A stretch of 64,000 bases of DNA from Promethearchaeota archaeon (GCA_016839745.1 JAEOTS010000152.1:1-64000); one strand, 5' to 3'; shown: positions 1-64,000, numbered from the stretch's first letter. The notes: generated by a model not told the origin, from the sequence alone. Numbers and translations: made by a program.

Positions 1-311
1 AACGCATTATTATTTTAGGTTTCACACAATATATATAATTTATCGTCTGTCTCTGCTCCCGTTTCTCCCGTGAAAAAAAGGAAAATCAAGGATCTTTATC
101 GGTTTATATGTTTTCAAACAGAGATTGGATTACCTTCTGATTTCTAAACCAGTTTAAGTAAGTAATCTTTGATCTAAAAATTCTGATTATATTGAGTTCT
201 TATAAATTATAAAAATAATACTAAATCTAGTTTTAATTATCAGTTTTATTTCTCAAGATATAATATCTAAAAATCACGACTATTAAATGCAAAGAAGCTC
301 TTTTATTTATT

Positions 312-1148
312 ATGAGGAACGTTGAATTAGGAAAAACAGGGGAAAAAATTCCTATCCTTGGTCAAGGTACGTGGGGAATTAAGAGTAGAAAGGGAAAAGA
401 TTATTATGATTCGTGGAAAAACTCATTAAGGCGGGGAATAGAATTAGGTTTGACACACATAGATACTGCTGAAGTTTATGGGTTTGGCACTTCCGAAAAA
501 GTCGTCGGTGATATAATATCGGAATATAACAGAGATGATTTGTTTATCACAAGCAAGTTATTTCCGATGCATTTGAGCTTTAGAACGATGAAAAAAGCTG
601 CAAGTAAGAGTTTAAAACGCTTAGGCATTACTAACTTCGATTTGTACTTAATACATTGGCCTTTCTCTTTCACCTCTAGGGGAAAACAAATGAAGATATT
701 GGATCATTTAGTAAAAGAGGGGAAAACTAGGTATGTTGGAGTAAGTAATTTCTCAGTGGAACAGTTCAAGGAAGGCTTAAGCCTTCTTAATACCGATTTA
801 GTAACGAATCAATTACACGCTAACATCAGCAAGCAAAAACATGTATCTGAGTCATTACCATACTATCAAGAAAACGGAGTAACATTAACAGCTTATAGCC
901 CTCTCGGTCACAGAGGTTATTCCAATTTAAAAGGAGATTTGAGGGATAAATTAAACAGTATAGCAAAAACACATAATGCAACAATTCAACAGATTGCTAT
1001 AGCATGGCTGATAAATCATAAAAATGTTATTTCGATACCTAAGGCATCTAAAATCGAACATGTGGAAGCTAATGCGAAAGCAGCAGAAATAATCCTAAGT
1101 GAGAACGAGTTAAAACTTATTAAAAACGCAGGAATTTCTCAAGAATAA
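312..1148 (+). CDS. Aldo/keto reductase
   Basis: LGQGTW, IDTAEVYG, ITSK, DLYLIHWP, GVSNFS, AYSPLG and IPKAS motifs of the AKR family. Confidence 0.93.
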   Translation: MRNVELGKTGEKIPILGQGTWGIKSRKGKDYYDSWKNSLRRGIELGLTHIDTAEVYGFGTSEKVVGDIISEYNRDDLFITSKLFPMHLSFRTMKKAASKSLKRLGITNFDLYLIHWPFSFTSRGKQMKILDHLVKEGKTRYVGVSNFSVEQFKEGLSLLNTDLVTNQLHANISKQKHVSESLPYYQENGVTLTAYSPLGHRGYSNLKGDLRDKLNSIAKTHNATIQQIAIAWLINHKNVISIPKASKIEHVEANAKAAEIILSENELKLIKNAGISQE

Positions 1149-1297
1149 AAAAAACAAAACAAAAAATATCTATTTTTTCTACTTTAACCTTGATTATGTA
1201 ATATATAAATATTAATTTCATTTTTAGTTATTTTATCGTATAAATTACTCATTATTCTCGAAAAAGCCGAGATCAAATAAGCGAGAAGCAGACTATC

Positions 1298-1411
1298 ATG
1301 AAGTGGAAATGCGATAAGTGCGGCGATTTTTTTGATCTACATGATATACCTGAAAAATGTCCAAAATGCGGCGCCGAAGATGGCACATTTAGTTTGGTGG
1401 ATGATGAGTGA
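1298..1411 (+). CDS. Small rubredoxin-like zinc/iron-ribbon protein (37 aa), below the ORF-track cutoff
   Basis: Manual translation MKWKCDKCGDFFDLHDIPEKCPKCGAEDGTFSLVDDE*; WxCxxCG...PEKCPxCG pattern. Confidence 0.8.
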   Translation: MKWKCDKCGDFFDLHDIPEKCPKCGAEDGTFSLVDDE

Positions 1412-1442
1412 ATTAAATGGTTAAAAAATAAATGAAAAAAGC

Positions 1443-1770
1443 GACACCTGAGATATATACCCGCCTTTTTGTTCTATTCCTCGTTACCAAGAAATAGGTG
1501 GGGCATCAAACTAAGCGGCCTACCTAAAGCTCGTTCCAAATTCTCATCACTTTCATTTGGCCTTGCACCTTGGTTTTAGCTCGTTCCAACCGTTCCCGAT
1601 TACAATTTCTCTGGCTTAAATCCAAGTCATTAATGTGCGTAAAAGGGCAGTGACGTTTCAGTTGCTAAAATACGGTTTTCACCGTAGTAGTTATCTACTC
1701 CAAGTTTGGAAATGTGAGGCGAGGTTCCTCAGCGAATCAAGTTCGCCGTCAGCCCCATATCTCATGTGTC
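1443..1770 (-). ncRNA. rnpB: Archaeal RNase P RNA
   Basis: GC-richer non-coding island. Its ends pair as P1 (GACACAUGAGAUAU/AUAUCUCAGGUGUC). CR-I GAGGAACCUCGCC pairs with CR-V AACAAAAAGGCGGGUA (P4 with bulged U). CR-II-like GCAACUGAAA, CR-III-like UUGGAAC and GUGCAAG are present. Confidence 0.88.
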
Positions 1771-1833
1771 AAATCTATTAAAGATAAAATGAAATAAATA
1801 TGTGATTGTTTTAGGATTCGGTATTCTACTTAT

Positions 1834-2601
1834 TTATTCCCCACTTAAAGAATAAGTGATTACATCGCAATATTTTTTAAATCCTAATTTTTTGTACACA
1901 TATTGACCCATTGAAGACGCTTGAAGAACGCCATATTTATATCCTAGAATGCGCGCATCTAATAATGCTCTGTCACTCATCGTAAGAGCGAAATTATTGT
2001 TTCTATAATCTGGTAAGGTACTCACTGCGTGAAGACCAGCAATTTCTGGAATTAGATATAGTAATAATGCCGAAACACATTTTTCATTAAATGTCCCTAT
2101 GTAGAACTTTACTTCACTCTGAGAATGTAAATATCCTAACAACTCATTATCTACTTTTATGTGAAACACAGTTGATACGAGATTAGCCCAATTGCTTAAT
2201 TCTTCTTCGTTTTCAACGATCCTAACTTCTAAAGCAGTATTTATACTTGGTGTTATTTTTAACTTTGACAAATCAAGTGCCATCCCTGCTTGGTGGAATG
2301 CATCTGAAAATTCATGATCTAAAAGCGATTTTCCGAGATTCTTAGGCGTAGTTAATGGTCCAACAGTCCAGCCATCTGGTGCTTTTTCCGCTCGAATTAA
2401 TCTTTTAACTTGCTCGATTTCTAGATGTAAATCGGAAGCGTTAAAATTTGCATGAAATATGCAACTTGGCCAATCCGCATTTTTCGCACGTACCCATTTT
2501 AGCTTATCTGTATCCATAAACTCAAAGTTGGGATGTCTTGAGCACTTTAAGTAGAATTCGTCTAAATTTTGTTCGATTGAACTTAAGAGGAATTTCGACA
2601 T
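1834..2601 (-). CDS. GNAT family N-acetyltransferase
   Basis: C-terminal VSTLPDYRNNNFA acetyl-CoA motif, LQASSMG and VYKKLGF. Confidence 0.85.
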   Translation of the reverse strand: MSKFLLSSIEQNLDEFYLKCSRHPNFEFMDTDKLKWVRAKNADWPSCIFHANFNASDLHLEIEQVKRLIRAEKAPDGWTVGPLTTPKNLGKSLLDHEFSDAFHQAGMALDLSKLKITPSINTALEVRIVENEEELSNWANLVSTVFHIKVDNELLGYLHSQSEVKFYIGTFNEKCVSALLLYLIPEIAGLHAVSTLPDYRNNNFALTMSDRALLDARILGYKYGVLQASSMGQYVYKKLGFKKYCDVITYSLSGE

Positions 2602-2658
2602 AGAATAATTAATGTTTGTATGAATTAAAATGTGCTAGATGTTATTTTTTATTATAAA

Positions 2659-3894
2659 TTAATTCGATTCAACAGTTTTTTTTCGTAGTTTTTCGTAAGA
2701 ATAAAGGTAGGAATACCTTCTTAAGTCAAAATATAAGATTATAAATAGCACAATACCTAAAATGACTGCCAAATAACCTATAAGTTCGTATTGGTTTAAA
2801 AAAATCGCGCCTATAGTTAATCCTCCTATTTCTATGAACCCCGTTGCTACTAGTGGTGAAATAATTTGTGCGATTGACTGAATATTTGTTGTCATTCCGC
2901 TAACTACACCTTGTTTGTCGACGTCCACTGCTTTAGTAATATTGCTCTGGATTAAAGAAGGTAAAAACGCCATGCAGAATACGAACGATGGGAGGATAAC
3001 AAAAATCATCCACAATTCCGTCAAAAATGGGAATGCTGCGAAATTTAGTATAAGGAGAATTGAAGCAATTAATAGAACTCTCTTTTCTCCAACTTTCTTA
3101 AATAGAGGCTTCATAAGAAATCCCCCGTATATCATAATTGTTACACCAGCGAGGGTCATAACTAAGCCAATTATGAATGTCGGAGCTCCATACCTTTCAA
3201 AAAGAATTAACGACAAACTCGAATTAAACATAACCGTAATGGAGAATAATAGGAAAACTTGAAGAAAACGTACAACAATTTCTCCTGTGAAAGTCCTCCT
3301 TTTTTCATCGGAAGATAATTCTTTGGTTTTTTTTCGGTGTTTAATATCTGAAATACGATCTTTAGGCATACTCTCTATTAGCACTCTTAATGTTAAAATC
3401 ATAGTAATTATGGATAGAACTACTGCAACTAGAGAAGGGAATCTCCAATTGATTCCTCCTAATACTCCTCCGATAATAGGTCCAAAAATCATCCCTCCAG
3501 TATGTCCAATCATTAATTTACCCATTTGAGAAGCTCGAGTTGCGGGTGTAGTGATATCAGATATGTAAGCACGTATAACGGGTATTTGTCCTCCAAATAC
3601 GCCGTCTAAAATTCGTGCGAAAAGAATCACAGGAATGTTCGGAGACAGAGCTAAAATTAAAAAGGAAACTCCAGTTCCAGCTTGAGAAATTAGAAGTATA
3701 GGTTTACGACCATATTTATCGCTTAATTTACCCCAAATCGGACCAAAAACGAAAGCACTCAAAGCGTTTGAAGAGACTAGAATTCCCACAAATAACGCAG
3801 ATGACCCCAATTCAGTAACAATAACGGGAAGAAGTGGTAATACCATGCTGTAACCGAAAACATCTATAAGAATGCTTAGAATTATAGTAAACAT
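2659..3894 (-). CDS. MFS transporter (TetA/DHA1-like); may start upstream at an ATT near 3975
   Basis: Motif A GKLSDKYGRKP, ARILDG, GPIIGG and about 12 hydrophobic segments. Confidence 0.92.
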   Translation of the reverse strand: MFTIILSILIDVFGYSMVLPLLPVIVTELGSSALFVGILVSSNALSAFVFGPIWGKLSDKYGRKPILLISQAGTGVSFLILALSPNIPVILFARILDGVFGGQIPVIRAYISDITTPATRASQMGKLMIGHTGGMIFGPIIGGVLGGINWRFPSLVAVVLSIITMILTLRVLIESMPKDRISDIKHRKKTKELSSDEKRRTFTGEIVVRFLQVFLLFSITVMFNSSLSLILFERYGAPTFIIGLVMTLAGVTIMIYGGFLMKPLFKKVGEKRVLLIASILLILNFAAFPFLTELWMIFVILPSFVFCMAFLPSLIQSNITKAVDVDKQGVVSGMTTNIQSIAQIISPLVATGFIEIGGLTIGAIFLNQYELIGYLAVILGIVLFIILYFDLRRYSYLYSYEKLRKKTVESN

Positions 3895-4127
3895 CGCTTT
3901 TCTCGGATCAATAGAGTAAGTTCTCAGATGATCAGCATGCTCTTTTTCATTAAGGAATTTTCTATCAGAAATAATTGAACCCTAATCCAAGATTTAATGG
4001 TTAAATGATAAATTAAATCCTCAATTTTAAAAATATTTATCGAATTTAGGGTCAATAATAATTTTACAGAATGCATTCATAATAAAAAAAGAAAAAAGTA
4101 TATGAAAATTTTAACTTACAGCTTGTA

Positions 4128-6230
4128 TTAGAATGTTATTAAACCAGCTCCGTGATTAAATAGCAACAATAAGCCCATAAAAATTGATGCTGTTAAACTC
4201 ATTACAACTAACAATGTATTGATGCTTGGACCTGCAGTATCCTTGAAAGGATCTCCCACCGTATCACCTGTAATTGATGCTTTATGTACATCAGTTCCTT
4301 TACCTCCTAAGTTGCCATCCTCAATCCATTTCTTAGCATTGTCCCATGCTCCCCCACTATTGCTCATAAACACTGCAAATACGAATCCCGATAAGATAGC
4401 TCCTGCTAGAAATGCCCCTAAAGCCGCTACACCAAAAATCATACCGATAGCTATAGGAACTGTTATAGAGATTATACTCGGTAATATTAATTCTCGTAAT
4501 GAGCCTTTTGTTGCTATATCAATTGTCTTCTTGAAATCAGCGGGTTCTTCACCAGTTAGAATTTTTGGGTTTTCTTCAAATTGTCTTCGTATCTCATCAA
4601 CCATTTTTGCTGCATTCCTTTGAACTGCTAGAACCAACAGCGCCGAAAAAAGAGCAGGTACAACAACACCAACGAAAGCTCCAATAAGCACTTCGATTCT
4701 TAATAAATCTACCATTGAAATTCCTGATTCTTCAGCAAAAGAGAATAATAAGGCAAATACAGTCAGGTTAGCGGCTCCAATTGCGAATCCTTTAGTGATA
4801 GCTTTAGCTGTATTTCCCGCAGAATCTAAATGATCTGCAGTTCGGATCACATCGTCTCCCAATTCGCCTTGTTCAGCGATTGCACGAGCATTATCAACGA
4901 TAGGTCCATATGCGTCATTAGATACTATTGTACCAACAATAGCTAACATTCCTACTGCTGCCATTGCAACTCCAAATACTCCAGCAAGAAGATAGGATAC
5001 TGCCATTGCTAAGATAATTCCAAGAGTTGGAGGAACTACACTGAGGAGTCCATATGAAAAACCACTTAAAATAACTACAGCATGACCCTCTTTTGCTGCG
5101 TTTGCAATGTTTCTAGTCGGTTTTTTATCGTCTCGGGTAAAATAATCGCTTGTAAAGCCCATAACAATACCAGATGCGAGACCAATTAAAACTGCAAAAT
5201 AAATCCTCCATAATAATAGAGATCCTTCAGAATTCAAATCAAGGGTTAGAATCCAGGTAAATAGAGCGGCAATTCCAGCAAAGATTAGTGTTGCATAATA
5301 GGTTCCATTATTCAGAGCTTTTCCGGGATCTTCTGCTTTTCGATACTTAATGATAAAAATTCCTATGAGTGAAGCGATTAATCCAACTCCGCATAAAACA
5401 ACGGGAGCAACTACAAGAGTAGCTCGTAATGTAGAATCTATGGTTATATCTATGTTAATAATTAATGCTAATGAGGCTGCGAGCATCATTGCGGCAACGA
5501 TGGATGCTACATATGAATCAAACAAATCAGAACCCATCCCCGCGATATCACCGACGTTATCTCCAACATTATCAGCAATAGTTGCGGGATTTCTCGGATC
5601 GTCTTCGGGTAAATCGTATTCTGCTTTTCCTACGAGATCAGCTCCCACATCTGCAGTTTTGGTAAAGATGCCACCGCCACATTTCATAAATAGTGCGATG
5701 CTGCTTGCTCCAAAACTAAATCCAAGAACTATCAAGGGTGTCTCAAATATAAAATACAATACTGAAACTCCGATGAGGGCAACACCTACAACAGCTAATC
5801 CCATTACTGAACCTCCGAAAAACGCGACATTGAATCCCGCTTTTGTGCCTACTGTACAAGCCTGAGCAGCTCGAGTATTGGCTTTCACACCAACATATAA
5901 GCCTAGATATCCAGCGAGCATTGATCCCACAGACCCGATAATGTAAGCTAGAGCTTGTTCCCAATTAAACCATACAGTATATCGTTCGCTAGGTGCTAAC
6001 GGAGAAGGTAATAAGAAGAGTATTACTAAAAATAAAGCTCCAACAAAAATGGATAAAACCATGTATTGTACCTTGATGTATGCTTTTGCACCATCTTCTA
6101 TATATCCAGCAACTGTAACCATTTTTTCATTTCCAGGATCCTCTTTCAATACTAAATGTCTAAAATAAACCGCCATTCCAATAGAAATAAGCCCTGCGAG
6201 AAAAGATACTAATAAAAACGCTACTGCCAT
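4128..6230 (-). CDS. hppA: Membrane-bound pyrophosphatase (H+-PPase, probably K+-independent)
   Basis: GGGIFTKTADVGADLVGK, DDPRNPATIADNVGDNVGD, GGAWDNAKK and GDTVGDPFKDT motifs; Lys in GNTAKA. Confidence 0.96.
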   Translation of the reverse strand: MAVAFLLVSFLAGLISIGMAVYFRHLVLKEDPGNEKMVTVAGYIEDGAKAYIKVQYMVLSIFVGALFLVILFLLPSPLAPSERYTVWFNWEQALAYIIGSVGSMLAGYLGLYVGVKANTRAAQACTVGTKAGFNVAFFGGSVMGLAVVGVALIGVSVLYFIFETPLIVLGFSFGASSIALFMKCGGGIFTKTADVGADLVGKAEYDLPEDDPRNPATIADNVGDNVGDIAGMGSDLFDSYVASIVAAMMLAASLALIINIDITIDSTLRATLVVAPVVLCGVGLIASLIGIFIIKYRKAEDPGKALNNGTYYATLIFAGIAALFTWILTLDLNSEGSLLLWRIYFAVLIGLASGIVMGFTSDYFTRDDKKPTRNIANAAKEGHAVVILSGFSYGLLSVVPPTLGIILAMAVSYLLAGVFGVAMAAVGMLAIVGTIVSNDAYGPIVDNARAIAEQGELGDDVIRTADHLDSAGNTAKAITKGFAIGAANLTVFALLFSFAEESGISMVDLLRIEVLIGAFVGVVVPALFSALLVLAVQRNAAKMVDEIRRQFEENPKILTGEEPADFKKTIDIATKGSLRELILPSIISITVPIAIGMIFGVAALGAFLAGAILSGFVFAVFMSNSGGAWDNAKKWIEDGNLGGKGTDVHKASITGDTVGDPFKDTAGPSINTLLVVMSLTASIFMGLLLLFNHGAGLITF

Positions 6231-6430
6231 ATTTTATTCACATTAAATTAATTTTTTTATTTAGATTTTTTTAATAATTAAAAAATATATGAATATGTAT
6301 TTGCCGAAATGCTATAAATATTTTTAATTTTACTCTTCCATTTAGTTAATTATTTCATCTTTTTGAAACAATAGGAAGATTTTATAAATAAATTAGGATA
6401 CTTTTATCAAATAAAGGAAAAATGAGCTTC

Positions 6431-6580
6431 TCATTCACGATTTTCATTATTTTTTTTCTTTAAATATTCTGGTGTATGGGTTTGTTCGCATCTCCTCCGT
6501 GATTCCCAGTTTTTCCACATGGTATCGAAGATCTTTTCAACCTCATCCTCCTCTAATTCTTGTTTTTCTTTTTTTTTCAT
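6431..6580 (-). CDS. Small charged hypothetical protein (49 aa)
   Basis: Manual translation MKKKEKQELEEDEVEKIFDTMWKNWESRRRCEQTHTPEYLKKKNNENRE*; ATG is 15 nt after the stop of the upstream same-strand gene. Confidence 0.5.
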   Translation of the reverse strand: MKKKEKQELEEDEVEKIFDTMWKNWESRRRCEQTHTPEYLKKKNNENRE

Positions 6581-6595
6581 GATTGAATTTAGTAA

Positions 6596-7543
6596 TTAAT
6601 TGCTTTGAATACGACCCGAACCTTGATTAGCGATGATGAAATTTTGAGTAACTCTATCAAAATCGTACTGAACAAACATATTTCTACGATGCATCATTGT
6701 TTCTATAAAGAAGAATCTAATAGAAAAAATCCCTTCTTTTCTAATAAAGATGGGGAGAGATGTCCATTTAGAGAAATAATAATGGTTATTATTCAGCTCT
6801 TCTGCCTTTTCGAGAAGAACCCTTTCTTGGTTTGTTAATGTAGCTTTAATTTTTATTATGTCTGTTTTTTTTGAGAAATGAGATTTTTTTTCGATACTTG
6901 ATATTACTTCATCTCCATTAATCTCATATTGGTAAATCTTGAAATAGAAAGGTAATATTCCGGGAAAGTATTTTTGGGTATTATCAAGAGTTCTAGAGAC
7001 TAAAATTTTTGCCATTATTCGGTAGAAGTAATATATTATAAAAAAAGAAGTGTAAATGTTGATATATAATTGAATGTAAAATATTTCTGTAAAGAATCTA
7101 AAAAGAAACCACGGTATGAGAAGGAAAATTATTGAATTCACAAAAGTAAAGAAACTACCAGCCTTTTCTACGTAAAAACTGTGTTCTTTTTTGGAGAGTG
7201 GGAATAAGTAAGGAATCTTCGTAGTTGTAAGTAGATCCATCGATATATGTAAACCATAGAATAATATACCTGTAATCCACAATGAGATAAAGGTTTGATG
7301 CGTTAAACTTGAGAATATTAAGCTTATTATAAATGAAATTATTATGCCAACAATATATGAATGAGAACCTCCGCGATGTTCAAGATATTTTGACTTTATT
7401 ATTCTTTTCAAAGGTGCTAAAAATACATCTAAGTCTGGCATAATCGAGAACAATATAGCAAAGAAGAAAAATTCTAGAGTTACATCTTTTAAAAAAAGTA
7501 GGTACGCTAAAGCTCCGAAAACTAAATGAGTGAAAAAATCCAT
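6596..7543 (-). CDS. Membrane-bound metal-dependent hydrolase (YdjM/DUF457-like)
   Basis: MDxxTH N-terminus, PDLD, HRGGSHS and HISMD motifs, TM segments. Confidence 0.85.
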   Translation of the reverse strand: MDFFTHLVFGALAYLLFLKDVTLEFFFFAILFSIMPDLDVFLAPLKRIIKSKYLEHRGGSHSYIVGIIISFIISLIFSSLTHQTFISLWITGILFYGLHISMDLLTTTKIPYLFPLSKKEHSFYVEKAGSFFTFVNSIIFLLIPWFLFRFFTEIFYIQLYINIYTSFFIIYYFYRIMAKILVSRTLDNTQKYFPGILPFYFKIYQYEINGDEVISSIEKKSHFSKKTDIIKIKATLTNQERVLLEKAEELNNNHYYFSKWTSLPIFIRKEGIFSIRFFFIETMMHRRNMFVQYDFDRVTQNFIIANQGSGRIQSN

Positions 7544-7645
7544 GTTTAAAACAATATAATCTCTTTTATTATTAGATTAATGAAAGAAAAAAAACTTTTC
7601 ACTTAATTTTTAAAAGTTATTCTCTCCCTACTTTTATGTATAATA

Positions 7646-8551
7646 TTATATGTCAAGCGTATTAAACTCATTATTGTTAAATCCCCACGAATCCAATATA
7701 TCATCTGCCTCTGTAATCAATTCCTCGATTAGTTTATGTATAGTTACCAACGTCTTACGATGTCCTATTGCTGTTGAAGGCGCCATAAAATTCTTTATGT
7801 TATATTTGTATATTTTATTGTGAAATGTTTCGTCGAAAATATCCAAATTAAGCCATTTTTTTTTAATTTTTGTTGATACTGGGCACTCGTTAGTGGCCAT
7901 TAAGGCTGTACCTAAACAGACCGCATCAGCTCCCATCGCTAGGGCGCCTAAAAAACCTCTTGCGTCACCAATCCCACCAGCTGCAATTATCGGGATTTTG
8001 AGCATTTTTTTTGCCAAAGTTATATTTACCAGAGTAGTGTTTGTTAATGGATTTTTAAATCCAGTTCCTTCTAAGCCAACTAGTGTAACTCCGTCTGCTC
8101 CCTCTTTTTCTACAGAAATAGCGTGCTTAATTAATACGCATTTATGAAACCATAAACCCCCCGCTTCTTGAACTCTTTTCCCAATGAATGACGCTTTATA
8201 TCCTGAAGTAGTAAAAATGGTGCAATTTTCATTGAGCGCGATATCGACATATTCTAAATACCTTTCTTGAGTTTTTTTACCTTCCCTGCTTTCCTCTAAA
8301 ATATGATGCGGTAACGATAGGTTGATTCCAAAAGGTTTCGTAGTTAATCGTTTCACCTTCTGTATATCTTTCCTGAACTCTTCTGGATTTGGAAAATTCA
8401 ATGCAGCAATAATTCCTAATCCACCCGCATTTGAAAAAGTAGACGCGAACTCCGCCTTACCCCACCCTCCAAAAGCTCCCATAACTAAGGGATATTGAAT
8501 TTTTAACAGTTGAGTAATTTTGGTTGTCCAAATCATTAGGTTATGTTCCAC
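7646..8551 (-). CDS. Nitronate monooxygenase/FabK-like FMN protein
   Basis: SNAGGLG, PFGINL, IIAAGGIGD, MGADAVCLGT. Confidence 0.88.
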   Translation of the reverse strand: MEHNLMIWTTKITQLLKIQYPLVMGAFGGWGKAEFASTFSNAGGLGIIAALNFPNPEEFRKDIQKVKRLTTKPFGINLSLPHHILEESREGKKTQERYLEYVDIALNENCTIFTTSGYKASFIGKRVQEAGGLWFHKCVLIKHAISVEKEGADGVTLVGLEGTGFKNPLTNTTLVNITLAKKMLKIPIIAAGGIGDARGFLGALAMGADAVCLGTALMATNECPVSTKIKKKWLNLDIFDETFHNKIYKYNIKNFMAPSTAIGHRKTLVTIHKLIEELITEADDILDSWGFNNNEFNTLDI

Positions 8552-10076
8552 CTTGTCTTGTTGGAAATCTACTCCGCGTCATCATGTATTCATGAAGTAG
8601 TTTATCTACTAATTCATGTCTTAAATCAATCTCTTTATCCCAAAGATTATTTAATTCTTCCTTATCATTTCTTCTGTTATAAATGTCACCATATCCCGGT
8701 AATTCAGCGAATTTAGAAATTTTATAATCTTCAGTAACGAGGTGAATAACGCGAGTATATAAAGGTCCCTTCGGACCAACTTCTTCATCTTCAGTGATCA
8801 GTAGACAATCACGTAGTTTTGTAGTTGGATCCTCCAAGACAGGCTTCATATTATACCCTTGCATACCTGGAGGTCTGTATCGTTCTTTGATATTTAATAG
8901 TTCGAGAATAGTCTTTGGAATATCAACAGAACTGATTAATGCATCTGAAACTCCCGGATGGGTAACTCCAGGAACATTCCATATTAAGGGTATTTGTAGT
9001 GTGTCGTTAAAAGGAGAAGGCCCTTTTAAACATAGTCCATGCGATCCCATATAGTCTCCGTGGTCTGAGGTAAAAATTACCATGGTATTTTTTGAGAGCC
9101 CTGATTTTTCTAAGGATGCCAAAATTTCACCAATGGCGTTATCAATTAGTGAAACAGCGCCATAATTAAACGCAATAAATCGTTTAACATTTTCTTCGGT
9201 TTCCTCCCTTAATAATCCACCTCTAAATGGTGGATTTTCCATGTGCGTTTTTAGATATGGATGCGTATACAAATTTTCTAAATCGTGGAAATTAGATGGC
9301 AGTTCTATATCATCGGGATTATACATCTCCCTATACTTACCAGGGGGGCTTACAGGGTGATGTGGATCCGGAAAAGAGCAGTGTAAGAAAAACGGCTTAT
9401 CGTTATAATTACCCTCAGAATATTTTTCTAAAAACGATATAGTATTGTTTTTGATATACGTGGTGTTGTATAGTTCTATGGGTATAAAATTATCATTGAA
9501 TAAATTAAATATTGGAATATCTTGTTGAAATTGTTCTCTAACGCTCTTAGCTATTTCTGGAGCTCGTTCCTTAAGCCAATCGTAATAATGACCTAAGCAA
9601 GCAGATGAATGTCCCAATACTAAATCACACTCTTCAAAACCATAATAGGGAATAGGAAAATTCTCGTGAGCTAAATGCTTTCTATTTGGTTTCTCTACGT
9701 TCCAATCATCAAAATTTTCAGCTGATACATCTTTTGGATCGTAAGGCATTACCCATATATTATAATGCATCTTACCCACATTAATCGTATGGTAACCTCT
9801 ATTTACAAGTGTTTGGGTTATTGTTGGCATACCTAGGGGTAAATTTATTCCATTACTACGTACTCCATGAACATTTGGATAATAACCTGTGAGTAGAGTA
9901 GCCCGATTTGGCATGCACATTGGATTAGTACAGAATGCGTTAGAAAAACGTACGCTCTCGCTTGCAAATCTATCCAAGTTGGGAGTTTTAATTACTTTAT
10001 TGCCATAACAACCCATCATATCAGCACGCTGTTGATCCGTTATAATAAATAATATATTCATTTTTTCTTTCGGCAT
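8541..10076 (-). CDS. Formylglycine-type sulfatase
   Basis: NILFIITDQ, CMPNRATLLTG (CxPxR), GKMH, PDPHHP, FTSDHG. Confidence 0.93.
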   Translation of the reverse strand: MPKEKMNILFIITDQQRADMMGCYGNKVIKTPNLDRFASESVRFSNAFCTNPMCMPNRATLLTGYYPNVHGVRSNGINLPLGMPTITQTLVNRGYHTINVGKMHYNIWVMPYDPKDVSAENFDDWNVEKPNRKHLAHENFPIPYYGFEECDLVLGHSSACLGHYYDWLKERAPEIAKSVREQFQQDIPIFNLFNDNFIPIELYNTTYIKNNTISFLEKYSEGNYNDKPFFLHCSFPDPHHPVSPPGKYREMYNPDDIELPSNFHDLENLYTHPYLKTHMENPPFRGGLLREETEENVKRFIAFNYGAVSLIDNAIGEILASLEKSGLSKNTMVIFTSDHGDYMGSHGLCLKGPSPFNDTLQIPLIWNVPGVTHPGVSDALISSVDIPKTILELLNIKERYRPPGMQGYNMKPVLEDPTTKLRDCLLITEDEEVGPKGPLYTRVIHLVTEDYKISKFAELPGYGDIYNRRNDKEELNNLWDKEIDLRHELVDKLLHEYMMTRSRFPTRQGGT

Positions 10077-10111
10077 TATAATTATCTCCTAATTGGTGTC
10101 AAAAAGTAAAC

Positions 10112-10996
10112 TTATAGGTGGAAATCAGTAACTTTTGGAACAGATTCCACTCTAGGATAAATTACTCGCGGTACGGGAGGTGTACTATTATAGATTTCTT
10201 CAATTTCGATAACTCCGAACTTGATTCCTCTAAACTTCTTAAATCCCGTAAATGTTCCTTTTACTACTTGATTATAAAAATCAAAATTCATACCAAACAC
10301 AGCCACTTTTGAATCAACTGGAATCTGATACAAATCTTCTTTCAATATTGAAGGAGGAAACACTAGTCTATTATGATCGGCAGCCTGAAGTTGAATGGCA
10401 GGAATCATAGTCGGATAACCATCAGCAGGATCTATGTAAGAAATTACTCTTACCGCAATAGGCGCAGCAAATAATTTAAGTCCTATAACATTTAAGCGTT
10501 TCTCGTTAAGTTTAGTCTTCGCTCCTCCTTTCCCTACTATATCTTTTATTATTCCCTTTACAATTCCAAACATGGGTAAATTTCTTATAGGTGTTGCAGC
10601 TACTATATTATTGTAATACGCCGTGTGAACTCTGACATAAGTGAAATAGCGCATTAATTGTGTCTGGTTAAAGTGCTCTAAATCTTCACCCTCTTTTGTA
10701 GTGTGGCTAAAATCTGCTTTAACCTGAAGGAACTTAAACGGCATTTTAGTATTCATATAGAATATTCCTTGCTTTGGTCTCTTTTTCACATATTTCTTGC
10801 TTGAACCTTCAGTGAAAGCCCCCCATACTATTTTGTCTTTACTTATTGCCCGATTACTCGCAATTAGAGTTACGTGGGGCCAGCCTCGTTCGTCTATAGT
10901 GGAGATTAACTTAAGCATTATATCAGGTTGAGTAAATTCAATCCCTTCTTCAGAAATTTCAGAAGACCATTCAAATTTTCTTTTACTTTTACTCAT
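10112..10996 (-). CDS. Tandem pyridoxamine-5'-phosphate-oxidase-like (FMN split-barrel) domain protein
   Basis: Two repeats of the ISTIDxxGWPH / ISYIDPADGYP motif typical of PNPOx-like barrels. Confidence 0.6.
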   Translation of the reverse strand: MSKSKRKFEWSSEISEEGIEFTQPDIMLKLISTIDERGWPHVTLIASNRAISKDKIVWGAFTEGSSKKYVKKRPKQGIFYMNTKMPFKFLQVKADFSHTTKEGEDLEHFNQTQLMRYFTYVRVHTAYYNNIVAATPIRNLPMFGIVKGIIKDIVGKGGAKTKLNEKRLNVIGLKLFAAPIAVRVISYIDPADGYPTMIPAIQLQAADHNRLVFPPSILKEDLYQIPVDSKVAVFGMNFDFYNQVVKGTFTGFKKFRGIKFGVIEIEEIYNSTPPVPRVIYPRVESVPKVTDFHL

Positions 10997-11018
10997 TTTT
11001 AATCATTTTCTCATATTT

Positions 11019-11987
11019 TTAGTTATTAGGTTCAGGATCTTCCTTTTTTTTCGTTAATCCAGACCATTGAACATTAGATACACCCAGGTTTTTGCCAATC
11101 TCAATAAATTTGTTCATTTCGTCTGTAGAGATTAGAGGGAGGTCTTTTAAGCACCATTCCATATCCAACCTTTCGTATTTCGCTGAGCATAAATTGTTGA
11201 ACGAAAGCAAATCCCACCTTTCTGGAATGTTAAGTAATTTTTTTACAATAAATTCGCCAATACCCCTAATATTTTCCTCTGTTGCAGTATAGTTTGGAAT
11301 AACAGGTGTTCGGATCCAGAGTTTCTTACTATTTTCTTGCACATATTTCGAAATCCAAATAGCATTTTCTAATATGAGATCATTAGGTACTCCTGTGTAT
11401 TCTTTATGTCTTTCAGAATTAATTTCCTTAATATCGAGAAGTACTAAATCAATATAAGGCAGTAACTTATTGTAAATACTCTTGGAAGCGTATCCGCAAG
11501 TGTCCAATGCAGTTGATATTCCGTTATCTTTACACTTCTTCAAGAATAGTAATATAAAGTCAGGTTGGAGTGTAGGTTCACCACCTGAAATGGTTATACC
11601 ACCCTTAGATTGAGTGTAATACACTTTATCTTTTTGAATTTCGTAATATAAATCCTCTAAATCCCATATTTCTCCAAACATATGTAAAGCAGTACTAGGA
11701 CATTCTTCTGAACATAATCCACAACTATCGCACTTCTCTCTATCGATATGCATACCATCCTCATCGAGAATTAATGCTCCATTCGGACACGTTTCGATAC
11801 AAATTTTGCAGCCTATGCATTTATGTTTAAACCACTCTAACTGCTTTTTTTTTAAAATAGATTCGGGATTGTGGCACCATATACAATTTAATGGACAAGA
11901 TTTGAAAAAGACCGTTGTTCTTATACCAGGTCCATCCTCAGTGGACATCTTTTGAATCTGGAAAATCAGAGCTTTAGTTTCTGCCAT
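11019..11987 (-). CDS. Glycyl-radical enzyme activating protein (radical SAM with ferredoxin insert)
   Basis: EDGPGIRTTVFFKSCPLNCIWCHNPES, two CxxCxxCxxxCP clusters, GGITISGGEP. Confidence 0.95.
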   Translation of the reverse strand: MAETKALIFQIQKMSTEDGPGIRTTVFFKSCPLNCIWCHNPESILKKKQLEWFKHKCIGCKICIETCPNGALILDEDGMHIDREKCDSCGLCSEECPSTALHMFGEIWDLEDLYYEIQKDKVYYTQSKGGITISGGEPTLQPDFILLFLKKCKDNGISTALDTCGYASKSIYNKLLPYIDLVLLDIKEINSERHKEYTGVPNDLILENAIWISKYVQENSKKLWIRTPVIPNYTATEENIRGIGEFIVKKLLNIPERWDLLSFNNLCSAKYERLDMEWCLKDLPLISTDEMNKFIEIGKNLGVSNVQWSGLTKKKEDPEPNN

Positions 11988-12348
11988 TTTAAATAGCTTT
12001 TAAGCTGTTTATTAAATTAGTAAAGTCTTGGAGTTAATTTAATTTTGTTAAATTTTAATTAAACATTTAATTATTTTAAGTTTTTATAAAGAATGAATAT
12101 AATTAATAAACGACCAGAAATATAGAATAATTAATGATTTTTGAAGGATTTTAAGATGTTTTAAATGACTGGATTGGATTTAGAAATTATTCAACCCTAA
12201 TTAATAAAATTTTACAATTATTTGATAATATAAATTCCTCGCGAGAGATGAGTTCAAGCTATTTTTTAATAAGTAATTAAAATTTGTCTTGGGAGAAAGA
12301 AATTATAAGAACTTTAAATTATTTTTAATATAAATAACTAGTTTTTGA

Positions 12349-13332
12349 GTGATTTTTATGATAAAGACTAAAGTTACAGAAATGTTAGGATGTAAATATC
12401 CGATAATTGCGGGTACGATGGCAAGGATTTCAAATCCTGAATTTGTTGCGGCAGCAAGTAATGCTGGTGCGTGTGCTGTATTGGCTAGCGCTAATTATAC
12501 TTCACCTGATGAATTACGTATGGCTATCAAGAAAACACAATCATTAACAGATCAACCATTTGCCGTAAATATTAATCTATTCCCCGCCATGATGCCTCAA
12601 GAAAAATTAGTAAAATACGTGGAAGCTACTCTAGATGAGGGTGTTAAAATAATAGAAACAAGTGGTCATAAGGCTCCAGAGGATTTAGCCCCTAAATTTA
12701 AGGAAGGGGGAACAATTTGGATCCATAAGTGTGCTGGAGTTAGATATGCATTAAAAGGAGCGTCTTTAGGTGCAGACATGATAACTGTTGTTGGATACGA
12801 AAATGGCGGAGCTACTGGAACCTTAGACATAGGTACTCTTGTAATGACCCCTTCTGTTGTCGATGCTTTGGATGTTCCTGTAATAGCTGGAGGCGGAATC
12901 TCAGATGGGAGAGGAATTGCTGCTGTCTTAGCACTTGGTGCCGAAGGAGTAATAATGGGAACAAGAATGATGGCAACACAGGAATGTCCCATTCATGACA
13001 GTCTAAAACAAGCCTTTATTCAAGCTGCAGAAACCGACACCAGTTTAGTTATGCGTTCTATTCGCAATACACATAGAGTATGGAGCAATAAAGCCGCACA
13101 ACAAATTATTGAATTAGAAGCTCAAAAAGCATCTTTGCAGGAAATTGTTAAAGCTGCCTCTGGTCAAAATGCTGAAAAAATGTACAAAGAAGGAGATATT
13201 GACGCTGGGATGGTGAGTTGTGGTCAAGGTGTAGGATTGATTAAAGATATCCCTACCATTGAACAATTACTAGATAGAATGATGAATGAAGCAGAAGAAG
13301 TAATATCAAAGTTGCAGAAGATCTCTACCTAA
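12349..13332 (+). CDS. Nitronate monooxygenase/FabK-like FMN protein
   Basis: ASNAGA, PFAVNINL, VIAGGGISDGRG, GVIMGTR, CGQGVGLI. Confidence 0.9.
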   Translation: MIFMIKTKVTEMLGCKYPIIAGTMARISNPEFVAAASNAGACAVLASANYTSPDELRMAIKKTQSLTDQPFAVNINLFPAMMPQEKLVKYVEATLDEGVKIIETSGHKAPEDLAPKFKEGGTIWIHKCAGVRYALKGASLGADMITVVGYENGGATGTLDIGTLVMTPSVVDALDVPVIAGGGISDGRGIAAVLALGAEGVIMGTRMMATQECPIHDSLKQAFIQAAETDTSLVMRSIRNTHRVWSNKAAQQIIELEAQKASLQEIVKAASGQNAEKMYKEGDIDAGMVSCGQGVGLIKDIPTIEQLLDRMMNEAEEVISKLQKIST

Positions 13333-13505
13333 TTTCTTTTTTATTTTAAATCTTACTTTTATTATTTTTATCCTTAAACGCCATGGAGCAAAATAGATTT
13401 ATCTCAATTATCGCCCTAACAAATTATAATATTGTGTTTTTTCTTCATCTGTCATCTTAATAAGAATAGGTACACCATATTCTGTATGAGAGGAGATTTA
13501 TTGCT

Positions 13506-14009
13506 TTACTCTTCTCTATTTCTATAAATGCTCCCAAATAGATAACCCAATATTATCCCAACTAGTATGTACATTATTGCGAAATTCACTAATAAGTATA
13601 ATGTAAAATCTAAAAAGAGAATAAAATCAAATCCATAATCTACTGAATACAAAATCCATTGAGAGATACTTATCAATAATAGCGATAAAACTGAACCACT
13701 TAATCCTACAATTATGCCTGTTTTAATGTGCGGTTGTGATTCTTTTCTATTTTTAAATGTGAAATAGAGTCCAATACAGTTTCCTATAATTAATAATATA
13801 TCTGCTATGAAGAAATATCCAATAGGCAAAAATAAGAATAAAATACTTGTTGATAGGGCACATATTAGAACTCCGATTATCATATTATATCTTTGAGCAA
13901 ATCCAGAATAAAGCTCTGCAACCATGTATTTTTTCACCATGTTTTTTAAATAGTATTTGAAGTAATTGTCTAATGAATATAGAGTTTTTTGAATTAAAAA
14001 AAAAACCAA
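13506..14009 (-). CDS. Hypothetical 4-TM membrane protein (true start probably an ATG near 13941 or downstream)
   Basis: Four hydrophobic segments; no family recognised. Confidence 0.6.
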   Translation of the reverse strand: MVFFLIQKTLYSLDNYFKYYLKNMVKKYMVAELYSGFAQRYNMIIGVLICALSTSILFLFLPIGYFFIADILLIIGNCIGLYFTFKNRKESQPHIKTGIIVGLSGSVLSLLLISISQWILYSVDYGFDFILFLDFTLYLLVNFAIMYILVGIILGYLFGSIYRNREE

Positions 14010-14066
14010 ACAGGGTGATTAAAACTGTCTGTAAAAAACTTTGAAAGAGATTACAGGTATTTCTAA

Positions 14067-14243
14067 CTAAAATCTATACATTTTATTTGTAATATTACCA
14101 TATACTTTTTCTGTCAGAAGTATATATCCTTCGCTCCCTGGTAATAAAACATAAATTGGATAATTTGTTTTATTGATATCGTACCCGACATTCTTCATTT
14201 CAGATTTCTGGATTTTAAAAGTGCCTGTTGTTGATGATGATTC
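14067..14243 (-). pseudogene. 3' relic of a FATP-like long-chain acyl-CoA synthetase
   Basis: Manual translation ESSSTTGTFKIQKSEMKNVGYDINKTNYPIYVLLPGSEGYILLTEKVYGNITNKMYRF*; TGTFK C-terminal motif; in-frame TGA immediately upstream and no start codon before the motif. Confidence 0.7.
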
Positions 14244-14411
14244 TCATCATCATTTTTTATGATTTCCACTTTTATCAAATATTTTGCACTATTAAGAATA
14301 GTTAACGCTTAGAAGGTTTATAAATGTTAAAAAAATAGAGAAAATTGGGTAGCGGTTCTATTAAAAATACATCTTTAACTAATTAATTGTATTCCACTAA
14401 TTTTTAATTAT

Positions 14412-15212
14412 TTATTCTGGAACTGTAGCGACAGCCCTAACCCAACCAGCGCTCGCTCTAGCTATTTTAATAGGAAAACAGTAAATTGTGGCACCAACAG
14501 GAGGAACTTTATTCAAATTCATCATTTTTTCCATTTGAAAATACCCTAACTCAATACCTGCGAAATGCCCCTCCCAGATGATTGATGTGTCCGGTTTTTT
14601 CTCTCTTACAGATCTTTTCCATTTTTTTGCTGTGAGACTAAAAGGAGCATCCCAAGACCATGCATCGATTCCAACCACATGAACGCCTTTTCTAATAATA
14701 TGTAATGTAGCTTCCTTACCAACTCCAACGCCATGATTTATGTAATTTTTAGTACCATAGTGTTTTGGAGCATTTGTGTGAACGCATAAGATATCTCCCT
14801 CTTTTAACCTATGTTCTATGTTCTCTAACTTATTGTCAATATCTTGAGGTGTCATTACATATCCTTCTTCGTAATCTGTACAGTCCAGAACAATTAACGG
14901 CCCAATACCCCATTCTAACGGAAAATCGTCGATCGTCATGGCTTTTTTCTCTCCAATTTCTCTATCTTGAACGGGAGCAAAATGCCACGGAGCGTCCATA
15001 TGAGTTCCAGAATGAGTACCTAATGTAATACTTTCTGTAGCCCACCCTTTTCCAACTGGTAGATGTTCAGGTTTCAAACGAGAAAAGACAAAACCCATTT
15101 CTTCAGCACCTCTATCGTGATCACCATACTCTATATGTGGATGTGTAAGAGGAGGGTCGAATATAAGCTCTTCGGGATTTATAATAGGGATTGAGAGATC
15201 GATAAATTTCAT
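14412..15212 (-). CDS. Cyclase/kynurenine formamidase-like metal hydrolase
   Basis: THSGTHMDAPWHF, VGIDAWSWD, QMEKM. Confidence 0.9.
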   Translation of the reverse strand: MKFIDLSIPIINPEELIFDPPLTHPHIEYGDHDRGAEEMGFVFSRLKPEHLPVGKGWATESITLGTHSGTHMDAPWHFAPVQDREIGEKKAMTIDDFPLEWGIGPLIVLDCTDYEEGYVMTPQDIDNKLENIEHRLKEGDILCVHTNAPKHYGTKNYINHGVGVGKEATLHIIRKGVHVVGIDAWSWDAPFSLTAKKWKRSVREKKPDTSIIWEGHFAGIELGYFQMEKMMNLNKVPPVGATIYCFPIKIARASAGWVRAVATVPE

Positions 15213-15375
15213 TTTTTACATTTAAATGATTTAGATAGTTCTAATATTATAAGAAATCAATGAAGATATTTATAAGTCTATGAAAAGTATTTAGTTGGTA
15301 AAATGCATGAACAAAAAAGTAAAATTTATGAAAAAAGTTGTAGAATCCTTAAAAATTCAAGATAATAATATTTAT

Positions 15376-16128
15376 TTACTTTGTACGAAATAATCTCCAG
15401 TATCGATTCATTTGACCATAATAATCGAATAAAGCATCAATACCTCTCATCTTAAGATCAGTGTTAAGAGCGATCTTATTGTGTAAAGCTCCTTGGTATG
15501 GTATTTGAGCAATCTCCGAAGCTAGCTTGTTAACTTCGGCTTCAAGATTTTCTCGAGGCACGCTAATACTCACTAGGCCCATTTCTGCCGCTTCCTTTCC
15601 AGAAATTCTTCTTCCACTCATAAGAAGATATCGTGCTTTTTTAACTCCTAAGTAAAGTTGCCATAATGGCATGCTCTGTGCACCACCCCATAATTGGGCA
15701 GGATGGCCTAAAACTGCATCATCTGAAGCTACTGTAATATCACATAACAGCTGTAAATAACAACCCGCGTCAGTACAATATCCATGAACTTGAGCAATAG
15801 TTGGTTTAGGAAAATTCAATATCCTTGGATATTTCGCAAATATTTTCTTGTTCAAGATATCATAGGAATTTTTATATTTCCATCCTCCTTCTGGAGGTGT
15901 CAAATAATAGGATCCTTTGAGATCAAAGCCAGAACAAAAACTTTTACCCGCTCCTTTTAATACTATTACTTTCGCTTTATTATCTGCTTCAGCATAATCA
16001 AAGACGGCATCTATATCATCCAGTAATTGAAAACTTAAAGCATTATGCTTTTCTGGTCTATTAAGAGTAATATAACCTACGTTCTTCTTTTTTTCATATA
16101 AAATAGTCTCAAATTCCTTTTCTATCAA
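15376..16128 (-). CDS. Crotonase-superfamily protein lacking both catalytic glutamates
   Basis: ITLNRPEKHNAL, FCSGFDL, PKPTIAQVHG; CTDAGCYL and GHPAQ at the Glu positions. Confidence 0.88.
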   Translation of the reverse strand: MIEKEFETILYEKKKNVGYITLNRPEKHNALSFQLLDDIDAVFDYAEADNKAKVIVLKGAGKSFCSGFDLKGSYYLTPPEGGWKYKNSYDILNKKIFAKYPRILNFPKPTIAQVHGYCTDAGCYLQLLCDITVASDDAVLGHPAQLWGGAQSMPLWQLYLGVKKARYLLMSGRRISGKEAAEMGLVSISVPRENLEAEVNKLASEIAQIPYQGALHNKIALNTDLKMRGIDALFDYYGQMNRYWRLFRTK

Positions 16129-16219
16129 TTTTCTTCTTCACTTACAATTTATCATTAATTTTTAATACTTCATAAATAATAATTAATATCATTTAATGCA
16201 AAGTGATTGATAAATAAAA

Positions 16220-16240
16220 TTAATGATAGATGTCTATTTA
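16220..16240 (-). promoter_or_regulatory. Shared motif TAAATAGACA-N4-TCATTAA, candidate TetR operator (copy 1)
   Basis: 17 of 21 positions identical to 19781-19801; lies upstream of the crotonase gene and overlaps a TTTAAATA box. Confidence 0.45.
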
Positions 16241-16293
16241 AAACTATAGTTATAAACTCAGATATTTAAGAAAATAAATTGATTTTCGTTTAG

Positions 16294-17073
16294 TTATTTT
16301 TTATAGTCGGATTCAACTACAATAAGATTAGGATCTGTTAATCCTAATTGGATTTTGCGTAATACATATTTACGAAATTCCGTACTTGAGAACGGTTGAG
16401 TACCAAATTGAACATTTTCCTCTGCTTCTATACCTTTATAATCATTATTTTCCTCAATAGATCGCATAGTTTTTTCTATCATGGCAGCTCCTAAGACTAA
16501 ACTATACATGAAGAATGAGAGTAGGGCTGCATTCTTTTCTTTAATCTCACCCTCATTTATGGCTTTTTGAATAACTCTTGTTGTTCCATCAAGAAAGTTA
16601 AATTGTTTATATTTCTTCTCAAAAGGTCCTATCTTATCTGAGGGGGGTGAACGAATAATATGCATCATGGTAAATGCGGTAAAATCTTCTTCGGAAAATT
16701 TAAAAAAATGCTCAAATATATTTACTAATAAATCAACGGTAGATCCTTCATGATTTTTAATAATTTCTCTATTTTCATTCCTATATTGTTCAAAAAATTT
16801 TTTACGAATCGCTATCCATAATTCTCTCTTACTTTCAACATAATTATACAGATTATTTTGGTTCATATCAAGAATTTTTGCTAATCCTCGCAAACTAAAC
16901 CCTTCTCGTCCCTTTTCTGAAAAGAGTTGTTTTCCTGCGACTAGGATCCGCTCAAATTGTTGAGCTTTCTTTTCAGGAGAGCGACTTCTTGTTTTTGTTA
17001 CTTTCGTATTACCTGTCTTTTGATTCACCATTATTTTCACACGACCATAAAATATTATATTTAAGAATGACAA
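16294..17073 (-). CDS. TetR/AcrR family transcriptional regulator
   Basis: ILVAGKQLFSEKGREGFSLRGLAKILDMNQNNLYNYVESKREL HTH; start probably the Met at MVNQK. Confidence 0.9.
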   Translation of the reverse strand: MSFLNIIFYGRVKIMVNQKTGNTKVTKTRSRSPEKKAQQFERILVAGKQLFSEKGREGFSLRGLAKILDMNQNNLYNYVESKRELWIAIRKKFFEQYRNENREIIKNHEGSTVDLLVNIFEHFFKFSEEDFTAFTMMHIIRSPPSDKIGPFEKKYKQFNFLDGTTRVIQKAINEGEIKEKNAALLSFFMYSLVLGAAMIEKTMRSIEENNDYKGIEAEENVQFGTQPFSSTEFRKYVLRKIQLGLTDPNLIVVESDYKK

Positions 17074-17639
17074 ATTTAATATTAAATATTATGGTTGTTT
17101 CTCAAAAACTGAATAAATTTATATTATTTAAAAATTATCAAAAATGCGTCCGATATCTAAGAAATAAGGAAAAAATCATTACTATTCGGATTCTATCTTC
17201 CATAACTGAGAATTTACATAAATTATACTAAATCTATAATTAAGCTTAATTGTTTTTACTTCTTTTAGTTCTATAGTATACTAAATAGACAATGTCAATT
17301 TGTTTGATTTATTAAGTAAAATAGAACTATATTACTATCATCAAGATTCAATATTGAATCATTTTGAATTTAATGTTAACTCCATTTTTTAATTTTCTTT
17401 ATCTAAAAAATTTTTGATACCATCAATGCAATTTTTAATAAAAATTAATTCAAATTTCTTGGTTTCTTATCCCGATAATATATTATTGGCAGCGGTTTTT
17501 AACATTATATCCACATTTGTTCTCATTCCATAATGTAGATAACTGTTAAAATTAATTTAAATGGATATCGTATATTTATTTAAAAATGTTTTTGAATATT
17601 ACTAATTAAATATAATTAAGAAACATATTTTATAAAAAT

Positions 17640-18476
17640 GTGAGAAATATTATGTCTGAAAAGCAATTTGAACATATAAAAGTTGAAAAAAATAAAGAAA
17701 ATAATTATGCAATCATTTCAATAATTAGGCCTGAGAAACTAAACGCTTTACACACCATCACTTTAAGAGAGATTGCTGAAGCACTTGAAGAAATGGCTTT
17801 TAATAAGTCAGTGAGATGCGTTGTTCTAAGAGGAACAAAAGAATATACAAAAAAGCCAGCATTTTCTGCAGGAGCAGATTTATCTATCCGTGGTCATCCT
17901 GATATAGATCCTAAAAACTTAATGGATCAATCTCATGCGATGTATATAAGGCAAAAATATTATGATATCATAGAGAGATTTCCCAAACCATTAATTGCCG
18001 CTGTAGATGGGTACGCTTTAGGAGGTGGGTTTGAATTAGTATTAGTCTGCGATATTGTTATTGCATCGAAACGTTCAACATTTGGCTTCCCTGAAATAAA
18101 AAGAGGAATTGCACCATTTAATGGAGGCACTCAAAGGTTAATCAGAAATCTTGGTAAGATTAGAACAAAAACTATGATCTTTTTTGGTGAACATTATAAG
18201 GCTGAAGAGATGTACGATTGGGGAATAATATCATTTCTTGTAGATGAGGACAAATTTGAAGATTTTGTACATCAAAAAGCATCTTGGTTAGGGAATGCCC
18301 CAACTAAAAGTCTTTTTGTTATAAAGAAAGCTATTGATTATGGATCTCAAGTACCTTTGAATTTAGGGCTTCAATTTGAGTATTTAGGTTATGCTATTAA
18401 TTCCCAATCTAAAGATGTAATTGAAGGTGTTACAGCATTTTTACAGAAACGAGAACCCAAGTTCACTGGTGAGTAA
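17640..18476 (+). CDS. Enoyl-CoA hydratase
   Basis: FSAGADL, ALGGGFEL and FGFPEI (both catalytic Glu), AFLQKREPKF. Confidence 0.93.
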   Translation: MRNIMSEKQFEHIKVEKNKENNYAIISIIRPEKLNALHTITLREIAEALEEMAFNKSVRCVVLRGTKEYTKKPAFSAGADLSIRGHPDIDPKNLMDQSHAMYIRQKYYDIIERFPKPLIAAVDGYALGGGFELVLVCDIVIASKRSTFGFPEIKRGIAPFNGGTQRLIRNLGKIRTKTMIFFGEHYKAEEMYDWGIISFLVDEDKFEDFVHQKASWLGNAPTKSLFVIKKAIDYGSQVPLNLGLQFEYLGYAINSQSKDVIEGVTAFLQKREPKFTGE

Positions 18477-18566
18477 ATGAAAATAAAATAAAATCAAAAA
18501 GAATTTTTATTATGCTTTTTTTTTAATTTTTTAATTTATTTATCAAGGTTGTAAGCTGTACTGAAA

Positions 18567-19739
18567 TTATTGCATATCGACAAATTTTCCAGATTTAAGC
18601 ATTTCACATGGTTTTAGATAAGATTTCCCCAATTTCTCCGAATATTCTTCTAATACATTGCTAAGCTCTTTGTAGTTAGTTGTTGCATATTGCATTGGAC
18701 CTGGAAAGTTCATACCTGCTTGAATGGCTTCATCTATAACCTTCCAGCTCTTTACAACGCCTTCTTCCAAAATCCTACAACCTTCATTGGCAGTAATTGC
18801 AATGAAAACCCGACGATCAACTAATCCCGCTTTTTTAGATAAATCAGGCTGAGGCCGCCCTTTTGACCAATCATAATATCCTTTTCCAGTTTTTTTTCCC
18901 AAAGTACCTTTATTATAATGCATTGTTAAAACTTTCCCTGGCTTGAAATCAGCGGATATTTTCTCAGCATAATATAAACCGGCGTTAAATGCTATATCTC
19001 TACCAGTAAAATCGGCTAAAGTCAATGAAGTCATAGGAGCGTTTGGATTAGACAAATCAGCATCAACCTGTTCCCAAGGTATTTCGTTCTCGTATGCTAG
19101 ATCCACAATATAATTAGTATATATGCTACTCGGTGCTAATACCCTATTTACAATGAATCCAGGGCGATCTTTTAAAACTCGCGCAACATATCTCTCTCCT
19201 CTAAGACAAGGTAATGTCTTAGCAACTTTCACACCAATATCCATCGCTTCTTCTGAGGCTTTATCTCCTTTTATCACTTCTATCAAGCGCATTAAGGGGG
19301 CAGGATTAAAGAAATGCATTCCAATTACATTTTCAGGTTTATCACAAACTTGAGCAATTTCTGTTATGCTAATAGAAGACGTATTCGAAGCAAATATACA
19401 ATGCTCAGGTGAATTATCAATTACCTCCTTACATAATTGCTGTTTAATATCGGGTTTCTCTAATACCGCTTCTATAACAAGATCAGCATTTTTCACCGCA
19501 TTGCTTAAGTTTTTATTCACTTTTAATTTTTCCATTATTGTTGCCGCAGTTGCACCTTTAGGTAATTTTCCTTTTTCCTCTAACTTCTCAAAACCAGTCC
19601 TATTGTACTCTAGGCCCTTCTGGATAATTTCATCGCTCACATCCACCGCAGTAACGCTATAACCTGCCATTAAACATACTTGGGCAATTCCTTTTCCCAT
19701 ATCTCCAAAGCCAAGCATTACAATATTTTTTACTTCCAC
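18567..19739 (-). CDS. 3-hydroxyacyl-CoA dehydrogenase (duplicated C-terminal domain)
   Basis: GFGDMGKGIA Rossmann motif, VIEAVLE, ASNTSS, GMHFFNP, PGFIVNR, GKKTGKGYY. Confidence 0.94.
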   Translation of the reverse strand: MEVKNIVMLGFGDMGKGIAQVCLMAGYSVTAVDVSDEIIQKGLEYNRTGFEKLEEKGKLPKGATAATIMEKLKVNKNLSNAVKNADLVIEAVLEKPDIKQQLCKEVIDNSPEHCIFASNTSSISITEIAQVCDKPENVIGMHFFNPAPLMRLIEVIKGDKASEEAMDIGVKVAKTLPCLRGERYVARVLKDRPGFIVNRVLAPSSIYTNYIVDLAYENEIPWEQVDADLSNPNAPMTSLTLADFTGRDIAFNAGLYYAEKISADFKPGKVLTMHYNKGTLGKKTGKGYYDWSKGRPQPDLSKKAGLVDRRVFIAITANEGCRILEEGVVKSWKVIDEAIQAGMNFPGPMQYATTNYKELSNVLEEYSEKLGKSYLKPCEMLKSGKFVDMQ

Positions 19740-19780
19740 ATTATATCACTCTCTTTTATTAATTTTTATGTGATGTTTAA

Positions 19781-19801
19781 TAAATAGACAGCACTCATTA
19801 A
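19781..19801 (+). promoter_or_regulatory. Shared motif TAAATAGACA-N4-TCATTAA, candidate TetR operator (copy 2)
   Basis: Lies in the divergent HAD/thiolase promoter region; matches 16220-16240 on the minus strand. Confidence 0.45.
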
Positions 19802-19944
19802 AAATGTTTTTTAAAATAGCTTTTCTAAAAAAGACTAGCTGTTACACGGCTAAATAGTAAAATTTCAAATTTCTATATTTTAGGAAAAATTTAAAAGAAA
19901 TAATATACAATGTAGATTTAAAAAATTAATGGTGAAAAGTAAAG

Positions 19945-21222
19945 GTGAAAAATAAAGAAGTATGGTTAATTGATTACGCACGCACTGCATTCTCACGATC
20001 TCGACCTACTCAACCTGAAAGTGATGTATTTAGTGAACTTAGAGGAGATGAGCTATTAGCTCAACTTTTAATACATATGTTTGATAAAAGATTAGTAGGT
20101 AAAGGAATCGAAAGAAAAGATATTGACGAATGTTCTGTGGGATGTGCTGCAGGGGTATTAGAAAATTGGACTTATGGAGGTCGTATGCCCCTTTTCATGG
20201 CAGGATTCCCATTTACTGTCCCTGCTTTTTTCATTGATAGACAATGTGGTTCAGCAGGCTCAGGGATGCATGTTGGAATCATGGAGATAATGACGGGTAA
20301 TAGTAAAACTATTCTATCTACTGGGTTTGAACATATGACACGAGTATATGGAAAGGGTGCGGATCCTAATATAAAAGTAGCTTATAAGAATAGCATGTAT
20401 TATCGGCCAGATATGGATTTAGCAAATGTCTTTAATATGCTAAATACTGCTCAATTATTATACGAAGAGGAAGTCCCAAAATTTACTAAGGAAGATCTTG
20501 ACAAGTTTGGAGTTAGAAGTCATAACTTAACTATTAATAACCAAGAATCTGGGTGGTTTAAAGGTGAAATAGTTCCGATTGAAGGCCATGCACCCGGTAA
20601 TGTGGAAGAGAAGATGATAATTGATAAGGACATGAATGCTAGGAAGTCCACATTAGAAGCAGTATTAAAATTACCACGATTGACAAAACCCTTTTTCTTA
20701 GAAAAAAATGGTGGAAAAGAAGGTTATATTAAAAGGGAAGGGACAGATAAAGGAGTTATAACTGCAGCAAATTCTTCTCCTTTAAATGCTGGAGCAACTG
20801 CTGCAGTTTTAATGGAAGCAGAAGAAGCCAAGAAGAGGGAAATTGAACCAATGGCACGTATCGTTTCCATAGGCTGGGCAGGGGTAGATCCTCATACCAT
20901 GGGGAGAGGCCCTGTGCCCGCAACACGAAAGGCTTTAGAGTATGCAGGTCTTAAAGCTGAAGATATCGACTTTTGGGAGATTAATGAGGCATTTTGCATA
21001 GTTGCGTTGAATTGCATGGACAAACTTAATATTCCGGAAGAAAAGGTAAACGTTATGGGCGGGTCAACTGCTATCGGGCACCCTTTAGGATCAACAATGG
21101 TCCGCCTTACTGGCACTTTAGCACGAATCTTAAAGGACAATAAAGCAAAATATGGTGTTGCTAATGCCTGTTGTGGTGGAGGACAGGGTGTGGCAACTGT
21201 AATCGAAAATCTTGATAGCTAA
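19945..21222 (+). CDS. Acetyl-CoA C-acyltransferase (thiolase), copy 1
   Basis: RQCGS nucleophile, EINEAF, GHPLG, CCGGGQG. Confidence 0.95.
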   Translation: MKNKEVWLIDYARTAFSRSRPTQPESDVFSELRGDELLAQLLIHMFDKRLVGKGIERKDIDECSVGCAAGVLENWTYGGRMPLFMAGFPFTVPAFFIDRQCGSAGSGMHVGIMEIMTGNSKTILSTGFEHMTRVYGKGADPNIKVAYKNSMYYRPDMDLANVFNMLNTAQLLYEEEVPKFTKEDLDKFGVRSHNLTINNQESGWFKGEIVPIEGHAPGNVEEKMIIDKDMNARKSTLEAVLKLPRLTKPFFLEKNGGKEGYIKREGTDKGVITAANSSPLNAGATAAVLMEAEEAKKREIEPMARIVSIGWAGVDPHTMGRGPVPATRKALEYAGLKAEDIDFWEINEAFCIVALNCMDKLNIPEEKVNVMGGSTAIGHPLGSTMVRLTGTLARILKDNKAKYGVANACCGGGQGVATVIENLDS

Positions 21223-21489
21223 AACTACTTTAATCAACATAAATTTATTTTTTTTATACCCTTTAGATTTACTTGTCATTCAAAATATGAATTAAACAAA
21301 AAAAAGTATAAATATACATTAATCATTTAAATCAATAAAATGTAACTCAAGATTAATATAGAATCTTAGAGTAAAGACTAAACTGAGTGAGTACCAATCA
21401 AGAAACCTATTGATGTTCAAGAAGATGAGTTTCAAGACACGCCAGATTTTCATGCTCATTTTAAGATAGATTGGGGAAGGCAAGGAACC

Positions 21490-21927
21490 GTGATATTATG
21501 CTATATAATAATAATTTTAGGTTATTATGGAATTATCGCAAATACTATCCTAATTGATGAGTATGGTAACTGGATTTCTTTTTTAAATATGAATAGGACA
21601 ATATTAATATGGACATATACTTCTTATACTCGTAGTTTTTTTCTAGGAGCAATTTTAGTATTTATAGTATGTTTCATTATGACTTACAAGGAAGATATCC
21701 CCCACTATGGAATTAGAGCATCGATTTGGCTAGTTCCCACGATAGTCTTGGAAGGGTTTATTTTTTATTTTCTTATGTTTGGTTTTAGTTTCGATCCCTT
21801 TATTTTACAATTTGCTCATTTCGAGGGATATCTTAACATTTTAATTTTAATCGGATTAACTCTAAGTGGTTCTTTGATAGGTATGAAATTAAAACAATTG
21901 TCAGTACGAAAAAAAGAAAAATATTAG
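21490..21927 (+). CDS. Hypothetical 4-TM membrane protein; frame open upstream to 21391
   Basis: Hydrophobic segments; directly upstream of and co-oriented with the ABC permease genes. Confidence 0.7.
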   Translation: MILCYIIIILGYYGIIANTILIDEYGNWISFLNMNRTILIWTYTSYTRSFFLGAILVFIVCFIMTYKEDIPHYGIRASIWLVPTIVLEGFIFYFLMFGFSFDPFILQFAHFEGYLNILILIGLTLSGSLIGMKLKQLSVRKKEKY

Positions 21928-21961
21928 AATAGAAGGGAATAAATTATATACAGTTTTTTAG

Positions 21962-23044
21962 GTGGAAAAAAGTATGGCTCGTCAAGCTCAGAATATGATT
22001 AAATATATTATCAAGCGGATATTAATAATGTTTCCAATATTAATCATAGTTTTAATAATTACTTTTATTTTATCAAAATCCATGGATGTGTTTCCCGTCA
22101 TTAACCGGATGGCTACGGGCGAAAATTTTGAAACGATACAGAGAATGATTGCAGAGGAAGAAAGAAGAATGGGATATGACAAACCAGTTTTTATTCAGTT
22201 AATTATTTATCTACAGAATTTTTTCACAGGGAATTGGGGTGATTCCTATGTTATTATGCGTGATACACCTGTAATCGAAGTTATAGCTAATGTCTTTCCT
22301 AAAACAATTGAATTAATGATATTTCCGATTGTTATAATTCCTATCCTTGCTGTTAAACTTGGTGTTCTATCTTCAACGAACAAAGATAAACTAAAAGATA
22401 CCTCTATTCGTTTTCTTGCTGTTCTAGGTGCGGGATTTCCAATATTTTTTATAGCTAACCTATTGCAAGTATTTTTTGGTTTTCAACTAAAACAATTTAC
22501 GTATGGTGAAATTAATATACAGATTTTATTCTCAAATACACCTGGAGCTGAATTGTCGGGGGAATATTACACTGGATTTCGACTTATTGATGCTGTTTTA
22601 AATAACGACCCAGTCTTCTTTTTTGATACTATACTCCATTTATTTATTCCAGTAATTTGTATATCATTTGCTTCTCTGGCTGGTATCACTAGACAAACTC
22701 GTTCTAGTATGTTAGATGTTATGGATCAGGATTATATTCGGACAGCCCGAGCTAAGGGAGTTCCGGAAAAAAGGATCAACAACTCACATGCCCTTCGGAA
22801 TGCTTTAATTCCTTCAAGTAATCTCATCATAACCACGATTACAGGGTCACTTTTAGGATCTCTTTTCTTAGAAGCAACTTTTCAGTATTTAGGATTTGGA
22901 TATTACTTTGTTCGCTCTGTATTTTTAGGTGATTATTTACTTATAAATGGATTTTTAGTATGTTCATGTTTAGTTATAATTGGAGGAACCTTAGTTACTG
23001 ATATAATATATACAATTATCGATCCGAGGATAACATATACTTAA
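21962..23044 (+). CDS. Peptide/nickel-type ABC permease (DppB/OppB-like)
   Basis: YIIKRIL, GNWGDS, TRSSMLDVMDQDYIRTARAKG EAA motif, HALRNAL, DIIYTIIDPRI. Confidence 0.93.
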   Translation: MEKSMARQAQNMIKYIIKRILIMFPILIIVLIITFILSKSMDVFPVINRMATGENFETIQRMIAEEERRMGYDKPVFIQLIIYLQNFFTGNWGDSYVIMRDTPVIEVIANVFPKTIELMIFPIVIIPILAVKLGVLSSTNKDKLKDTSIRFLAVLGAGFPIFFIANLLQVFFGFQLKQFTYGEINIQILFSNTPGAELSGEYYTGFRLIDAVLNNDPVFFFDTILHLFIPVICISFASLAGITRQTRSSMLDVMDQDYIRTARAKGVPEKRINNSHALRNALIPSSNLIITTITGSLLGSLFLEATFQYLGFGYYFVRSVFLGDYLLINGFLVCSCLVIIGGTLVTDIIYTIIDPRITYT

Positions 23045-23057
23045 TGATCTAAAAATT

Positions 23058-24059
23058 GTGATTTTAATTATGCAAGGTTATAACGAAAAAGAAAAAATTG
23101 AGGAATATTCAAGTAAGAAGATTAATACAAAAATAAGGCGATTAATCAAATTTTATTTTATGCCTGGATGGCGAAATCCAGACTTTTCCGCACAAGAATA
23201 TCAGATTGAAAAAATAAAATCAAAAAGAAGACTATTCCGCCGTCTTATTACTCCCTTAACCTTGCTTGGTTTTTTTTTGGTTTTAATTGTTGCCTTTATA
23301 GCCGTTTATGCTCCCTGGCTTACTGAACTTACTTTAGCGAATGTAACTCCGCCACTATATCCTGGAGAAGCCTCTTTCCAACAGCCATCACCAGAACACC
23401 CATTAGGTACAACAATATTTGGATGGGATATTCTTGGGAGATTGATCTGGGGTGGTAGGACTACTTTACAGGCAGCAGTGTTCCCAGTTGCAATTTCCAT
23501 AGGTGGAGGTGTTATTTTAGGAACAATTTCGGCATATTTTGGAGGTTGGGTTGATTCCATTATGATGCGTATCTGTGATATATTCTTGAGTTTACCAATG
23601 TTGATTATTGTTATAGTTATTGCTCCCTTGATTGGAAAAGATTTATATAATGTTCTACTAATTTACGGTATTCTTTTTATACCCTTTAACATTAGATTTA
23701 TGCGATCTTTAGTATTACAAGTAAAACAAAACGATTATGTTAGAGCTGCAATAAGTAGTGGTGCAGATAAATTTAGGGTTATGTTTAAACATATTTTTCC
23801 TAATACTATCTCTCCCATTATTATATCTTTTTTTGGAGCAATGGGAATTACTGTTATAGGTCTAGCAGGTCTTGCTTTTATAGGTTTGGGAGACCCTGAT
23901 GTTGCTAATTGGGGAGCAGATATTCTATATGCAAGAGGTCATTTTGAAACTCCAGGAGCATCTCTTTGGCCAGGATTATTCATAGGAATTACTGCAATAG
24001 GATTCATATTAATTGGTGATGGATTGAGAGATGCATTAGATCCACGATTACATATATAA
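23058..24059 (+). CDS. Peptide/nickel-type ABC permease (DppC/OppC-like)
   Basis: HPLGT..GWDI, MMRICD, DYVRAAISSGA, HIFPN, GDGLRDALDP. Confidence 0.93.
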   Translation: MILIMQGYNEKEKIEEYSSKKINTKIRRLIKFYFMPGWRNPDFSAQEYQIEKIKSKRRLFRRLITPLTLLGFFLVLIVAFIAVYAPWLTELTLANVTPPLYPGEASFQQPSPEHPLGTTIFGWDILGRLIWGGRTTLQAAVFPVAISIGGGVILGTISAYFGGWVDSIMMRICDIFLSLPMLIIVIVIAPLIGKDLYNVLLIYGILFIPFNIRFMRSLVLQVKQNDYVRAAISSGADKFRVMFKHIFPNTISPIIISFFGAMGITVIGLAGLAFIGLGDPDVANWGADILYARGHFETPGASLWPGLFIGITAIGFILIGDGLRDALDPRLHI

Positions 24060-24092
24060 AAAATAAAAACACAATAAAAAAGGAATATTTCT

Positions 24093-27059
24093 ATGGCTTT
24101 TAATTATGGATTTCTACTTGTTGAAGTTGTTGTTATCTTATTAATATTAAGTCTTATGATTGTTTTAATAAATAAATTACTTCCAAACGATCAAAGGATG
24201 CTGACAAACACTAAAAGTCTGGTTTTAAGCTTATTAATAGTCTTTGGAATTATCTTTGGTATTGGGGCTGTTATTGAAAGTGTTGAATATTATTATACAA
24301 TAGTTGGATATTTGAATAACTATTATCTCTTTTTTGCAATAGGAATAAGTATATATTTTCCCCTATACAAAGCCTTTTTGAGAAAATTTGAGAAATCTCA
24401 TTCATCTGAAGATATCAATCTACTTTTTAAAATATACAAAAAAAAAAGTAGAATAATAATTGGTTTAGTTTGGGGTATAGCAGCAATATTTCTCTCGTTT
24501 GATCTATTAGGACTTCAATTGGTATGGGAAGCAAATACACCAGATTATGATATATTATATATTGGGGTTTTCACGGCATTTTTTACCGTTTTTTTTATCA
24601 TAATTCTTACATATTTGATAAATAAAATAAGGCCTATTGAGAAACAAATCCCAAATTTGGAACTTAGAAATTCGTTGATCGCGAGTGGAATAATCTCGTT
24701 TGGTATCTGGTTTATCCAATTTATTATTATTGAAATGTATATCTCTCGATTATTCGGAATAACAATTATAAAACAAGATCTTCGTGTAATAATTGTTGCT
24801 ATCCTAGGTATATTTATTGTGAGCTATTTCAATATGTTAAGAACTAAATTTTTACCGAGAGCAGTTATAAAAAGTAAGAAACAAATTCTAGAAGCAATAA
24901 TGAAAGAGAAGGATAAAACAATACAAATTCAGCAATTCAAAGTAGAGGAATCTATATTAGACGCTCAAGATCCTGATGTCAGTTTTAATGAGGATGAAAA
25001 TGTCGTTTATCTTGCAGAAAGTGTTTCTAACAAAATCTACTTCTTTATATTGAAAAAATTTAGGAACTTACATTTTGTAGATAATAACGCCCATTTAATA
25101 AGAAAAAATGGGAAGATATTTAAGAATATCGTCGTAGGAGTTTTGTGGATCATCGTTTTAGTTATCGTATTCATTAATTTATTACAATTATTATCTAATT
25201 TAAATCCCATTTTTGATATATTTATTCTTAGTGTTCAGTTTGCTTTTTTTATGGTTCTTGTCGACATTTCTATTAATTTTATTTTTACTAAACTTATCCC
25301 TAGTGAGAAACAGATCTCTAAAAAATTTCATAGAGATTCTATTTTCTTTGGTGGTATTATTCTGGTTTGGATTTGGGTGATTCCACTTTTCTTTATTTAT
25401 TATTATTTTTTTACAGGCATCTATCAAACCATCATCACTGATTTTTTCTCTACAATAGTTTTTTTGATTACTATTTTTTTAATAGGAATATATATTACGA
25501 GAAGGCTTTCAAGTAAGAGAGGTTTTGACACATCCCTTAGAAAGGCAGTTGTTATTAATTTATTATGGTTGATTATAAATTTACCACTTAACTTATTCTT
25601 TGTTTATCTTTTTGGTGATAATCTTCTAAACGATATTCTTATTCTAGTTATAGACATCGTTATTGGTTCAGTTATCATTATGAAGCTTTATAATAAAGCG
25701 TTTAAACCATCCTTAAATTTTGTGTTTAGTGTTGAAATTATCACTTTTTTCCTAAGTATAATTATTGTTGAAATCTTGTTAACACTATTTCTAAGAATTT
25801 TACCAAATTATAATTTTAATGTTCAAGATATTCGTGTCCATCTTATTATCGATATATTTGTATTTCTCATTTTTTTTGCCGTTTCTTTAAAAGTTAAGTT
25901 CCGTCCAGAACACTTCGAGGATGAGATGAGAAAAGACCAAAAAATATTAACAACGGTAGCAGAAACACAAGTTCAACCTAGAAAGATTGAAGGAAGAAAA
26001 GTCATTTTGGATGTGAAGGATCTAACGACCTATTTTTACAGTGAAGAAGGAGTTGTACGCGCGGTAGAAGGAGTTTCTTTTAAAATTTATGATGGAGAAA
26101 CTCTTGGGCTTGTAGGAGAAACAGGTTGTGGGAAATCAGTTACTGCTTTATCTATACTTCAGGTCGTCCGACCTCCTGGGAAAATTGAGAGTGGAAAAGT
26201 GATATTTGAAGGTGAAAATTTACTCCAAAAATCTGAAAAGGAAATATTAGCCTATCGCGGAAACAAGATAACAATGATCTTTCAAGATCCTCTTAATTCT
26301 CTAAATCCAGTATTTAAAGTAGGTAGACAGATCTCGGAGGTATTTCTTCTACACATGGAAAATGAACTTCTCGTTGAAGCAGTGAAACATCCTGGCAAAA
26401 ATATGTACAGTATTGCTCGAGAATTGAGTGAGCAATTACTAAGGGAACTTAATATTCCTTCCCCAGAACGGGTTTATGAACTATATCCCCATGAATTAAG
26501 TGGGGGAATGCGCCAAAGAATTCAAGTTGCTATGGGTCTTGCATGTAGTCCTAAATTATTAATAGCAGATGAGCCTACAACTGCGTTGGATGTTACAATC
26601 CAAAATCAAATTCTTCAATTAATGAAGAATCTTCGACAAAAATACAATACATCTATACTTTTTATTACCCATGATCTTGGAATCATATCAAAAATGTGTG
26701 ACAGGGTCGCAGTCATGTATAGTGGATTTATAGTTGAATATGGAGATGTTTATAGGATATTTGAAAGGCCATCCCATCCATATACAAAAGGCCTTATTAC
26801 GTCGATACCCGTTATTGGAAAAAAGAAGGAGGAACTTGAAGTAATTCCGGGTTTAGTGCCAAATTTAATATATCCCCCTTCAGGATGTCGATTTCACCCT
26901 CGTTGTCAATATCGTTTTGAGCCTTGTAATTCTAAAGTACCAAAAAGCATAGAAATTGAACCAGAGTATTTCGTGGCATGCCACCTTTATGATCCTCAAT
27001 ATAAAAGTGAGGCAACCCTTAAATTAAAAGAGTTAGAAAAGAAAAATTTCAGTAATTGA
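24093..27059 (+). CDS. DppD-like ABC ATPase fused to an N-terminal multi-TM region of about 600 aa with internal repeats
   Basis: GETGCGKS, LSGGM, IADEP, ITHD and C-terminal GCRFHPRC; long polytopic N-terminus. Confidence 0.9.
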   Translation: MAFNYGFLLVEVVVILLILSLMIVLINKLLPNDQRMLTNTKSLVLSLLIVFGIIFGIGAVIESVEYYYTIVGYLNNYYLFFAIGISIYFPLYKAFLRKFEKSHSSEDINLLFKIYKKKSRIIIGLVWGIAAIFLSFDLLGLQLVWEANTPDYDILYIGVFTAFFTVFFIIILTYLINKIRPIEKQIPNLELRNSLIASGIISFGIWFIQFIIIEMYISRLFGITIIKQDLRVIIVAILGIFIVSYFNMLRTKFLPRAVIKSKKQILEAIMKEKDKTIQIQQFKVEESILDAQDPDVSFNEDENVVYLAESVSNKIYFFILKKFRNLHFVDNNAHLIRKNGKIFKNIVVGVLWIIVLVIVFINLLQLLSNLNPIFDIFILSVQFAFFMVLVDISINFIFTKLIPSEKQISKKFHRDSIFFGGIILVWIWVIPLFFIYYYFFTGIYQTIITDFFSTIVFLITIFLIGIYITRRLSSKRGFDTSLRKAVVINLLWLIINLPLNLFFVYLFGDNLLNDILILVIDIVIGSVIIMKLYNKAFKPSLNFVFSVEIITFFLSIIIVEILLTLFLRILPNYNFNVQDIRVHLIIDIFVFLIFFAVSLKVKFRPEHFEDEMRKDQKILTTVAETQVQPRKIEGRKVILDVKDLTTYFYSEEGVVRAVEGVSFKIYDGETLGLVGETGCGKSVTALSILQVVRPPGKIESGKVIFEGENLLQKSEKEILAYRGNKITMIFQDPLNSLNPVFKVGRQISEVFLLHMENELLVEAVKHPGKNMYSIARELSEQLLRELNIPSPERVYELYPHELSGGMRQRIQVAMGLACSPKLLIADEPTTALDVTIQNQILQLMKNLRQKYNTSILFITHDLGIISKMCDRVAVMYSGFIVEYGDVYRIFERPSHPYTKGLITSIPVIGKKKEELEVIPGLVPNLIYPPSGCRFHPRCQYRFEPCNSKVPKSIEIEPEYFVACHLYDPQYKSEATLKLKELEKKNFSN

Positions 27060-27107
27060 ATAAAAAAGTATTTTATCATAAACCTTAATGAAAATATAAT
27101 ATAGTGT

Positions 27108-28418
27108 ATGAATATGATTTTTCAATTTAATAATCTTTTTACCATTTTAGAATTAGGAGGAATTATATTTCTTTTTTGTTTAACTTTGGCTATTTCATTT
27201 TTTATCATTAAATGGGATGCTCGATCTCAATTAATTAGAAGAAAATTCCATCTCTATGTAATTTCACCACTTACTTGTATTCTTTTTAGCTTTATTCCTC
27301 TACCAGAATTTATCATAGGAAACTTTTTATCATTATTAATTGTTATATACGTTCTAATAGCAGCGATTACTAGTTTTGTTGTTAAATATATTACATTTAA
27401 AGTTATTGGAGTTGAAAAATATGGTCAAATTAGTAATCTTGAAAGAGGTATAAATCTGTTAAATGTTAAAGATTTAAAAGTATTTTATCCTCTCATTGGA
27501 GGAATATTTAGAAGACAAATAGGTGTCATTAAAGCTGTTAACGGTATATCTTTCAAAATTAAGACAGGTGAAACCCTTGGATTAGTGGGAGAAAGTGGTT
27601 GCGGGAAAACAACAGCAGCTCTGTCGATCCTTGGTTTAGTAAAAAAAACTAACGGAGATATTCGATTTCACGACAAACCTCTCCCTTTCCCTTATTCAAA
27701 TGTTATAAGACAAAAAATCCAAATTGTTTATCAGGATCCAGATGCTTCTTTAAATCCTCGCTTGAAGGTCTTTGATATCATTGCTGAACCTCTTAAAAAC
27801 ATGTTAGGTATTAATAAGAAAGATGAACTACGAAAAAAAGTTTTAGAATTAATGAAAGAGGTAGCATTGAAACGAGAACATATGGATCGTTATCCACATG
27901 AGTTTTCAGGAGGTCAAAAGCAAAGAATTGTTATTGCTCGAGCGCTTGCAACCAATCCAGAACTTATAATTCTTGACGAACCAACATCTGCCCTTGATGT
28001 ATCAGTGCAAGCACAAATTCTTAACTTACTAAAAAAATTACAAAAAAATTATGGTTATGGTTATTTATTCATTACACATAATTTAGCTGCAGTAAATCAT
28101 ATTGCTGATCGAATTGCAGTTATGTATCTTGGTCAAATTGTTGAAATTGGGGATACTGATCAAATTTTTTCAAAACCTACACATCCTTACACCCAAGCGC
28201 TTTTAGCATCAAGATCTGAAGTTGACATGAAAAATAGGGATATAAAATTTATTCTTCATGGTGAAGTTCCAAGTCCTATAGCCCCACCTACGGGATGTAC
28301 CTTTCACCCTCGCTGTTCCTCAGATGTGCGTACTAAGGAATGTGAATTTGATTTACCTCATAAGATAAAAATCGAAAATGGTCATTATATCTGGTGTATA
28401 AATCCCCCGAAACAATAA
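27108..28418 (+). CDS. DppF-like ABC ATPase with about 3 N-terminal TM helices
   Basis: GESGCGKT, FSGGQ, ILDEP, GCTFHPRC; hydrophobic first ~100 aa. Confidence 0.9.
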   Translation: MNMIFQFNNLFTILELGGIIFLFCLTLAISFFIIKWDARSQLIRRKFHLYVISPLTCILFSFIPLPEFIIGNFLSLLIVIYVLIAAITSFVVKYITFKVIGVEKYGQISNLERGINLLNVKDLKVFYPLIGGIFRRQIGVIKAVNGISFKIKTGETLGLVGESGCGKTTAALSILGLVKKTNGDIRFHDKPLPFPYSNVIRQKIQIVYQDPDASLNPRLKVFDIIAEPLKNMLGINKKDELRKKVLELMKEVALKREHMDRYPHEFSGGQKQRIVIARALATNPELIILDEPTSALDVSVQAQILNLLKKLQKNYGYGYLFITHNLAAVNHIADRIAVMYLGQIVEIGDTDQIFSKPTHPYTQALLASRSEVDMKNRDIKFILHGEVPSPIAPPTGCTFHPRCSSDVRTKECEFDLPHKIKIENGHYIWCINPPKQ

Positions 28419-28457
28419 TTTCTTTGTAAAAGAGCATTTTAATAAGTTATAATTATT

Positions 28458-28526
28458 AATTATGAAAAGTTTAAATACTCTCCAATCGTATGATAATCAA
28501 AGTATGTTTAATTCATACTGTATATT
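28458..28526 (+). repeat. 69-bp inverted repeat, left copy: BRE/TATA promoter plus palindromic operator
   Basis: 65/69 identical to the reverse complement of 32182-32250; contains GAAAAG-TTTAAATA and AGTATG-N7-CATACT. Confidence 0.9.
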
Positions 28527-28583
28527 TAAAAAATTTATTCCAATTTGAATTCTATAACATAATTAGTAAAATTAATTAGAGAG

Positions 28584-29837
28584 TTGAAAATGAGTAAAGA
28601 AATTTATGATGTAATACCTGAAGACGCCGATAATAACTTTCTTCCATATTTTTCAGATAAAGAAATGGCTCAACGTCACACAAATGTCCGAAAGGAAATG
28701 AAGGAAAGAGGAATAGATGTACTTTTAGTATATGGGCATGTAGGGGTTGGAAGTAGTCCTGGTCAGATACATCTTCAGTATCTCACCCGTTTTGCGAATG
28801 TTTTTGAAACGTATCTTACTGTTCCAGTAGAGGGTGAACCTACAATGTTTATTAATTTAGATTATCATTGCGTAAACGCAGCTACCATTTCCTATATCAA
28901 AGACATAAAAGATGGAGACACTTTGCCTAATGCGATTCAAAAAATCAAAGATCTTGGATACGAACGAGGAACGATTGGACTTGTTGGCCCTGGAGGAGCT
29001 CAATTTGGTGATATCACCTTATTCACTGAACAACGTCAGGTTGTAGATAAAAGTTTACCGGATGCAAAAATTGTCAGTGCTAATCCTTGGCTTCAAGAAC
29101 TTCAACTTATTAAAAGCGAAGAAGAAATTGCACTCCTTAGGCGGGCAGGAGCTTTAACAGATCTTGCTCAAGAAGAGTCTTTTCAATTGACCCGTCCCGG
29201 AATCAAACACAAAGACTTACAACGAGCAATGAATTTGACAGCTGTTCGTCATTATGGAACATTTCCATTCGGTCATGTCAGTTCCTTCTCAATGGAAAAT
29301 CCTGAATATTATTATCCTACGCCTTATTCAACAGGTAAACGAGTGAGAGTAGGTGATTTCCTAATGTCAGAATTTTGTTTGGGATACGGTAATTATTGGG
29401 GAAAGCTCTGGGGATCTTGGTTTGTTGGTGATCCAACACCTGAATATGAAAAACTTTTTAATGTTGCAGCCGTTGTTCACGATAATTTAGTTTCCGAGCT
29501 AAAACCAGGAATGAAAGGAAAAGACATAGATGTTTTTCTTAAACCAATTTACGATGCTGGATTTGAACAAGTACCAAGTTTATTGATTGCTGGTTGGTGT
29601 TTTATGATGCAGCCACCGTTAGCAGGTGCAGCGCCAGGTACTCGTACCACATTCTTTTCAAACATGTATCATGATTTTGAGTTTAAGCCGGGTCACACTG
29701 TTACTTTACACATTTGGGTTAGGATTCCCAATACAAAGAAAGGTATATGGGTAGGTTCTTCTGGGGTCTTCACAAAAAATGGTTATGAGAACTTTAATAA
29801 ATATCCCGTCAGCGAACTACGTATAGTTCCAATTTAG
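28584..29837 (+). CDS. M24 peptidase/creatinase-fold protein with degenerate metal ligands
   Basis: Creatinase-N-like start (MKERGIDVLLVYG), LIKSEEEIALLRRA, RPG, GDFL, FKPG. Confidence 0.82.
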   Translation: MKMSKEIYDVIPEDADNNFLPYFSDKEMAQRHTNVRKEMKERGIDVLLVYGHVGVGSSPGQIHLQYLTRFANVFETYLTVPVEGEPTMFINLDYHCVNAATISYIKDIKDGDTLPNAIQKIKDLGYERGTIGLVGPGGAQFGDITLFTEQRQVVDKSLPDAKIVSANPWLQELQLIKSEEEIALLRRAGALTDLAQEESFQLTRPGIKHKDLQRAMNLTAVRHYGTFPFGHVSSFSMENPEYYYPTPYSTGKRVRVGDFLMSEFCLGYGNYWGKLWGSWFVGDPTPEYEKLFNVAAVVHDNLVSELKPGMKGKDIDVFLKPIYDAGFEQVPSLLIAGWCFMMQPPLAGAAPGTRTTFFSNMYHDFEFKPGHTVTLHIWVRIPNTKKGIWVGSSGVFTKNGYENFNKYPVSELRIVPI

Positions 29838-29909
29838 ATGTAGTTATAATTCATCCTGATAAAATTCAGTTGAATGTATAGACGAGAATTTCATCTAAAT
29901 ACAGGATTC

Positions 29910-30012
29910 TTTTTTTTTTTTTAAATCTATCAATAATATTGATATAAAAAAGAAGAATAATTCTCTCTATTATTAGAACAAAGAATTGCTATAATGTAAT
30001 AAAAAAAAAAAA
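29910..30012. terminator. Oligo-T and oligo-A tracts, probable archaeal terminators for the two convergent genes
   Basis: T13 at 29910-29922 after the + gene; A12 at 30001-30012 after the - gene. Confidence 0.5.
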
Positions 30013-30033
30013 TTAAATTTCTTAATTAAAAAG

Positions 30034-32142
30034 TTACTTTCTCCTTCTCATCATTACATAAATAATTCCGACAGTTGTAACAGCTAATGTGATAAACATC
30101 GAATATCCAGGTATTTCAGGTATGGGCGCCGACCATCCTACCCACTTTATATGGGTAAGATCTCCAACAATCGTTGGCATTCCATGATAGAACTCAAATT
30201 CACGTACTTCCCATTCTCTCCTATAAACGTATCCAAATTTACCATGACCTATCCACATCCATGGGTACTGGTAGTTTTGTAGTGTAAGCCCTATATTATC
30301 ATATAATCCCTGTCTTGTAATGCTGTCTGAAAAATAGATCTGATCTATCCAGTCTGTGACATTATCAAGATAACTGAAAGCTAAGTTGTACCATACCGTA
30401 AAGGGTCCTGGATACTTGAAGTACGCATTAATGTGTGCGTGACCTATATCATTCGGTGCTATAGCCCACGTCGATCCCCATATTTGTGCAGTCATCGCGC
30501 CTCCTCCCAATATATGTGGCCAGACAGAAGGTAATTCATGAGAAGCATCGTCATAATAAGCCATTCCAATATTTGCTAGAGCTGTTCCCATATAATCTTC
30601 AAGAACCCCTTGAACCGAAGTTGTATCCCAATAGAAATCAACCGTGTATATAGGATTTGAATTTGCAACATCAATCCAATCTTGATCTGGACTATTTTCA
30701 TCAAGATTTCTGGACGGGTCAGCGCATTCAGCTGGATATTGAGCAAGTATAGCCTCCCGTGCTATGGTAAGATTTAAATATGGCATAGGAATGCTTGGGT
30801 TAGCATAGAGGTGGTCGTTACCAAGAAAACTATTCATACGCGTCGCACGTCCATTATAAGCTGTCTGCAAAAATCCTTCATAGTCGAATGCGTATGAGAC
30901 TGCTTTTCGGAGTAAGCGAGGGATTCCATTGGTGGTGGTGACATTCACCCAGTATGTCTCATTAACGCAATTCAATATAAGACAGAGTGGATAATCTCCA
31001 ATCGGGTTTGTATAATATGTCACATCAGCTTGGGCGATAACTTCGTCATAAACAAAATTAAAGCCACTGACGTCGGGAGAAAAATCTATTGCACCAGTCT
31101 TCATAGCTAAATTACGTGCTGCCGTACCATCTGCATCAGCAGTAAATATAACAAATTGTACTTCATCAATCTGGAACCAATCGAGAGCTTCAAGATAATC
31201 TTTATTCCAATAATTCTCATTTTTCGTCATTAAGCCTCCCGGTGTCGGTCCTGTGGTCGTCCAATGATCAAATATATATGGCCCCGTTCCAACCAAGTGC
31301 TTGAAGGTTTCATCCTGAGGAAAGGAGGGATTTTCTCCAAAACCATAAATTGGCGCATCCCAATAGTTCGCATAAGACTCCATCGATATCATCAAAATAT
31401 AATGTTGAGGATTACCTGCTAAAATCTCCCAGGCTGAAAAAGAAGCCCAATCATTATAGTTGATTTTAATTGTTCCCCCTCCATTAGGTCCTCCCGCATC
31501 TAAAATAGTTACATTCTTAATTTTAGGAAAAGTACCGTTTAGTTGAGGAATAGTTGCAACCATGCCATTATAGGAAGGCATTTGGCCAATATAAGATGAA
31601 AAGTTCCAACTTTGAGTATAAAAAGGGAGATAGTCACTCGCATCTTCCCAAAAATCACCTAGATATTTAGTATTACCGTTTCCTGTTAAATTACCCGAAA
31701 CTATCATTATTCGATCCAGATTCCACTTTGCTGCCGTGGCGTTCCATGCTGAGCCATCGTGGAAGGTTACATTTTCTCGCAACGTTAAAGTAGTCGACTT
31801 AATACCTCCGCTATTGAAAAATCCTTTTGAATTATTTTCTACTGGCCAATATTCGAATGCCCAATTGGTTGCGAGGCAAGGTTGTAATTCAGAGAGATTG
31901 CCATTCCAATAAGCAGGATATGTTACAAAACCCTCTAGGGAAGGGAAACGGGCCGAATCAGCTGTAGATGCGAGACGAATGGCTGGGTCCCAATCTCCCC
32001 CTAAAGGATTAGTTTGGAGACCGTACTTAAAGACCAATGGATCTGCTTGAGCGGATTTAGGTTCTGCCATAACTGGGAAAAATGGTATAACGAAAGAACT
32101 TAAGAATAATATCAAGACTAAAATTTTTGTAAATCTTCTCAT
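30034..32142 (-). CDS. ABC substrate-binding protein (family 5) with C-terminal IPGY-TM-RRRK anchor
   Basis: Signal peptide, LATNW, LRENVTFHDG, GTGPY, RKAVSYAFD; IPEIPGY followed by a TM helix and basic tail. Confidence 0.9.
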   Translation of the reverse strand: MRRFTKILVLILFLSSFVIPFFPVMAEPKSAQADPLVFKYGLQTNPLGGDWDPAIRLASTADSARFPSLEGFVTYPAYWNGNLSELQPCLATNWAFEYWPVENNSKGFFNSGGIKSTTLTLRENVTFHDGSAWNATAAKWNLDRIMIVSGNLTGNGNTKYLGDFWEDASDYLPFYTQSWNFSSYIGQMPSYNGMVATIPQLNGTFPKIKNVTILDAGGPNGGGTIKINYNDWASFSAWEILAGNPQHYILMISMESYANYWDAPIYGFGENPSFPQDETFKHLVGTGPYIFDHWTTTGPTPGGLMTKNENYWNKDYLEALDWFQIDEVQFVIFTADADGTAARNLAMKTGAIDFSPDVSGFNFVYDEVIAQADVTYYTNPIGDYPLCLILNCVNETYWVNVTTTNGIPRLLRKAVSYAFDYEGFLQTAYNGRATRMNSFLGNDHLYANPSIPMPYLNLTIAREAILAQYPAECADPSRNLDENSPDQDWIDVANSNPIYTVDFYWDTTSVQGVLEDYMGTALANIGMAYYDDASHELPSVWPHILGGGAMTAQIWGSTWAIAPNDIGHAHINAYFKYPGPFTVWYNLAFSYLDNVTDWIDQIYFSDSITRQGLYDNIGLTLQNYQYPWMWIGHGKFGYVYRREWEVREFEFYHGMPTIVGDLTHIKWVGWSAPIPEIPGYSMFITLAVTTVGIIYVMMRRRK

Positions 32143-32181
32143 TTTTATTCTTTCCGTTGTTTTTTGTTAGATTTTTTTTTT

Positions 32182-32250
32182 AATATACAGTATGAATTAA
32201 ACATACTTAGATTAACATACGATACGAGAGTATTTAAACTTTTCATAATT
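32182..32250 (-). repeat. 69-bp inverted repeat, right copy: promoter of the substrate-binding protein gene
   Basis: Reverse complement matches 28458-28526 at 65/69. Confidence 0.9.
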
Positions 32251-32531
32251 GTTTCTTTTTCAATTTTTTTGCTATTTCATAACCGAATTTAAATGATTGA
32301 AGTGATTTAAAGTGTGAGAATGCATAACTATTACTTGTTCAAGCCGTCCAGAAAATTTGCATATTTTTGTTATACTCATATATGATATATTTGATGCTAA
32401 AATTGATATGAAAACATTATCAACATTAATATAAACTGTATATTTATATAAAATATAAAATAATAATTTAATAATAATACTAAACAATTTAATTAAACAA
32501 TTTAAAATAGAATGACAAAGGTGAATTAGGT

Positions 32532-33803
32532 TTGAAAGAAGTGTGGTTAGTGGACTACGCTCGGACTGCGTTTTCTAGATCTAGACCAACCCAACCCGAA
32601 AGGGATGTATTTGGAGAGATTAGGGGAGATGCATTACTAGCTGAGTTATTAATGAAATTTTTTGACGGTAGATTGGCAGATAAAGGAATAGAAAGAAAAG
32701 ATATGGGGGAAGTATCAATCGGAGTCGCCGCTGGTGTATTAGAAAATTGGACATATGGCGGACGAATTCCGTTATTTTTAGCGGGGTTTCCATTTGAAGT
32801 TCCTTCTTTCTTTATAGATCGACAATGTGGTTCAGCAGGTAGTGGTATGCATGTTGGCATTATGGAAATTATGACTGGACAGATTAAGACCGCATTAGCA
32901 ACGGGTTTTGAACACATGACTCGCGTGAGAGGTAAAGGGACAGATCCCAATATATCGTCGGCTAATAAAAAAAGTATATTTTACAGACCCGAATTAGATT
33001 TGCAAACGACCTTTAACATGCTACAAACGGCACAGAAGCTATATGAGGAAGAAGTACCTACATTTACTAAAGAAGATCTAGACAAGTTTGGTGTAAGAAG
33101 TCATAATCTTGCTGTTAAAAGTCACGAAGATGGCTTTTTCAAAGGTGAGATAATACCCATTGAAGGACACGCTCCAGGAAATGTCGAAGAGAAAATGATT
33201 ATCGATAGGGACATGAATGCCCGAAAATCTACTCTAGAAGCTGTTTCTCAGTTGCGTCGAATATCACAACCTTTTTTCCTCGAAAAAAATGGGGGAAAAG
33301 AAGGGTATGTAAAAAGAGAAGGTACTGAGGAGGGCGTGATCACTGCCGGAAATTCATCTCCACTAAACGCTGGAGCTACAGCAGCAGTACTTATGGAAGC
33401 AGAAGAAGCGAAGAAAAGAGGAATAGAACCCCTAGCAAGAATCGTATCCATTGGATGGGCTGGCGTAGATCCTACCGTAATGGGAAGAGGTCCGGTTCCA
33501 GCTACTCAAAAAGCATTACAATATGCGAATCTTTCTGCTGAGGATATCGATTATTGGGAGATAAATGAGGCGTTTTGCATAGTTGCACTAAATTGTATGG
33601 ATAAATTTAACCTTCCTGAAGAGAAAGTAAATGTCATGGGAGGTTCGACCGCTATAGGGCATCCATTGGGCTCCACAATGATACGATTAACCGGTACCGT
33701 AGCAAGGATACTGAAAGAAAAGAAAGCGAAATACGGTATTGCTAACGCATGCGTGGGAGGAGGACAAGGGGTAGCAACTATTATCGAAAATCTCGATGCT
33801 TAA
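32532..33803 (+). CDS. Acetyl-CoA C-acyltransferase (thiolase), copy 2
   Basis: RQCGS, EINEAF, GHPLG, CVGGGQG; close paralog of 19945..21222. Confidence 0.95.
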   Translation: MKEVWLVDYARTAFSRSRPTQPERDVFGEIRGDALLAELLMKFFDGRLADKGIERKDMGEVSIGVAAGVLENWTYGGRIPLFLAGFPFEVPSFFIDRQCGSAGSGMHVGIMEIMTGQIKTALATGFEHMTRVRGKGTDPNISSANKKSIFYRPELDLQTTFNMLQTAQKLYEEEVPTFTKEDLDKFGVRSHNLAVKSHEDGFFKGEIIPIEGHAPGNVEEKMIIDRDMNARKSTLEAVSQLRRISQPFFLEKNGGKEGYVKREGTEEGVITAGNSSPLNAGATAAVLMEAEEAKKRGIEPLARIVSIGWAGVDPTVMGRGPVPATQKALQYANLSAEDIDYWEINEAFCIVALNCMDKFNLPEEKVNVMGGSTAIGHPLGSTMIRLTGTVARILKEKKAKYGIANACVGGGQGVATIIENLDA

Positions 33804-34010
33804 AATATATCTCAAAGAATCAATACAAGAAATATTTTAGTATCATTTATTTTTCTTTTTCTTTTCATAATGTTCTTCATTAGCGTATATTTGGAAGAAT
33901 ATATTCATTGAACAATTAGCCAAACTATCACATTTATCTAAAAAAAGTAAAAAAATGTTAAATATGGAGATTCTATTTTTAATAAAATAAAATTGAAATA
34001 TGCATTAATT

Positions 34011-35072
34011 TTACTTTATGTAACCTGCGGCTGTTTTCAATCTCTTTTCGGCATCTTGAACAATTTCTTCAATAATATTTCTGACTTTTTTCACTTGTTG
34101 GATTATACCAATACTTTGGCCCAATAAAACAGCACCAGAGTTAATGTCGCCTGTATAAGCTGCTTCGTATGCTTTTCCTTCAGCAATTATATCTTCTTGA
34201 GTCATTTGCGCTTCTTCGGCCATTTTTTGTTGTTTGTCCGTTACGAGTCCGTGATGTAGCGAGTATTCGTTCTTCCATAGCCGAATTGGTCCAAGCGCTC
34301 CGGTTGCTAAAATAGTATCTTGAGCATTAGCAGTAGGTGGTACTGATTTATATTCCTTGGAAAATTCGCTTTCTTCCGATGCAATAAATCGTGAACCCAT
34401 AGCAACAGCACCTGCACCTAACGATAAAGCAGCGGCAAGACCTTCACCAGTAGCAAAACCACCACAAGCAATTACTGGAAGATCTGGGTGCTTTTTCATT
34501 ACTTGTTGGAGTAATACTAGCGTGCTAACCTTTTCATAGGATTGATGTCCCCCGCCCTCGGTTCCTGTAACGACGACACCATCGACACCAGAGGCCGCAC
34601 ACTTATCTACTAGCCATAAAGCTGGACCAACATGGAAATGTTTTATTTGAGATCCACTTTCTTTTAACTTCAAATACGCTTTAGATTGCGGCAAAGTTTT
34701 TGAGGAACCCGCGCTGGTGATAGCATAAACGCACTGCTCTTTCAATTTTGGATTTTCCATTATAAATTTAGGAATTTGCTTTACCAAAATTGGTGCATCA
34801 GCTTCTCTTCTGGAAGTTCTTATGTTAAATCCAAATGGTTTATCCGTATGCTCAACAACTTCCAACATGTTATCTTTTAAAATTTGAACGGGATTCTTTC
34901 CGGCCATGTAATCGCTTACTAGAGCAGAATGGCTCAGTACGCCTAAACCTCCAGCTTCAGAAACTGCGATTGTTAATTGGGTTGTATAAAAAGGTCCCAT
35001 CGGGGCTGCGATGATGGGATGTTTAATCCCTAACATTTTAGTAATATTCGTTTCTAAAACCATATTATTCAC
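34011..35072 (-). CDS. Nitronate monooxygenase/FabK-like FMN protein
   Basis: APMG, VSEAGGLG, PFGFN, EGGGH, IACGGF, MGSRF, GQSIG. Confidence 0.9.
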   Translation of the reverse strand: MNNMVLETNITKMLGIKHPIIAAPMGPFYTTQLTIAVSEAGGLGVLSHSALVSDYMAGKNPVQILKDNMLEVVEHTDKPFGFNIRTSRREADAPILVKQIPKFIMENPKLKEQCVYAITSAGSSKTLPQSKAYLKLKESGSQIKHFHVGPALWLVDKCAASGVDGVVVTGTEGGGHQSYEKVSTLVLLQQVMKKHPDLPVIACGGFATGEGLAAALSLGAGAVAMGSRFIASEESEFSKEYKSVPPTANAQDTILATGALGPIRLWKNEYSLHHGLVTDKQQKMAEEAQMTQEDIIAEGKAYEAAYTGDINSGAVLLGQSIGIIQQVKKVRNIIEEIVQDAEKRLKTAAGYIK

Positions 35073-35156
35073 ATTATTAGTTTTTTAGTTTTTAGTTAGT
35101 GATACAAATAAAAGAAGATTAATAAAATTTTACAGCTGAAGAAAAAGGAGTTCGAT

Positions 35157-37658
35157 TTACATCGAATGCGATTCTCTAGCAATTATCTCGTCTTGTAACT
35201 CTTTTCCGATGGCGTTAAAGTAAGCGTTATAGCCCGTAATTCGCACTAAGAGATTAGTATAATTTTCGGGATGCTTTTGAGCATCTTTTAGCATATCTAC
35301 ATCAAGCATGTTGACTTGTAAGCAAGTTCCTCCGTTTTCAATATATCCTCGTAAATATGATTTGAATTTTTCTTTGTGTTCTGGATTCTTAAGAATTGCT
35401 GGATTGAATGTAATCGTATGGCTTGCTCCGTTAGGTAAAAAGTTAATATATTCACCATCTTCTGTTTTTCCTCCTAAAGCAATACCCACCGAATTAGTAA
35501 CTGCGGTAGGGCCTTTTAGGTCTACTCCATTTGAAGGACAAATTGCGTTAGAGAGGAAAGTCCCCATATTTCGGCCATTTGGAGTAGCTATTGTCAAACT
35601 GGCGTCAGCTCCAGCCCAATAGTTCCAGGAAAGCATGCCAGGTCGAAATTGAAAATCGGTAGGAGTTTTATATTTCCATGTTTCGTCAGCCCACACTTCC
35701 ATAACTTTTTGAGCTAACTCATCAGCGCTATCGACATCGTTTCCGTATTTAGGCGCTCGATTTTTTAAGATTGTTTGAATCACAGCGTATTCTTCTCCTT
35801 CAAAATCGTTAATCAAGGCATCTTTAATGTGAGATATGGTGTATTTCTTATCGTCGTAAACAAATTTTTTAATTGCCAATAAAGAATCGACGGTAGTAGC
35901 AAAACCAACGCCCTCAACTGTTATAAATCTTAACTCAGGCCCACCACATCTAATATCTAATCCTCTTTCAGCGCACCCTCGAACTAAAGACGACAAATAT
36001 GGTGTAGGCATATATTCAGCTCTAATTGATTCAGTTAAATTATATATATCTACAGTGTATTTAATGAGAAATTGTACTTGTTTTTTCCAGGCATTCCAAA
36101 ATTCCTCCCAAGTTTTAAATTTCTCAGGATTACCAGTTTTCGGCCCAATTTGTTCACCTTTCTTTGTAGCAACATCATTACCGGGCATATTCTTCCCGTT
36201 CCATAGAATCAATTCAAGACTCTTTGTTAAGTTTGGATTACAATTCACTGTACCAGATCTATCGTTTCCCTGCATTGTGTTTTCTAAGCATCCAACGCAA
36301 GCATAATCCCAAGCATCTTCTGGAGATATACCTTCCGCAATCATACCTGCGATACTTCTCTCGTCGAAATTTATAAGAAATGGGGCTCCTTGCGAACGGG
36401 AGATCATATCAACTATGATATTTAACAATTTCTCGGGAGATTTTCTATGTAGTCTAACATTCGGCTTTGGTTCTAAGATAGGAGACCATTCGTCAATGAC
36501 TTCCAAAATAGTATAGGTCAATTCGTTAGTCAAATCTTCGCCGTTAGGCCCACAACCACTAAGAGTCATCAATTGTCCAAACCCTGAAGTAATACCCTGC
36601 TTTCCTACTTTGATTAGGGCGTCATAAGCAGTATTGCAATGAAACCAGAAACTTCCTATAATATCTTTAGCAAATTCTTTTGAGATGTTTTTTTCGTCAA
36701 TTACATCTTTTTTATATAAATCCCAGAGGTGTTGATCAGTTCGACCAAATGATGTACCCGGACCAGGGTAAGATTCTTCTGCCATTATTAGCATGTGAGT
36801 TACCCATATCGCTTGAAGCCCTTGCCAAAAAGTCTCAGCGGGCTCCCATGGAACTTTTTCGAGGTTTTTAGCCATCTGTTCTAATTCTTTTACTCTTTCA
36901 GACGAGTTTGCTGTTTCTTTAAGTCTTCTACATTCTTCAGCGTATTTTTGAGCGAATTTTCTTGGTATCTCCGAAGCTTCTAACATGGCTCTTAATTCTT
37001 GGCCTTTAGAACCCTTTTTTTCTCGTTCTGATAATTGTTTGTATTGAGCCTTTATTTTTTCATGTATGAACTTGAATCCTTTTGTGATTATGGTTTCGTG
37101 ATCCGGGATAAGGTGTCCTCCCGTTGCCCCGGTATTTCCAAAACCAGATTTATGAAATTTGTAAAATTTATGTCTAGTTTTCAGATTTTCCTTCCAATAT
37201 TTATTGGTCTCTGTTTCGTTTAAACAATCGCTCAATTGAGTGTTAAACCTACCACCAGCAATTAAATCGTTTTCAGATATGATCTCGTGAGGTACATAAT
37301 CGAGCATGACCGTCTCAAAAAATTTTATCTTGCGTTCTGGTAAAGACAATTCCCAGAAACCGTCAGGTAATGATACTGTAATAGCTACAGATCTCAAACA
37401 CCCCTCAAAAACACCCTTACCCTTATTACCTATGTAAAAGTGAACCTCAGGAGTGACATAGTAATCAAATTCGCACCAAATTATATCCCAATCTGTGCCA
37501 GTAGTGAAAGACATGAATTCGTTATTCCACTCTCGTTTAACTCCTTTGAAGTAATAATCCCTTAACCATTTAGATCTTTTGGAAAAATGGTGAGGTTCAG
37601 CAATGTTATATCTTGGTTCTTCTTTCTTAGTTTCTGTTCTATGTTTAGAATCGCTCAT
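35157..37658 (-). CDS. Glycyl-radical enzyme (PFL2/eliminase-like, substrate unknown)
   Basis: Cys loop YACVGCLEN, glycyl loop LLVRITGYNAYF, PKYGND, ATPNGR, AQKHPENY. Confidence 0.93.
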   Translation of the reverse strand: MSDSKHRTETKKEEPRYNIAEPHHFSKRSKWLRDYYFKGVKREWNNEFMSFTTGTDWDIIWCEFDYYVTPEVHFYIGNKGKGVFEGCLRSVAITVSLPDGFWELSLPERKIKFFETVMLDYVPHEIISENDLIAGGRFNTQLSDCLNETETNKYWKENLKTRHKFYKFHKSGFGNTGATGGHLIPDHETIITKGFKFIHEKIKAQYKQLSEREKKGSKGQELRAMLEASEIPRKFAQKYAEECRRLKETANSSERVKELEQMAKNLEKVPWEPAETFWQGLQAIWVTHMLIMAEESYPGPGTSFGRTDQHLWDLYKKDVIDEKNISKEFAKDIIGSFWFHCNTAYDALIKVGKQGITSGFGQLMTLSGCGPNGEDLTNELTYTILEVIDEWSPILEPKPNVRLHRKSPEKLLNIIVDMISRSQGAPFLINFDERSIAGMIAEGISPEDAWDYACVGCLENTMQGNDRSGTVNCNPNLTKSLELILWNGKNMPGNDVATKKGEQIGPKTGNPEKFKTWEEFWNAWKKQVQFLIKYTVDIYNLTESIRAEYMPTPYLSSLVRGCAERGLDIRCGGPELRFITVEGVGFATTVDSLLAIKKFVYDDKKYTISHIKDALINDFEGEEYAVIQTILKNRAPKYGNDVDSADELAQKVMEVWADETWKYKTPTDFQFRPGMLSWNYWAGADASLTIATPNGRNMGTFLSNAICPSNGVDLKGPTAVTNSVGIALGGKTEDGEYINFLPNGASHTITFNPAILKNPEHKEKFKSYLRGYIENGGTCLQVNMLDVDMLKDAQKHPENYTNLLVRITGYNAYFNAIGKELQDEIIARESHSM

Positions 37659-37898
37659 TTATATTAGCTCCCCATTATTCTTATTTTAAATTAGAAATAA
37701 AGGAAATATTTTATTAAATTTAAGTATGAATCAATAATAAATATTCGAATTATTTCATATAATTTTAGTTTTTAATTATTTACTAGAGCGGAGAAATTGA
37801 TTTAAAGTAATTTATAAAAGATTGAAAAAAAATTTAAGTTATTATTCTGATTATTATGTGTAATTTTGATTCGAGTTACAAAATAATGGAGATATATC

Positions 37899-38843
37899 TT
37901 GTCTGATAAAAATGACTTTGAACTAGTAATTATTGGTGGTGGACCCGCGGGATTAACAGCTGCAATTTATGGGGGGAGAATGGGTTTAAAGACTGCTCTT
38001 TTTGAAGGTAAGGCATTTGGAGGTCTCGCTGGAACAGCTCCCAAAATTGAAAACTATCCCGGATTTGAGAGCATCAACGGACTTGAATTAACTGAAAAGA
38101 TGAGGAAACAAGCTGAAATATATGGAACAACCTTTTTTTATAATGAAGTCTCAGCAATCAATCCGAAAGAACTGACTGTAACTACAAGTAAAGGGGAAAC
38201 GAGAGCAAAATCTATAATTATTGCAACGGGTTCAAAACATCTTTCACTTGGGTTGCCTAATGAATATCAATTAATAGGTAACGGGATATCCTACTGTGCA
38301 ACTTGTGACGGTCCACTTTTTAGAGATCAAGTAGTAGCTACGGTTGGCGGTAGCAATGCCGCAGGTCTAGAAGTAATTTATCTTTCTGGCGTTGCAAAAA
38401 AAGTTTACCTTATTCATAGACGGCACTGTTTGCGAGCAGAAGCATGTATTGTAGATGAGGTTGATTCATTACCGAATGTTGTACCAATGTACAATTGCAC
38501 TATCGAGGAAGCTATACCTAAAGATGACAAATTAGGAGAAATAAAAGTTAAAAATATTGAAACTGGCGAAATAACAAGTATAAATGTGAATGCTCTTTTT
38601 ATTGCGATAGGAGTTGAGCCACAGAGTGAATTAGCAAAAAACTCAGGGATTGAACTTGATAAGGATAACAATATTAAAGTTGATAAAAATCAAGAAACTA
38701 ATTTTCCAGGTATATATGCAGCGGGAGACGTAACTGGTGGAATACGGCAGGTAACCACTGCTACTGGTGAAGGAACCACTGCAGCTATGAATGCGTATCT
38801 TTTCATCAAACAAGGTTGGTATGGAGATGGGTTGAAGAAATAA
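37899..38843 (+). CDS. trxB: Thioredoxin reductase
   Basis: GGGPAGL, ENYPG, SYCATCDG, HRR, YAAGDV. Confidence 0.93.
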   Translation: MSDKNDFELVIIGGGPAGLTAAIYGGRMGLKTALFEGKAFGGLAGTAPKIENYPGFESINGLELTEKMRKQAEIYGTTFFYNEVSAINPKELTVTTSKGETRAKSIIIATGSKHLSLGLPNEYQLIGNGISYCATCDGPLFRDQVVATVGGSNAAGLEVIYLSGVAKKVYLIHRRHCLRAEACIVDEVDSLPNVVPMYNCTIEEAIPKDDKLGEIKVKNIETGEITSINVNALFIAIGVEPQSELAKNSGIELDKDNNIKVDKNQETNFPGIYAAGDVTGGIRQVTTATGEGTTAAMNAYLFIKQGWYGDGLKK

Positions 38844-38875
38844 ATAAGGCAACTCATTATTTTACATATTACCTA

Positions 38876-38901
38876 GATATTACACTCTATTTTGTAATAT
38901 C
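38876..38901. repeat. Inverted repeat GATATTACA-N8-TGTAATATC upstream of xerA
   Basis: Perfect 9-bp arms with an 8-nt spacer, read directly from the sequence. Confidence 0.6.
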
Positions 38902-38904
38902 ACG

Positions 38905-39849
38905 ATGTTATTTCTTTTTATGGTAGATAATAAGATTTCAGATTTTATCGATGATTTTCTGATTTCAAAGGAAGTAGAAGAGGGATGTGCGCCCTCAACT
39001 ATCAAAGCGTATCGATACGATCTTGAAAAGTTTATTAACCTTGTAGGAGATTTAGCTCTTGAATCCCCAATGGTGCGTCAGAGAATTAGACTCTTTCTAA
39101 AGCAGCTGAAAGATTTAGAGTATACTAAAAAGGGTATAAGTAGAAAAATAGCCTCGTTGAGATCTTATTTTAAGTTTTTAACTCTCAATGAATTTATAAC
39201 TAAAAATCCTATGACCACTATAAAATCTCCCAAAATAAAGTTAGAAGAGAGTCTCCCTAAATTTCTTGATGTTTCTGACATTGAAGTAATATTTAATAAG
39301 TTAAAAGATAGAAAATTGTTTAACTCTAGGAAGAGTCAGAGATATTATTTGATTGTAAGGCTACTTTATTCTACTATGGCTCGTGTAAGCGAACTATGCG
39401 ATATAAAAATAAGAGACATTGATTTCAACAAAGGCTACATAAGACTAAAGGGTAAGGGAAGTAAAGAAAGAATTGTGCCCGTTGACTATAATACTTTAAA
39501 TCTGTTTAACGAATATCTAAGCAATCGAATCTCTTATAGTACTGAGGATTATCTTTTAGTAAACACGAGAAATCAAAAATTAAATCCTCGAGTCATTCAG
39601 GCAGATATAAAAACGATAAAAGAGAAGTGTGGTTTCCCAGATTCTAAGATTATAACTCCTCATGTATTTAGGCATACTGGTGCTACACATCTTAGGAGAT
39701 CGGGAATGGATATCAGTGAATTACAGGATATTTTAGGGCACAGTTCTCCAAATACAACTCGTATCTATGCTAAGAATGATATAACCAAGTTAAGACAGTC
39801 TTATTCTGCGATGCATCCATTAAATAATGATAACTTAAAATTACGATAA
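38905..39849 (+). CDS. xerA: XerA/XerD-like tyrosine recombinase
   Basis: TIKAYRYDL, LPKFL, RVSEL, GKGSKER, PHVFRH, ILGH and TRIY; complete catalytic R-K-H-R-H-Y set. Confidence 0.88.
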   Translation: MLFLFMVDNKISDFIDDFLISKEVEEGCAPSTIKAYRYDLEKFINLVGDLALESPMVRQRIRLFLKQLKDLEYTKKGISRKIASLRSYFKFLTLNEFITKNPMTTIKSPKIKLEESLPKFLDVSDIEVIFNKLKDRKLFNSRKSQRYYLIVRLLYSTMARVSELCDIKIRDIDFNKGYIRLKGKGSKERIVPVDYNTLNLFNEYLSNRISYSTEDYLLVNTRNQKLNPRVIQADIKTIKEKCGFPDSKIITPHVFRHTGATHLRRSGMDISELQDILGHSSPNTTRIYAKNDITKLRQSYSAMHPLNNDNLKLR

Positions 39850-39997
39850 GTTATCAATTATAAAATTTTTATAACATCGTAAGTCAATAATCTATTAATG
39901 TTCTAGTAAAAAGTTAAAAGTATAAGAAAGTTTAAACTTAATTTGTTCTATAATTACTTATATATCACTAAAAATTTCATTTAGGAACCAGTTAATC

Positions 39998-41191
39998 ATG
40001 GACGAGAATGGTTTTAGAAAACTTTTCATGAAGAAGTCAGTTTTCAAGCAAGCTAGCACGCTTGATATGAGTTATGTGCCCGAAAAATTATATTGTCGTG
40101 ATGACGCAATAAATACCTTATTTTTTAACTTTAGAAGGATTCTTGATGAAGAAGAGCAACCTTCTATCAACTGCTTAATTTTGGGAAAAGGTGGAGTTGG
40201 GAAAACCTGTACCGCGAGATTCTTCGGTAAAAACTTCAAAAGTATTGCGTTAGAAAAAGACATCAATATATTTACTGAATATTATAATTGTATAAACTTC
40301 CGTTCAAAAAGTAAGATAATACGTGAACTATTAGCTAAACACACCCATGGAAGTGGACGCGGTTTCGCAGACGAAGAAGCCCTTAAATTAATTCTGAAAC
40401 AGTTAATAAGAGAAAAAAGTTATATGCTGTTGGTAATTGACGAAATTCATTTATTGAGACCAGATGAAATCTTAGCTTTTTTAGATATAGCAGAAACTTA
40501 TGGGCATCAAAACGCCAAACTCTCAATAATATTAATCTCCAGAAATAAAGATTGGATGAGAATTGAAACTGAAAGAATTTTAAGTAGAATAAACGAGAAA
40601 CTTACACTTAAGCCTTATAATTATGAAGAAGCAAAACAGATATTAGAGTATAGAAGCGAGCTTGCATTAAAAGAGTACGTTGTTGATGATGATATTTTAG
40701 ATATGGTAAGTCGCATCGTTGCTGATCATCAAGATATGCGTCATGGAATTGAGATTTTAAGAAAAAGTGGATTATATGCTGATAGAGAGGGTTTAGATCG
40801 GATAAATGCAGACATTATTAGGGAAGCTTCAAATGATGTGTATCCTACATTTAGGGGAGAAATCGTAGATCAGCTTAGCGATCAAGAGCTACTAGCGTTA
40901 TTTGGAATTGCTAGATCTTTAATAAACAAAGATGAACCATATGCACTTGTTGACGAAGCCTTTAACGAATATCAAATAATTAGCGAGACCTATTCAATAG
41001 AGCCACATGTTAAAATGAGCTTTCGAAAGTATATACGGACGCTTAACCAACTAAAGATAATTGCTTCAAAAACAGTAAGAATCGAAGAAGCAGAGCGAGG
41101 AAGGCACTTAGAAATTACATTATTAGATATCCCCGCGGTTAAATTAGAAGAATTTTTAATTGAGATTTTCGACAGAAAATTCGGTTCGTAA
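39998..41191 (+). CDS. cdc6: Orc1/Cdc6 AAA+ replication initiator family protein
   Basis: YVPEKLYCR, Walker A GKGGVGKT, Walker B VIDE, PYN, DMR, C-terminal winged helix. Confidence 0.9.
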   Translation: MDENGFRKLFMKKSVFKQASTLDMSYVPEKLYCRDDAINTLFFNFRRILDEEEQPSINCLILGKGGVGKTCTARFFGKNFKSIALEKDINIFTEYYNCINFRSKSKIIRELLAKHTHGSGRGFADEEALKLILKQLIREKSYMLLVIDEIHLLRPDEILAFLDIAETYGHQNAKLSIILISRNKDWMRIETERILSRINEKLTLKPYNYEEAKQILEYRSELALKEYVVDDDILDMVSRIVADHQDMRHGIEILRKSGLYADREGLDRINADIIREASNDVYPTFRGEIVDQLSDQELLALFGIARSLINKDEPYALVDEAFNEYQIISETYSIEPHVKMSFRKYIRTLNQLKIIASKTVRIEEAERGRHLEITLLDIPAVKLEEFLIEIFDRKFGS

Positions 41192-41280
41192 GTTACTTCA
41201 TAATCTTCTTATTAATTTCATATCAAACTGATATTTTTCTTACACTTTTCATTAAACAGCAGAAAATATTAAAAACTCCC

Positions 41281-41397
41281 TTAATTCAATAGTCTAAGGG
41301 ATATTTTATCCGATACAAAAAAAAGGAGGATAAAAACACCTGCTCCAACGATACTGAAGAATATCATAATTAGATTGAAGATTTCAATTTCTCTCAT
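41281..41397 (-). CDS. 38-aa single-TM ORF, possibly a truncated gene start
   Basis: Manual translation MREIEIFNLIMIFFSIVGAGVFILLFFVSDKISLRLLN*; AGGGA upstream. Confidence 0.35.
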   Translation of the reverse strand: MREIEIFNLIMIFFSIVGAGVFILLFFVSDKISLRLLN

Positions 41398-41505
41398 AAC
41401 TATTATCCCTGATTTACTAGTAATGGTAATAAGAAAAAGTCTTTCCCTTTTGAAGAATTTAAACTACATTACATAAATGATTTGCTGGTTAATTTATATT
41501 TTTAA

Positions 41506-41736
41506 TCAATAGTTCTTTTTTTCATCCTTACTCTTACTATACCAGTCAAGCCATTCTTTTCTTCGGTTTTTTGCTTTCTGTACCTCATCTGCATCTGATC
41601 CTCGTTCATCTCGTATCCGATACCAATAACGATCTAACTCACTACGAGTTAAAGATAATCCACAAGAACTACATACCATAAGACGATTGTCGGGATTGTA
41701 TTTCATGTTTCCAGCGCATTCTGGACATCTAGCCAT
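41506..41736 (-). CDS. Small zinc-ribbon protein
   Basis: CPECAG...CSSCG followed by a helical tail. Confidence 0.8.
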   Translation of the reverse strand: MARCPECAGNMKYNPDNRLMVCSSCGLSLTRSELDRYWYRIRDERGSDADEVQKAKNRRKEWLDWYSKSKDEKKNY

Positions 41737-41890
41737 TATTTATCTCAAATATTTTAATTTTTCTTATCTCTGATTAAAATAGAATTAAACACAGTTAAAA
41801 TAATTAATGCATATCATATAATCTCTAAATTTATTTTTAATGATTACTTAACCTAATAATACATTTTACTAAGATTATTGAATGAAATAA

Positions 41891-43135
41891 TTGAGAAATA
41901 TGAAGTCAGATGTTTATTATTTTACGGCAAGAACCAACAATCATGAAGAAAGTTTAAGTAAGGTTAAAGGGCCCTTAGCCTTGGAGAATATTGGTTTTAA
42001 CAGTAAAGTAAATAATGGAGATAAGGTTGTAATAAAAACTCATTTTGGTGCTTTAGAGAATGTAAGATATTTACGACCCTGTTATATTAGGTTTTTATGT
42101 GATCATGTAAAAACATTAGGAGGAGTTCCTTACGTAGCAGAATCGTGTGGTTGGGGTGCTCCAGAAGAGATTACAGGGATTCACACTGAATATAGTGGGC
42201 GAGCTGGTGAAGAAGAATATTTAGAAGTGGCTAAGATGCATGGATTTACTGAAGATACTATGGGGGCGAAACTTCTGATGCTTGACGGTCGCGTTGGTAT
42301 AAATAATATAAAGCATAGTATTAATGGTAAGCGATTTAATGAAGTTTTGGTTGCGGGGAGGTTGAAGGAATTCGATCACATGGTTTTAGCAACCCATTTT
42401 AAAGGACACGCTGGTGCTGGTTTTGGAGGTGCTCTTAAAAATCTAGGAATTGGATGTGTAAGTAAGGGTGGGAAAGTTCAAGCCCATATGGGAAAAAAAT
42501 TCGAGTTCGATTTTAATGCACCTATATCCGATTACGAAACCTGTTTGAAAATCTGCCCGACAAATGCATTAAGAGAAGGTCCAGACGGGAAGTTAATACG
42601 GGACGAAAAAAAATGTAGATATTGTTACATGTGTAAGTCTGTATGTAAAAACAATGTGATAGATACCGGTTCATCAACGCAGGAAGAATTTATTATTCAA
42701 ATGGTAGATAATGCCGCTGGTGTGGTTGATTATTACGGTAAAAATAAAATATATTATTTAAATTATGTTATAGATGTAACATGGCAATGTGACTGCACAG
42801 GTGGTTCTGATGTGCCATTTGTAAGTGATATTGGGATTTTATCTTCGCTTGATCCAGTAGCTGTCGATCAGAGTGCCGTTGATTTGATCCATTTATCTTT
42901 CATGAATCCGCATTCAATTTTGGGTGATATTGGAAACATTTCCAAAGAAAAACCAAATGAATGGTTTTCTTATACACCTAGATTTGATCCAGAAACACAC
43001 GAATTGGATTTAAATTCCAATGGGAAGGAATCCAAACATTGGGAGGTACAGCTAAGAGCAGCTGAAGATATTGGATTAGGGTCCCGAGATTATAATTTAA
43101 TAGAAGTAAATATAGAAAGTAAGAAGAAGAACTAA
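41891..43135 (+). CDS. DUF362 family Fe-S protein
   Basis: VVIKTHFG, HFKGH..GFGGALKN, ferredoxin cysteines, CDC, DPVAVD. Confidence 0.88.
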   Translation: MRNMKSDVYYFTARTNNHEESLSKVKGPLALENIGFNSKVNNGDKVVIKTHFGALENVRYLRPCYIRFLCDHVKTLGGVPYVAESCGWGAPEEITGIHTEYSGRAGEEEYLEVAKMHGFTEDTMGAKLLMLDGRVGINNIKHSINGKRFNEVLVAGRLKEFDHMVLATHFKGHAGAGFGGALKNLGIGCVSKGGKVQAHMGKKFEFDFNAPISDYETCLKICPTNALREGPDGKLIRDEKKCRYCYMCKSVCKNNVIDTGSSTQEEFIIQMVDNAAGVVDYYGKNKIYYLNYVIDVTWQCDCTGGSDVPFVSDIGILSSLDPVAVDQSAVDLIHLSFMNPHSILGDIGNISKEKPNEWFSYTPRFDPETHELDLNSNGKESKHWEVQLRAAEDIGLGSRDYNLIEVNIESKKKN

Positions 43136-43230
43136 TTTTTTTAAAAACATTCTATTTTTATTTAACAAAATTTTTATCGTAAATTAAATTAAAGATATAA
43201 CTAAAGCTTCTCTTTAAGATTAAAGGTGAA

Positions 43231-44961
43231 ATGATGAAACCAGTTTTGACTCTTGAAGAAGTAAGAAATGCAATTATAGGTCAGAATTTTATGTTCCAGA
43301 CTCCTTATGGAAAGCGTTTACTTACATATGCGGATTATACTGCCTCTGGCAGATCTCTTAAATTTATAGAACAATTTCTAATTAAGATTCAACGAGAATA
43401 TGCAAACACTCATACAGAAGACAATATAACAGGTCGTCATATGACGAAAGTCTTATATCAAGCAGAGTCGGTAATAAAAAAAGCTTTTAATGCGGAAGAA
43501 AATTGTCGAATTATAGCCACGGGTACAGGAGCAACGGGAGCAATAGCCAAATTTCAGGAAATTATTGGTATACATCTACCTCCAGCGACAAAAGAACTTG
43601 TACGAATAATATTAGATAAATCGTCTAATGAAAATATTTTAGACAAAAATTTGACTATGAACCTTGAATCAGAAATAAATCGATTAAAGCCCGTTGTTTT
43701 TATAGGTCCATATGAACATCATTCCAACGATATAATGTGGCGTGAAGCTATAGCAGAAGTTGTTTCAATTCAACTTACCCCCGATGGGTATATAGACTTA
43801 GAGGATTTAGAGCGTCAAGTTTCAGACCCTATATATAAAAATAGGCTAAAAATTGGATCTTTTTCGGCAGCATCGAATGTTACCGGGCTAAAATCTCCTG
43901 TTTATGAAATTTCTCGTATATTACATAAATATGGGTGTATTGTATGTTTTGATTTTGCAGCTAGTGCTCCTTATGTAAAAATAGATATGAATCGTGATCC
44001 GGAAACATTTTTTGATGCGATCTTTATATCTCCTCATAAATTCGTAGGAGGTCCAGGGTCATCAGGAATCTTAGTGTTTAACGAACGAGTATATAATACA
44101 GCTCTATCTCCAACCTCTGCTGGAGGTGGGACTGTTGATTTTGTCAGTTCTACAACAGTGGATTATTCAGAAGATATTGAAATAAGAGAAAAAGCGGGTA
44201 CACCAGGGGTTTTGCAGACTATTAAAGCTGCATTAGCTATTGATTTAAAGGACGCGATAGGAATTGAAAATATTAAATCGAAAGAATTAGAATATACAAC
44301 AAAATCATTAGAACGATTATCTAAACATCCAAAAATCGAGGTTCTAGGACCAATTGAACCTGAGAATCGCATTTCTATTGTGTCCTTTATGATTAAACAT
44401 GGAGATAAATATTTACACCCGAAATTTATTACCAAATTGCTCAATGATTTGTTTGGAATTCAAAGTCGTGCGGGTTGCATGTGTGCAGGACCATATGGAC
44501 ATTTATTACTTAAAATTGACGAAGAACGATCTCAAAAGTTTCGATGTGTTACTCAACAAGGGAAACTCGGATTTAAACCGGGATGGTGTCGTGTTAATTT
44601 TCATTATTTGTTTACCGAAGTTGAGTTCGAGTTTATATGTGAGGCTATAGAATTTACAGCTGATTATGGATATTTATTTCTTAAAGATTACTCTTTTAAC
44701 GTTCATTCTGGAGAGTGGACGCATCTCAATTTTGAGGAAGCTTTCCAATCCAGCAGACCAGATATTAAATCAATCCTCTCGACAAATTTAAGGAATTGTT
44801 TTGATGATGAAATTATTAATCGAAATATTGAATTTACTAATTATTTGAACAAAGCTAGAAAATTAGTCCAGACTATTAAAGCGGAAAAAGAATATCAACC
44901 ATTTGATGATCCTGAAGACGAAGAACTAAGGTGGTTTAATTTTATACACTTAAACAAATAA
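43231..44961 (+). CDS. Class V PLP enzyme (cysteine desulfurase-like, long form)
   Basis: YADYTASG, EHHSN, ASNVTG, SPHKF, RAGCMCAGPY. Confidence 0.9.
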   Translation: MMKPVLTLEEVRNAIIGQNFMFQTPYGKRLLTYADYTASGRSLKFIEQFLIKIQREYANTHTEDNITGRHMTKVLYQAESVIKKAFNAEENCRIIATGTGATGAIAKFQEIIGIHLPPATKELVRIILDKSSNENILDKNLTMNLESEINRLKPVVFIGPYEHHSNDIMWREAIAEVVSIQLTPDGYIDLEDLERQVSDPIYKNRLKIGSFSAASNVTGLKSPVYEISRILHKYGCIVCFDFAASAPYVKIDMNRDPETFFDAIFISPHKFVGGPGSSGILVFNERVYNTALSPTSAGGGTVDFVSSTTVDYSEDIEIREKAGTPGVLQTIKAALAIDLKDAIGIENIKSKELEYTTKSLERLSKHPKIEVLGPIEPENRISIVSFMIKHGDKYLHPKFITKLLNDLFGIQSRAGCMCAGPYGHLLLKIDEERSQKFRCVTQQGKLGFKPGWCRVNFHYLFTEVEFEFICEAIEFTADYGYLFLKDYSFNVHSGEWTHLNFEEAFQSSRPDIKSILSTNLRNCFDDEIINRNIEFTNYLNKARKLVQTIKAEKEYQPFDDPEDEELRWFNFIHLNK

Positions 44962-44993
44962 AATTGAAGAAAAAGGAAATCAAAAAAAGAATT

Positions 44994-46334
44994 TTAAGAA
45001 GACACATTTAAGTTCTTAAACGCCATATATGGAAAGAGAGTGTTTTCGGTAAATTCACTCTCTTTTGAGATATATAAGCAATTTTTCATCATTTCAAGAA
45101 CATTACCACTAACATTACCGAGTTTAATTGGATTTTGGAACTCACCGTTTTTAATGTAAGATCCATTTCTAATTTCCGCTCCAAAATTACCGGAGACCTC
45201 ATCTGGATTTAACCAAGAGAATTGCTCGATGTAATACCCTTCCTTGATATTAGAAATCATCTCTTCGAAGGAAATATCTCCAGGTGCAATTTTAAAATTA
45301 CTTAACCCATTAACAACCGTGCCGTTTTCTGCCCGTCTTGCGTTTCCAGTTGATTGTTTCTCTTCCAGTATTGCATACATTTGATCGTATAATCTATTCT
45401 GAAAAACACCATTCTTTATAACTTCTGTCAACTGATGAGGATTTCCTTCTGAATCCCACGAATTTGAGTTCAGGCCTCCTTCTAACAATCCATCATCAAT
45501 AATAGTGATGTTCTCGTTTGCTATTACATCCCCGATGTTGAAACATGAAATTTTTTCAGCATGAGCTTTACCAAGTGCATGAACTCCAATGACAGGATTA
45601 ATAGCTTGTTTTAAAACGTTTGGAGAAAAAACGACAATGGCATCATCAGAAGGTTTAGGTTCTACTGCTCTAAGCGTATCCTTAGCTTTTCTAACCCAAT
45701 TAGACACTCTTTCTTCGAAATTTAGTTGCTCTTTTTCTTTATAATACCCTTCATTCCAGAATTCCGATAATTTACCATTTTCTTGAGCCTTTAAGGAAGA
45801 TTCCATAAAAAAGTAGGTCTTTCTCGCGTTTAACTTTAAATCATTGCTATTTCTCAGAAAACTTTGATTGCTGTGTATCCTAAATCGCAAGAATGTAGGT
45901 ATTACATCCTTTTGTTGATTCACTTCAGAGATTAATACTTCTGCTAAGTCCTTCTGAATCGTTAGAGGATCGCTTAATATGGTTTTATCAGCTGTATTGA
46001 TAGGGGAAATATTTACTTTTGAAGGGAAATTGTACTTAGAACTCGAATTAATTTTTGATAGCGTGACACATGTATCGATGTTTTTCTCGATTTGGTTAGA
46101 TTCAAGTGAATTCCCTTTAACTACGCCTATACCCGTTTTGTTTTCCTTTTGAGTAAGAATTCTTATAAAATATTCAAAATCACTTATCTCGCGTTCGTTC
46201 TCAGCCTTATCCTTTAAAAAAATAGTTTCAAAGATACTCTTTTCGACGAAGAATATCTCAAATTCTTGGATTTTCTTCGATTTTAAAATAGCTTCGATTT
46301 TATCTAACCTTTCGATTGGCATATCTTCATTCAC
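44994..46334 (-). CDS. TldE/PmbA family protein
   Basis: WDSEG, STGNARR, SGNF, GNVSGNV; overlaps tldD by 4 nt. Confidence 0.88.
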   Translation of the reverse strand: MNEDMPIERLDKIEAILKSKKIQEFEIFFVEKSIFETIFLKDKAENEREISDFEYFIRILTQKENKTGIGVVKGNSLESNQIEKNIDTCVTLSKINSSSKYNFPSKVNISPINTADKTILSDPLTIQKDLAEVLISEVNQQKDVIPTFLRFRIHSNQSFLRNSNDLKLNARKTYFFMESSLKAQENGKLSEFWNEGYYKEKEQLNFEERVSNWVRKAKDTLRAVEPKPSDDAIVVFSPNVLKQAINPVIGVHALGKAHAEKISCFNIGDVIANENITIIDDGLLEGGLNSNSWDSEGNPHQLTEVIKNGVFQNRLYDQMYAILEEKQSTGNARRAENGTVVNGLSNFKIAPGDISFEEMISNIKEGYYIEQFSWLNPDEVSGNFGAEIRNGSYIKNGEFQNPIKLGNVSGNVLEMMKNCLYISKESEFTENTLFPYMAFKNLNVSS

Positions 46335-47722
46335 CCCGGACTCACCAATACATTTTTAGCTCTAATATAACTACCTCCAGATGTAACGGGAACCATATCT
46401 TCACTACCTTTTCCACAAGTTCCTCCATCTAGTTTCAAGGCATCCTTGCTTATAGCATCGATATTTTTAAGCATCTCAAGAACACTCCCACTTAAAGCAG
46501 TTGCTTTAAGAATCTTAGTTCTTTCTCCGTTTTCAATAAGGTAACTCTTTTTTGATGTGCATTGCATGCCTCCGCCAAGTGGATCCTCCATACCAAAATT
46601 TCCACGAACTAGCATTACCCCTTCTTTAATTTCTGAAATCATTTCTTCTAGTTCATAATCTCCAGAACCAAAATATGTATTAGACATCCTAACATTGACA
46701 GGATGAGCAAAACTTTCTCGTCTGCCGTTTCCTTGCGGAATAGCATTAAATTCTGATGCTGTTCTTCTATCATATATGAAATTTAATAATATTCCATTTT
46801 CAACTAAGATGTTGTGTCCAGCCTTTATTCCTTCGTCGTCGAAAAAATAGGAACCAAATTTCTTTTCTAAAGAAGGAGTGTCATAAATTGAGCATATCTC
46901 AGACGCAACTTGTTTATTAAGGTGTTGTTTCAAATAACTGCGATCTCTAAGTATTTGATCTGCTTCCAAACCATGCCCAAAACTCTCGTGAGCAATCAAT
47001 CCTGCCATTTTAGGGTCTAAAATAATAGTATTTCTTCCTGATGGAGGTAATTCAGCTTTTATCATCTCAAGTGAATTTTTAACTACTTGATCTAAAACTC
47101 CGGATTCGATTGAATCAAAAATTTCAAATCCTATTTCTCCTGATTTAATAAAGTAATCGTAATCTACTACGGATCCTTCTTTAGCGATAGGTACAACGAA
47201 AACACGAGTCCTTGGAATTACTTGCCTTAATTTGCATCCTTCGTTATTGACAAATATTCGTTCAATTAGAAGCTCTAAATACTTCACTTGGACATTAATA
47301 ATTCTTTCGTCCGCATTTTTGACATATGTGTAGATGTCCCTTACTCTTTCAATCTTTTCATCAATAGAGACATTAACGGGATCAATCTTAGGTTTGATTT
47401 CTTTATTTAACCTCCAACTGTCGAATTCAGCAATAAGGTTTCCTTTTTTAGATGCTTTCGGTATTTTCGTTTTCACAACATTTATATCTCCATTCACTTC
47501 AATTGCTACTTCTTTCCACGAACCTAAAAAACTGCGGGCGACGATGCCTGATTTTTTAGTATTTACCGAAAAATTCTCAGCGGAAGGCGTTTTTATTATG
47601 GTTGTTGACGAAACTGAATCGTATAAGATATCAAAGTATTGATCGCTACGATTATAATGATTCGTAATTTCTTCAAATTCAGAAAAAATTTCTTCATATG
47701 ATTTATTAAACATCAATATCAC
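46331..47722 (-). CDS. tldD: TldD family metalloprotease
   Basis: HESFGHGLEAD, FDDEG, GNGRRES, RMSNT, CGKG. Confidence 0.92.
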   Translation of the reverse strand: MILMFNKSYEEIFSEFEEITNHYNRSDQYFDILYDSVSSTTIIKTPSAENFSVNTKKSGIVARSFLGSWKEVAIEVNGDINVVKTKIPKASKKGNLIAEFDSWRLNKEIKPKIDPVNVSIDEKIERVRDIYTYVKNADERIINVQVKYLELLIERIFVNNEGCKLRQVIPRTRVFVVPIAKEGSVVDYDYFIKSGEIGFEIFDSIESGVLDQVVKNSLEMIKAELPPSGRNTIILDPKMAGLIAHESFGHGLEADQILRDRSYLKQHLNKQVASEICSIYDTPSLEKKFGSYFFDDEGIKAGHNILVENGILLNFIYDRRTASEFNAIPQGNGRRESFAHPVNVRMSNTYFGSGDYELEEMISEIKEGVMLVRGNFGMEDPLGGGMQCTSKKSYLIENGERTKILKATALSGSVLEMLKNIDAISKDALKLDGGTCGKGSEDMVPVTSGGSYIRAKNVLVSPG

Positions 47723-47865
47723 AAAATTTCAAAGTTTGACCTAGAATCAAGTTGATTAAATATAATTAACGTTATGGTAAAAATAATATATCTAACAATA
47801 TATAGGTTGACTTATCATCTTCCATTACTATTTATGACCTTAAATCAATGAAAGAATTAAAAAAT

Positions 47866-48744
47866 TTATTCACCTTTATTTTTTTCTTCTAAATAAGAAA
47901 TTCTAGTTTCTAAAATACTCATTGTCTCAATAAGATTATTAATCGTATTCTGAATTTCTTTAACTCCATGCTGAAGTTCACCCAGTTTATCTAAAATAAA
48001 TGACATTACTTCTGGTCTTTTTACGGGTTCGATCAGCCAATTAATAGTATTCTGTAAAAATTTTTGATTATCTAAAGAATTAATCCCAATATTGTCATCA
48101 CTACAAAAAATGTCAATATCTCCCAGAGCAACAACTTTTCCTTGTCCAAAATTAGAATAAGCAGCTATTGTATACTGTTGTTCTTTATCTTTTGTCCATT
48201 CTTCAGATGTATTGTTGTAAATCTCTGACCAGATGTTATTTTCATTCGTTTGTAATAGTGGTTTTGCCCCCTTTTTTAAGAAGAGAGAACAGGCACCCCC
48301 GATTATTACTTCTCTTAATCCACTAACAATATCATTGGCTGGAAATTCTTGAATATGGAGAATACTAGAACAATTTTGGTTATGTGAATTTTGCTCTTTA
48401 ATTAGATTCTTCTCAAAAATGAAACCAAAATTAGTGGCTAAATCGTTCAGATTTGTTTTTTGAAGGAAATCTGCTCCATATTCACTAACCAAAATCAAGT
48501 TTCCTCCTACTCTAACATAATTAACAACATCCTTTATCTCGATGTTTGAGAAATAATCGTCGATTGGGTTACCCAATACTAAAACATCAACATCCTCAAG
48601 ATTTTTTTTTGTTAAATCTTTATTTTCGTTTTTTTTAATCTTAAGATTGAGATTTTGAAGGAGTTTTAAAAAATCAGAAAATTCGTCATCAAGTGTAAGC
48701 ATTTCGTTATGGTTTAAGTCAAATAAAATCGTTTTTCGCTGCAT
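47866..48744 (-). CDS. GIFT (GldG/IFT52-like) domain protein with C-terminal coiled coil
   Basis: ILFD..H.E, VLVLGNP, YVRVGGNL, TNLN, GKVVALGD..F and DN.KF..N.INWL pattern; heptad tail. Confidence 0.72.
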   Translation of the reverse strand: MQRKTILFDLNHNEMLTLDDEFSDFLKLLQNLNLKIKKNENKDLTKKNLEDVDVLVLGNPIDDYFSNIEIKDVVNYVRVGGNLILVSEYGADFLQKTNLNDLATNFGFIFEKNLIKEQNSHNQNCSSILHIQEFPANDIVSGLREVIIGGACSLFLKKGAKPLLQTNENNIWSEIYNNTSEEWTKDKEQQYTIAAYSNFGQGKVVALGDIDIFCSDDNIGINSLDNQKFLQNTINWLIEPVKRPEVMSFILDKLGELQHGVKEIQNTINNLIETMSILETRISYLEEKNKGE

Positions 48745-48932
48745 TTTTACTATTAATGTGACAAAAATACGACTATAAAAATGATTCTATAACTTAAACT
48801 TTAACAGATAAATTTTATAAAGATTAATGAATAATCCTTTTTGGATTATGTTTTAGATAAAAAAATAATGTAATAATCCCTTATCACTAAAAAAAAACAA
48901 GTAAGATTAACGCAGTTAACGGTCTGTTAATT

Positions 48933-50243
48933 ATGAGTAAAAAATTTAACACTATTGCAGTTTGTGGACTTTCCTGGGGTGACGAAGGTAAAGGAAAAAT
49001 AACTGACTACTTAGCTCAAAAAGCCGATATTGTTGTACGATATAATGGAGGAAATAATGCGGGACATACTATTAATGCTAACGGAATAAAATATAAATTC
49101 AAACTAATTCCCTCTGGAGCGCCGTTAGAAAAAGAAGTTGTCATAGGAAACGGTTGTGTTGTTGATCCTATGGTTTTGCTGGATGAAATTGACAACTTAA
49201 ATAAATTAGGTAAAAAAGTTAATTTAAAACTAAGCTCTACGGCTCACGTAATTTTCCCCTTTCACATTGCTCTAGATGGGTTAGAGGAAAAAACAAAGGG
49301 AAAATATAGTGCGGGGACGACAAAAAGAGGAATTGGTCCAACTTATTCAGATAAAGCGGGTAGATGGGGAATTAGAGTGTTTGATTTAGTCCATCCTGAA
49401 ATCTTAAAACCAAAATTGGAAAAATTGTTCCGAATTAAAAAAGAATTGATAAAAATTTACGATCCCGATTGGGATATGAATTTCGAATCTGTATTCGAGG
49501 AATACAAAGTATTCGGCGAGAAACTAAAACCCTATGCTACAGATACAGCCTTTTATTTGAATAACGCTATTGATTCGGGAAAGAAAATAGTTTTTGAAGG
49601 TGCTCAAGGAAATTTACTGTGTATAGACCATGGAATGTATCCGTATGGAACCTCATCAAATCCTAATGCTTTAGGGATAAGTGCGGGCACTGGAATTCCT
49701 CCTAAGAAAATAGGGAAAATCGTTGGTATTATAAAAGCTTATACTTCAAGGGTAGGAGAAGGTAAGTTTCCTACAGAATTATTTAATGATATCGCCGTGC
49801 AAATTAGAGAACAAGGACACGAATACGGAACGGTTACCGGACGCCCAAGAAGAGTGGGCTGGCTGGATCTTTTTAACCTCAAATATGGCGTAATGATAAA
49901 CGGAATCGATACCATAATCATCACCCTACTAGATGCTCTTCATGGAATAACCCCACTTAAAGTGTGTACAGGATATGAATTAAATGGAAGTAAGCTTGAA
50001 AGTTGGCCTATCCAACATGAAATAATCGAAAAATGCAAACCAATCTATAGAGAATTCGACGGTTGGAAGAAATTAACTGACGAAGAGTGGTCTGAACTTG
50101 CTAAACAGGGATACAACTCTTTACCTGAAACAATGAAGATATATCTTCAAGCAATTAAAGAACAACTTCAAATTGATATTGGTATGGTTTCTATTGGACC
50201 AAACAGAAACGATACTATTGTTTTAGACAAGAATCTGTTTTAA
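48933..50243 (+). CDS. purA: Adenylosuccinate synthetase
   Basis: WGDEGKGK, GGNNAGHT, GIGPTYSDK, EGAQG, GTVTGRPRRVGWLD. Confidence 0.97.
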   Translation: MSKKFNTIAVCGLSWGDEGKGKITDYLAQKADIVVRYNGGNNAGHTINANGIKYKFKLIPSGAPLEKEVVIGNGCVVDPMVLLDEIDNLNKLGKKVNLKLSSTAHVIFPFHIALDGLEEKTKGKYSAGTTKRGIGPTYSDKAGRWGIRVFDLVHPEILKPKLEKLFRIKKELIKIYDPDWDMNFESVFEEYKVFGEKLKPYATDTAFYLNNAIDSGKKIVFEGAQGNLLCIDHGMYPYGTSSNPNALGISAGTGIPPKKIGKIVGIIKAYTSRVGEGKFPTELFNDIAVQIREQGHEYGTVTGRPRRVGWLDLFNLKYGVMINGIDTIIITLLDALHGITPLKVCTGYELNGSKLESWPIQHEIIEKCKPIYREFDGWKKLTDEEWSELAKQGYNSLPETMKIYLQAIKEQLQIDIGMVSIGPNRNDTIVLDKNLF

Positions 50244-50247
50244 TATA

Positions 50248-50268
50248 TTTTTTTTTCTTTTTTTTTTT
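50248..50268 (+). terminator. Oligo-T tract after purA
   Basis: T9-C-T11 immediately after the stop codon. Confidence 0.55.
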
Positions 50269-50418
50269 AACTCTAAAAATATCTCATCTATATGGTTTTT
50301 GAATAATCTATTTAAAATAAACGATCATGAAAGCCATAAGCTTTTTTATAGAAAAAACAATAAATAGAATATAAAAAAATTAAATAATTTTTACAAAGAG
50401 ATTCATTAAATTTGGAAT

Positions 50419-51072
50419 GTGAATAATTTGAAATTGCTAAAAGATAAGAAAAATGAATTAGACGAGGTTAACAAGGAGTTTTTAGCCGAAACCTTGAATG
50501 GCTCAGCATTATTACACGAAGCTCTCTCGAGTTTTATCAATGATAAATTAAAGAAAGATTCATTGGAAGGTGTAATCAAAGTAGAAAGAAAATGCGACAT
50601 ACTTAAAGAAAAATACACTCAGGTTTTATTTAAGGATAAAAGAGCGTTACCTTTTTTAGTAGAGGATCGTTACAATATCCTCATGATGATTGACTCCGTA
50701 AACGACAAGATGGAATTTTTTGCCAGATTCTTGGATGTCTATCCATTCAAACTGTATAAGGATATTAAGGAAGAATTTGGAGCGTTATGCAGTGCTTGTG
50801 GTCAGAGTATAGAACAATTAATCGATTGTGCTATTCTGATCGAAACGGATTTTGATGGAGCATACAAGAAGACTTTTGAGATAGAAGAGAGGAAAAGAGA
50901 AGCACGAACGGCAAAATTTAACCTGCTTGGTAAGTTGTACAAGATGAAAGACGATCCTACAAAAGTATATTTGACCTCTAAATTAGTGACATATATCTAT
51001 GATATAGTATCCTGGGTAGAAGAAACTTCAGATTATCTAAGAGGATTAATTATTAGATACCCCAGTAGATAG
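50419..51072 (+). CDS. DUF47/PhoU-like phosphate transport regulator
   Basis: ERKCD, LPFLVEDR and IEE motifs; adjacent to the PiT permease. Confidence 0.85.
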   Translation: MNNLKLLKDKKNELDEVNKEFLAETLNGSALLHEALSSFINDKLKKDSLEGVIKVERKCDILKEKYTQVLFKDKRALPFLVEDRYNILMMIDSVNDKMEFFARFLDVYPFKLYKDIKEEFGALCSACGQSIEQLIDCAILIETDFDGAYKKTFEIEERKREARTAKFNLLGKLYKMKDDPTKVYLTSKLVTYIYDIVSWVEETSDYLRGLIIRYPSR

Positions 51073-51082
51073 AAATGGATGG

Positions 51083-52078
51083 ATGGGTAAAATGGCGTTA
51101 GAATACATAATAATCATATTTTTAATTATATCCATAATAATCAGTTTTGGAATTGGAGCTAACGATGAAACAATGGCTCCGCTTTATGGATCACGAATTC
51201 TTAATATGAAGCAAATTCTTATCTTAGCCGCGATTTTCGCTATCACTGGAGCATTATTTTTGGGAGAAGGTGTTGCTAAATCAGTAGGTGACAAGATACT
51301 ATTATTAGATTATGAAAGTTCTGGTATTAGCCAGAATGCTGTCGTTATGACTATTTTGATTTCAACTGCTATTGTGTTAATAATATCTAGCGCCTTAGGG
51401 CTTCCAATTTCGTCAACTCATGCTACAATAGGAGGGATTATAGGACTGGGGTTGTTACTTGGAGGCGGAGGTGGAGTGAATTGGAGTACAATACTAGAAA
51501 TGAGTATATGGTGGTTGGCTTCTCCCGTGATTGGTTTTATAGTAACATATGGCGTTGTTAAACTACTAAATAAACAAAAATTCAAATCCTTCAAGGGATT
51601 CAAGGATTATGAAAAATCAGAGAATACATACTCCTATATAATCTTAATTATAATATGCATTACCGCCTTCTCTAGAGCCGGAAATGACAGTTCTAACTCA
51701 GTTGGAATAGTTGTTGGAGTAGGTGGTGACATCAACATAATCTGGTTATTGATCATAACTGGTCTTGGCTTAGCAAGTGGTATAATGGTCTTGGGAAGAA
51801 TTGTTATTAAAAACTTAGGTAAAATGACAGAGCTTCGACCGAGTACAGCATTTGCGGTGCAAGTACCAACAGCAGCCGTCATGCTTATTGGGACTATTCA
51901 AAAAATTCCACTTTCTGGTTCTCACTTGCTTGTTGCATCATTTGTAGGACTTTCAAAAGCAAGTAATACACCAATGCAAAAAGGATTATGGAAAATTATC
52001 GCAGTTTGGTTATTGACTTTTCCAATTGCAGCAATTCTTTCAATCATATTATACTTTCCTATTAATCTAATACTCTAA
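51083..52078 (+). CDS. PiT family inorganic phosphate transporter
   Basis: GANDE, GLPISSTH, GNDSSN, PLSGSH, W..TFP. Confidence 0.9.
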   Translation: MGKMALEYIIIIFLIISIIISFGIGANDETMAPLYGSRILNMKQILILAAIFAITGALFLGEGVAKSVGDKILLLDYESSGISQNAVVMTILISTAIVLIISSALGLPISSTHATIGGIIGLGLLLGGGGGVNWSTILEMSIWWLASPVIGFIVTYGVVKLLNKQKFKSFKGFKDYEKSENTYSYIILIIICITAFSRAGNDSSNSVGIVVGVGGDINIIWLLIITGLGLASGIMVLGRIVIKNLGKMTELRPSTAFAVQVPTAAVMLIGTIQKIPLSGSHLLVASFVGLSKASNTPMQKGLWKIIAVWLLTFPIAAILSIILYFPINLIL

Positions 52079-52179
52079 TTCAAAAAAGTAAGTGAAAATC
52101 TATAAAATTTATCAGACCCCAAGACTTACAAATCTACATACCGGAACAGTATCGAAACTATGCTAGTTTTGGTCCATAT

Positions 52180-52794
52180 ATGATTCCTTTTTTTGGAAAA
52201 ATGTATTTTGGGAGAATTCAAAGTATAATTAAAACAGTTTTTCAATTAAGAAAAAATTTTCCTAAAGTTCTTGATGTAGGAGGTGGTTTGGGGTTATTTT
52301 CTTTGAATTTTAAGCTAAATTTTCCAAAAAGTGATGTGTTCATTTTAGATTATTCCCTGCCTGAAGGGATTAGAGAGATTTTAACAAGAAATCCTATTTT
52401 GAGAATAAAGGATTATATAAAAGCCGACATTCAAGAAAAAACACCCTTTGACGATAATGGTTTTGATTTGATCTTTGCTCTTGACATTTTAGAGCATGTC
52501 GAAAATCCATCAATTGCTATTGACGAGATTCTGCGAATTCTAAAAAAGAACGGTTTTATGTTTGTTTCTGTACCTACCGAGAGTATTCTGCTAAAAATTG
52601 CTCGAAATCTTATAGGAACCGTTAAAAATATACAAGTAAATCCACACTGGTTAGGAAAGATCAAATCAGAAAGAGAATTCTTTAAGATCTTACAAGAAAA
52701 AAACATAAATTTTATTTTTAAGAGAAGATTTCCATATAGAATACTTCCAAGGGTATTTTCTTACGATAATTTTTACTTTGTTCAAAAGCGTTGA
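52180..52794 (+). CDS. Class I SAM-dependent methyltransferase (may start at ATA 52102)
   Basis: VLDVGGGLG, FDLIFALDILEHV, RILKKNG. Confidence 0.88.
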   Translation: MIPFFGKMYFGRIQSIIKTVFQLRKNFPKVLDVGGGLGLFSLNFKLNFPKSDVFILDYSLPEGIREILTRNPILRIKDYIKADIQEKTPFDDNGFDLIFALDILEHVENPSIAIDEILRILKKNGFMFVSVPTESILLKIARNLIGTVKNIQVNPHWLGKIKSEREFFKILQEKNINFIFKRRFPYRILPRVFSYDNFYFVQKR

Positions 52795-52841
52795 GTTAAA
52801 TTCCAAGCGTTTTTAATTAACATTTCATTATAAGAGGAGCA

Positions 52842-53825
52842 ATGGGGATTATGTCAGAATTTAAATTTTTAGATTATGATGGAATATCGCTCTTTTCCAA
52901 TTGCCTTGTATATCAAAATGAACAGAAGGTACAAGTTCATTTATTACCCGTGATTCATATCGGAGATGTAAAGTATTACACTGATTTACTTAACTATATC
53001 AAAAACCGCACCTGTATATATGAAAAGATCAATCTCGCTTCCCCAAATATAGAACGACATAAATACGCAAAGAATCTTGATGAATATTTTGAAATAGCAT
53101 CTCCAGATATAGAAGAATTTTGGAGTCAATATAATAAGCTTTTAAAAAAATTCTATAAAAAATTCCTTACCAGAGATGTAAAATCTGTATGTAAGATGGT
53201 TAAGAAAGAATTTAAAAACTTTGACACTAAGCTGCGAAAAATTTATAATGATTGTATAAAATCAGGCTTTGGAATTCAAAATTTATATCCAATACAGTTA
53301 TATCTATGCGAAATCATGAATTTGGACCATCAAATAATTACAATTGATTATGTAGATGATATAGTTCATCGCACCAACTGGATCCATACTGATTTAGACT
53401 TTGATAAAATAACAGAAAATGTAGATCTAAACGAGTTAGTAGAAGAAATGTTAGAAGAACCATCACCAGAAATACTTGAAATACTCCTAAAACAAATAAA
53501 ACTTCTTTTAACAAATATTCTCGGTATGGTAGAATTTAAGATGACTCCTGAAATATCGAAAAGAAGAGAACTTTTGGCAAATGGATTAATTCAAGTATTA
53601 ACTCAACAGTTTAAAGAGGTTACAAAAATCACACCCAATTATATATTAGAGGGACGAAATTCAATGATCGAAGGGCAAATTTTGAATTTAATCGAAGATC
53701 ACGAGGAAATCGTGGTTTTTTACGGAGTAGCACATATGGGTGCAATCGAGAAGTTTGTACTTGAACAAGGTTTTAGTCTTAAAACCCAACAAAGGTTTAA
53801 AGCGTTCGAAATTGAAGATAATTAG
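52842..53825 (+). CDS. Hypothetical protein, weak TraB/GumN-like motifs
   Basis: IHIG...YE, RN and FYGVAHM. Confidence 0.55.
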   Translation: MGIMSEFKFLDYDGISLFSNCLVYQNEQKVQVHLLPVIHIGDVKYYTDLLNYIKNRTCIYEKINLASPNIERHKYAKNLDEYFEIASPDIEEFWSQYNKLLKKFYKKFLTRDVKSVCKMVKKEFKNFDTKLRKIYNDCIKSGFGIQNLYPIQLYLCEIMNLDHQIITIDYVDDIVHRTNWIHTDLDFDKITENVDLNELVEEMLEEPSPEILEILLKQIKLLLTNILGMVEFKMTPEISKRRELLANGLIQVLTQQFKEVTKITPNYILEGRNSMIEGQILNLIEDHEEIVVFYGVAHMGAIEKFVLEQGFSLKTQQRFKAFEIEDN

Positions 53826-53826
53826 G

Positions 53827-54807
53827 TTATCCAATATGTTTTTTAACAAAACGCATAATACTCTTCCAAGCATCCATGCTTTCTTCTAATTTATTAGCAT
53901 ATCTTTGGAACACATGCGTCATTCTTTCATATACTTCTAATGTTACATCAACTCCAGATGTTTTTGCTCGTTCTGCTAATAATATTGCTTGGTCCCGTAT
54001 GACTTCAATAGCTCCTGCTTGGATTAAAAGGGGTGGAAGGCCATCAAGATCGGCGTAAATAGGAGATATGTATGGATTTTTCTTGTTTTTAGTTCCAGAA
54101 TATAACATTGCTATTATCGTCAGCAGGGAAGCTAATACAGGTTCATATTTATAAAATTCTTCGAAGGATTTTCCAGCATTTATTAAATCGACCCATGGAG
54201 ATAGCATAACGGCTGCAGCAGGCATCGGTAACCCTAATTCTCTAAGTTTTAACATCGTCGCCATCGTTAAACCTCCACCAGCAGATTCTCCGCACATGAT
54301 TATATTCTTTGGGTCAATCTCTTGAGTTAATAGCCATTTGTATGCAGTAATAGAATCTTCTAAAGCATTAGGGTAAGGGTGCTCAGGTGCTAGTCGATAT
54401 CCTACATTTAAGCATCGCATTTTAGTTTCTCTTGAATATAAATATGGTGACCAGCGACGGCTATCAAGATTTCCTATTATATAACCTCCTCCAAATAAGT
54501 GAAAGACGACTTTCTTATCAACAGCATTAGAAACATAAATCCATTCCGATTCCACGCCGCCTGTATCAACGCGTTTGAATATAACGTCTTCCGGGATATT
54601 TTTGTTGGTTTCAAGAGCAGTAGCCTTATCTATGTATCGATGCATACCTAATAAAAGAGCTCCATTTACCCTCCTAACAGTGAGGTCCTCTACACTTACT
54701 CCATGGTTGGCAGCGAACTCTTCTGCAGCTTTAACGCTAATTTCAGCGTCTAATTCTAGTATTTTTCCTAATTTTGGATGTATTTTTGCCACTTCGAGAT
54801 ATGACAT
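53827..54807 (-). CDS. HSL-family alpha/beta hydrolase (esterase)
   Basis: FGGGY, YRLAPEHP, GESAGG, SPWVDL, HVFQ. Confidence 0.92.
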   Translation of the reverse strand: MSYLEVAKIHPKLGKILELDAEISVKAAEEFAANHGVSVEDLTVRRVNGALLLGMHRYIDKATALETNKNIPEDVIFKRVDTGGVESEWIYVSNAVDKKVVFHLFGGGYIIGNLDSRRWSPYLYSRETKMRCLNVGYRLAPEHPYPNALEDSITAYKWLLTQEIDPKNIIMCGESAGGGLTMATMLKLRELGLPMPAAAVMLSPWVDLINAGKSFEEFYKYEPVLASLLTIIAMLYSGTKNKKNPYISPIYADLDGLPPLLIQAGAIEVIRDQAILLAERAKTSGVDVTLEVYERMTHVFQRYANKLEESMDAWKSIMRFVKKHIG

Positions 54808-55068
54808 GACTTTACCTAATTAAAATTAAATTGTTAGAATGAAAAATTAATCATTCAATATCAATTCTTACATAAATAATCTCGAGGTTATACGACTTAA
54901 TATCTTAAGGGGTGATTTTAATAAGGATAGATATTTAGTTGTATATATATTTAGATTTAAAGGAGTCATTTAAGAAGGAAAAGAAAAGGCAAAGTAAAAT
55001 TCAAGCTAAAATAGATGAGACAGTCATAGAACGCCTTGCAGAGTTTTGACCAGAGCCACGAGAACTTA

Positions 55069-56445
<1,377 letters not shown>

Positions 56446-56629
56446 TCATCACTAAAACATTCTTACTTAAATCAAGTAATATGTTGACATTGAAAAAGAT
56501 TTTTGTATTTATATCCCATCAATTTCCCATTCAAGTAAAAATAGAGATGATCTTTTCTTTTCGGATAAGGAAAATTAAACTTGGGGAACTTCTTAAGTTT
56601 TGAGGGGAAGAATGATGTGTAGAACTATG

Positions 56630-57451
56630 TTAATAACTTTTTTTACGTGCTTTTAATGAAAAAATCATAGGTACTGTATGCTTAAAGGTTTGAAATTCCC
56701 AATATCTATCTTCTCTTCGTTTCATATCAGGGTGGATTTGAAAGAAACTAAACGGAAATTCGTGAAAAAACTCTATTTCTAATCCAACCTTCAAGAGAGA
56801 ATTAATAACATGTTCCATAGGGTGAAACCAATCGTAAGTTGTTTTGTTTTGCAGTTTAGCATCAGGATTCGCGTACGATCCATCTTCGTCAAATCGATAA
56901 GGTTTTCCTTTGTTAAAATAGTCGTATCCAACTTGAAAAGCTCCCTCGTATTTTTCATCTATTAAATTACCAAATGGGTGGTTTTCAACAATATAAAAGG
57001 TTCCTCCTGGTTTCAAGCAATAATCGATTACTTCAGCCCATTTGTATAAATCGGGTAACCAACCAATAACTCCATTAGAAGTGAAAACGATATCAAACTT
57101 ATCTTCTAAGATATCTGGTACATCGTAAATATTAACATTAAAAAATTCAGCAGGGATATCTAATTCTTTGCTTAACTGGCGTGCAAGGGCTATAGCTTTA
57201 TCTGAGAAATCAACGCCAGTAACCTTCGCCCCCATTCGCGCAAAAGAAAGCGTGTCCATACCAAAATGACACTGTAAATGTAACAATGTTTTACCTTCTA
57301 CATCTCCTATTTCTTTGCGCTCAATTGGAAAAAGAGAAGATTTACCGGATTTAAACCCATCTAGGTCATATGATTTAGATTTAGCATTGATTTCAACTAA
57401 CTCATTCCATCTTTTTAAATTTGCGTTAAAGTATTCTTCGTTATCTTTCAA
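56630..57451 (-). CDS. Class I SAM-dependent methyltransferase
   Basis: LLHLQCHFGMDT, GVDFS, FDIVF, LKPGG. Confidence 0.9.
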   Translation of the reverse strand: MKDNEEYFNANLKRWNELVEINAKSKSYDLDGFKSGKSSLFPIERKEIGDVEGKTLLHLQCHFGMDTLSFARMGAKVTGVDFSDKAIALARQLSKELDIPAEFFNVNIYDVPDILEDKFDIVFTSNGVIGWLPDLYKWAEVIDYCLKPGGTFYIVENHPFGNLIDEKYEGAFQVGYDYFNKGKPYRFDEDGSYANPDAKLQNKTTYDWFHPMEHVINSLLKVGLEIEFFHEFPFSFFQIHPDMKRREDRYWEFQTFKHTVPMIFSLKARKKSY

Positions 57452-57478
57452 TTAAAACGCCTATTTTTACTTACTAAT

Positions 57479-57898
57479 TTAGAATCCTACGCTTTTTAAT
57501 TCGCTTTTTGATTTAGCTGTGCCGATTAACACGCTATTTTTCATATTCAGATTTTTAAAATTAAACGAACTGTTCTTAGCAACAATGCAATTCTCCAGTT
57601 TAAAGTTTTGTCCAATGGTTACGTTGTTAAAGATGATGGTGTTAGAAATCTCGACATAGTCTTGAATTACCGAATTGGCACCTATGTATACATTAGGTCC
57701 TAAAAGAACGTCATCTCCAATTTTTACATTGTCTTCTAAATAAACGGGTTCAATAAATGTTGGATAATCTCCTACATAATTCTCTAGACGACTACTTATT
57801 TTTGTGAAGAACCTTAGCATTAGTCCTTTAAGATCTGATTTGGCAATGTCATCAAAATTCCTAATAAGCTCTCCAATCTTGATTAATTCTTCTTTCAT
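57479..57898 (-). CDS. Stand-alone left-handed beta-helix protein (NDP-sugar synthase C-terminal-like)
   Basis: Hexapeptide repeats PVYLED/NVKIGD/DVLLGP/NVYIGA. Confidence 0.7.
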   Translation of the reverse strand: MKEELIKIGELIRNFDDIAKSDLKGLMLRFFTKISSRLENYVGDYPTFIEPVYLEDNVKIGDDVLLGPNVYIGANSVIQDYVEISNTIIFNNVTIGQNFKLENCIVAKNSSFNFKNLNMKNSVLIGTAKSKSELKSVGF

Positions 57899-57918
57899 AA
57901 TTTCTCAATATTTTTGTT

Positions 57919-58644
57919 TTATAATCCCATTAATTTCATTAATTTTACGATATTTTCCCCAGTTTTTGCGCTTGTTGTTACTACATCTAACTTGGGATTA
58001 ATTTTTTTGGCATCAGAGATCATTTTATCGACATTAGTTCCAAGGCGTTCCTTTAAATCGATCTTATTAATTACTGCAATATCTGACATTTTAAAGAGCA
58101 TCGGATGCTTTTCAACAACCCATTCTCCCTCTGTAGTTGATACTACAATTAATCTTTTATCAGTTCCTAAAATAAAATCTGATGGGCATATTAAATTTCC
58201 AACATTCTCAATAAAAACAATATCGTAATTAGTTAAATCTTTATTTTTGATTATCTGATGGATATGATAAGCATTTAAAGCGCATTCTCGACCTGTATTG
58301 ATCTGAATGGTTTCGGCTTTATGTTTTTCAATACGATCAGCATCCACTCGAGTTGTAATATCCCCACAAATCACTAATACGCGATATTTTGAGGTTAATT
58401 TCGCAGTAATCGTTTCTAATAAAGCGGTTTTCCCTGCTCCGATAGCCCCTACTATATCAAAAGATTTTATGTTATTATCTTTAAATGTCTGATGGACTCT
58501 ATCAGCTAACAATTCGTTATCTTTTTCTACCGCTTTTTTAGTCTCGATTACTTCGTCTCTTATATCATCTCGAGCTAAATTAGTACTTTCGACTTCTTTA
58601 ATTCTTGAAATAATTTTTTCTTCCTTGTCTGACATTGAAAACAA
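57919..58644 (-). CDS. hypB: Hydrogenase nickel-insertion GTPase HypB
   Basis: GAIGAGKT, GD...DA, ENVGNLICP, INKID, SAKTGE. Confidence 0.92.
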   Translation of the reverse strand: MFSMSDKEEKIISRIKEVESTNLARDDIRDEVIETKKAVEKDNELLADRVHQTFKDNNIKSFDIVGAIGAGKTALLETITAKLTSKYRVLVICGDITTRVDADRIEKHKAETIQINTGRECALNAYHIHQIIKNKDLTNYDIVFIENVGNLICPSDFILGTDKRLIVVSTTEGEWVVEKHPMLFKMSDIAVINKIDLKERLGTNVDKMISDAKKINPKLDVVTTSAKTGENIVKLMKLMGL

Positions 58645-58699
58645 GCTGTTGTTTTTAGATTATTAATATTTGAATTAATTTCAATTTTTAGATATTCCC

Positions 58700-59725
58700 T
58701 TATTCTTTCCATATATTTTCCGTATTGCAGGGTACGGGAAGGTCTTTCATTGTCAGTAGACCGCTCCTTGCTTTTATCACGATCGGGATTAGATTAGCCA
58801 CCATTGCTGAAGTTCCTAAATCTCCGTGAACGCCACCAATAATCTTTTGATGAATATTGGGAGTCCCTTCTATCTCTATGCTGTCGTATTCTTCGTGCTC
58901 ACCAGCGTAAGCTACAAAATCTAAAAGGACTAATTCATTGTCATCCTTTATTGCTACAGCTTTACTTTGTAACCCACAAACATTGCCTTTAAGGACTTTT
59001 TCTCCGTAAGAAGTCGTAAAATCCTCTTCTATAATCATTTCTTTAGGAGGAAATTCTTTTATTTCATCGTATTCAAACCCAAGCGCATCACAGATCATCT
59101 GAATTGATTGCGTTAATCCAACGTGACCCGTAATTTCTTTATTGTCAATTTTTTGACGAAATTCGTTAGGACTTAAACCTGTCCCGATTTTACGTTGGAA
59201 TGATACTCTTCTTTTTGCTGAATTCATCATTCTTGTTACTTTAATCGATTTTACGGATTGGCATGGAGCTGTGATTACTATAGGTAATAAATCCATAAGA
59301 TATCCCGGATTTATCCCTGTTCCGACAACTGTAACATTATTAGCTTTAGCTATGAGATCTAATTCTTCTGAAAGCTTAGGTTGATACAAAAAAGGATACG
59401 ATAATTCTTCACATATGGAAATTATGTTAATTCCAGATTCGACCGCTTGTTTGATTAAAGGAGCTACTTTTTCTAGATAGGATGATGTAGCGGTAATAAT
59501 CACATCTATTTCTTTTCTTAAAAGAATGCCGTTTAGATCAGATTCTATTATAGTATTAAAACCTTTTTCAACCTCAAGAAGTTCACCTAGACTTTTCCCT
59601 TTGAGGTTAGGATCAATATCAACTACACCATTGAGAGAAAGATTTTCTCTATTGAGAATTAATTTTGCTATTATCCTCCCCATTGGACCTAAACCCACTT
59701 GTACTACGTTAAATTTTTTTGCCAT
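58700..59725 (-). CDS. DapB-like NAD(P)-dependent amine dehydrogenase (2,4-diaminopentanoate dehydrogenase-like)
   Basis: GLGPMG, CEELSYP, GTGINPG, GHVG, GGVHGD. Confidence 0.8.
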   Translation of the reverse strand: MAKKFNVVQVGLGPMGRIIAKLILNRENLSLNGVVDIDPNLKGKSLGELLEVEKGFNTIIESDLNGILLRKEIDVIITATSSYLEKVAPLIKQAVESGINIISICEELSYPFLYQPKLSEELDLIAKANNVTVVGTGINPGYLMDLLPIVITAPCQSVKSIKVTRMMNSAKRRVSFQRKIGTGLSPNEFRQKIDNKEITGHVGLTQSIQMICDALGFEYDEIKEFPPKEMIIEEDFTTSYGEKVLKGNVCGLQSKAVAIKDDNELVLLDFVAYAGEHEEYDSIEIEGTPNIHQKIIGGVHGDLGTSAMVANLIPIVIKARSGLLTMKDLPVPCNTENIWKE

Positions 59726-59796
59726 TTAAATTTTCAACTTCTCTCTGTTTTTCCTATTATTTAATTTTCAGTCTAATTAATCACAATTTATTCATT

Positions 59797-61137
59797 TTAA
59801 TTTAAAAGAGAATTGGACACTGGTTGTGCGATTTCCTCTATTACTTCTTTTATTTGAATTATGTGATTGTGGGTATTAGCCATTGAAAGAGCTCCTAACC
59901 CATGTAGACCACATATATTTCGGTTAAAAAGAGCTAATTGGAGAAGTGCTTCTCTTTTTTTATCAGCATATTCAATTATTTCTTTGATTGAAGGATTTTC
60001 AATCCATCTTGACAAAACATGAAGCATAACCATTGATTTGAATCCACTTGCCACTATTGCTAACTTTTCATCATTAAAATAGTGATTTAAATGTTGGATT
60101 AATCTATTTCCTTCATCGTTTATTCTTATGTACTGTTGTTGAGAATTTTTTAACAGTTCTAATGTTTTTAGTCCAGCTATCATACTAAGGGGGTAACCCG
60201 AAAAAGTACCACCTCCGATTAAAACTTGATTTTTATCTTCTGGACTAGAACGTTCAATGATCTCATTTTTTCCCCCAATAGCACCTATAGGAAACCCTCC
60301 TCCTATAATCTTCCCCATTGTAGTTAAATCGGGTAATATTTTTAATTCGTTTTGAAATAAGGAGTCGTTGAATCGATAGCCAGTAATAACTTCGTCGAAA
60401 ATAAGAAGAATACCATATTTTTCAGATTCCTCTCTTAACCTTTTTAAGAAATCGATACTCACGGGAAATCCACCCCCACCGCCTAAGATTGGTTCTAAAA
60501 TTATTGCTGCTAAATCCTTTGAATATTTTTGAATTATATTGAAGGAATCGTCATGATTGATTTCAAAACTAATAATTCCTGCTTCATTTGCTTTTAGCTG
60601 CCCTAATGGGGCTTTGCCGTTTACTAAACCCCCAACATCATAGCATAATGTATCGCTCGCACCATGCCATCCCATTACCGCTTTTGCTACGAGTCTTCTT
60701 TTAGTGTACGCTCGAGCTAAGCGTGTAGCATACATTGTAGCCTCAGTTCCACTGGTACAGAATCTAACTTTTTCAACACTAGGATTATCATCAATTAACC
60801 TAGAAGCTAATTCAATCTGCTGTTTTGTATTTGTACCAAAATGCCAACCATACGATAAATGTTTTCTTATAACTTCTTGAATTTCAGGGGGATTATGCCC
60901 TAAGATCATAGCAAAATGGCCATTCCAAAAATCGAGGTACATATTTTCATCGATATCTTTGATAAAAGGTCCATTTGCAGAACTAATTATTACAGGGAAA
61001 CCTCCTATGGATGGTAGACCAAACGTTCGGATATTGTGAGAAATACCCCCGGGTAAAACATTTATAGCTTTTTCCCAGAGTTTTTTCGATTTTGGGTGAT
61101 TTCTCTCGAAAGTTTCTAATTCTCCTTTAATAAACAT
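59797..61137 (-). CDS. Class III aminotransferase (glutamate-1-semialdehyde aminomutase-like)
   Basis: SGTEATM, EP..G, FDEVITG, GKIIGGG, GGTFSG. Confidence 0.88.
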   Translation of the reverse strand: MFIKGELETFERNHPKSKKLWEKAINVLPGGISHNIRTFGLPSIGGFPVIISSANGPFIKDIDENMYLDFWNGHFAMILGHNPPEIQEVIRKHLSYGWHFGTNTKQQIELASRLIDDNPSVEKVRFCTSGTEATMYATRLARAYTKRRLVAKAVMGWHGASDTLCYDVGGLVNGKAPLGQLKANEAGIISFEINHDDSFNIIQKYSKDLAAIILEPILGGGGGFPVSIDFLKRLREESEKYGILLIFDEVITGYRFNDSLFQNELKILPDLTTMGKIIGGGFPIGAIGGKNEIIERSSPEDKNQVLIGGGTFSGYPLSMIAGLKTLELLKNSQQQYIRINDEGNRLIQHLNHYFNDEKLAIVASGFKSMVMLHVLSRWIENPSIKEIIEYADKKREALLQLALFNRNICGLHGLGALSMANTHNHIIQIKEVIEEIAQPVSNSLLN

Positions 61138-61240
61138 TTAACTCGACAAAAAATTTCATTTAAAATCATTAGTTGTTAATTAGGAGTTAAGAATATTACA
61201 TCACTTAAATTTTGGTTATAATTTAAACTAAGTAACAGAT

Positions 61241-62608
61241 CTAATTCTTAAATCCACACTTAGAGCAAGTAGAAGCACCAATTAACGTATTACCACACAT
61301 TTTACACAATTTAACTGTGCTTCTTCTAGGAGGTTTCAACTTAGTGATTGAGATCTTCTCCTCTACCTGAGTCGTTCCCTCGGTATCGCTTATGACTGAT
61401 TCAGTTGCTGAAGGTACGAGATTATTACTTGAGCCGTTAGGCTTCACTTTTACTTCTTGACCAAAATATCCTCCAACTCTAACTTTTTTAATTGGAGTTT
61501 CAACTGAAGGAGGTTTACTCAATCTAGGTGGAGATTTGATTTTTTCTGGATTGAGAATATCCTCACCAATTATTACATGTTCGTAATCCTCTTCAATTGC
61601 TTGTTCTTCGATTGGATTCTCTTCAACATACCCTTCTTCTACATTCTCATCGACAATTTCAGGTGTTACTAATTCTTGCCCGTGTTGTTCTTGGTATTCT
61701 TCCTCGTATATCATATCTACATATTCTTCGTCTAATTTTAAGAGGGTATCACATTGAATGCACCTAAATAAATGGTTAAATCCGATATTATTTGTAATTG
61801 AATAATCAGCAGCACAACATGCGTGGTATTTCGCATTACAATTATAACATTTGTGAACCTCGTCAGAATAGGCACTACAAATAGGGCACACTTCCTTTTC
61901 GCATATATCACACTTTTCTTCCTCATCAGGATCTAATGAGATTAAGTCTACAGCCAGTTTTTCGTAAAATATTTTGTCTTCTTCTAAAATTTGACTATTC
62001 GCTTCAGGTTGCACAACATTAAATTCCGATCTACTCTGAATTAAGGAAATTATGATGTTCAAGAACGATTTTACATCGTTGCAATAGAGTACTCCTCCAT
62101 GAGTTTCACTGGTTACAACTTTTAATTTAACATCGTCATTATAGAACTTCTCTCCTCCTACTCGAATAATATCAATAAAAGTATCGAATTTCTTAGCTTT
62201 AATTAAAAGATCGTAAAGCGCGTTGTGATAGTCATCTGATAAAGTACTAGGAGTATCCGATATAATTATTATTCTATAGTTCTTTCGAGCATCTCTACTC
62301 TTTCTAAAGACATAAGCTAATATTTCAAATAAACCATTTTCGAAAAAGCTTCTTTTGGTTTCTCTGGTTTCCCACTTTTCATTTATGATTTCGGTAATTA
62401 CTTCAAAATCATTCTCATCGTATAATGTTACTGGATTATCGTCATTTTGAAAAATTAACAATCCGTATGAACTTAATGTATTAAACTTAGCTTTTTCTTT
62501 AATAAAAGTGCCAATGCTTTTGATAACGTTCTTTTTCTTAATAAAATCTGTGATAAGATCAATATAAAAGATAAATTCTTCTGAGTTCACTGACGCTTTC
62601 TTAAACAT
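61241..62608 (-). CDS. vWA domain + C4HC3-type zinc finger + acidic/Pro linker + C-terminal zinc ribbon
   Basis: vWA-like strand pattern (IFYID, YGLLIF, RIIIISD, IDIIRVG, HGG); CxxC..CxxC..CxxC-x4-HxCC..CxxC; terminal CKMC..CSKC. Confidence 0.75.
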   Translation of the reverse strand: MFKKASVNSEEFIFYIDLITDFIKKKNVIKSIGTFIKEKAKFNTLSSYGLLIFQNDDNPVTLYDENDFEVITEIINEKWETRETKRSFFENGLFEILAYVFRKSRDARKNYRIIIISDTPSTLSDDYHNALYDLLIKAKKFDTFIDIIRVGGEKFYNDDVKLKVVTSETHGGVLYCNDVKSFLNIIISLIQSRSEFNVVQPEANSQILEEDKIFYEKLAVDLISLDPDEEEKCDICEKEVCPICSAYSDEVHKCYNCNAKYHACCAADYSITNNIGFNHLFRCIQCDTLLKLDEEYVDMIYEEEYQEQHGQELVTPEIVDENVEEGYVEENPIEEQAIEEDYEHVIIGEDILNPEKIKSPPRLSKPPSVETPIKKVRVGGYFGQEVKVKPNGSSNNLVPSATESVISDTEGTTQVEEKISITKLKPPRRSTVKLCKMCGNTLIGASTCSKCGFKN

Positions 62609-62757
62609 ATTAAGATCCAGATGCAGTATTAATTTTATCCAAAAATGAAGTGAAGTTACATAAAATAATAAGAGAATTTTTATTTATTTTTATTGATCTT
62701 ACCTAAGTTCTTAATTTTTAAATCAATAAATTTACTCAAAAATATTAAAAAAGAAGT

Positions 62758-64000
62758 TCAAACTTCTAACTTGTGTCCACAATACGGACAAGATTGTTTA
62801 TTATTATCCTTTTCATTAATCGGGGTACCACAGCTAGGACAATTAGTAAAACTTGGTCTTTTTCCGATTTTTTGTGCTTCATTTACTCCTCCTGAAGGGT
62901 TCCAATATTGTGGTACTTCAACTTTTTTAAGTTTTGGTTCTAAAACGGTATTATTTTTTGTTTGGTATGCATTATCGTTCCTTTCAGCATTATTGGGTTC
63001 TGTTACTTTTTGATAAATCAGCTTATCGCCTTCTTTTTTAATGGTATATGTCTTTCCAAAAAAGCCCCCGATCCTAACTTTTTGAAATTTTTCTTCTGGA
63101 GTTTTCACAGTTGTGATATCAGGAGTTAGTTTAGTCTCTTGATAAGAATTTCCGATATCCAATTGCTCAGATTCCTCTAAAGTTATTTGTTTTACAGATT
63201 CTGTAGTTATTTCTTCATTTTCTATGTATTCTTCAACCGAGTCAGTTGTATCTTCATATGGGGAGACAATTTCATCTTGATCAATTTTTAAAAGAATATC
63301 ACACTTGGGACATCGAAAAATATGTGGAATTCCAATATTATTTTGTATCGTATAATTAGTCACACAGCAATTATGAAATGCAGATTTACAACTTTCGCAA
63401 GTTTGTAATGTGTCGTTGATATCAGCGCAACAAGGACAAATCTCTTCTTGACAAATATGACACTTCAGTCCCACATCATTTGGATTTGAAGGAATTAAAT
63501 TTTTTGCTAAGCGAGAATAAAAATCGTAGTCCTCCTTCTTAATTTTAATTCTATCTGATTGTTCTTCAAATGTACTGACTAATTTTTTGGATTTGATTAA
63601 TTTTTTTATTATAGCAATGAAGTCCTTCTTTTCAGATAAATAAAACATTCCTCCCTTAGTATCGCTTGATAAGATATTTAATTTTACATCGTCTCTAAAG
63701 AACCTTTCTTCTTTTTCTGAGACTCTTATGATATCTATGAAAGTGGGTATTATTTTGATTTTAGAAACCAAACCAAATAACGCTTCAGTATAGTCTTCAG
63801 ATAGATCGCTAGGGGTATCAGTTATTACGATAATTCTATTATGCCTTGACTTTTTTCGTACTGTTTCAGCTATATACGAAAAGATGTAAAAAAGTCCGTT
63901 TTCGAAGAACGATTGCTTCTTAGGACGAGTTTTCCAGTTTTCTTCAATAGCGTTTTCTATAATATTGGAATCTTTCTTATCTGTTATAAATATAGGATTT
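62758..64000 (-). CDS. Paralog of 61241..62608, 5' end outside the window
   Basis: Frame stays open from 63771 to the window edge (NPIFITDKKD...SFFENGLFYIF...RIIVITDTPSDLSEDY); same Cys/His pattern, KVRIGGFFG and terminal CPSC..CPYC. Confidence 0.78.
   Translation of the reverse strand, partial: NPIFITDKKDSNIIENAIEENWKTRPKKQSFFENGLFYIFSYIAETVRKKSRHNRIIVITDTPSDLSEDYTEALFGLVSKIKIIPTFIDIIRVSEKEERFFRDDVKLNILSSDTKGGMFYLSEKKDFIAIIKKLIKSKKLVSTFEEQSDRIKIKKEDYDFYSRLAKNLIPSNPNDVGLKCHICQEEICPCCADINDTLQTCESCKSAFHNCCVTNYTIQNNIGIPHIFRCPKCDILLKIDQDEIVSPYEDTTDSVEEYIENEEITTESVKQITLEESEQLDIGNSYQETKLTPDITTVKTPEEKFQKVRIGGFFGKTYTIKKEGDKLIYQKVTEPNNAERNDNAYQTKNNTVLEPKLKKVEVPQYWNPSGGVNEAQKIGKRPSFTNCPSCGTPINEKDNNKQSCPYCGHKLEV

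Follow-up and report, generated by a model that had tools for sequence, protein, structure and literature searches.

Membrane modules of no known family on both ATPases of an Opp/Dpp-type importer in Asgard archaea: a possible built-in tether

Type I ABC importers are driven by soluble ATPases, and the fusion of a membrane domain to an ATPase is regarded as the mark of an exporter. Why, then, should both ATPases of a peptide-type importer carry membrane domains of their own? The question is raised by a 64,000-nt stretch of DNA, hereafter the window, from Promethearchaeota archaeon (GCA_016839745.1 JAEOTS010000152.1:1-64000), a Loki-type member of the Asgard archaea, which among known prokaryotes are the nearest to eukaryotes. 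Within the window, an intact Opp/Dpp operon runs on the + strand from a small gene with four predicted transmembrane helices (4-TM) through OppB, OppC, a 988-aa OppD, and a 436-aa OppF to an M24-family peptidase gene, with a gene for a solute-binding protein (SBP) on the - strand. A reading of the sequence alone had proposed an importer architecture with additional membrane modules, possibly one not yet described, and our analysis bears this out: the fusions are real and conserved, the modules belong to no known family, and a literature search for such membrane-fused Opp/Dpp ATPases found no description. The architecture is conserved and appears to be undescribed. The explanation we favor, at a probability of roughly 0.45, is that the extra domains serve as a built-in tether or scaffold that would hold each ATPase beside the OppBC core.

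By its sequence, the system is a PepT-family (Opp/Dpp) type I ABC importer (TC 3.A.1.5), and we take it to be a working one. Both permeases, previously taken to be present and intact, are full-length members of the BPD_transp_1 family: the OppB/DppB-type permease (21962..23044, + strand, 360 aa, complete; Pfam BPD_transp_1 4e-31 plus BPD_transp_1_N) is 53-86% identical to its orthologues in 16 related operons, and the OppC/DppC-type permease (23058..24059, + strand, 333 aa, complete; Pfam BPD_transp_1 5e-29) is 47-86% identical to 18 orthologues. Both ATPases combine ABC_tran with oligo_HPY, each domain scoring above its Pfam cut-off in both proteins, and both carry a four-cysteine motif of the [4Fe-4S] type, a likeness at the level of the motif only. 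A family-5 binding protein is also present (SBP_bac_5 2e-25; 90 bits against a cut-off of 32). The same set of permeases, ATPases, four-cysteine motifs, and SBP characterizes E. coli DppABCDF/OppABCDF and M. tuberculosis OppABCD/DppABCD (8z1v, 8z21, 8j5q, 8wd9; PMC12136057). In those solved systems, however, the ATPases are either soluble or, in M. tuberculosis, joined to one another and to nothing else, whereas in this operon both carry polytopic membrane domains of their own at the N-terminus, and a 4-TM gene is present that the E. coli and M. tuberculosis systems lack. The soluble, peripheral ATPases canonical for PepT systems are absent from this operon, with ~15 helices predicted before the ATPase of OppD and 3 before that of OppF.

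The OppD frame (24093-27059, + strand, 988 aa) places ABC_tran at aa 659-830 and oligo_HPY at aa 881-945, behind ~640 aa with no Pfam family, and the OppF frame (27108-28418, + strand, 436 aa) places the same two domains at aa 145-294 and aa 345-405, behind ~120 aa. Hydropathy predicts about 14-15 helices in OppD and 3 in OppF, in good agreement with the sequence-only reading, which had described a DppD fused to about 600 aa of polytopic membrane sequence and a DppF fused to about three TM helices. That reading also held that both nucleotide-binding domains (NBDs) keep their characteristic motifs, and we recovered Walker A, the signature, Walker B, the H-loop, and the C-terminal Cys motif from both proteins; the FQDP Q-loop pattern, searched for in the two ATPases, was found in OppD only. 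The connector and ATPase of OppD (aa 611-988; 25923..27059, + strand) comprise the NBD, oligo_HPY, and a four-cysteine tail (nt 26886-26981) whose C-x5-C-x6-C-x17-C spacing is that of E. coli DppD (PMC12136057). The ATPase of OppF (27471..28418, + strand; Pfam ABC_tran 3e-34, oligo_HPY 4e-16) likewise comprises an NBD, oligo_HPY, and a four-cysteine tail (nt 28296-28397), spaced C-x5-C-x8-C-x17-C. The best PDB matches are chains of OppD and DppD. OppD matches M. tuberculosis OppD (8j5q_D, 7e-103) and E. coli OppD (8z21_C, 3e-83), both alignments starting only at aa ~622-638, and no PDB chain covers aa 1-620.

The membrane region of OppD is not one domain but two modules: a 7-helix module and a partial second one, with a relic of an ATPase start between them. 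The first, module A (aa 1-275; 24093..24917, + strand), has seven helices with the N-terminus predicted outside and the C-terminus inside, as the count of positive residues indicates (K+R 15 in inside loops versus 1 in outside loops). Its AF2 model, built from 29 sequences, has seven long helices (pLDDT 84, pTM 0.70), the last of which (aa 230-274) reaches ~20 residues past the membrane. Conserved motifs include WSIQLIIxELYL, QDIRV, KFxPE, and a strongly conserved cytoplasmic loop, NKxRPIEKxIP, and near-invariant polar or charged residues lie in helices or at helix ends (D153, W206, Q209, E214, Y216, R219, Q228, D229, R231). Module A has no Pfam or NCBIfam family; Foldseek against the PDB returned nothing below E 0.7, and VIA-align gave a best Z of 7.9 for a partial match, which is no convincing PDB fold match. 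A membrane region belonging to a known family with an unrelated role would have refuted the sequence-only reading, and no known family was matched. Among 1.84 billion representative proteins, module A has only 69 relatives; those that are complete are all joined to an OppD ATPase, and none of the 69 is free-standing.

Behind module A lies a cytoplasmic linker (aa 276-334; 24918..25094, + strand) that includes the relic of an ATPase N-terminus, 18 of 41 residues being the same as at the beginning of the true NBD (E 3e-7). The second membrane module (aa 335-610, ~8 helices; 25095..25922, + strand) is a partial copy of helices 4-7 of module A, evident from a self-match of aa 78-247 to aa 306-468, and is split by a 4-helix insert, module B (nt 25440-25817, + strand, ~aa 450-575), which matches the N-terminus of the long OppF forms of relatives (E 2e-9 to 7e-5). 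OppF itself begins with module C, a 3-helix membrane anchor plus connector (aa 1-121; 27108..27470, + strand) bearing the motif [IF]NWDxRSQL[IV] and predicted from hydropathy and the positive-inside count to run N-out, C-in. Our module C alignment comprised 9 short and 12 long OppF forms, which hhalign relates to each other at 99.8% probability. Of 400 genomes of the phylum, 35 have module C, and the frames that carry it are open over 425-636 aa except for two shorter ones at contig ends.

The gene order 4TM-OppB-OppC-TM:OppD-TM:OppF recurs in 20 loci from 18 related genomes, and the same system is repeated as a second, paralogous copy on another contig of the same genome; across all of these loci and the second copy, a TM-fused OppD is always paired with a TM-fused OppF. 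Ca. Harpocratesius repetitus, whose closed circular genome measures 4.36 Mb, has the layout as well, its proteins bearing no annotation beyond that of ATP-binding proteins. In a tree built from the ATPase portions alone, the TM-fused OppDs lie to the same side of one branch (support 87/67), and the TM-fused OppFs to the same side of another (94/85), a result compatible with a single origin for each fusion. Selection on the membrane parts is purifying but relaxed: dN/dS is 0.25-0.39 across the OppD modules (0.25-0.39 for module A, 0.27-0.36 for the second module) and 0.65 for the OppF anchor, compared with 0.11 for the ATPases, and the OppD linker is close to neutral (0.41-0.93). Modules have undergone duplication, insertion, and exchange between OppD and OppF, and close relatives have gained or lost them, so that OppF measures 436 aa here and 612 aa in a sister, and the helix number ranges from 2 to 17. 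Such turnover among close relatives indicates that the exact number of helices is not critical.

Within one order of Lokiarchaeial Asgard archaea, each ATPase has gained an N-terminal membrane domain lying outside the transport channel: OppD one or more copies of the 7-helix module, OppF the 3-helix anchor, and further 4-helix modules occur in some relatives. Both proteins are predicted to start outside the cell, and a fixed-length connector leads from the last membrane helix into the ATPase. Under the tether or scaffold reading, the domains, as tethers or lateral scaffolds, would keep both ATPases in the membrane for good, next to OppB in the case of OppD and next to OppC in that of OppF, and they would enlarge the membrane surface on which the small 4-TM subunit or other partners might dock. 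The predicted topology, which puts both ATPases in the cytoplasm, fits this reading, as does the constant spacing from the last helix to Walker A while the TM region diverges: the last QDIR motif lies 93-97 aa before Walker A in 18 of 21 homologues, despite only ~35% identity in the TM region and helix numbers from 5 to 17. The overhang of the last helix in the AF2 model, the relaxed purifying selection on the modules, their turnover, and the lack of a free-standing form among the 69 relatives agree with it as well. A rationale for tethering is provided by E. coli DppBCDF, in which DppD pairs with DppB and DppF with DppC, and whose ATPases fall off the permeases upon loss or oxidation of the [4Fe-4S] cluster (PMC12136057); a tethered complex could not lose its ATPases. 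The same genome also encodes an Opp system with soluble ATPases (contig C2), which tells us that tethering is no general requirement of this organism's membrane, and the near-invariant polar and charged residues of module A suggest a more specific site than a tether would need. As an anchor, 7 to 17 helices are costly, where one would do.

The main rival is a sensor or regulator, which we consider an unlikely but serious possibility. Module A would then be a 7-helix, receptor-like domain for a signal from outside or from the membrane (a ligand, a lipid, or the membrane's own state), and, with similarly limited likelihood, its rigid last helix would relay that signal and switch the ATPase on or off, in the manner of adenylyl cyclase membrane domains or bacterial 7TM receptor modules. 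The seven helices with N-out, C-in topology, the cluster of conserved charged and polar residues that the prediction places at the outer ends of helices 5-7, the conserved NKxRPIEKxIP loop on the cytoplasmic face, the fixed-length connector, and the fusion to an enzyme domain in a module never found free all point in this direction. However, module A showed no significant match to a receptor family: of its 29 sequences, the Pfam 7TMR-DISM_7TM model matched one, below threshold at E 0.067, and the GPCR rows in the Foldseek output had TM-scores of ~0.2. Moreover, the variable copy number and the tolerance of half-modules and inserts would be unusual for a tuned receptor, and the OppF anchor is different and weakly constrained. 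The seven-helix, N-out topology predicted for module A is also that of 7TMR-DISM-type receptor modules. Class III adenylyl cyclases have large polytopic domains on a cytoplasmic catalytic domain, their role long unclear (PMC12414865); these offer an analogy for the sensor reading only, the enzyme and the helix numbers being different and homology absent.

A bolder version of the receptor idea, which strikes us as rather improbable, makes the 7-helix module a new receptor or gate wired to the motor of an ABC importer and, together with the 4-TM subunit, part of an undescribed class of importer supercomplex with at least 30 helices. If true, nutrient uptake would be switched by an external or membrane signal, and the module would be a functional analogue of the eukaryotic TMD0 hubs. 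TMD0 of the ABCC transporters (SUR1, MRP1) and of TAP1/TAP2 consists of extra N-terminal helices outside the translocation core that form a docking or stabilizing module, recruiting tapasin in TAP and Kir6.2 in SUR1. The likeness concerns a possible mode of working and not sequence, as we detected no similarity of sequence or fold; furthermore, TMD0 precedes an exporter-type membrane domain, whereas the extra bundle here precedes the ATPase of a type I importer.

We also doubt, with about as little expectation, that the extra helices act chiefly as an assembly hub, recruiting the 4-TM protein, membrane-anchored SBPs, or neighboring transporters into a supercomplex, as TMD0 recruits its partners. 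Most of these operons begin with a conserved 4-TM gene, the binding proteins are membrane anchored, and several copies of the system coexist in some genomes, all of which would suit a hub. The 4-TM gene, orf145 (21490..21927, + strand), lies outside the region that the sequence-only reading described and is the probable fifth subunit of the importer. Its true start is probably upstream, between 21391 and 21489, where a conserved KIDWGRQG N-terminus is encoded in frame ahead of the first canonical start codon. Of the 20 loci in relatives, 14 have a homologue at the operon. The family comprises at least 588 clusters, every one annotated 'hypothetical' and the named ones almost all from Asgard MAGs, and is absent from Pfam and NCBIfam; the AF2 model has four helices (pLDDT 70), and its best fold match, at Z 6.8, is at noise level. 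Against the hub, homologues of orf145 adjoin both other Opp operons of this genome, the soluble-ATPase operon on contig C2 included, as well as the sister-family loci L100, L101, and L104, and because L104, like C2, has soluble ATPases, the 4-TM protein is independent of the fusions. In addition, the C-terminal helix of the SBP is a Loki-CTERM sorting signal (NCBIfam NF033507, 23.2 bits against a cut-off of 19.9) that, if it behaves like other C-terminal sorting signals, is probably removed and so may not persist as a membrane helix. The hub and scaffold readings overlap.

A second transport or lipid-handling pathway, in which the fused domains form an exporter-like half-transporter or a handler of lipids or hydrophobic cargo on the same ATPases, seems to us highly improbable; the sequence-only reading had raised lipid handling together with a lipophilic cargo. 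The membrane domains are large, polar residues lie inside their helices, and acyl-CoA genes flank the system on both sides in the window; however, the domains resemble neither ABC exporter membrane domains nor any transporter family in Pfam, NCBIfam, or fold searches, a helix number that varies from 2 to 17 fits poorly with a pathway, and the acyl-CoA synteny is confined to the three closest relatives. Since the OppD and OppF domains are unrelated and unequal (15 versus 3 helices), a symmetric pathway is impossible. An exporter-type ABC half-transporter was rejected as a candidate: aa 1-640 gave no ABC_membrane-type match in Pfam or NCBIfam and no exporter fold match above noise, and OppB and OppC are separate. 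Lastly, although the source genome is a MAG of 192 contigs with 5.8% contamination, we reject as scarcely conceivable that misassembly, stop-codon loss, or a wrong start call disguises soluble ATPases, given unbroken frames in more than 40 independent assemblies, purifying selection on the membrane part, the paralogous copy, conserved motifs and spacing, and the closed Ca. Harpocratesius repetitus genome. Absence of the fusions from relatives would have refuted the sequence-only reading, and they are present there.

A whole Asgard order thus keeps an importer whose two ATPases are integral membrane proteins, with modules of no known family that evolve by duplication and shuffling and, probably, a fifth small membrane subunit added by the operon. 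Amino acids and peptides are reported to sustain such archaea, and a family-5 SBP ranks at the top of the P. syntrophicum proteome by score and abundance (PMC7997004, PMC11284389); peptide-type importers should therefore matter for their physiology. Because the system is present in the closed Ca. Harpocratesius repetitus genome, its genes can be synthesized and expressed for structural work, and a structure would reveal whether an ABC importer can have tethers, hubs, or sensors built into it.

The cargo is a separate matter. The 702-aa family-5 SBP (30034..32142, - strand) has a signal peptide and a C-terminal Loki-CTERM helix (nt 30037-30114), and contains 12 N-x-S/T sequons; an SBP gene in divergent or convergent orientation stands at 19 of the 20 relatives' loci. 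The protein matches its closest solved SBP only at E 4e-5, too divergent for a ligand to be assigned, be it a peptide or one of the other PepT substrates (nickel, an opine, or an oligosaccharide). The sequence-only reading had called it aromatic rich, which is correct (15.9% F+W+Y), and had taken this as one sign of a non-peptide or lipophilic cargo; aromatic content alone says little. Such a cargo is not supported, given the narrow acyl-CoA synteny, the divergence of the SBP, and the presence in the cluster of a divergent M24-family (pita-bread fold) peptidase-like gene (28584..29837, + strand; Pfam Peptidase_M24, Creatinase_N) downstream of OppF. That gene, whose every NCBIfam match is far below its cut-off, occupies this position, on the strand of the transporter genes, only here and in the same three closest relatives that share the acyl-CoA synteny, and is only a hint of a peptide substrate; more distant copies of the TM-fused system adjoin an uncharacterised glycyl-radical enzyme.

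An Opp/Dpp-type gene cluster spans positions 21490 to 32142 of the window, which is contig C130 of a MAG of 3.5 Mb (192 contigs, 89% complete). On the forward strand, a 145-aa four-transmembrane (4-TM) open reading frame at the head of the cluster is followed by two full-length permeases of the BPD_transp_1 family, OppB (360 aa) and OppC (333 aa), and then by OppD (988 aa), OppF (436 aa), and an M24-family gene; the 702-aa family-5 binding protein, which bears a signal peptide and ends in a Loki-CTERM sorting helix, lies on the opposite strand. The ABC_tran (aa 659 to 830) and oligo_HPY (aa 881 to 945) domains of OppD lie beyond an N-terminal stretch of ~640 aa that matches no Pfam or NCBIfam model, and the OppF ATPase begins after ~120 N-terminal aa that likewise match no model of either collection. 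Walker A, signature, Walker B, and H-loop motifs are found in OppD and OppF alike, as is a four-cysteine tail, the spacing of which in OppD is that of the [4Fe-4S] site of Escherichia coli DppD (PMC12136057). Given that the domain layout, the ATPase motifs, and the cysteine tails are all present as described, the sequence-only reading was correct in its observation that both importer ATPases are fused to membrane sequence.

A second fused copy, the loci of relatives, a closed genome, and dN/dS together rule out that these fusions are an artefact. The genome has three Opp systems: that of the window, one with soluble ATPases of 426 and 369 aa (contig C2), and one on contig C43 in which both ATPases are again fused (647 aa, six predicted helices; 435 aa, three). 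Among 400 genomes of the phylum, 42 have relatives of the N-terminal 262 aa of OppD; almost all belong to three genera of one family, and the OppD frame stays open for 630 to 1100 aa wherever the contig permits a full gene. Nor are the fusions absent from relatives, a possibility that had been raised: the order OppB-OppC-TM:OppD-TM:OppF is present in all 20 loci that we compared, from 18 relatives, usually with the 4-TM gene at the head and the binding protein at the flank. Across these loci OppD ranges from 625 to 1067 aa (5 to 17 helices) and OppF from 425 to 698 aa (2 to 13 helices). A more divergent version was found in members of a sister family, among them Ca. Harpocratesius repetitus, which has a closed genome of 4,361,485 bp; its OppD (658 aa) and OppF (453 aa) match our profiles of module A, the seven-helix unit of OppD (E = 5e-8), and of the OppF anchor (E = 3e-18). 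At NCBI the two proteins carry no more than the generic names "ABC transporter ATP-binding protein" and "ATP-binding cassette domain-containing protein." In comparisons with the three closest orthologues, dN/dS was 0.11 for the ATPases, 0.25 to 0.39 for the OppD membrane modules, 0.65 for the OppF anchor, and 0.41 to 0.93 for the inter-module linker. The soluble system is present in every sampled genome of the genus with a match; the fused systems are patchily distributed and often occur in several copies per genome. Another unusual OppD variant was seen in a sister-family genome, G132 (locus L102, 6503-8968, forward strand): it is 821 aa long with zero predicted helices, and a highly charged, coiled-coil-like insertion of ~450 to 550 aa interrupts its ATPase.

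The membrane region of OppD could not be assigned to any known family, so the other objection that had been raised, membership of a known family with an unrelated role, does not hold either. A module A profile built from 29 sequences and searched against 1.84 billion representative proteins returned only 69 matches, of which each complete one bears an OppD ATPase and the short ones resemble contig-end fragments. Searches with module A gave noise-level rows only by Foldseek against the PDB and by VIA-align (the best being LptF, Z = 7.9 over 110 residues), nothing above noise in NCBIfam, no usable match in an ESM Atlas look-up, and only scattered single matches when all 29 sequences were compared with Pfam at E values up to 5; no solved chain covers OppD residues 1 to 620. 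We likewise found no published description of membrane-fused Opp/Dpp ATPases in a literature search of incomplete coverage, which does not prove their absence, and a published inventory of Asgard transporters includes PepT systems and, in the passages searched, makes no mention of membrane-fused ATPases (PMC7997004). Within that coverage, the suggestion of a possibly undescribed architecture stands. Three features detailed below were worked out here: the two membrane modules of OppD, the relic of an ATPase start between them, and the sharing of a module with OppF.

Module A comprises OppD aa 1 to 275, predicted as seven long helices (pLDDT 84, pTM 0.70), and the positive-inside count (15 versus 1) places its N-terminus outside and its C-terminus inside. 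Its best-conserved elements are a cytoplasmic loop, NKxRPIEKxIP; WSIQLIIxELYL in helix 6; and two motifs of helix 7, which opens with QDIRV and has KFxPE at its cytoplasmic end. The second module (aa 335 to 610) repeats helices 4 to 7 of module A, broken by a four-helix insert, module B, which recurs as the N-terminal part of the long OppF forms of relatives (E values down to 2e-9). Because the linker between the two (aa 276 to 334) keeps a relic of the ATPase N-terminus (18/41 identical, E = 3e-7), the double form arose via tandem duplication of a module together with the start of the ATPase, and the ATPase tree indicates that double forms arose at least twice. All OppF forms have in common a three-helix anchor, module C, with the motif NWDxRSQL, for which hhalign against module A gave a weak hint of relationship (48% probability). 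The 436-aa OppF of the window is sister on the tree to a 612-aa orthologue, so modules must have been gained or lost quickly. In contrast to this turnover, 18 of 21 OppDs have a spacing of 93 to 97 residues between their last QDIR motif and Walker A. At two loci of relatives (L053, 6843-8852, and L042, 6410-8506, both reverse strand), OppF has 10 to 13 predicted helices, consisting of repeated module B copies and then the three-helix anchor. On a tree of the ATPases only, fused OppDs fall on one side of a branch (87/67), as do fused OppFs (94/85); this topology is compatible with one origin per fusion but does not strongly prove it, because the tree contains only two or three soluble sequences. 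Production of a separate soluble ATPase by internal translation was rejected, since the alignment of the connectors shows no conserved Met from which it could start.

Both ATPases are integral membrane proteins with a predicted topology that leaves the ATPase cytoplasmic, and the connector that joins each to its last helix is conserved in length. Selection acts on the membrane parts, which nevertheless tolerate duplication, insertion, exchange, and loss. We assign a probability of roughly 0.45 to the reading that they are non-translocating tethers or lateral scaffolds, with OppD beside OppB and OppF beside OppC, that would retain the ATPases on the importer complex. The proposed pairing follows E. 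coli, in which DppB pairs with DppD and DppC with DppF, and since the ATPases of E. coli DppBCDF dissociate upon loss or oxidation of the Fe-S cluster (PMC12136057), a covalent membrane tether would be of obvious benefit. A predicted complex of OppB, OppC, and OppD module A had a median score of 0.05 against a mark of 0.32, which counts neither for nor against docking. Two features do count against a pure tether: at least seven helices far exceed the need of an anchor, and module A keeps charged and polar residues where helices 5 to 7 are predicted to reach the outer face. These same features keep alive two further readings, namely that the fused domains act as a sensor or regulator, which we consider unlikely, or as a hub that recruits partners, which we consider slightly less likely again. 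A second transport pathway is less likely still, because the OppD and OppF domains are unrelated, unequal, and without similarity to transporters.

At least 588 clusters make up the family of the 4-TM protein, every one annotated "hypothetical"; where a source is named, it is almost always an Asgard MAG or a marine-sediment metagenome, although one record is labelled bacterial. Because the 4-TM gene also adjoins Opp operons with soluble ATPases, its product is probably a general extra subunit and not a partner specific to the fusions. Comparison by hhalign detected no relation between it and any of the fused modules, and the best row of a fold search (Z = 6.8) was at noise level. The conserved N-terminus of the family, KIDWGRQG, is encoded in frame within 21388-21490, 5' of the first canonical start (GTG at 21490), and there is no ATG, GTG, or TTG between the stop at 21388 and that GTG. 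Either a non-canonical start (ATT, ATC, or ATA) is in use or the N-terminus was recently lost. The 4-TM frames of the three closest relatives (126 to 128 aa, called from the first ATG, GTG, or TTG after the stop) also lack it.

We found nothing in favor of the non-peptide or lipophilic cargo that had been proposed from the surroundings and the binding protein, and peptides or amino-acid derivatives are the default reading. The acyl-CoA genes around the operon are real; the two flanking stretches (12349-21222 and 32532-35072) encode two enoyl-CoA hydratases, two thiolases, a 3-hydroxyacyl-CoA dehydrogenase, and two NMO-type (enoyl-reductase-like) proteins, together with a TetR-family and a cyclase-family protein, a set that looks like a butyrate or beta-oxidation-type pathway. 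Synteny of the acyl-CoA genes is confined to the three closest relatives, as is that of the M24-family gene, and for the four genes compared (one hydratase, the dehydrogenase, and two thiolases) the order is kept only there. The binding protein is too divergent for a ligand to be assigned. Its C-terminus matches the Loki-CTERM sorting domain NF033507 above cut-off (30037-30114, reverse strand), and the idea of this helix as a docking partner was downgraded because the helix is a sorting signal. The binding protein has 12 sequons for N-glycosylation. In P. syntrophicum, a binding protein of family 5 ranked first in both score and abundance and was the main protein to be N-glycosylated (PMC11284389).

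A PFL-like glycyl-radical enzyme is encoded at 35157-37658 (reverse strand), 3 kb from the binding protein, and at seven more distant loci (L038, L044, L045, L047, L049, L050, and L053) such an enzyme, in place of the M24-family gene, comes after the fused OppF. The window enzyme does not reach any NCBIfam equivalog cut-off, the nearest models being HypD, sulfopropanediol dehydratase, and CutC, and it may be a clue to what these importers really carry. Farther along the forward strand (38905-41191), a tyrosine recombinase (Phage_integrase) gene is directly followed by a Cdc6/Orc1-type gene, a pair that could mark an integrated element or a replication-origin region.
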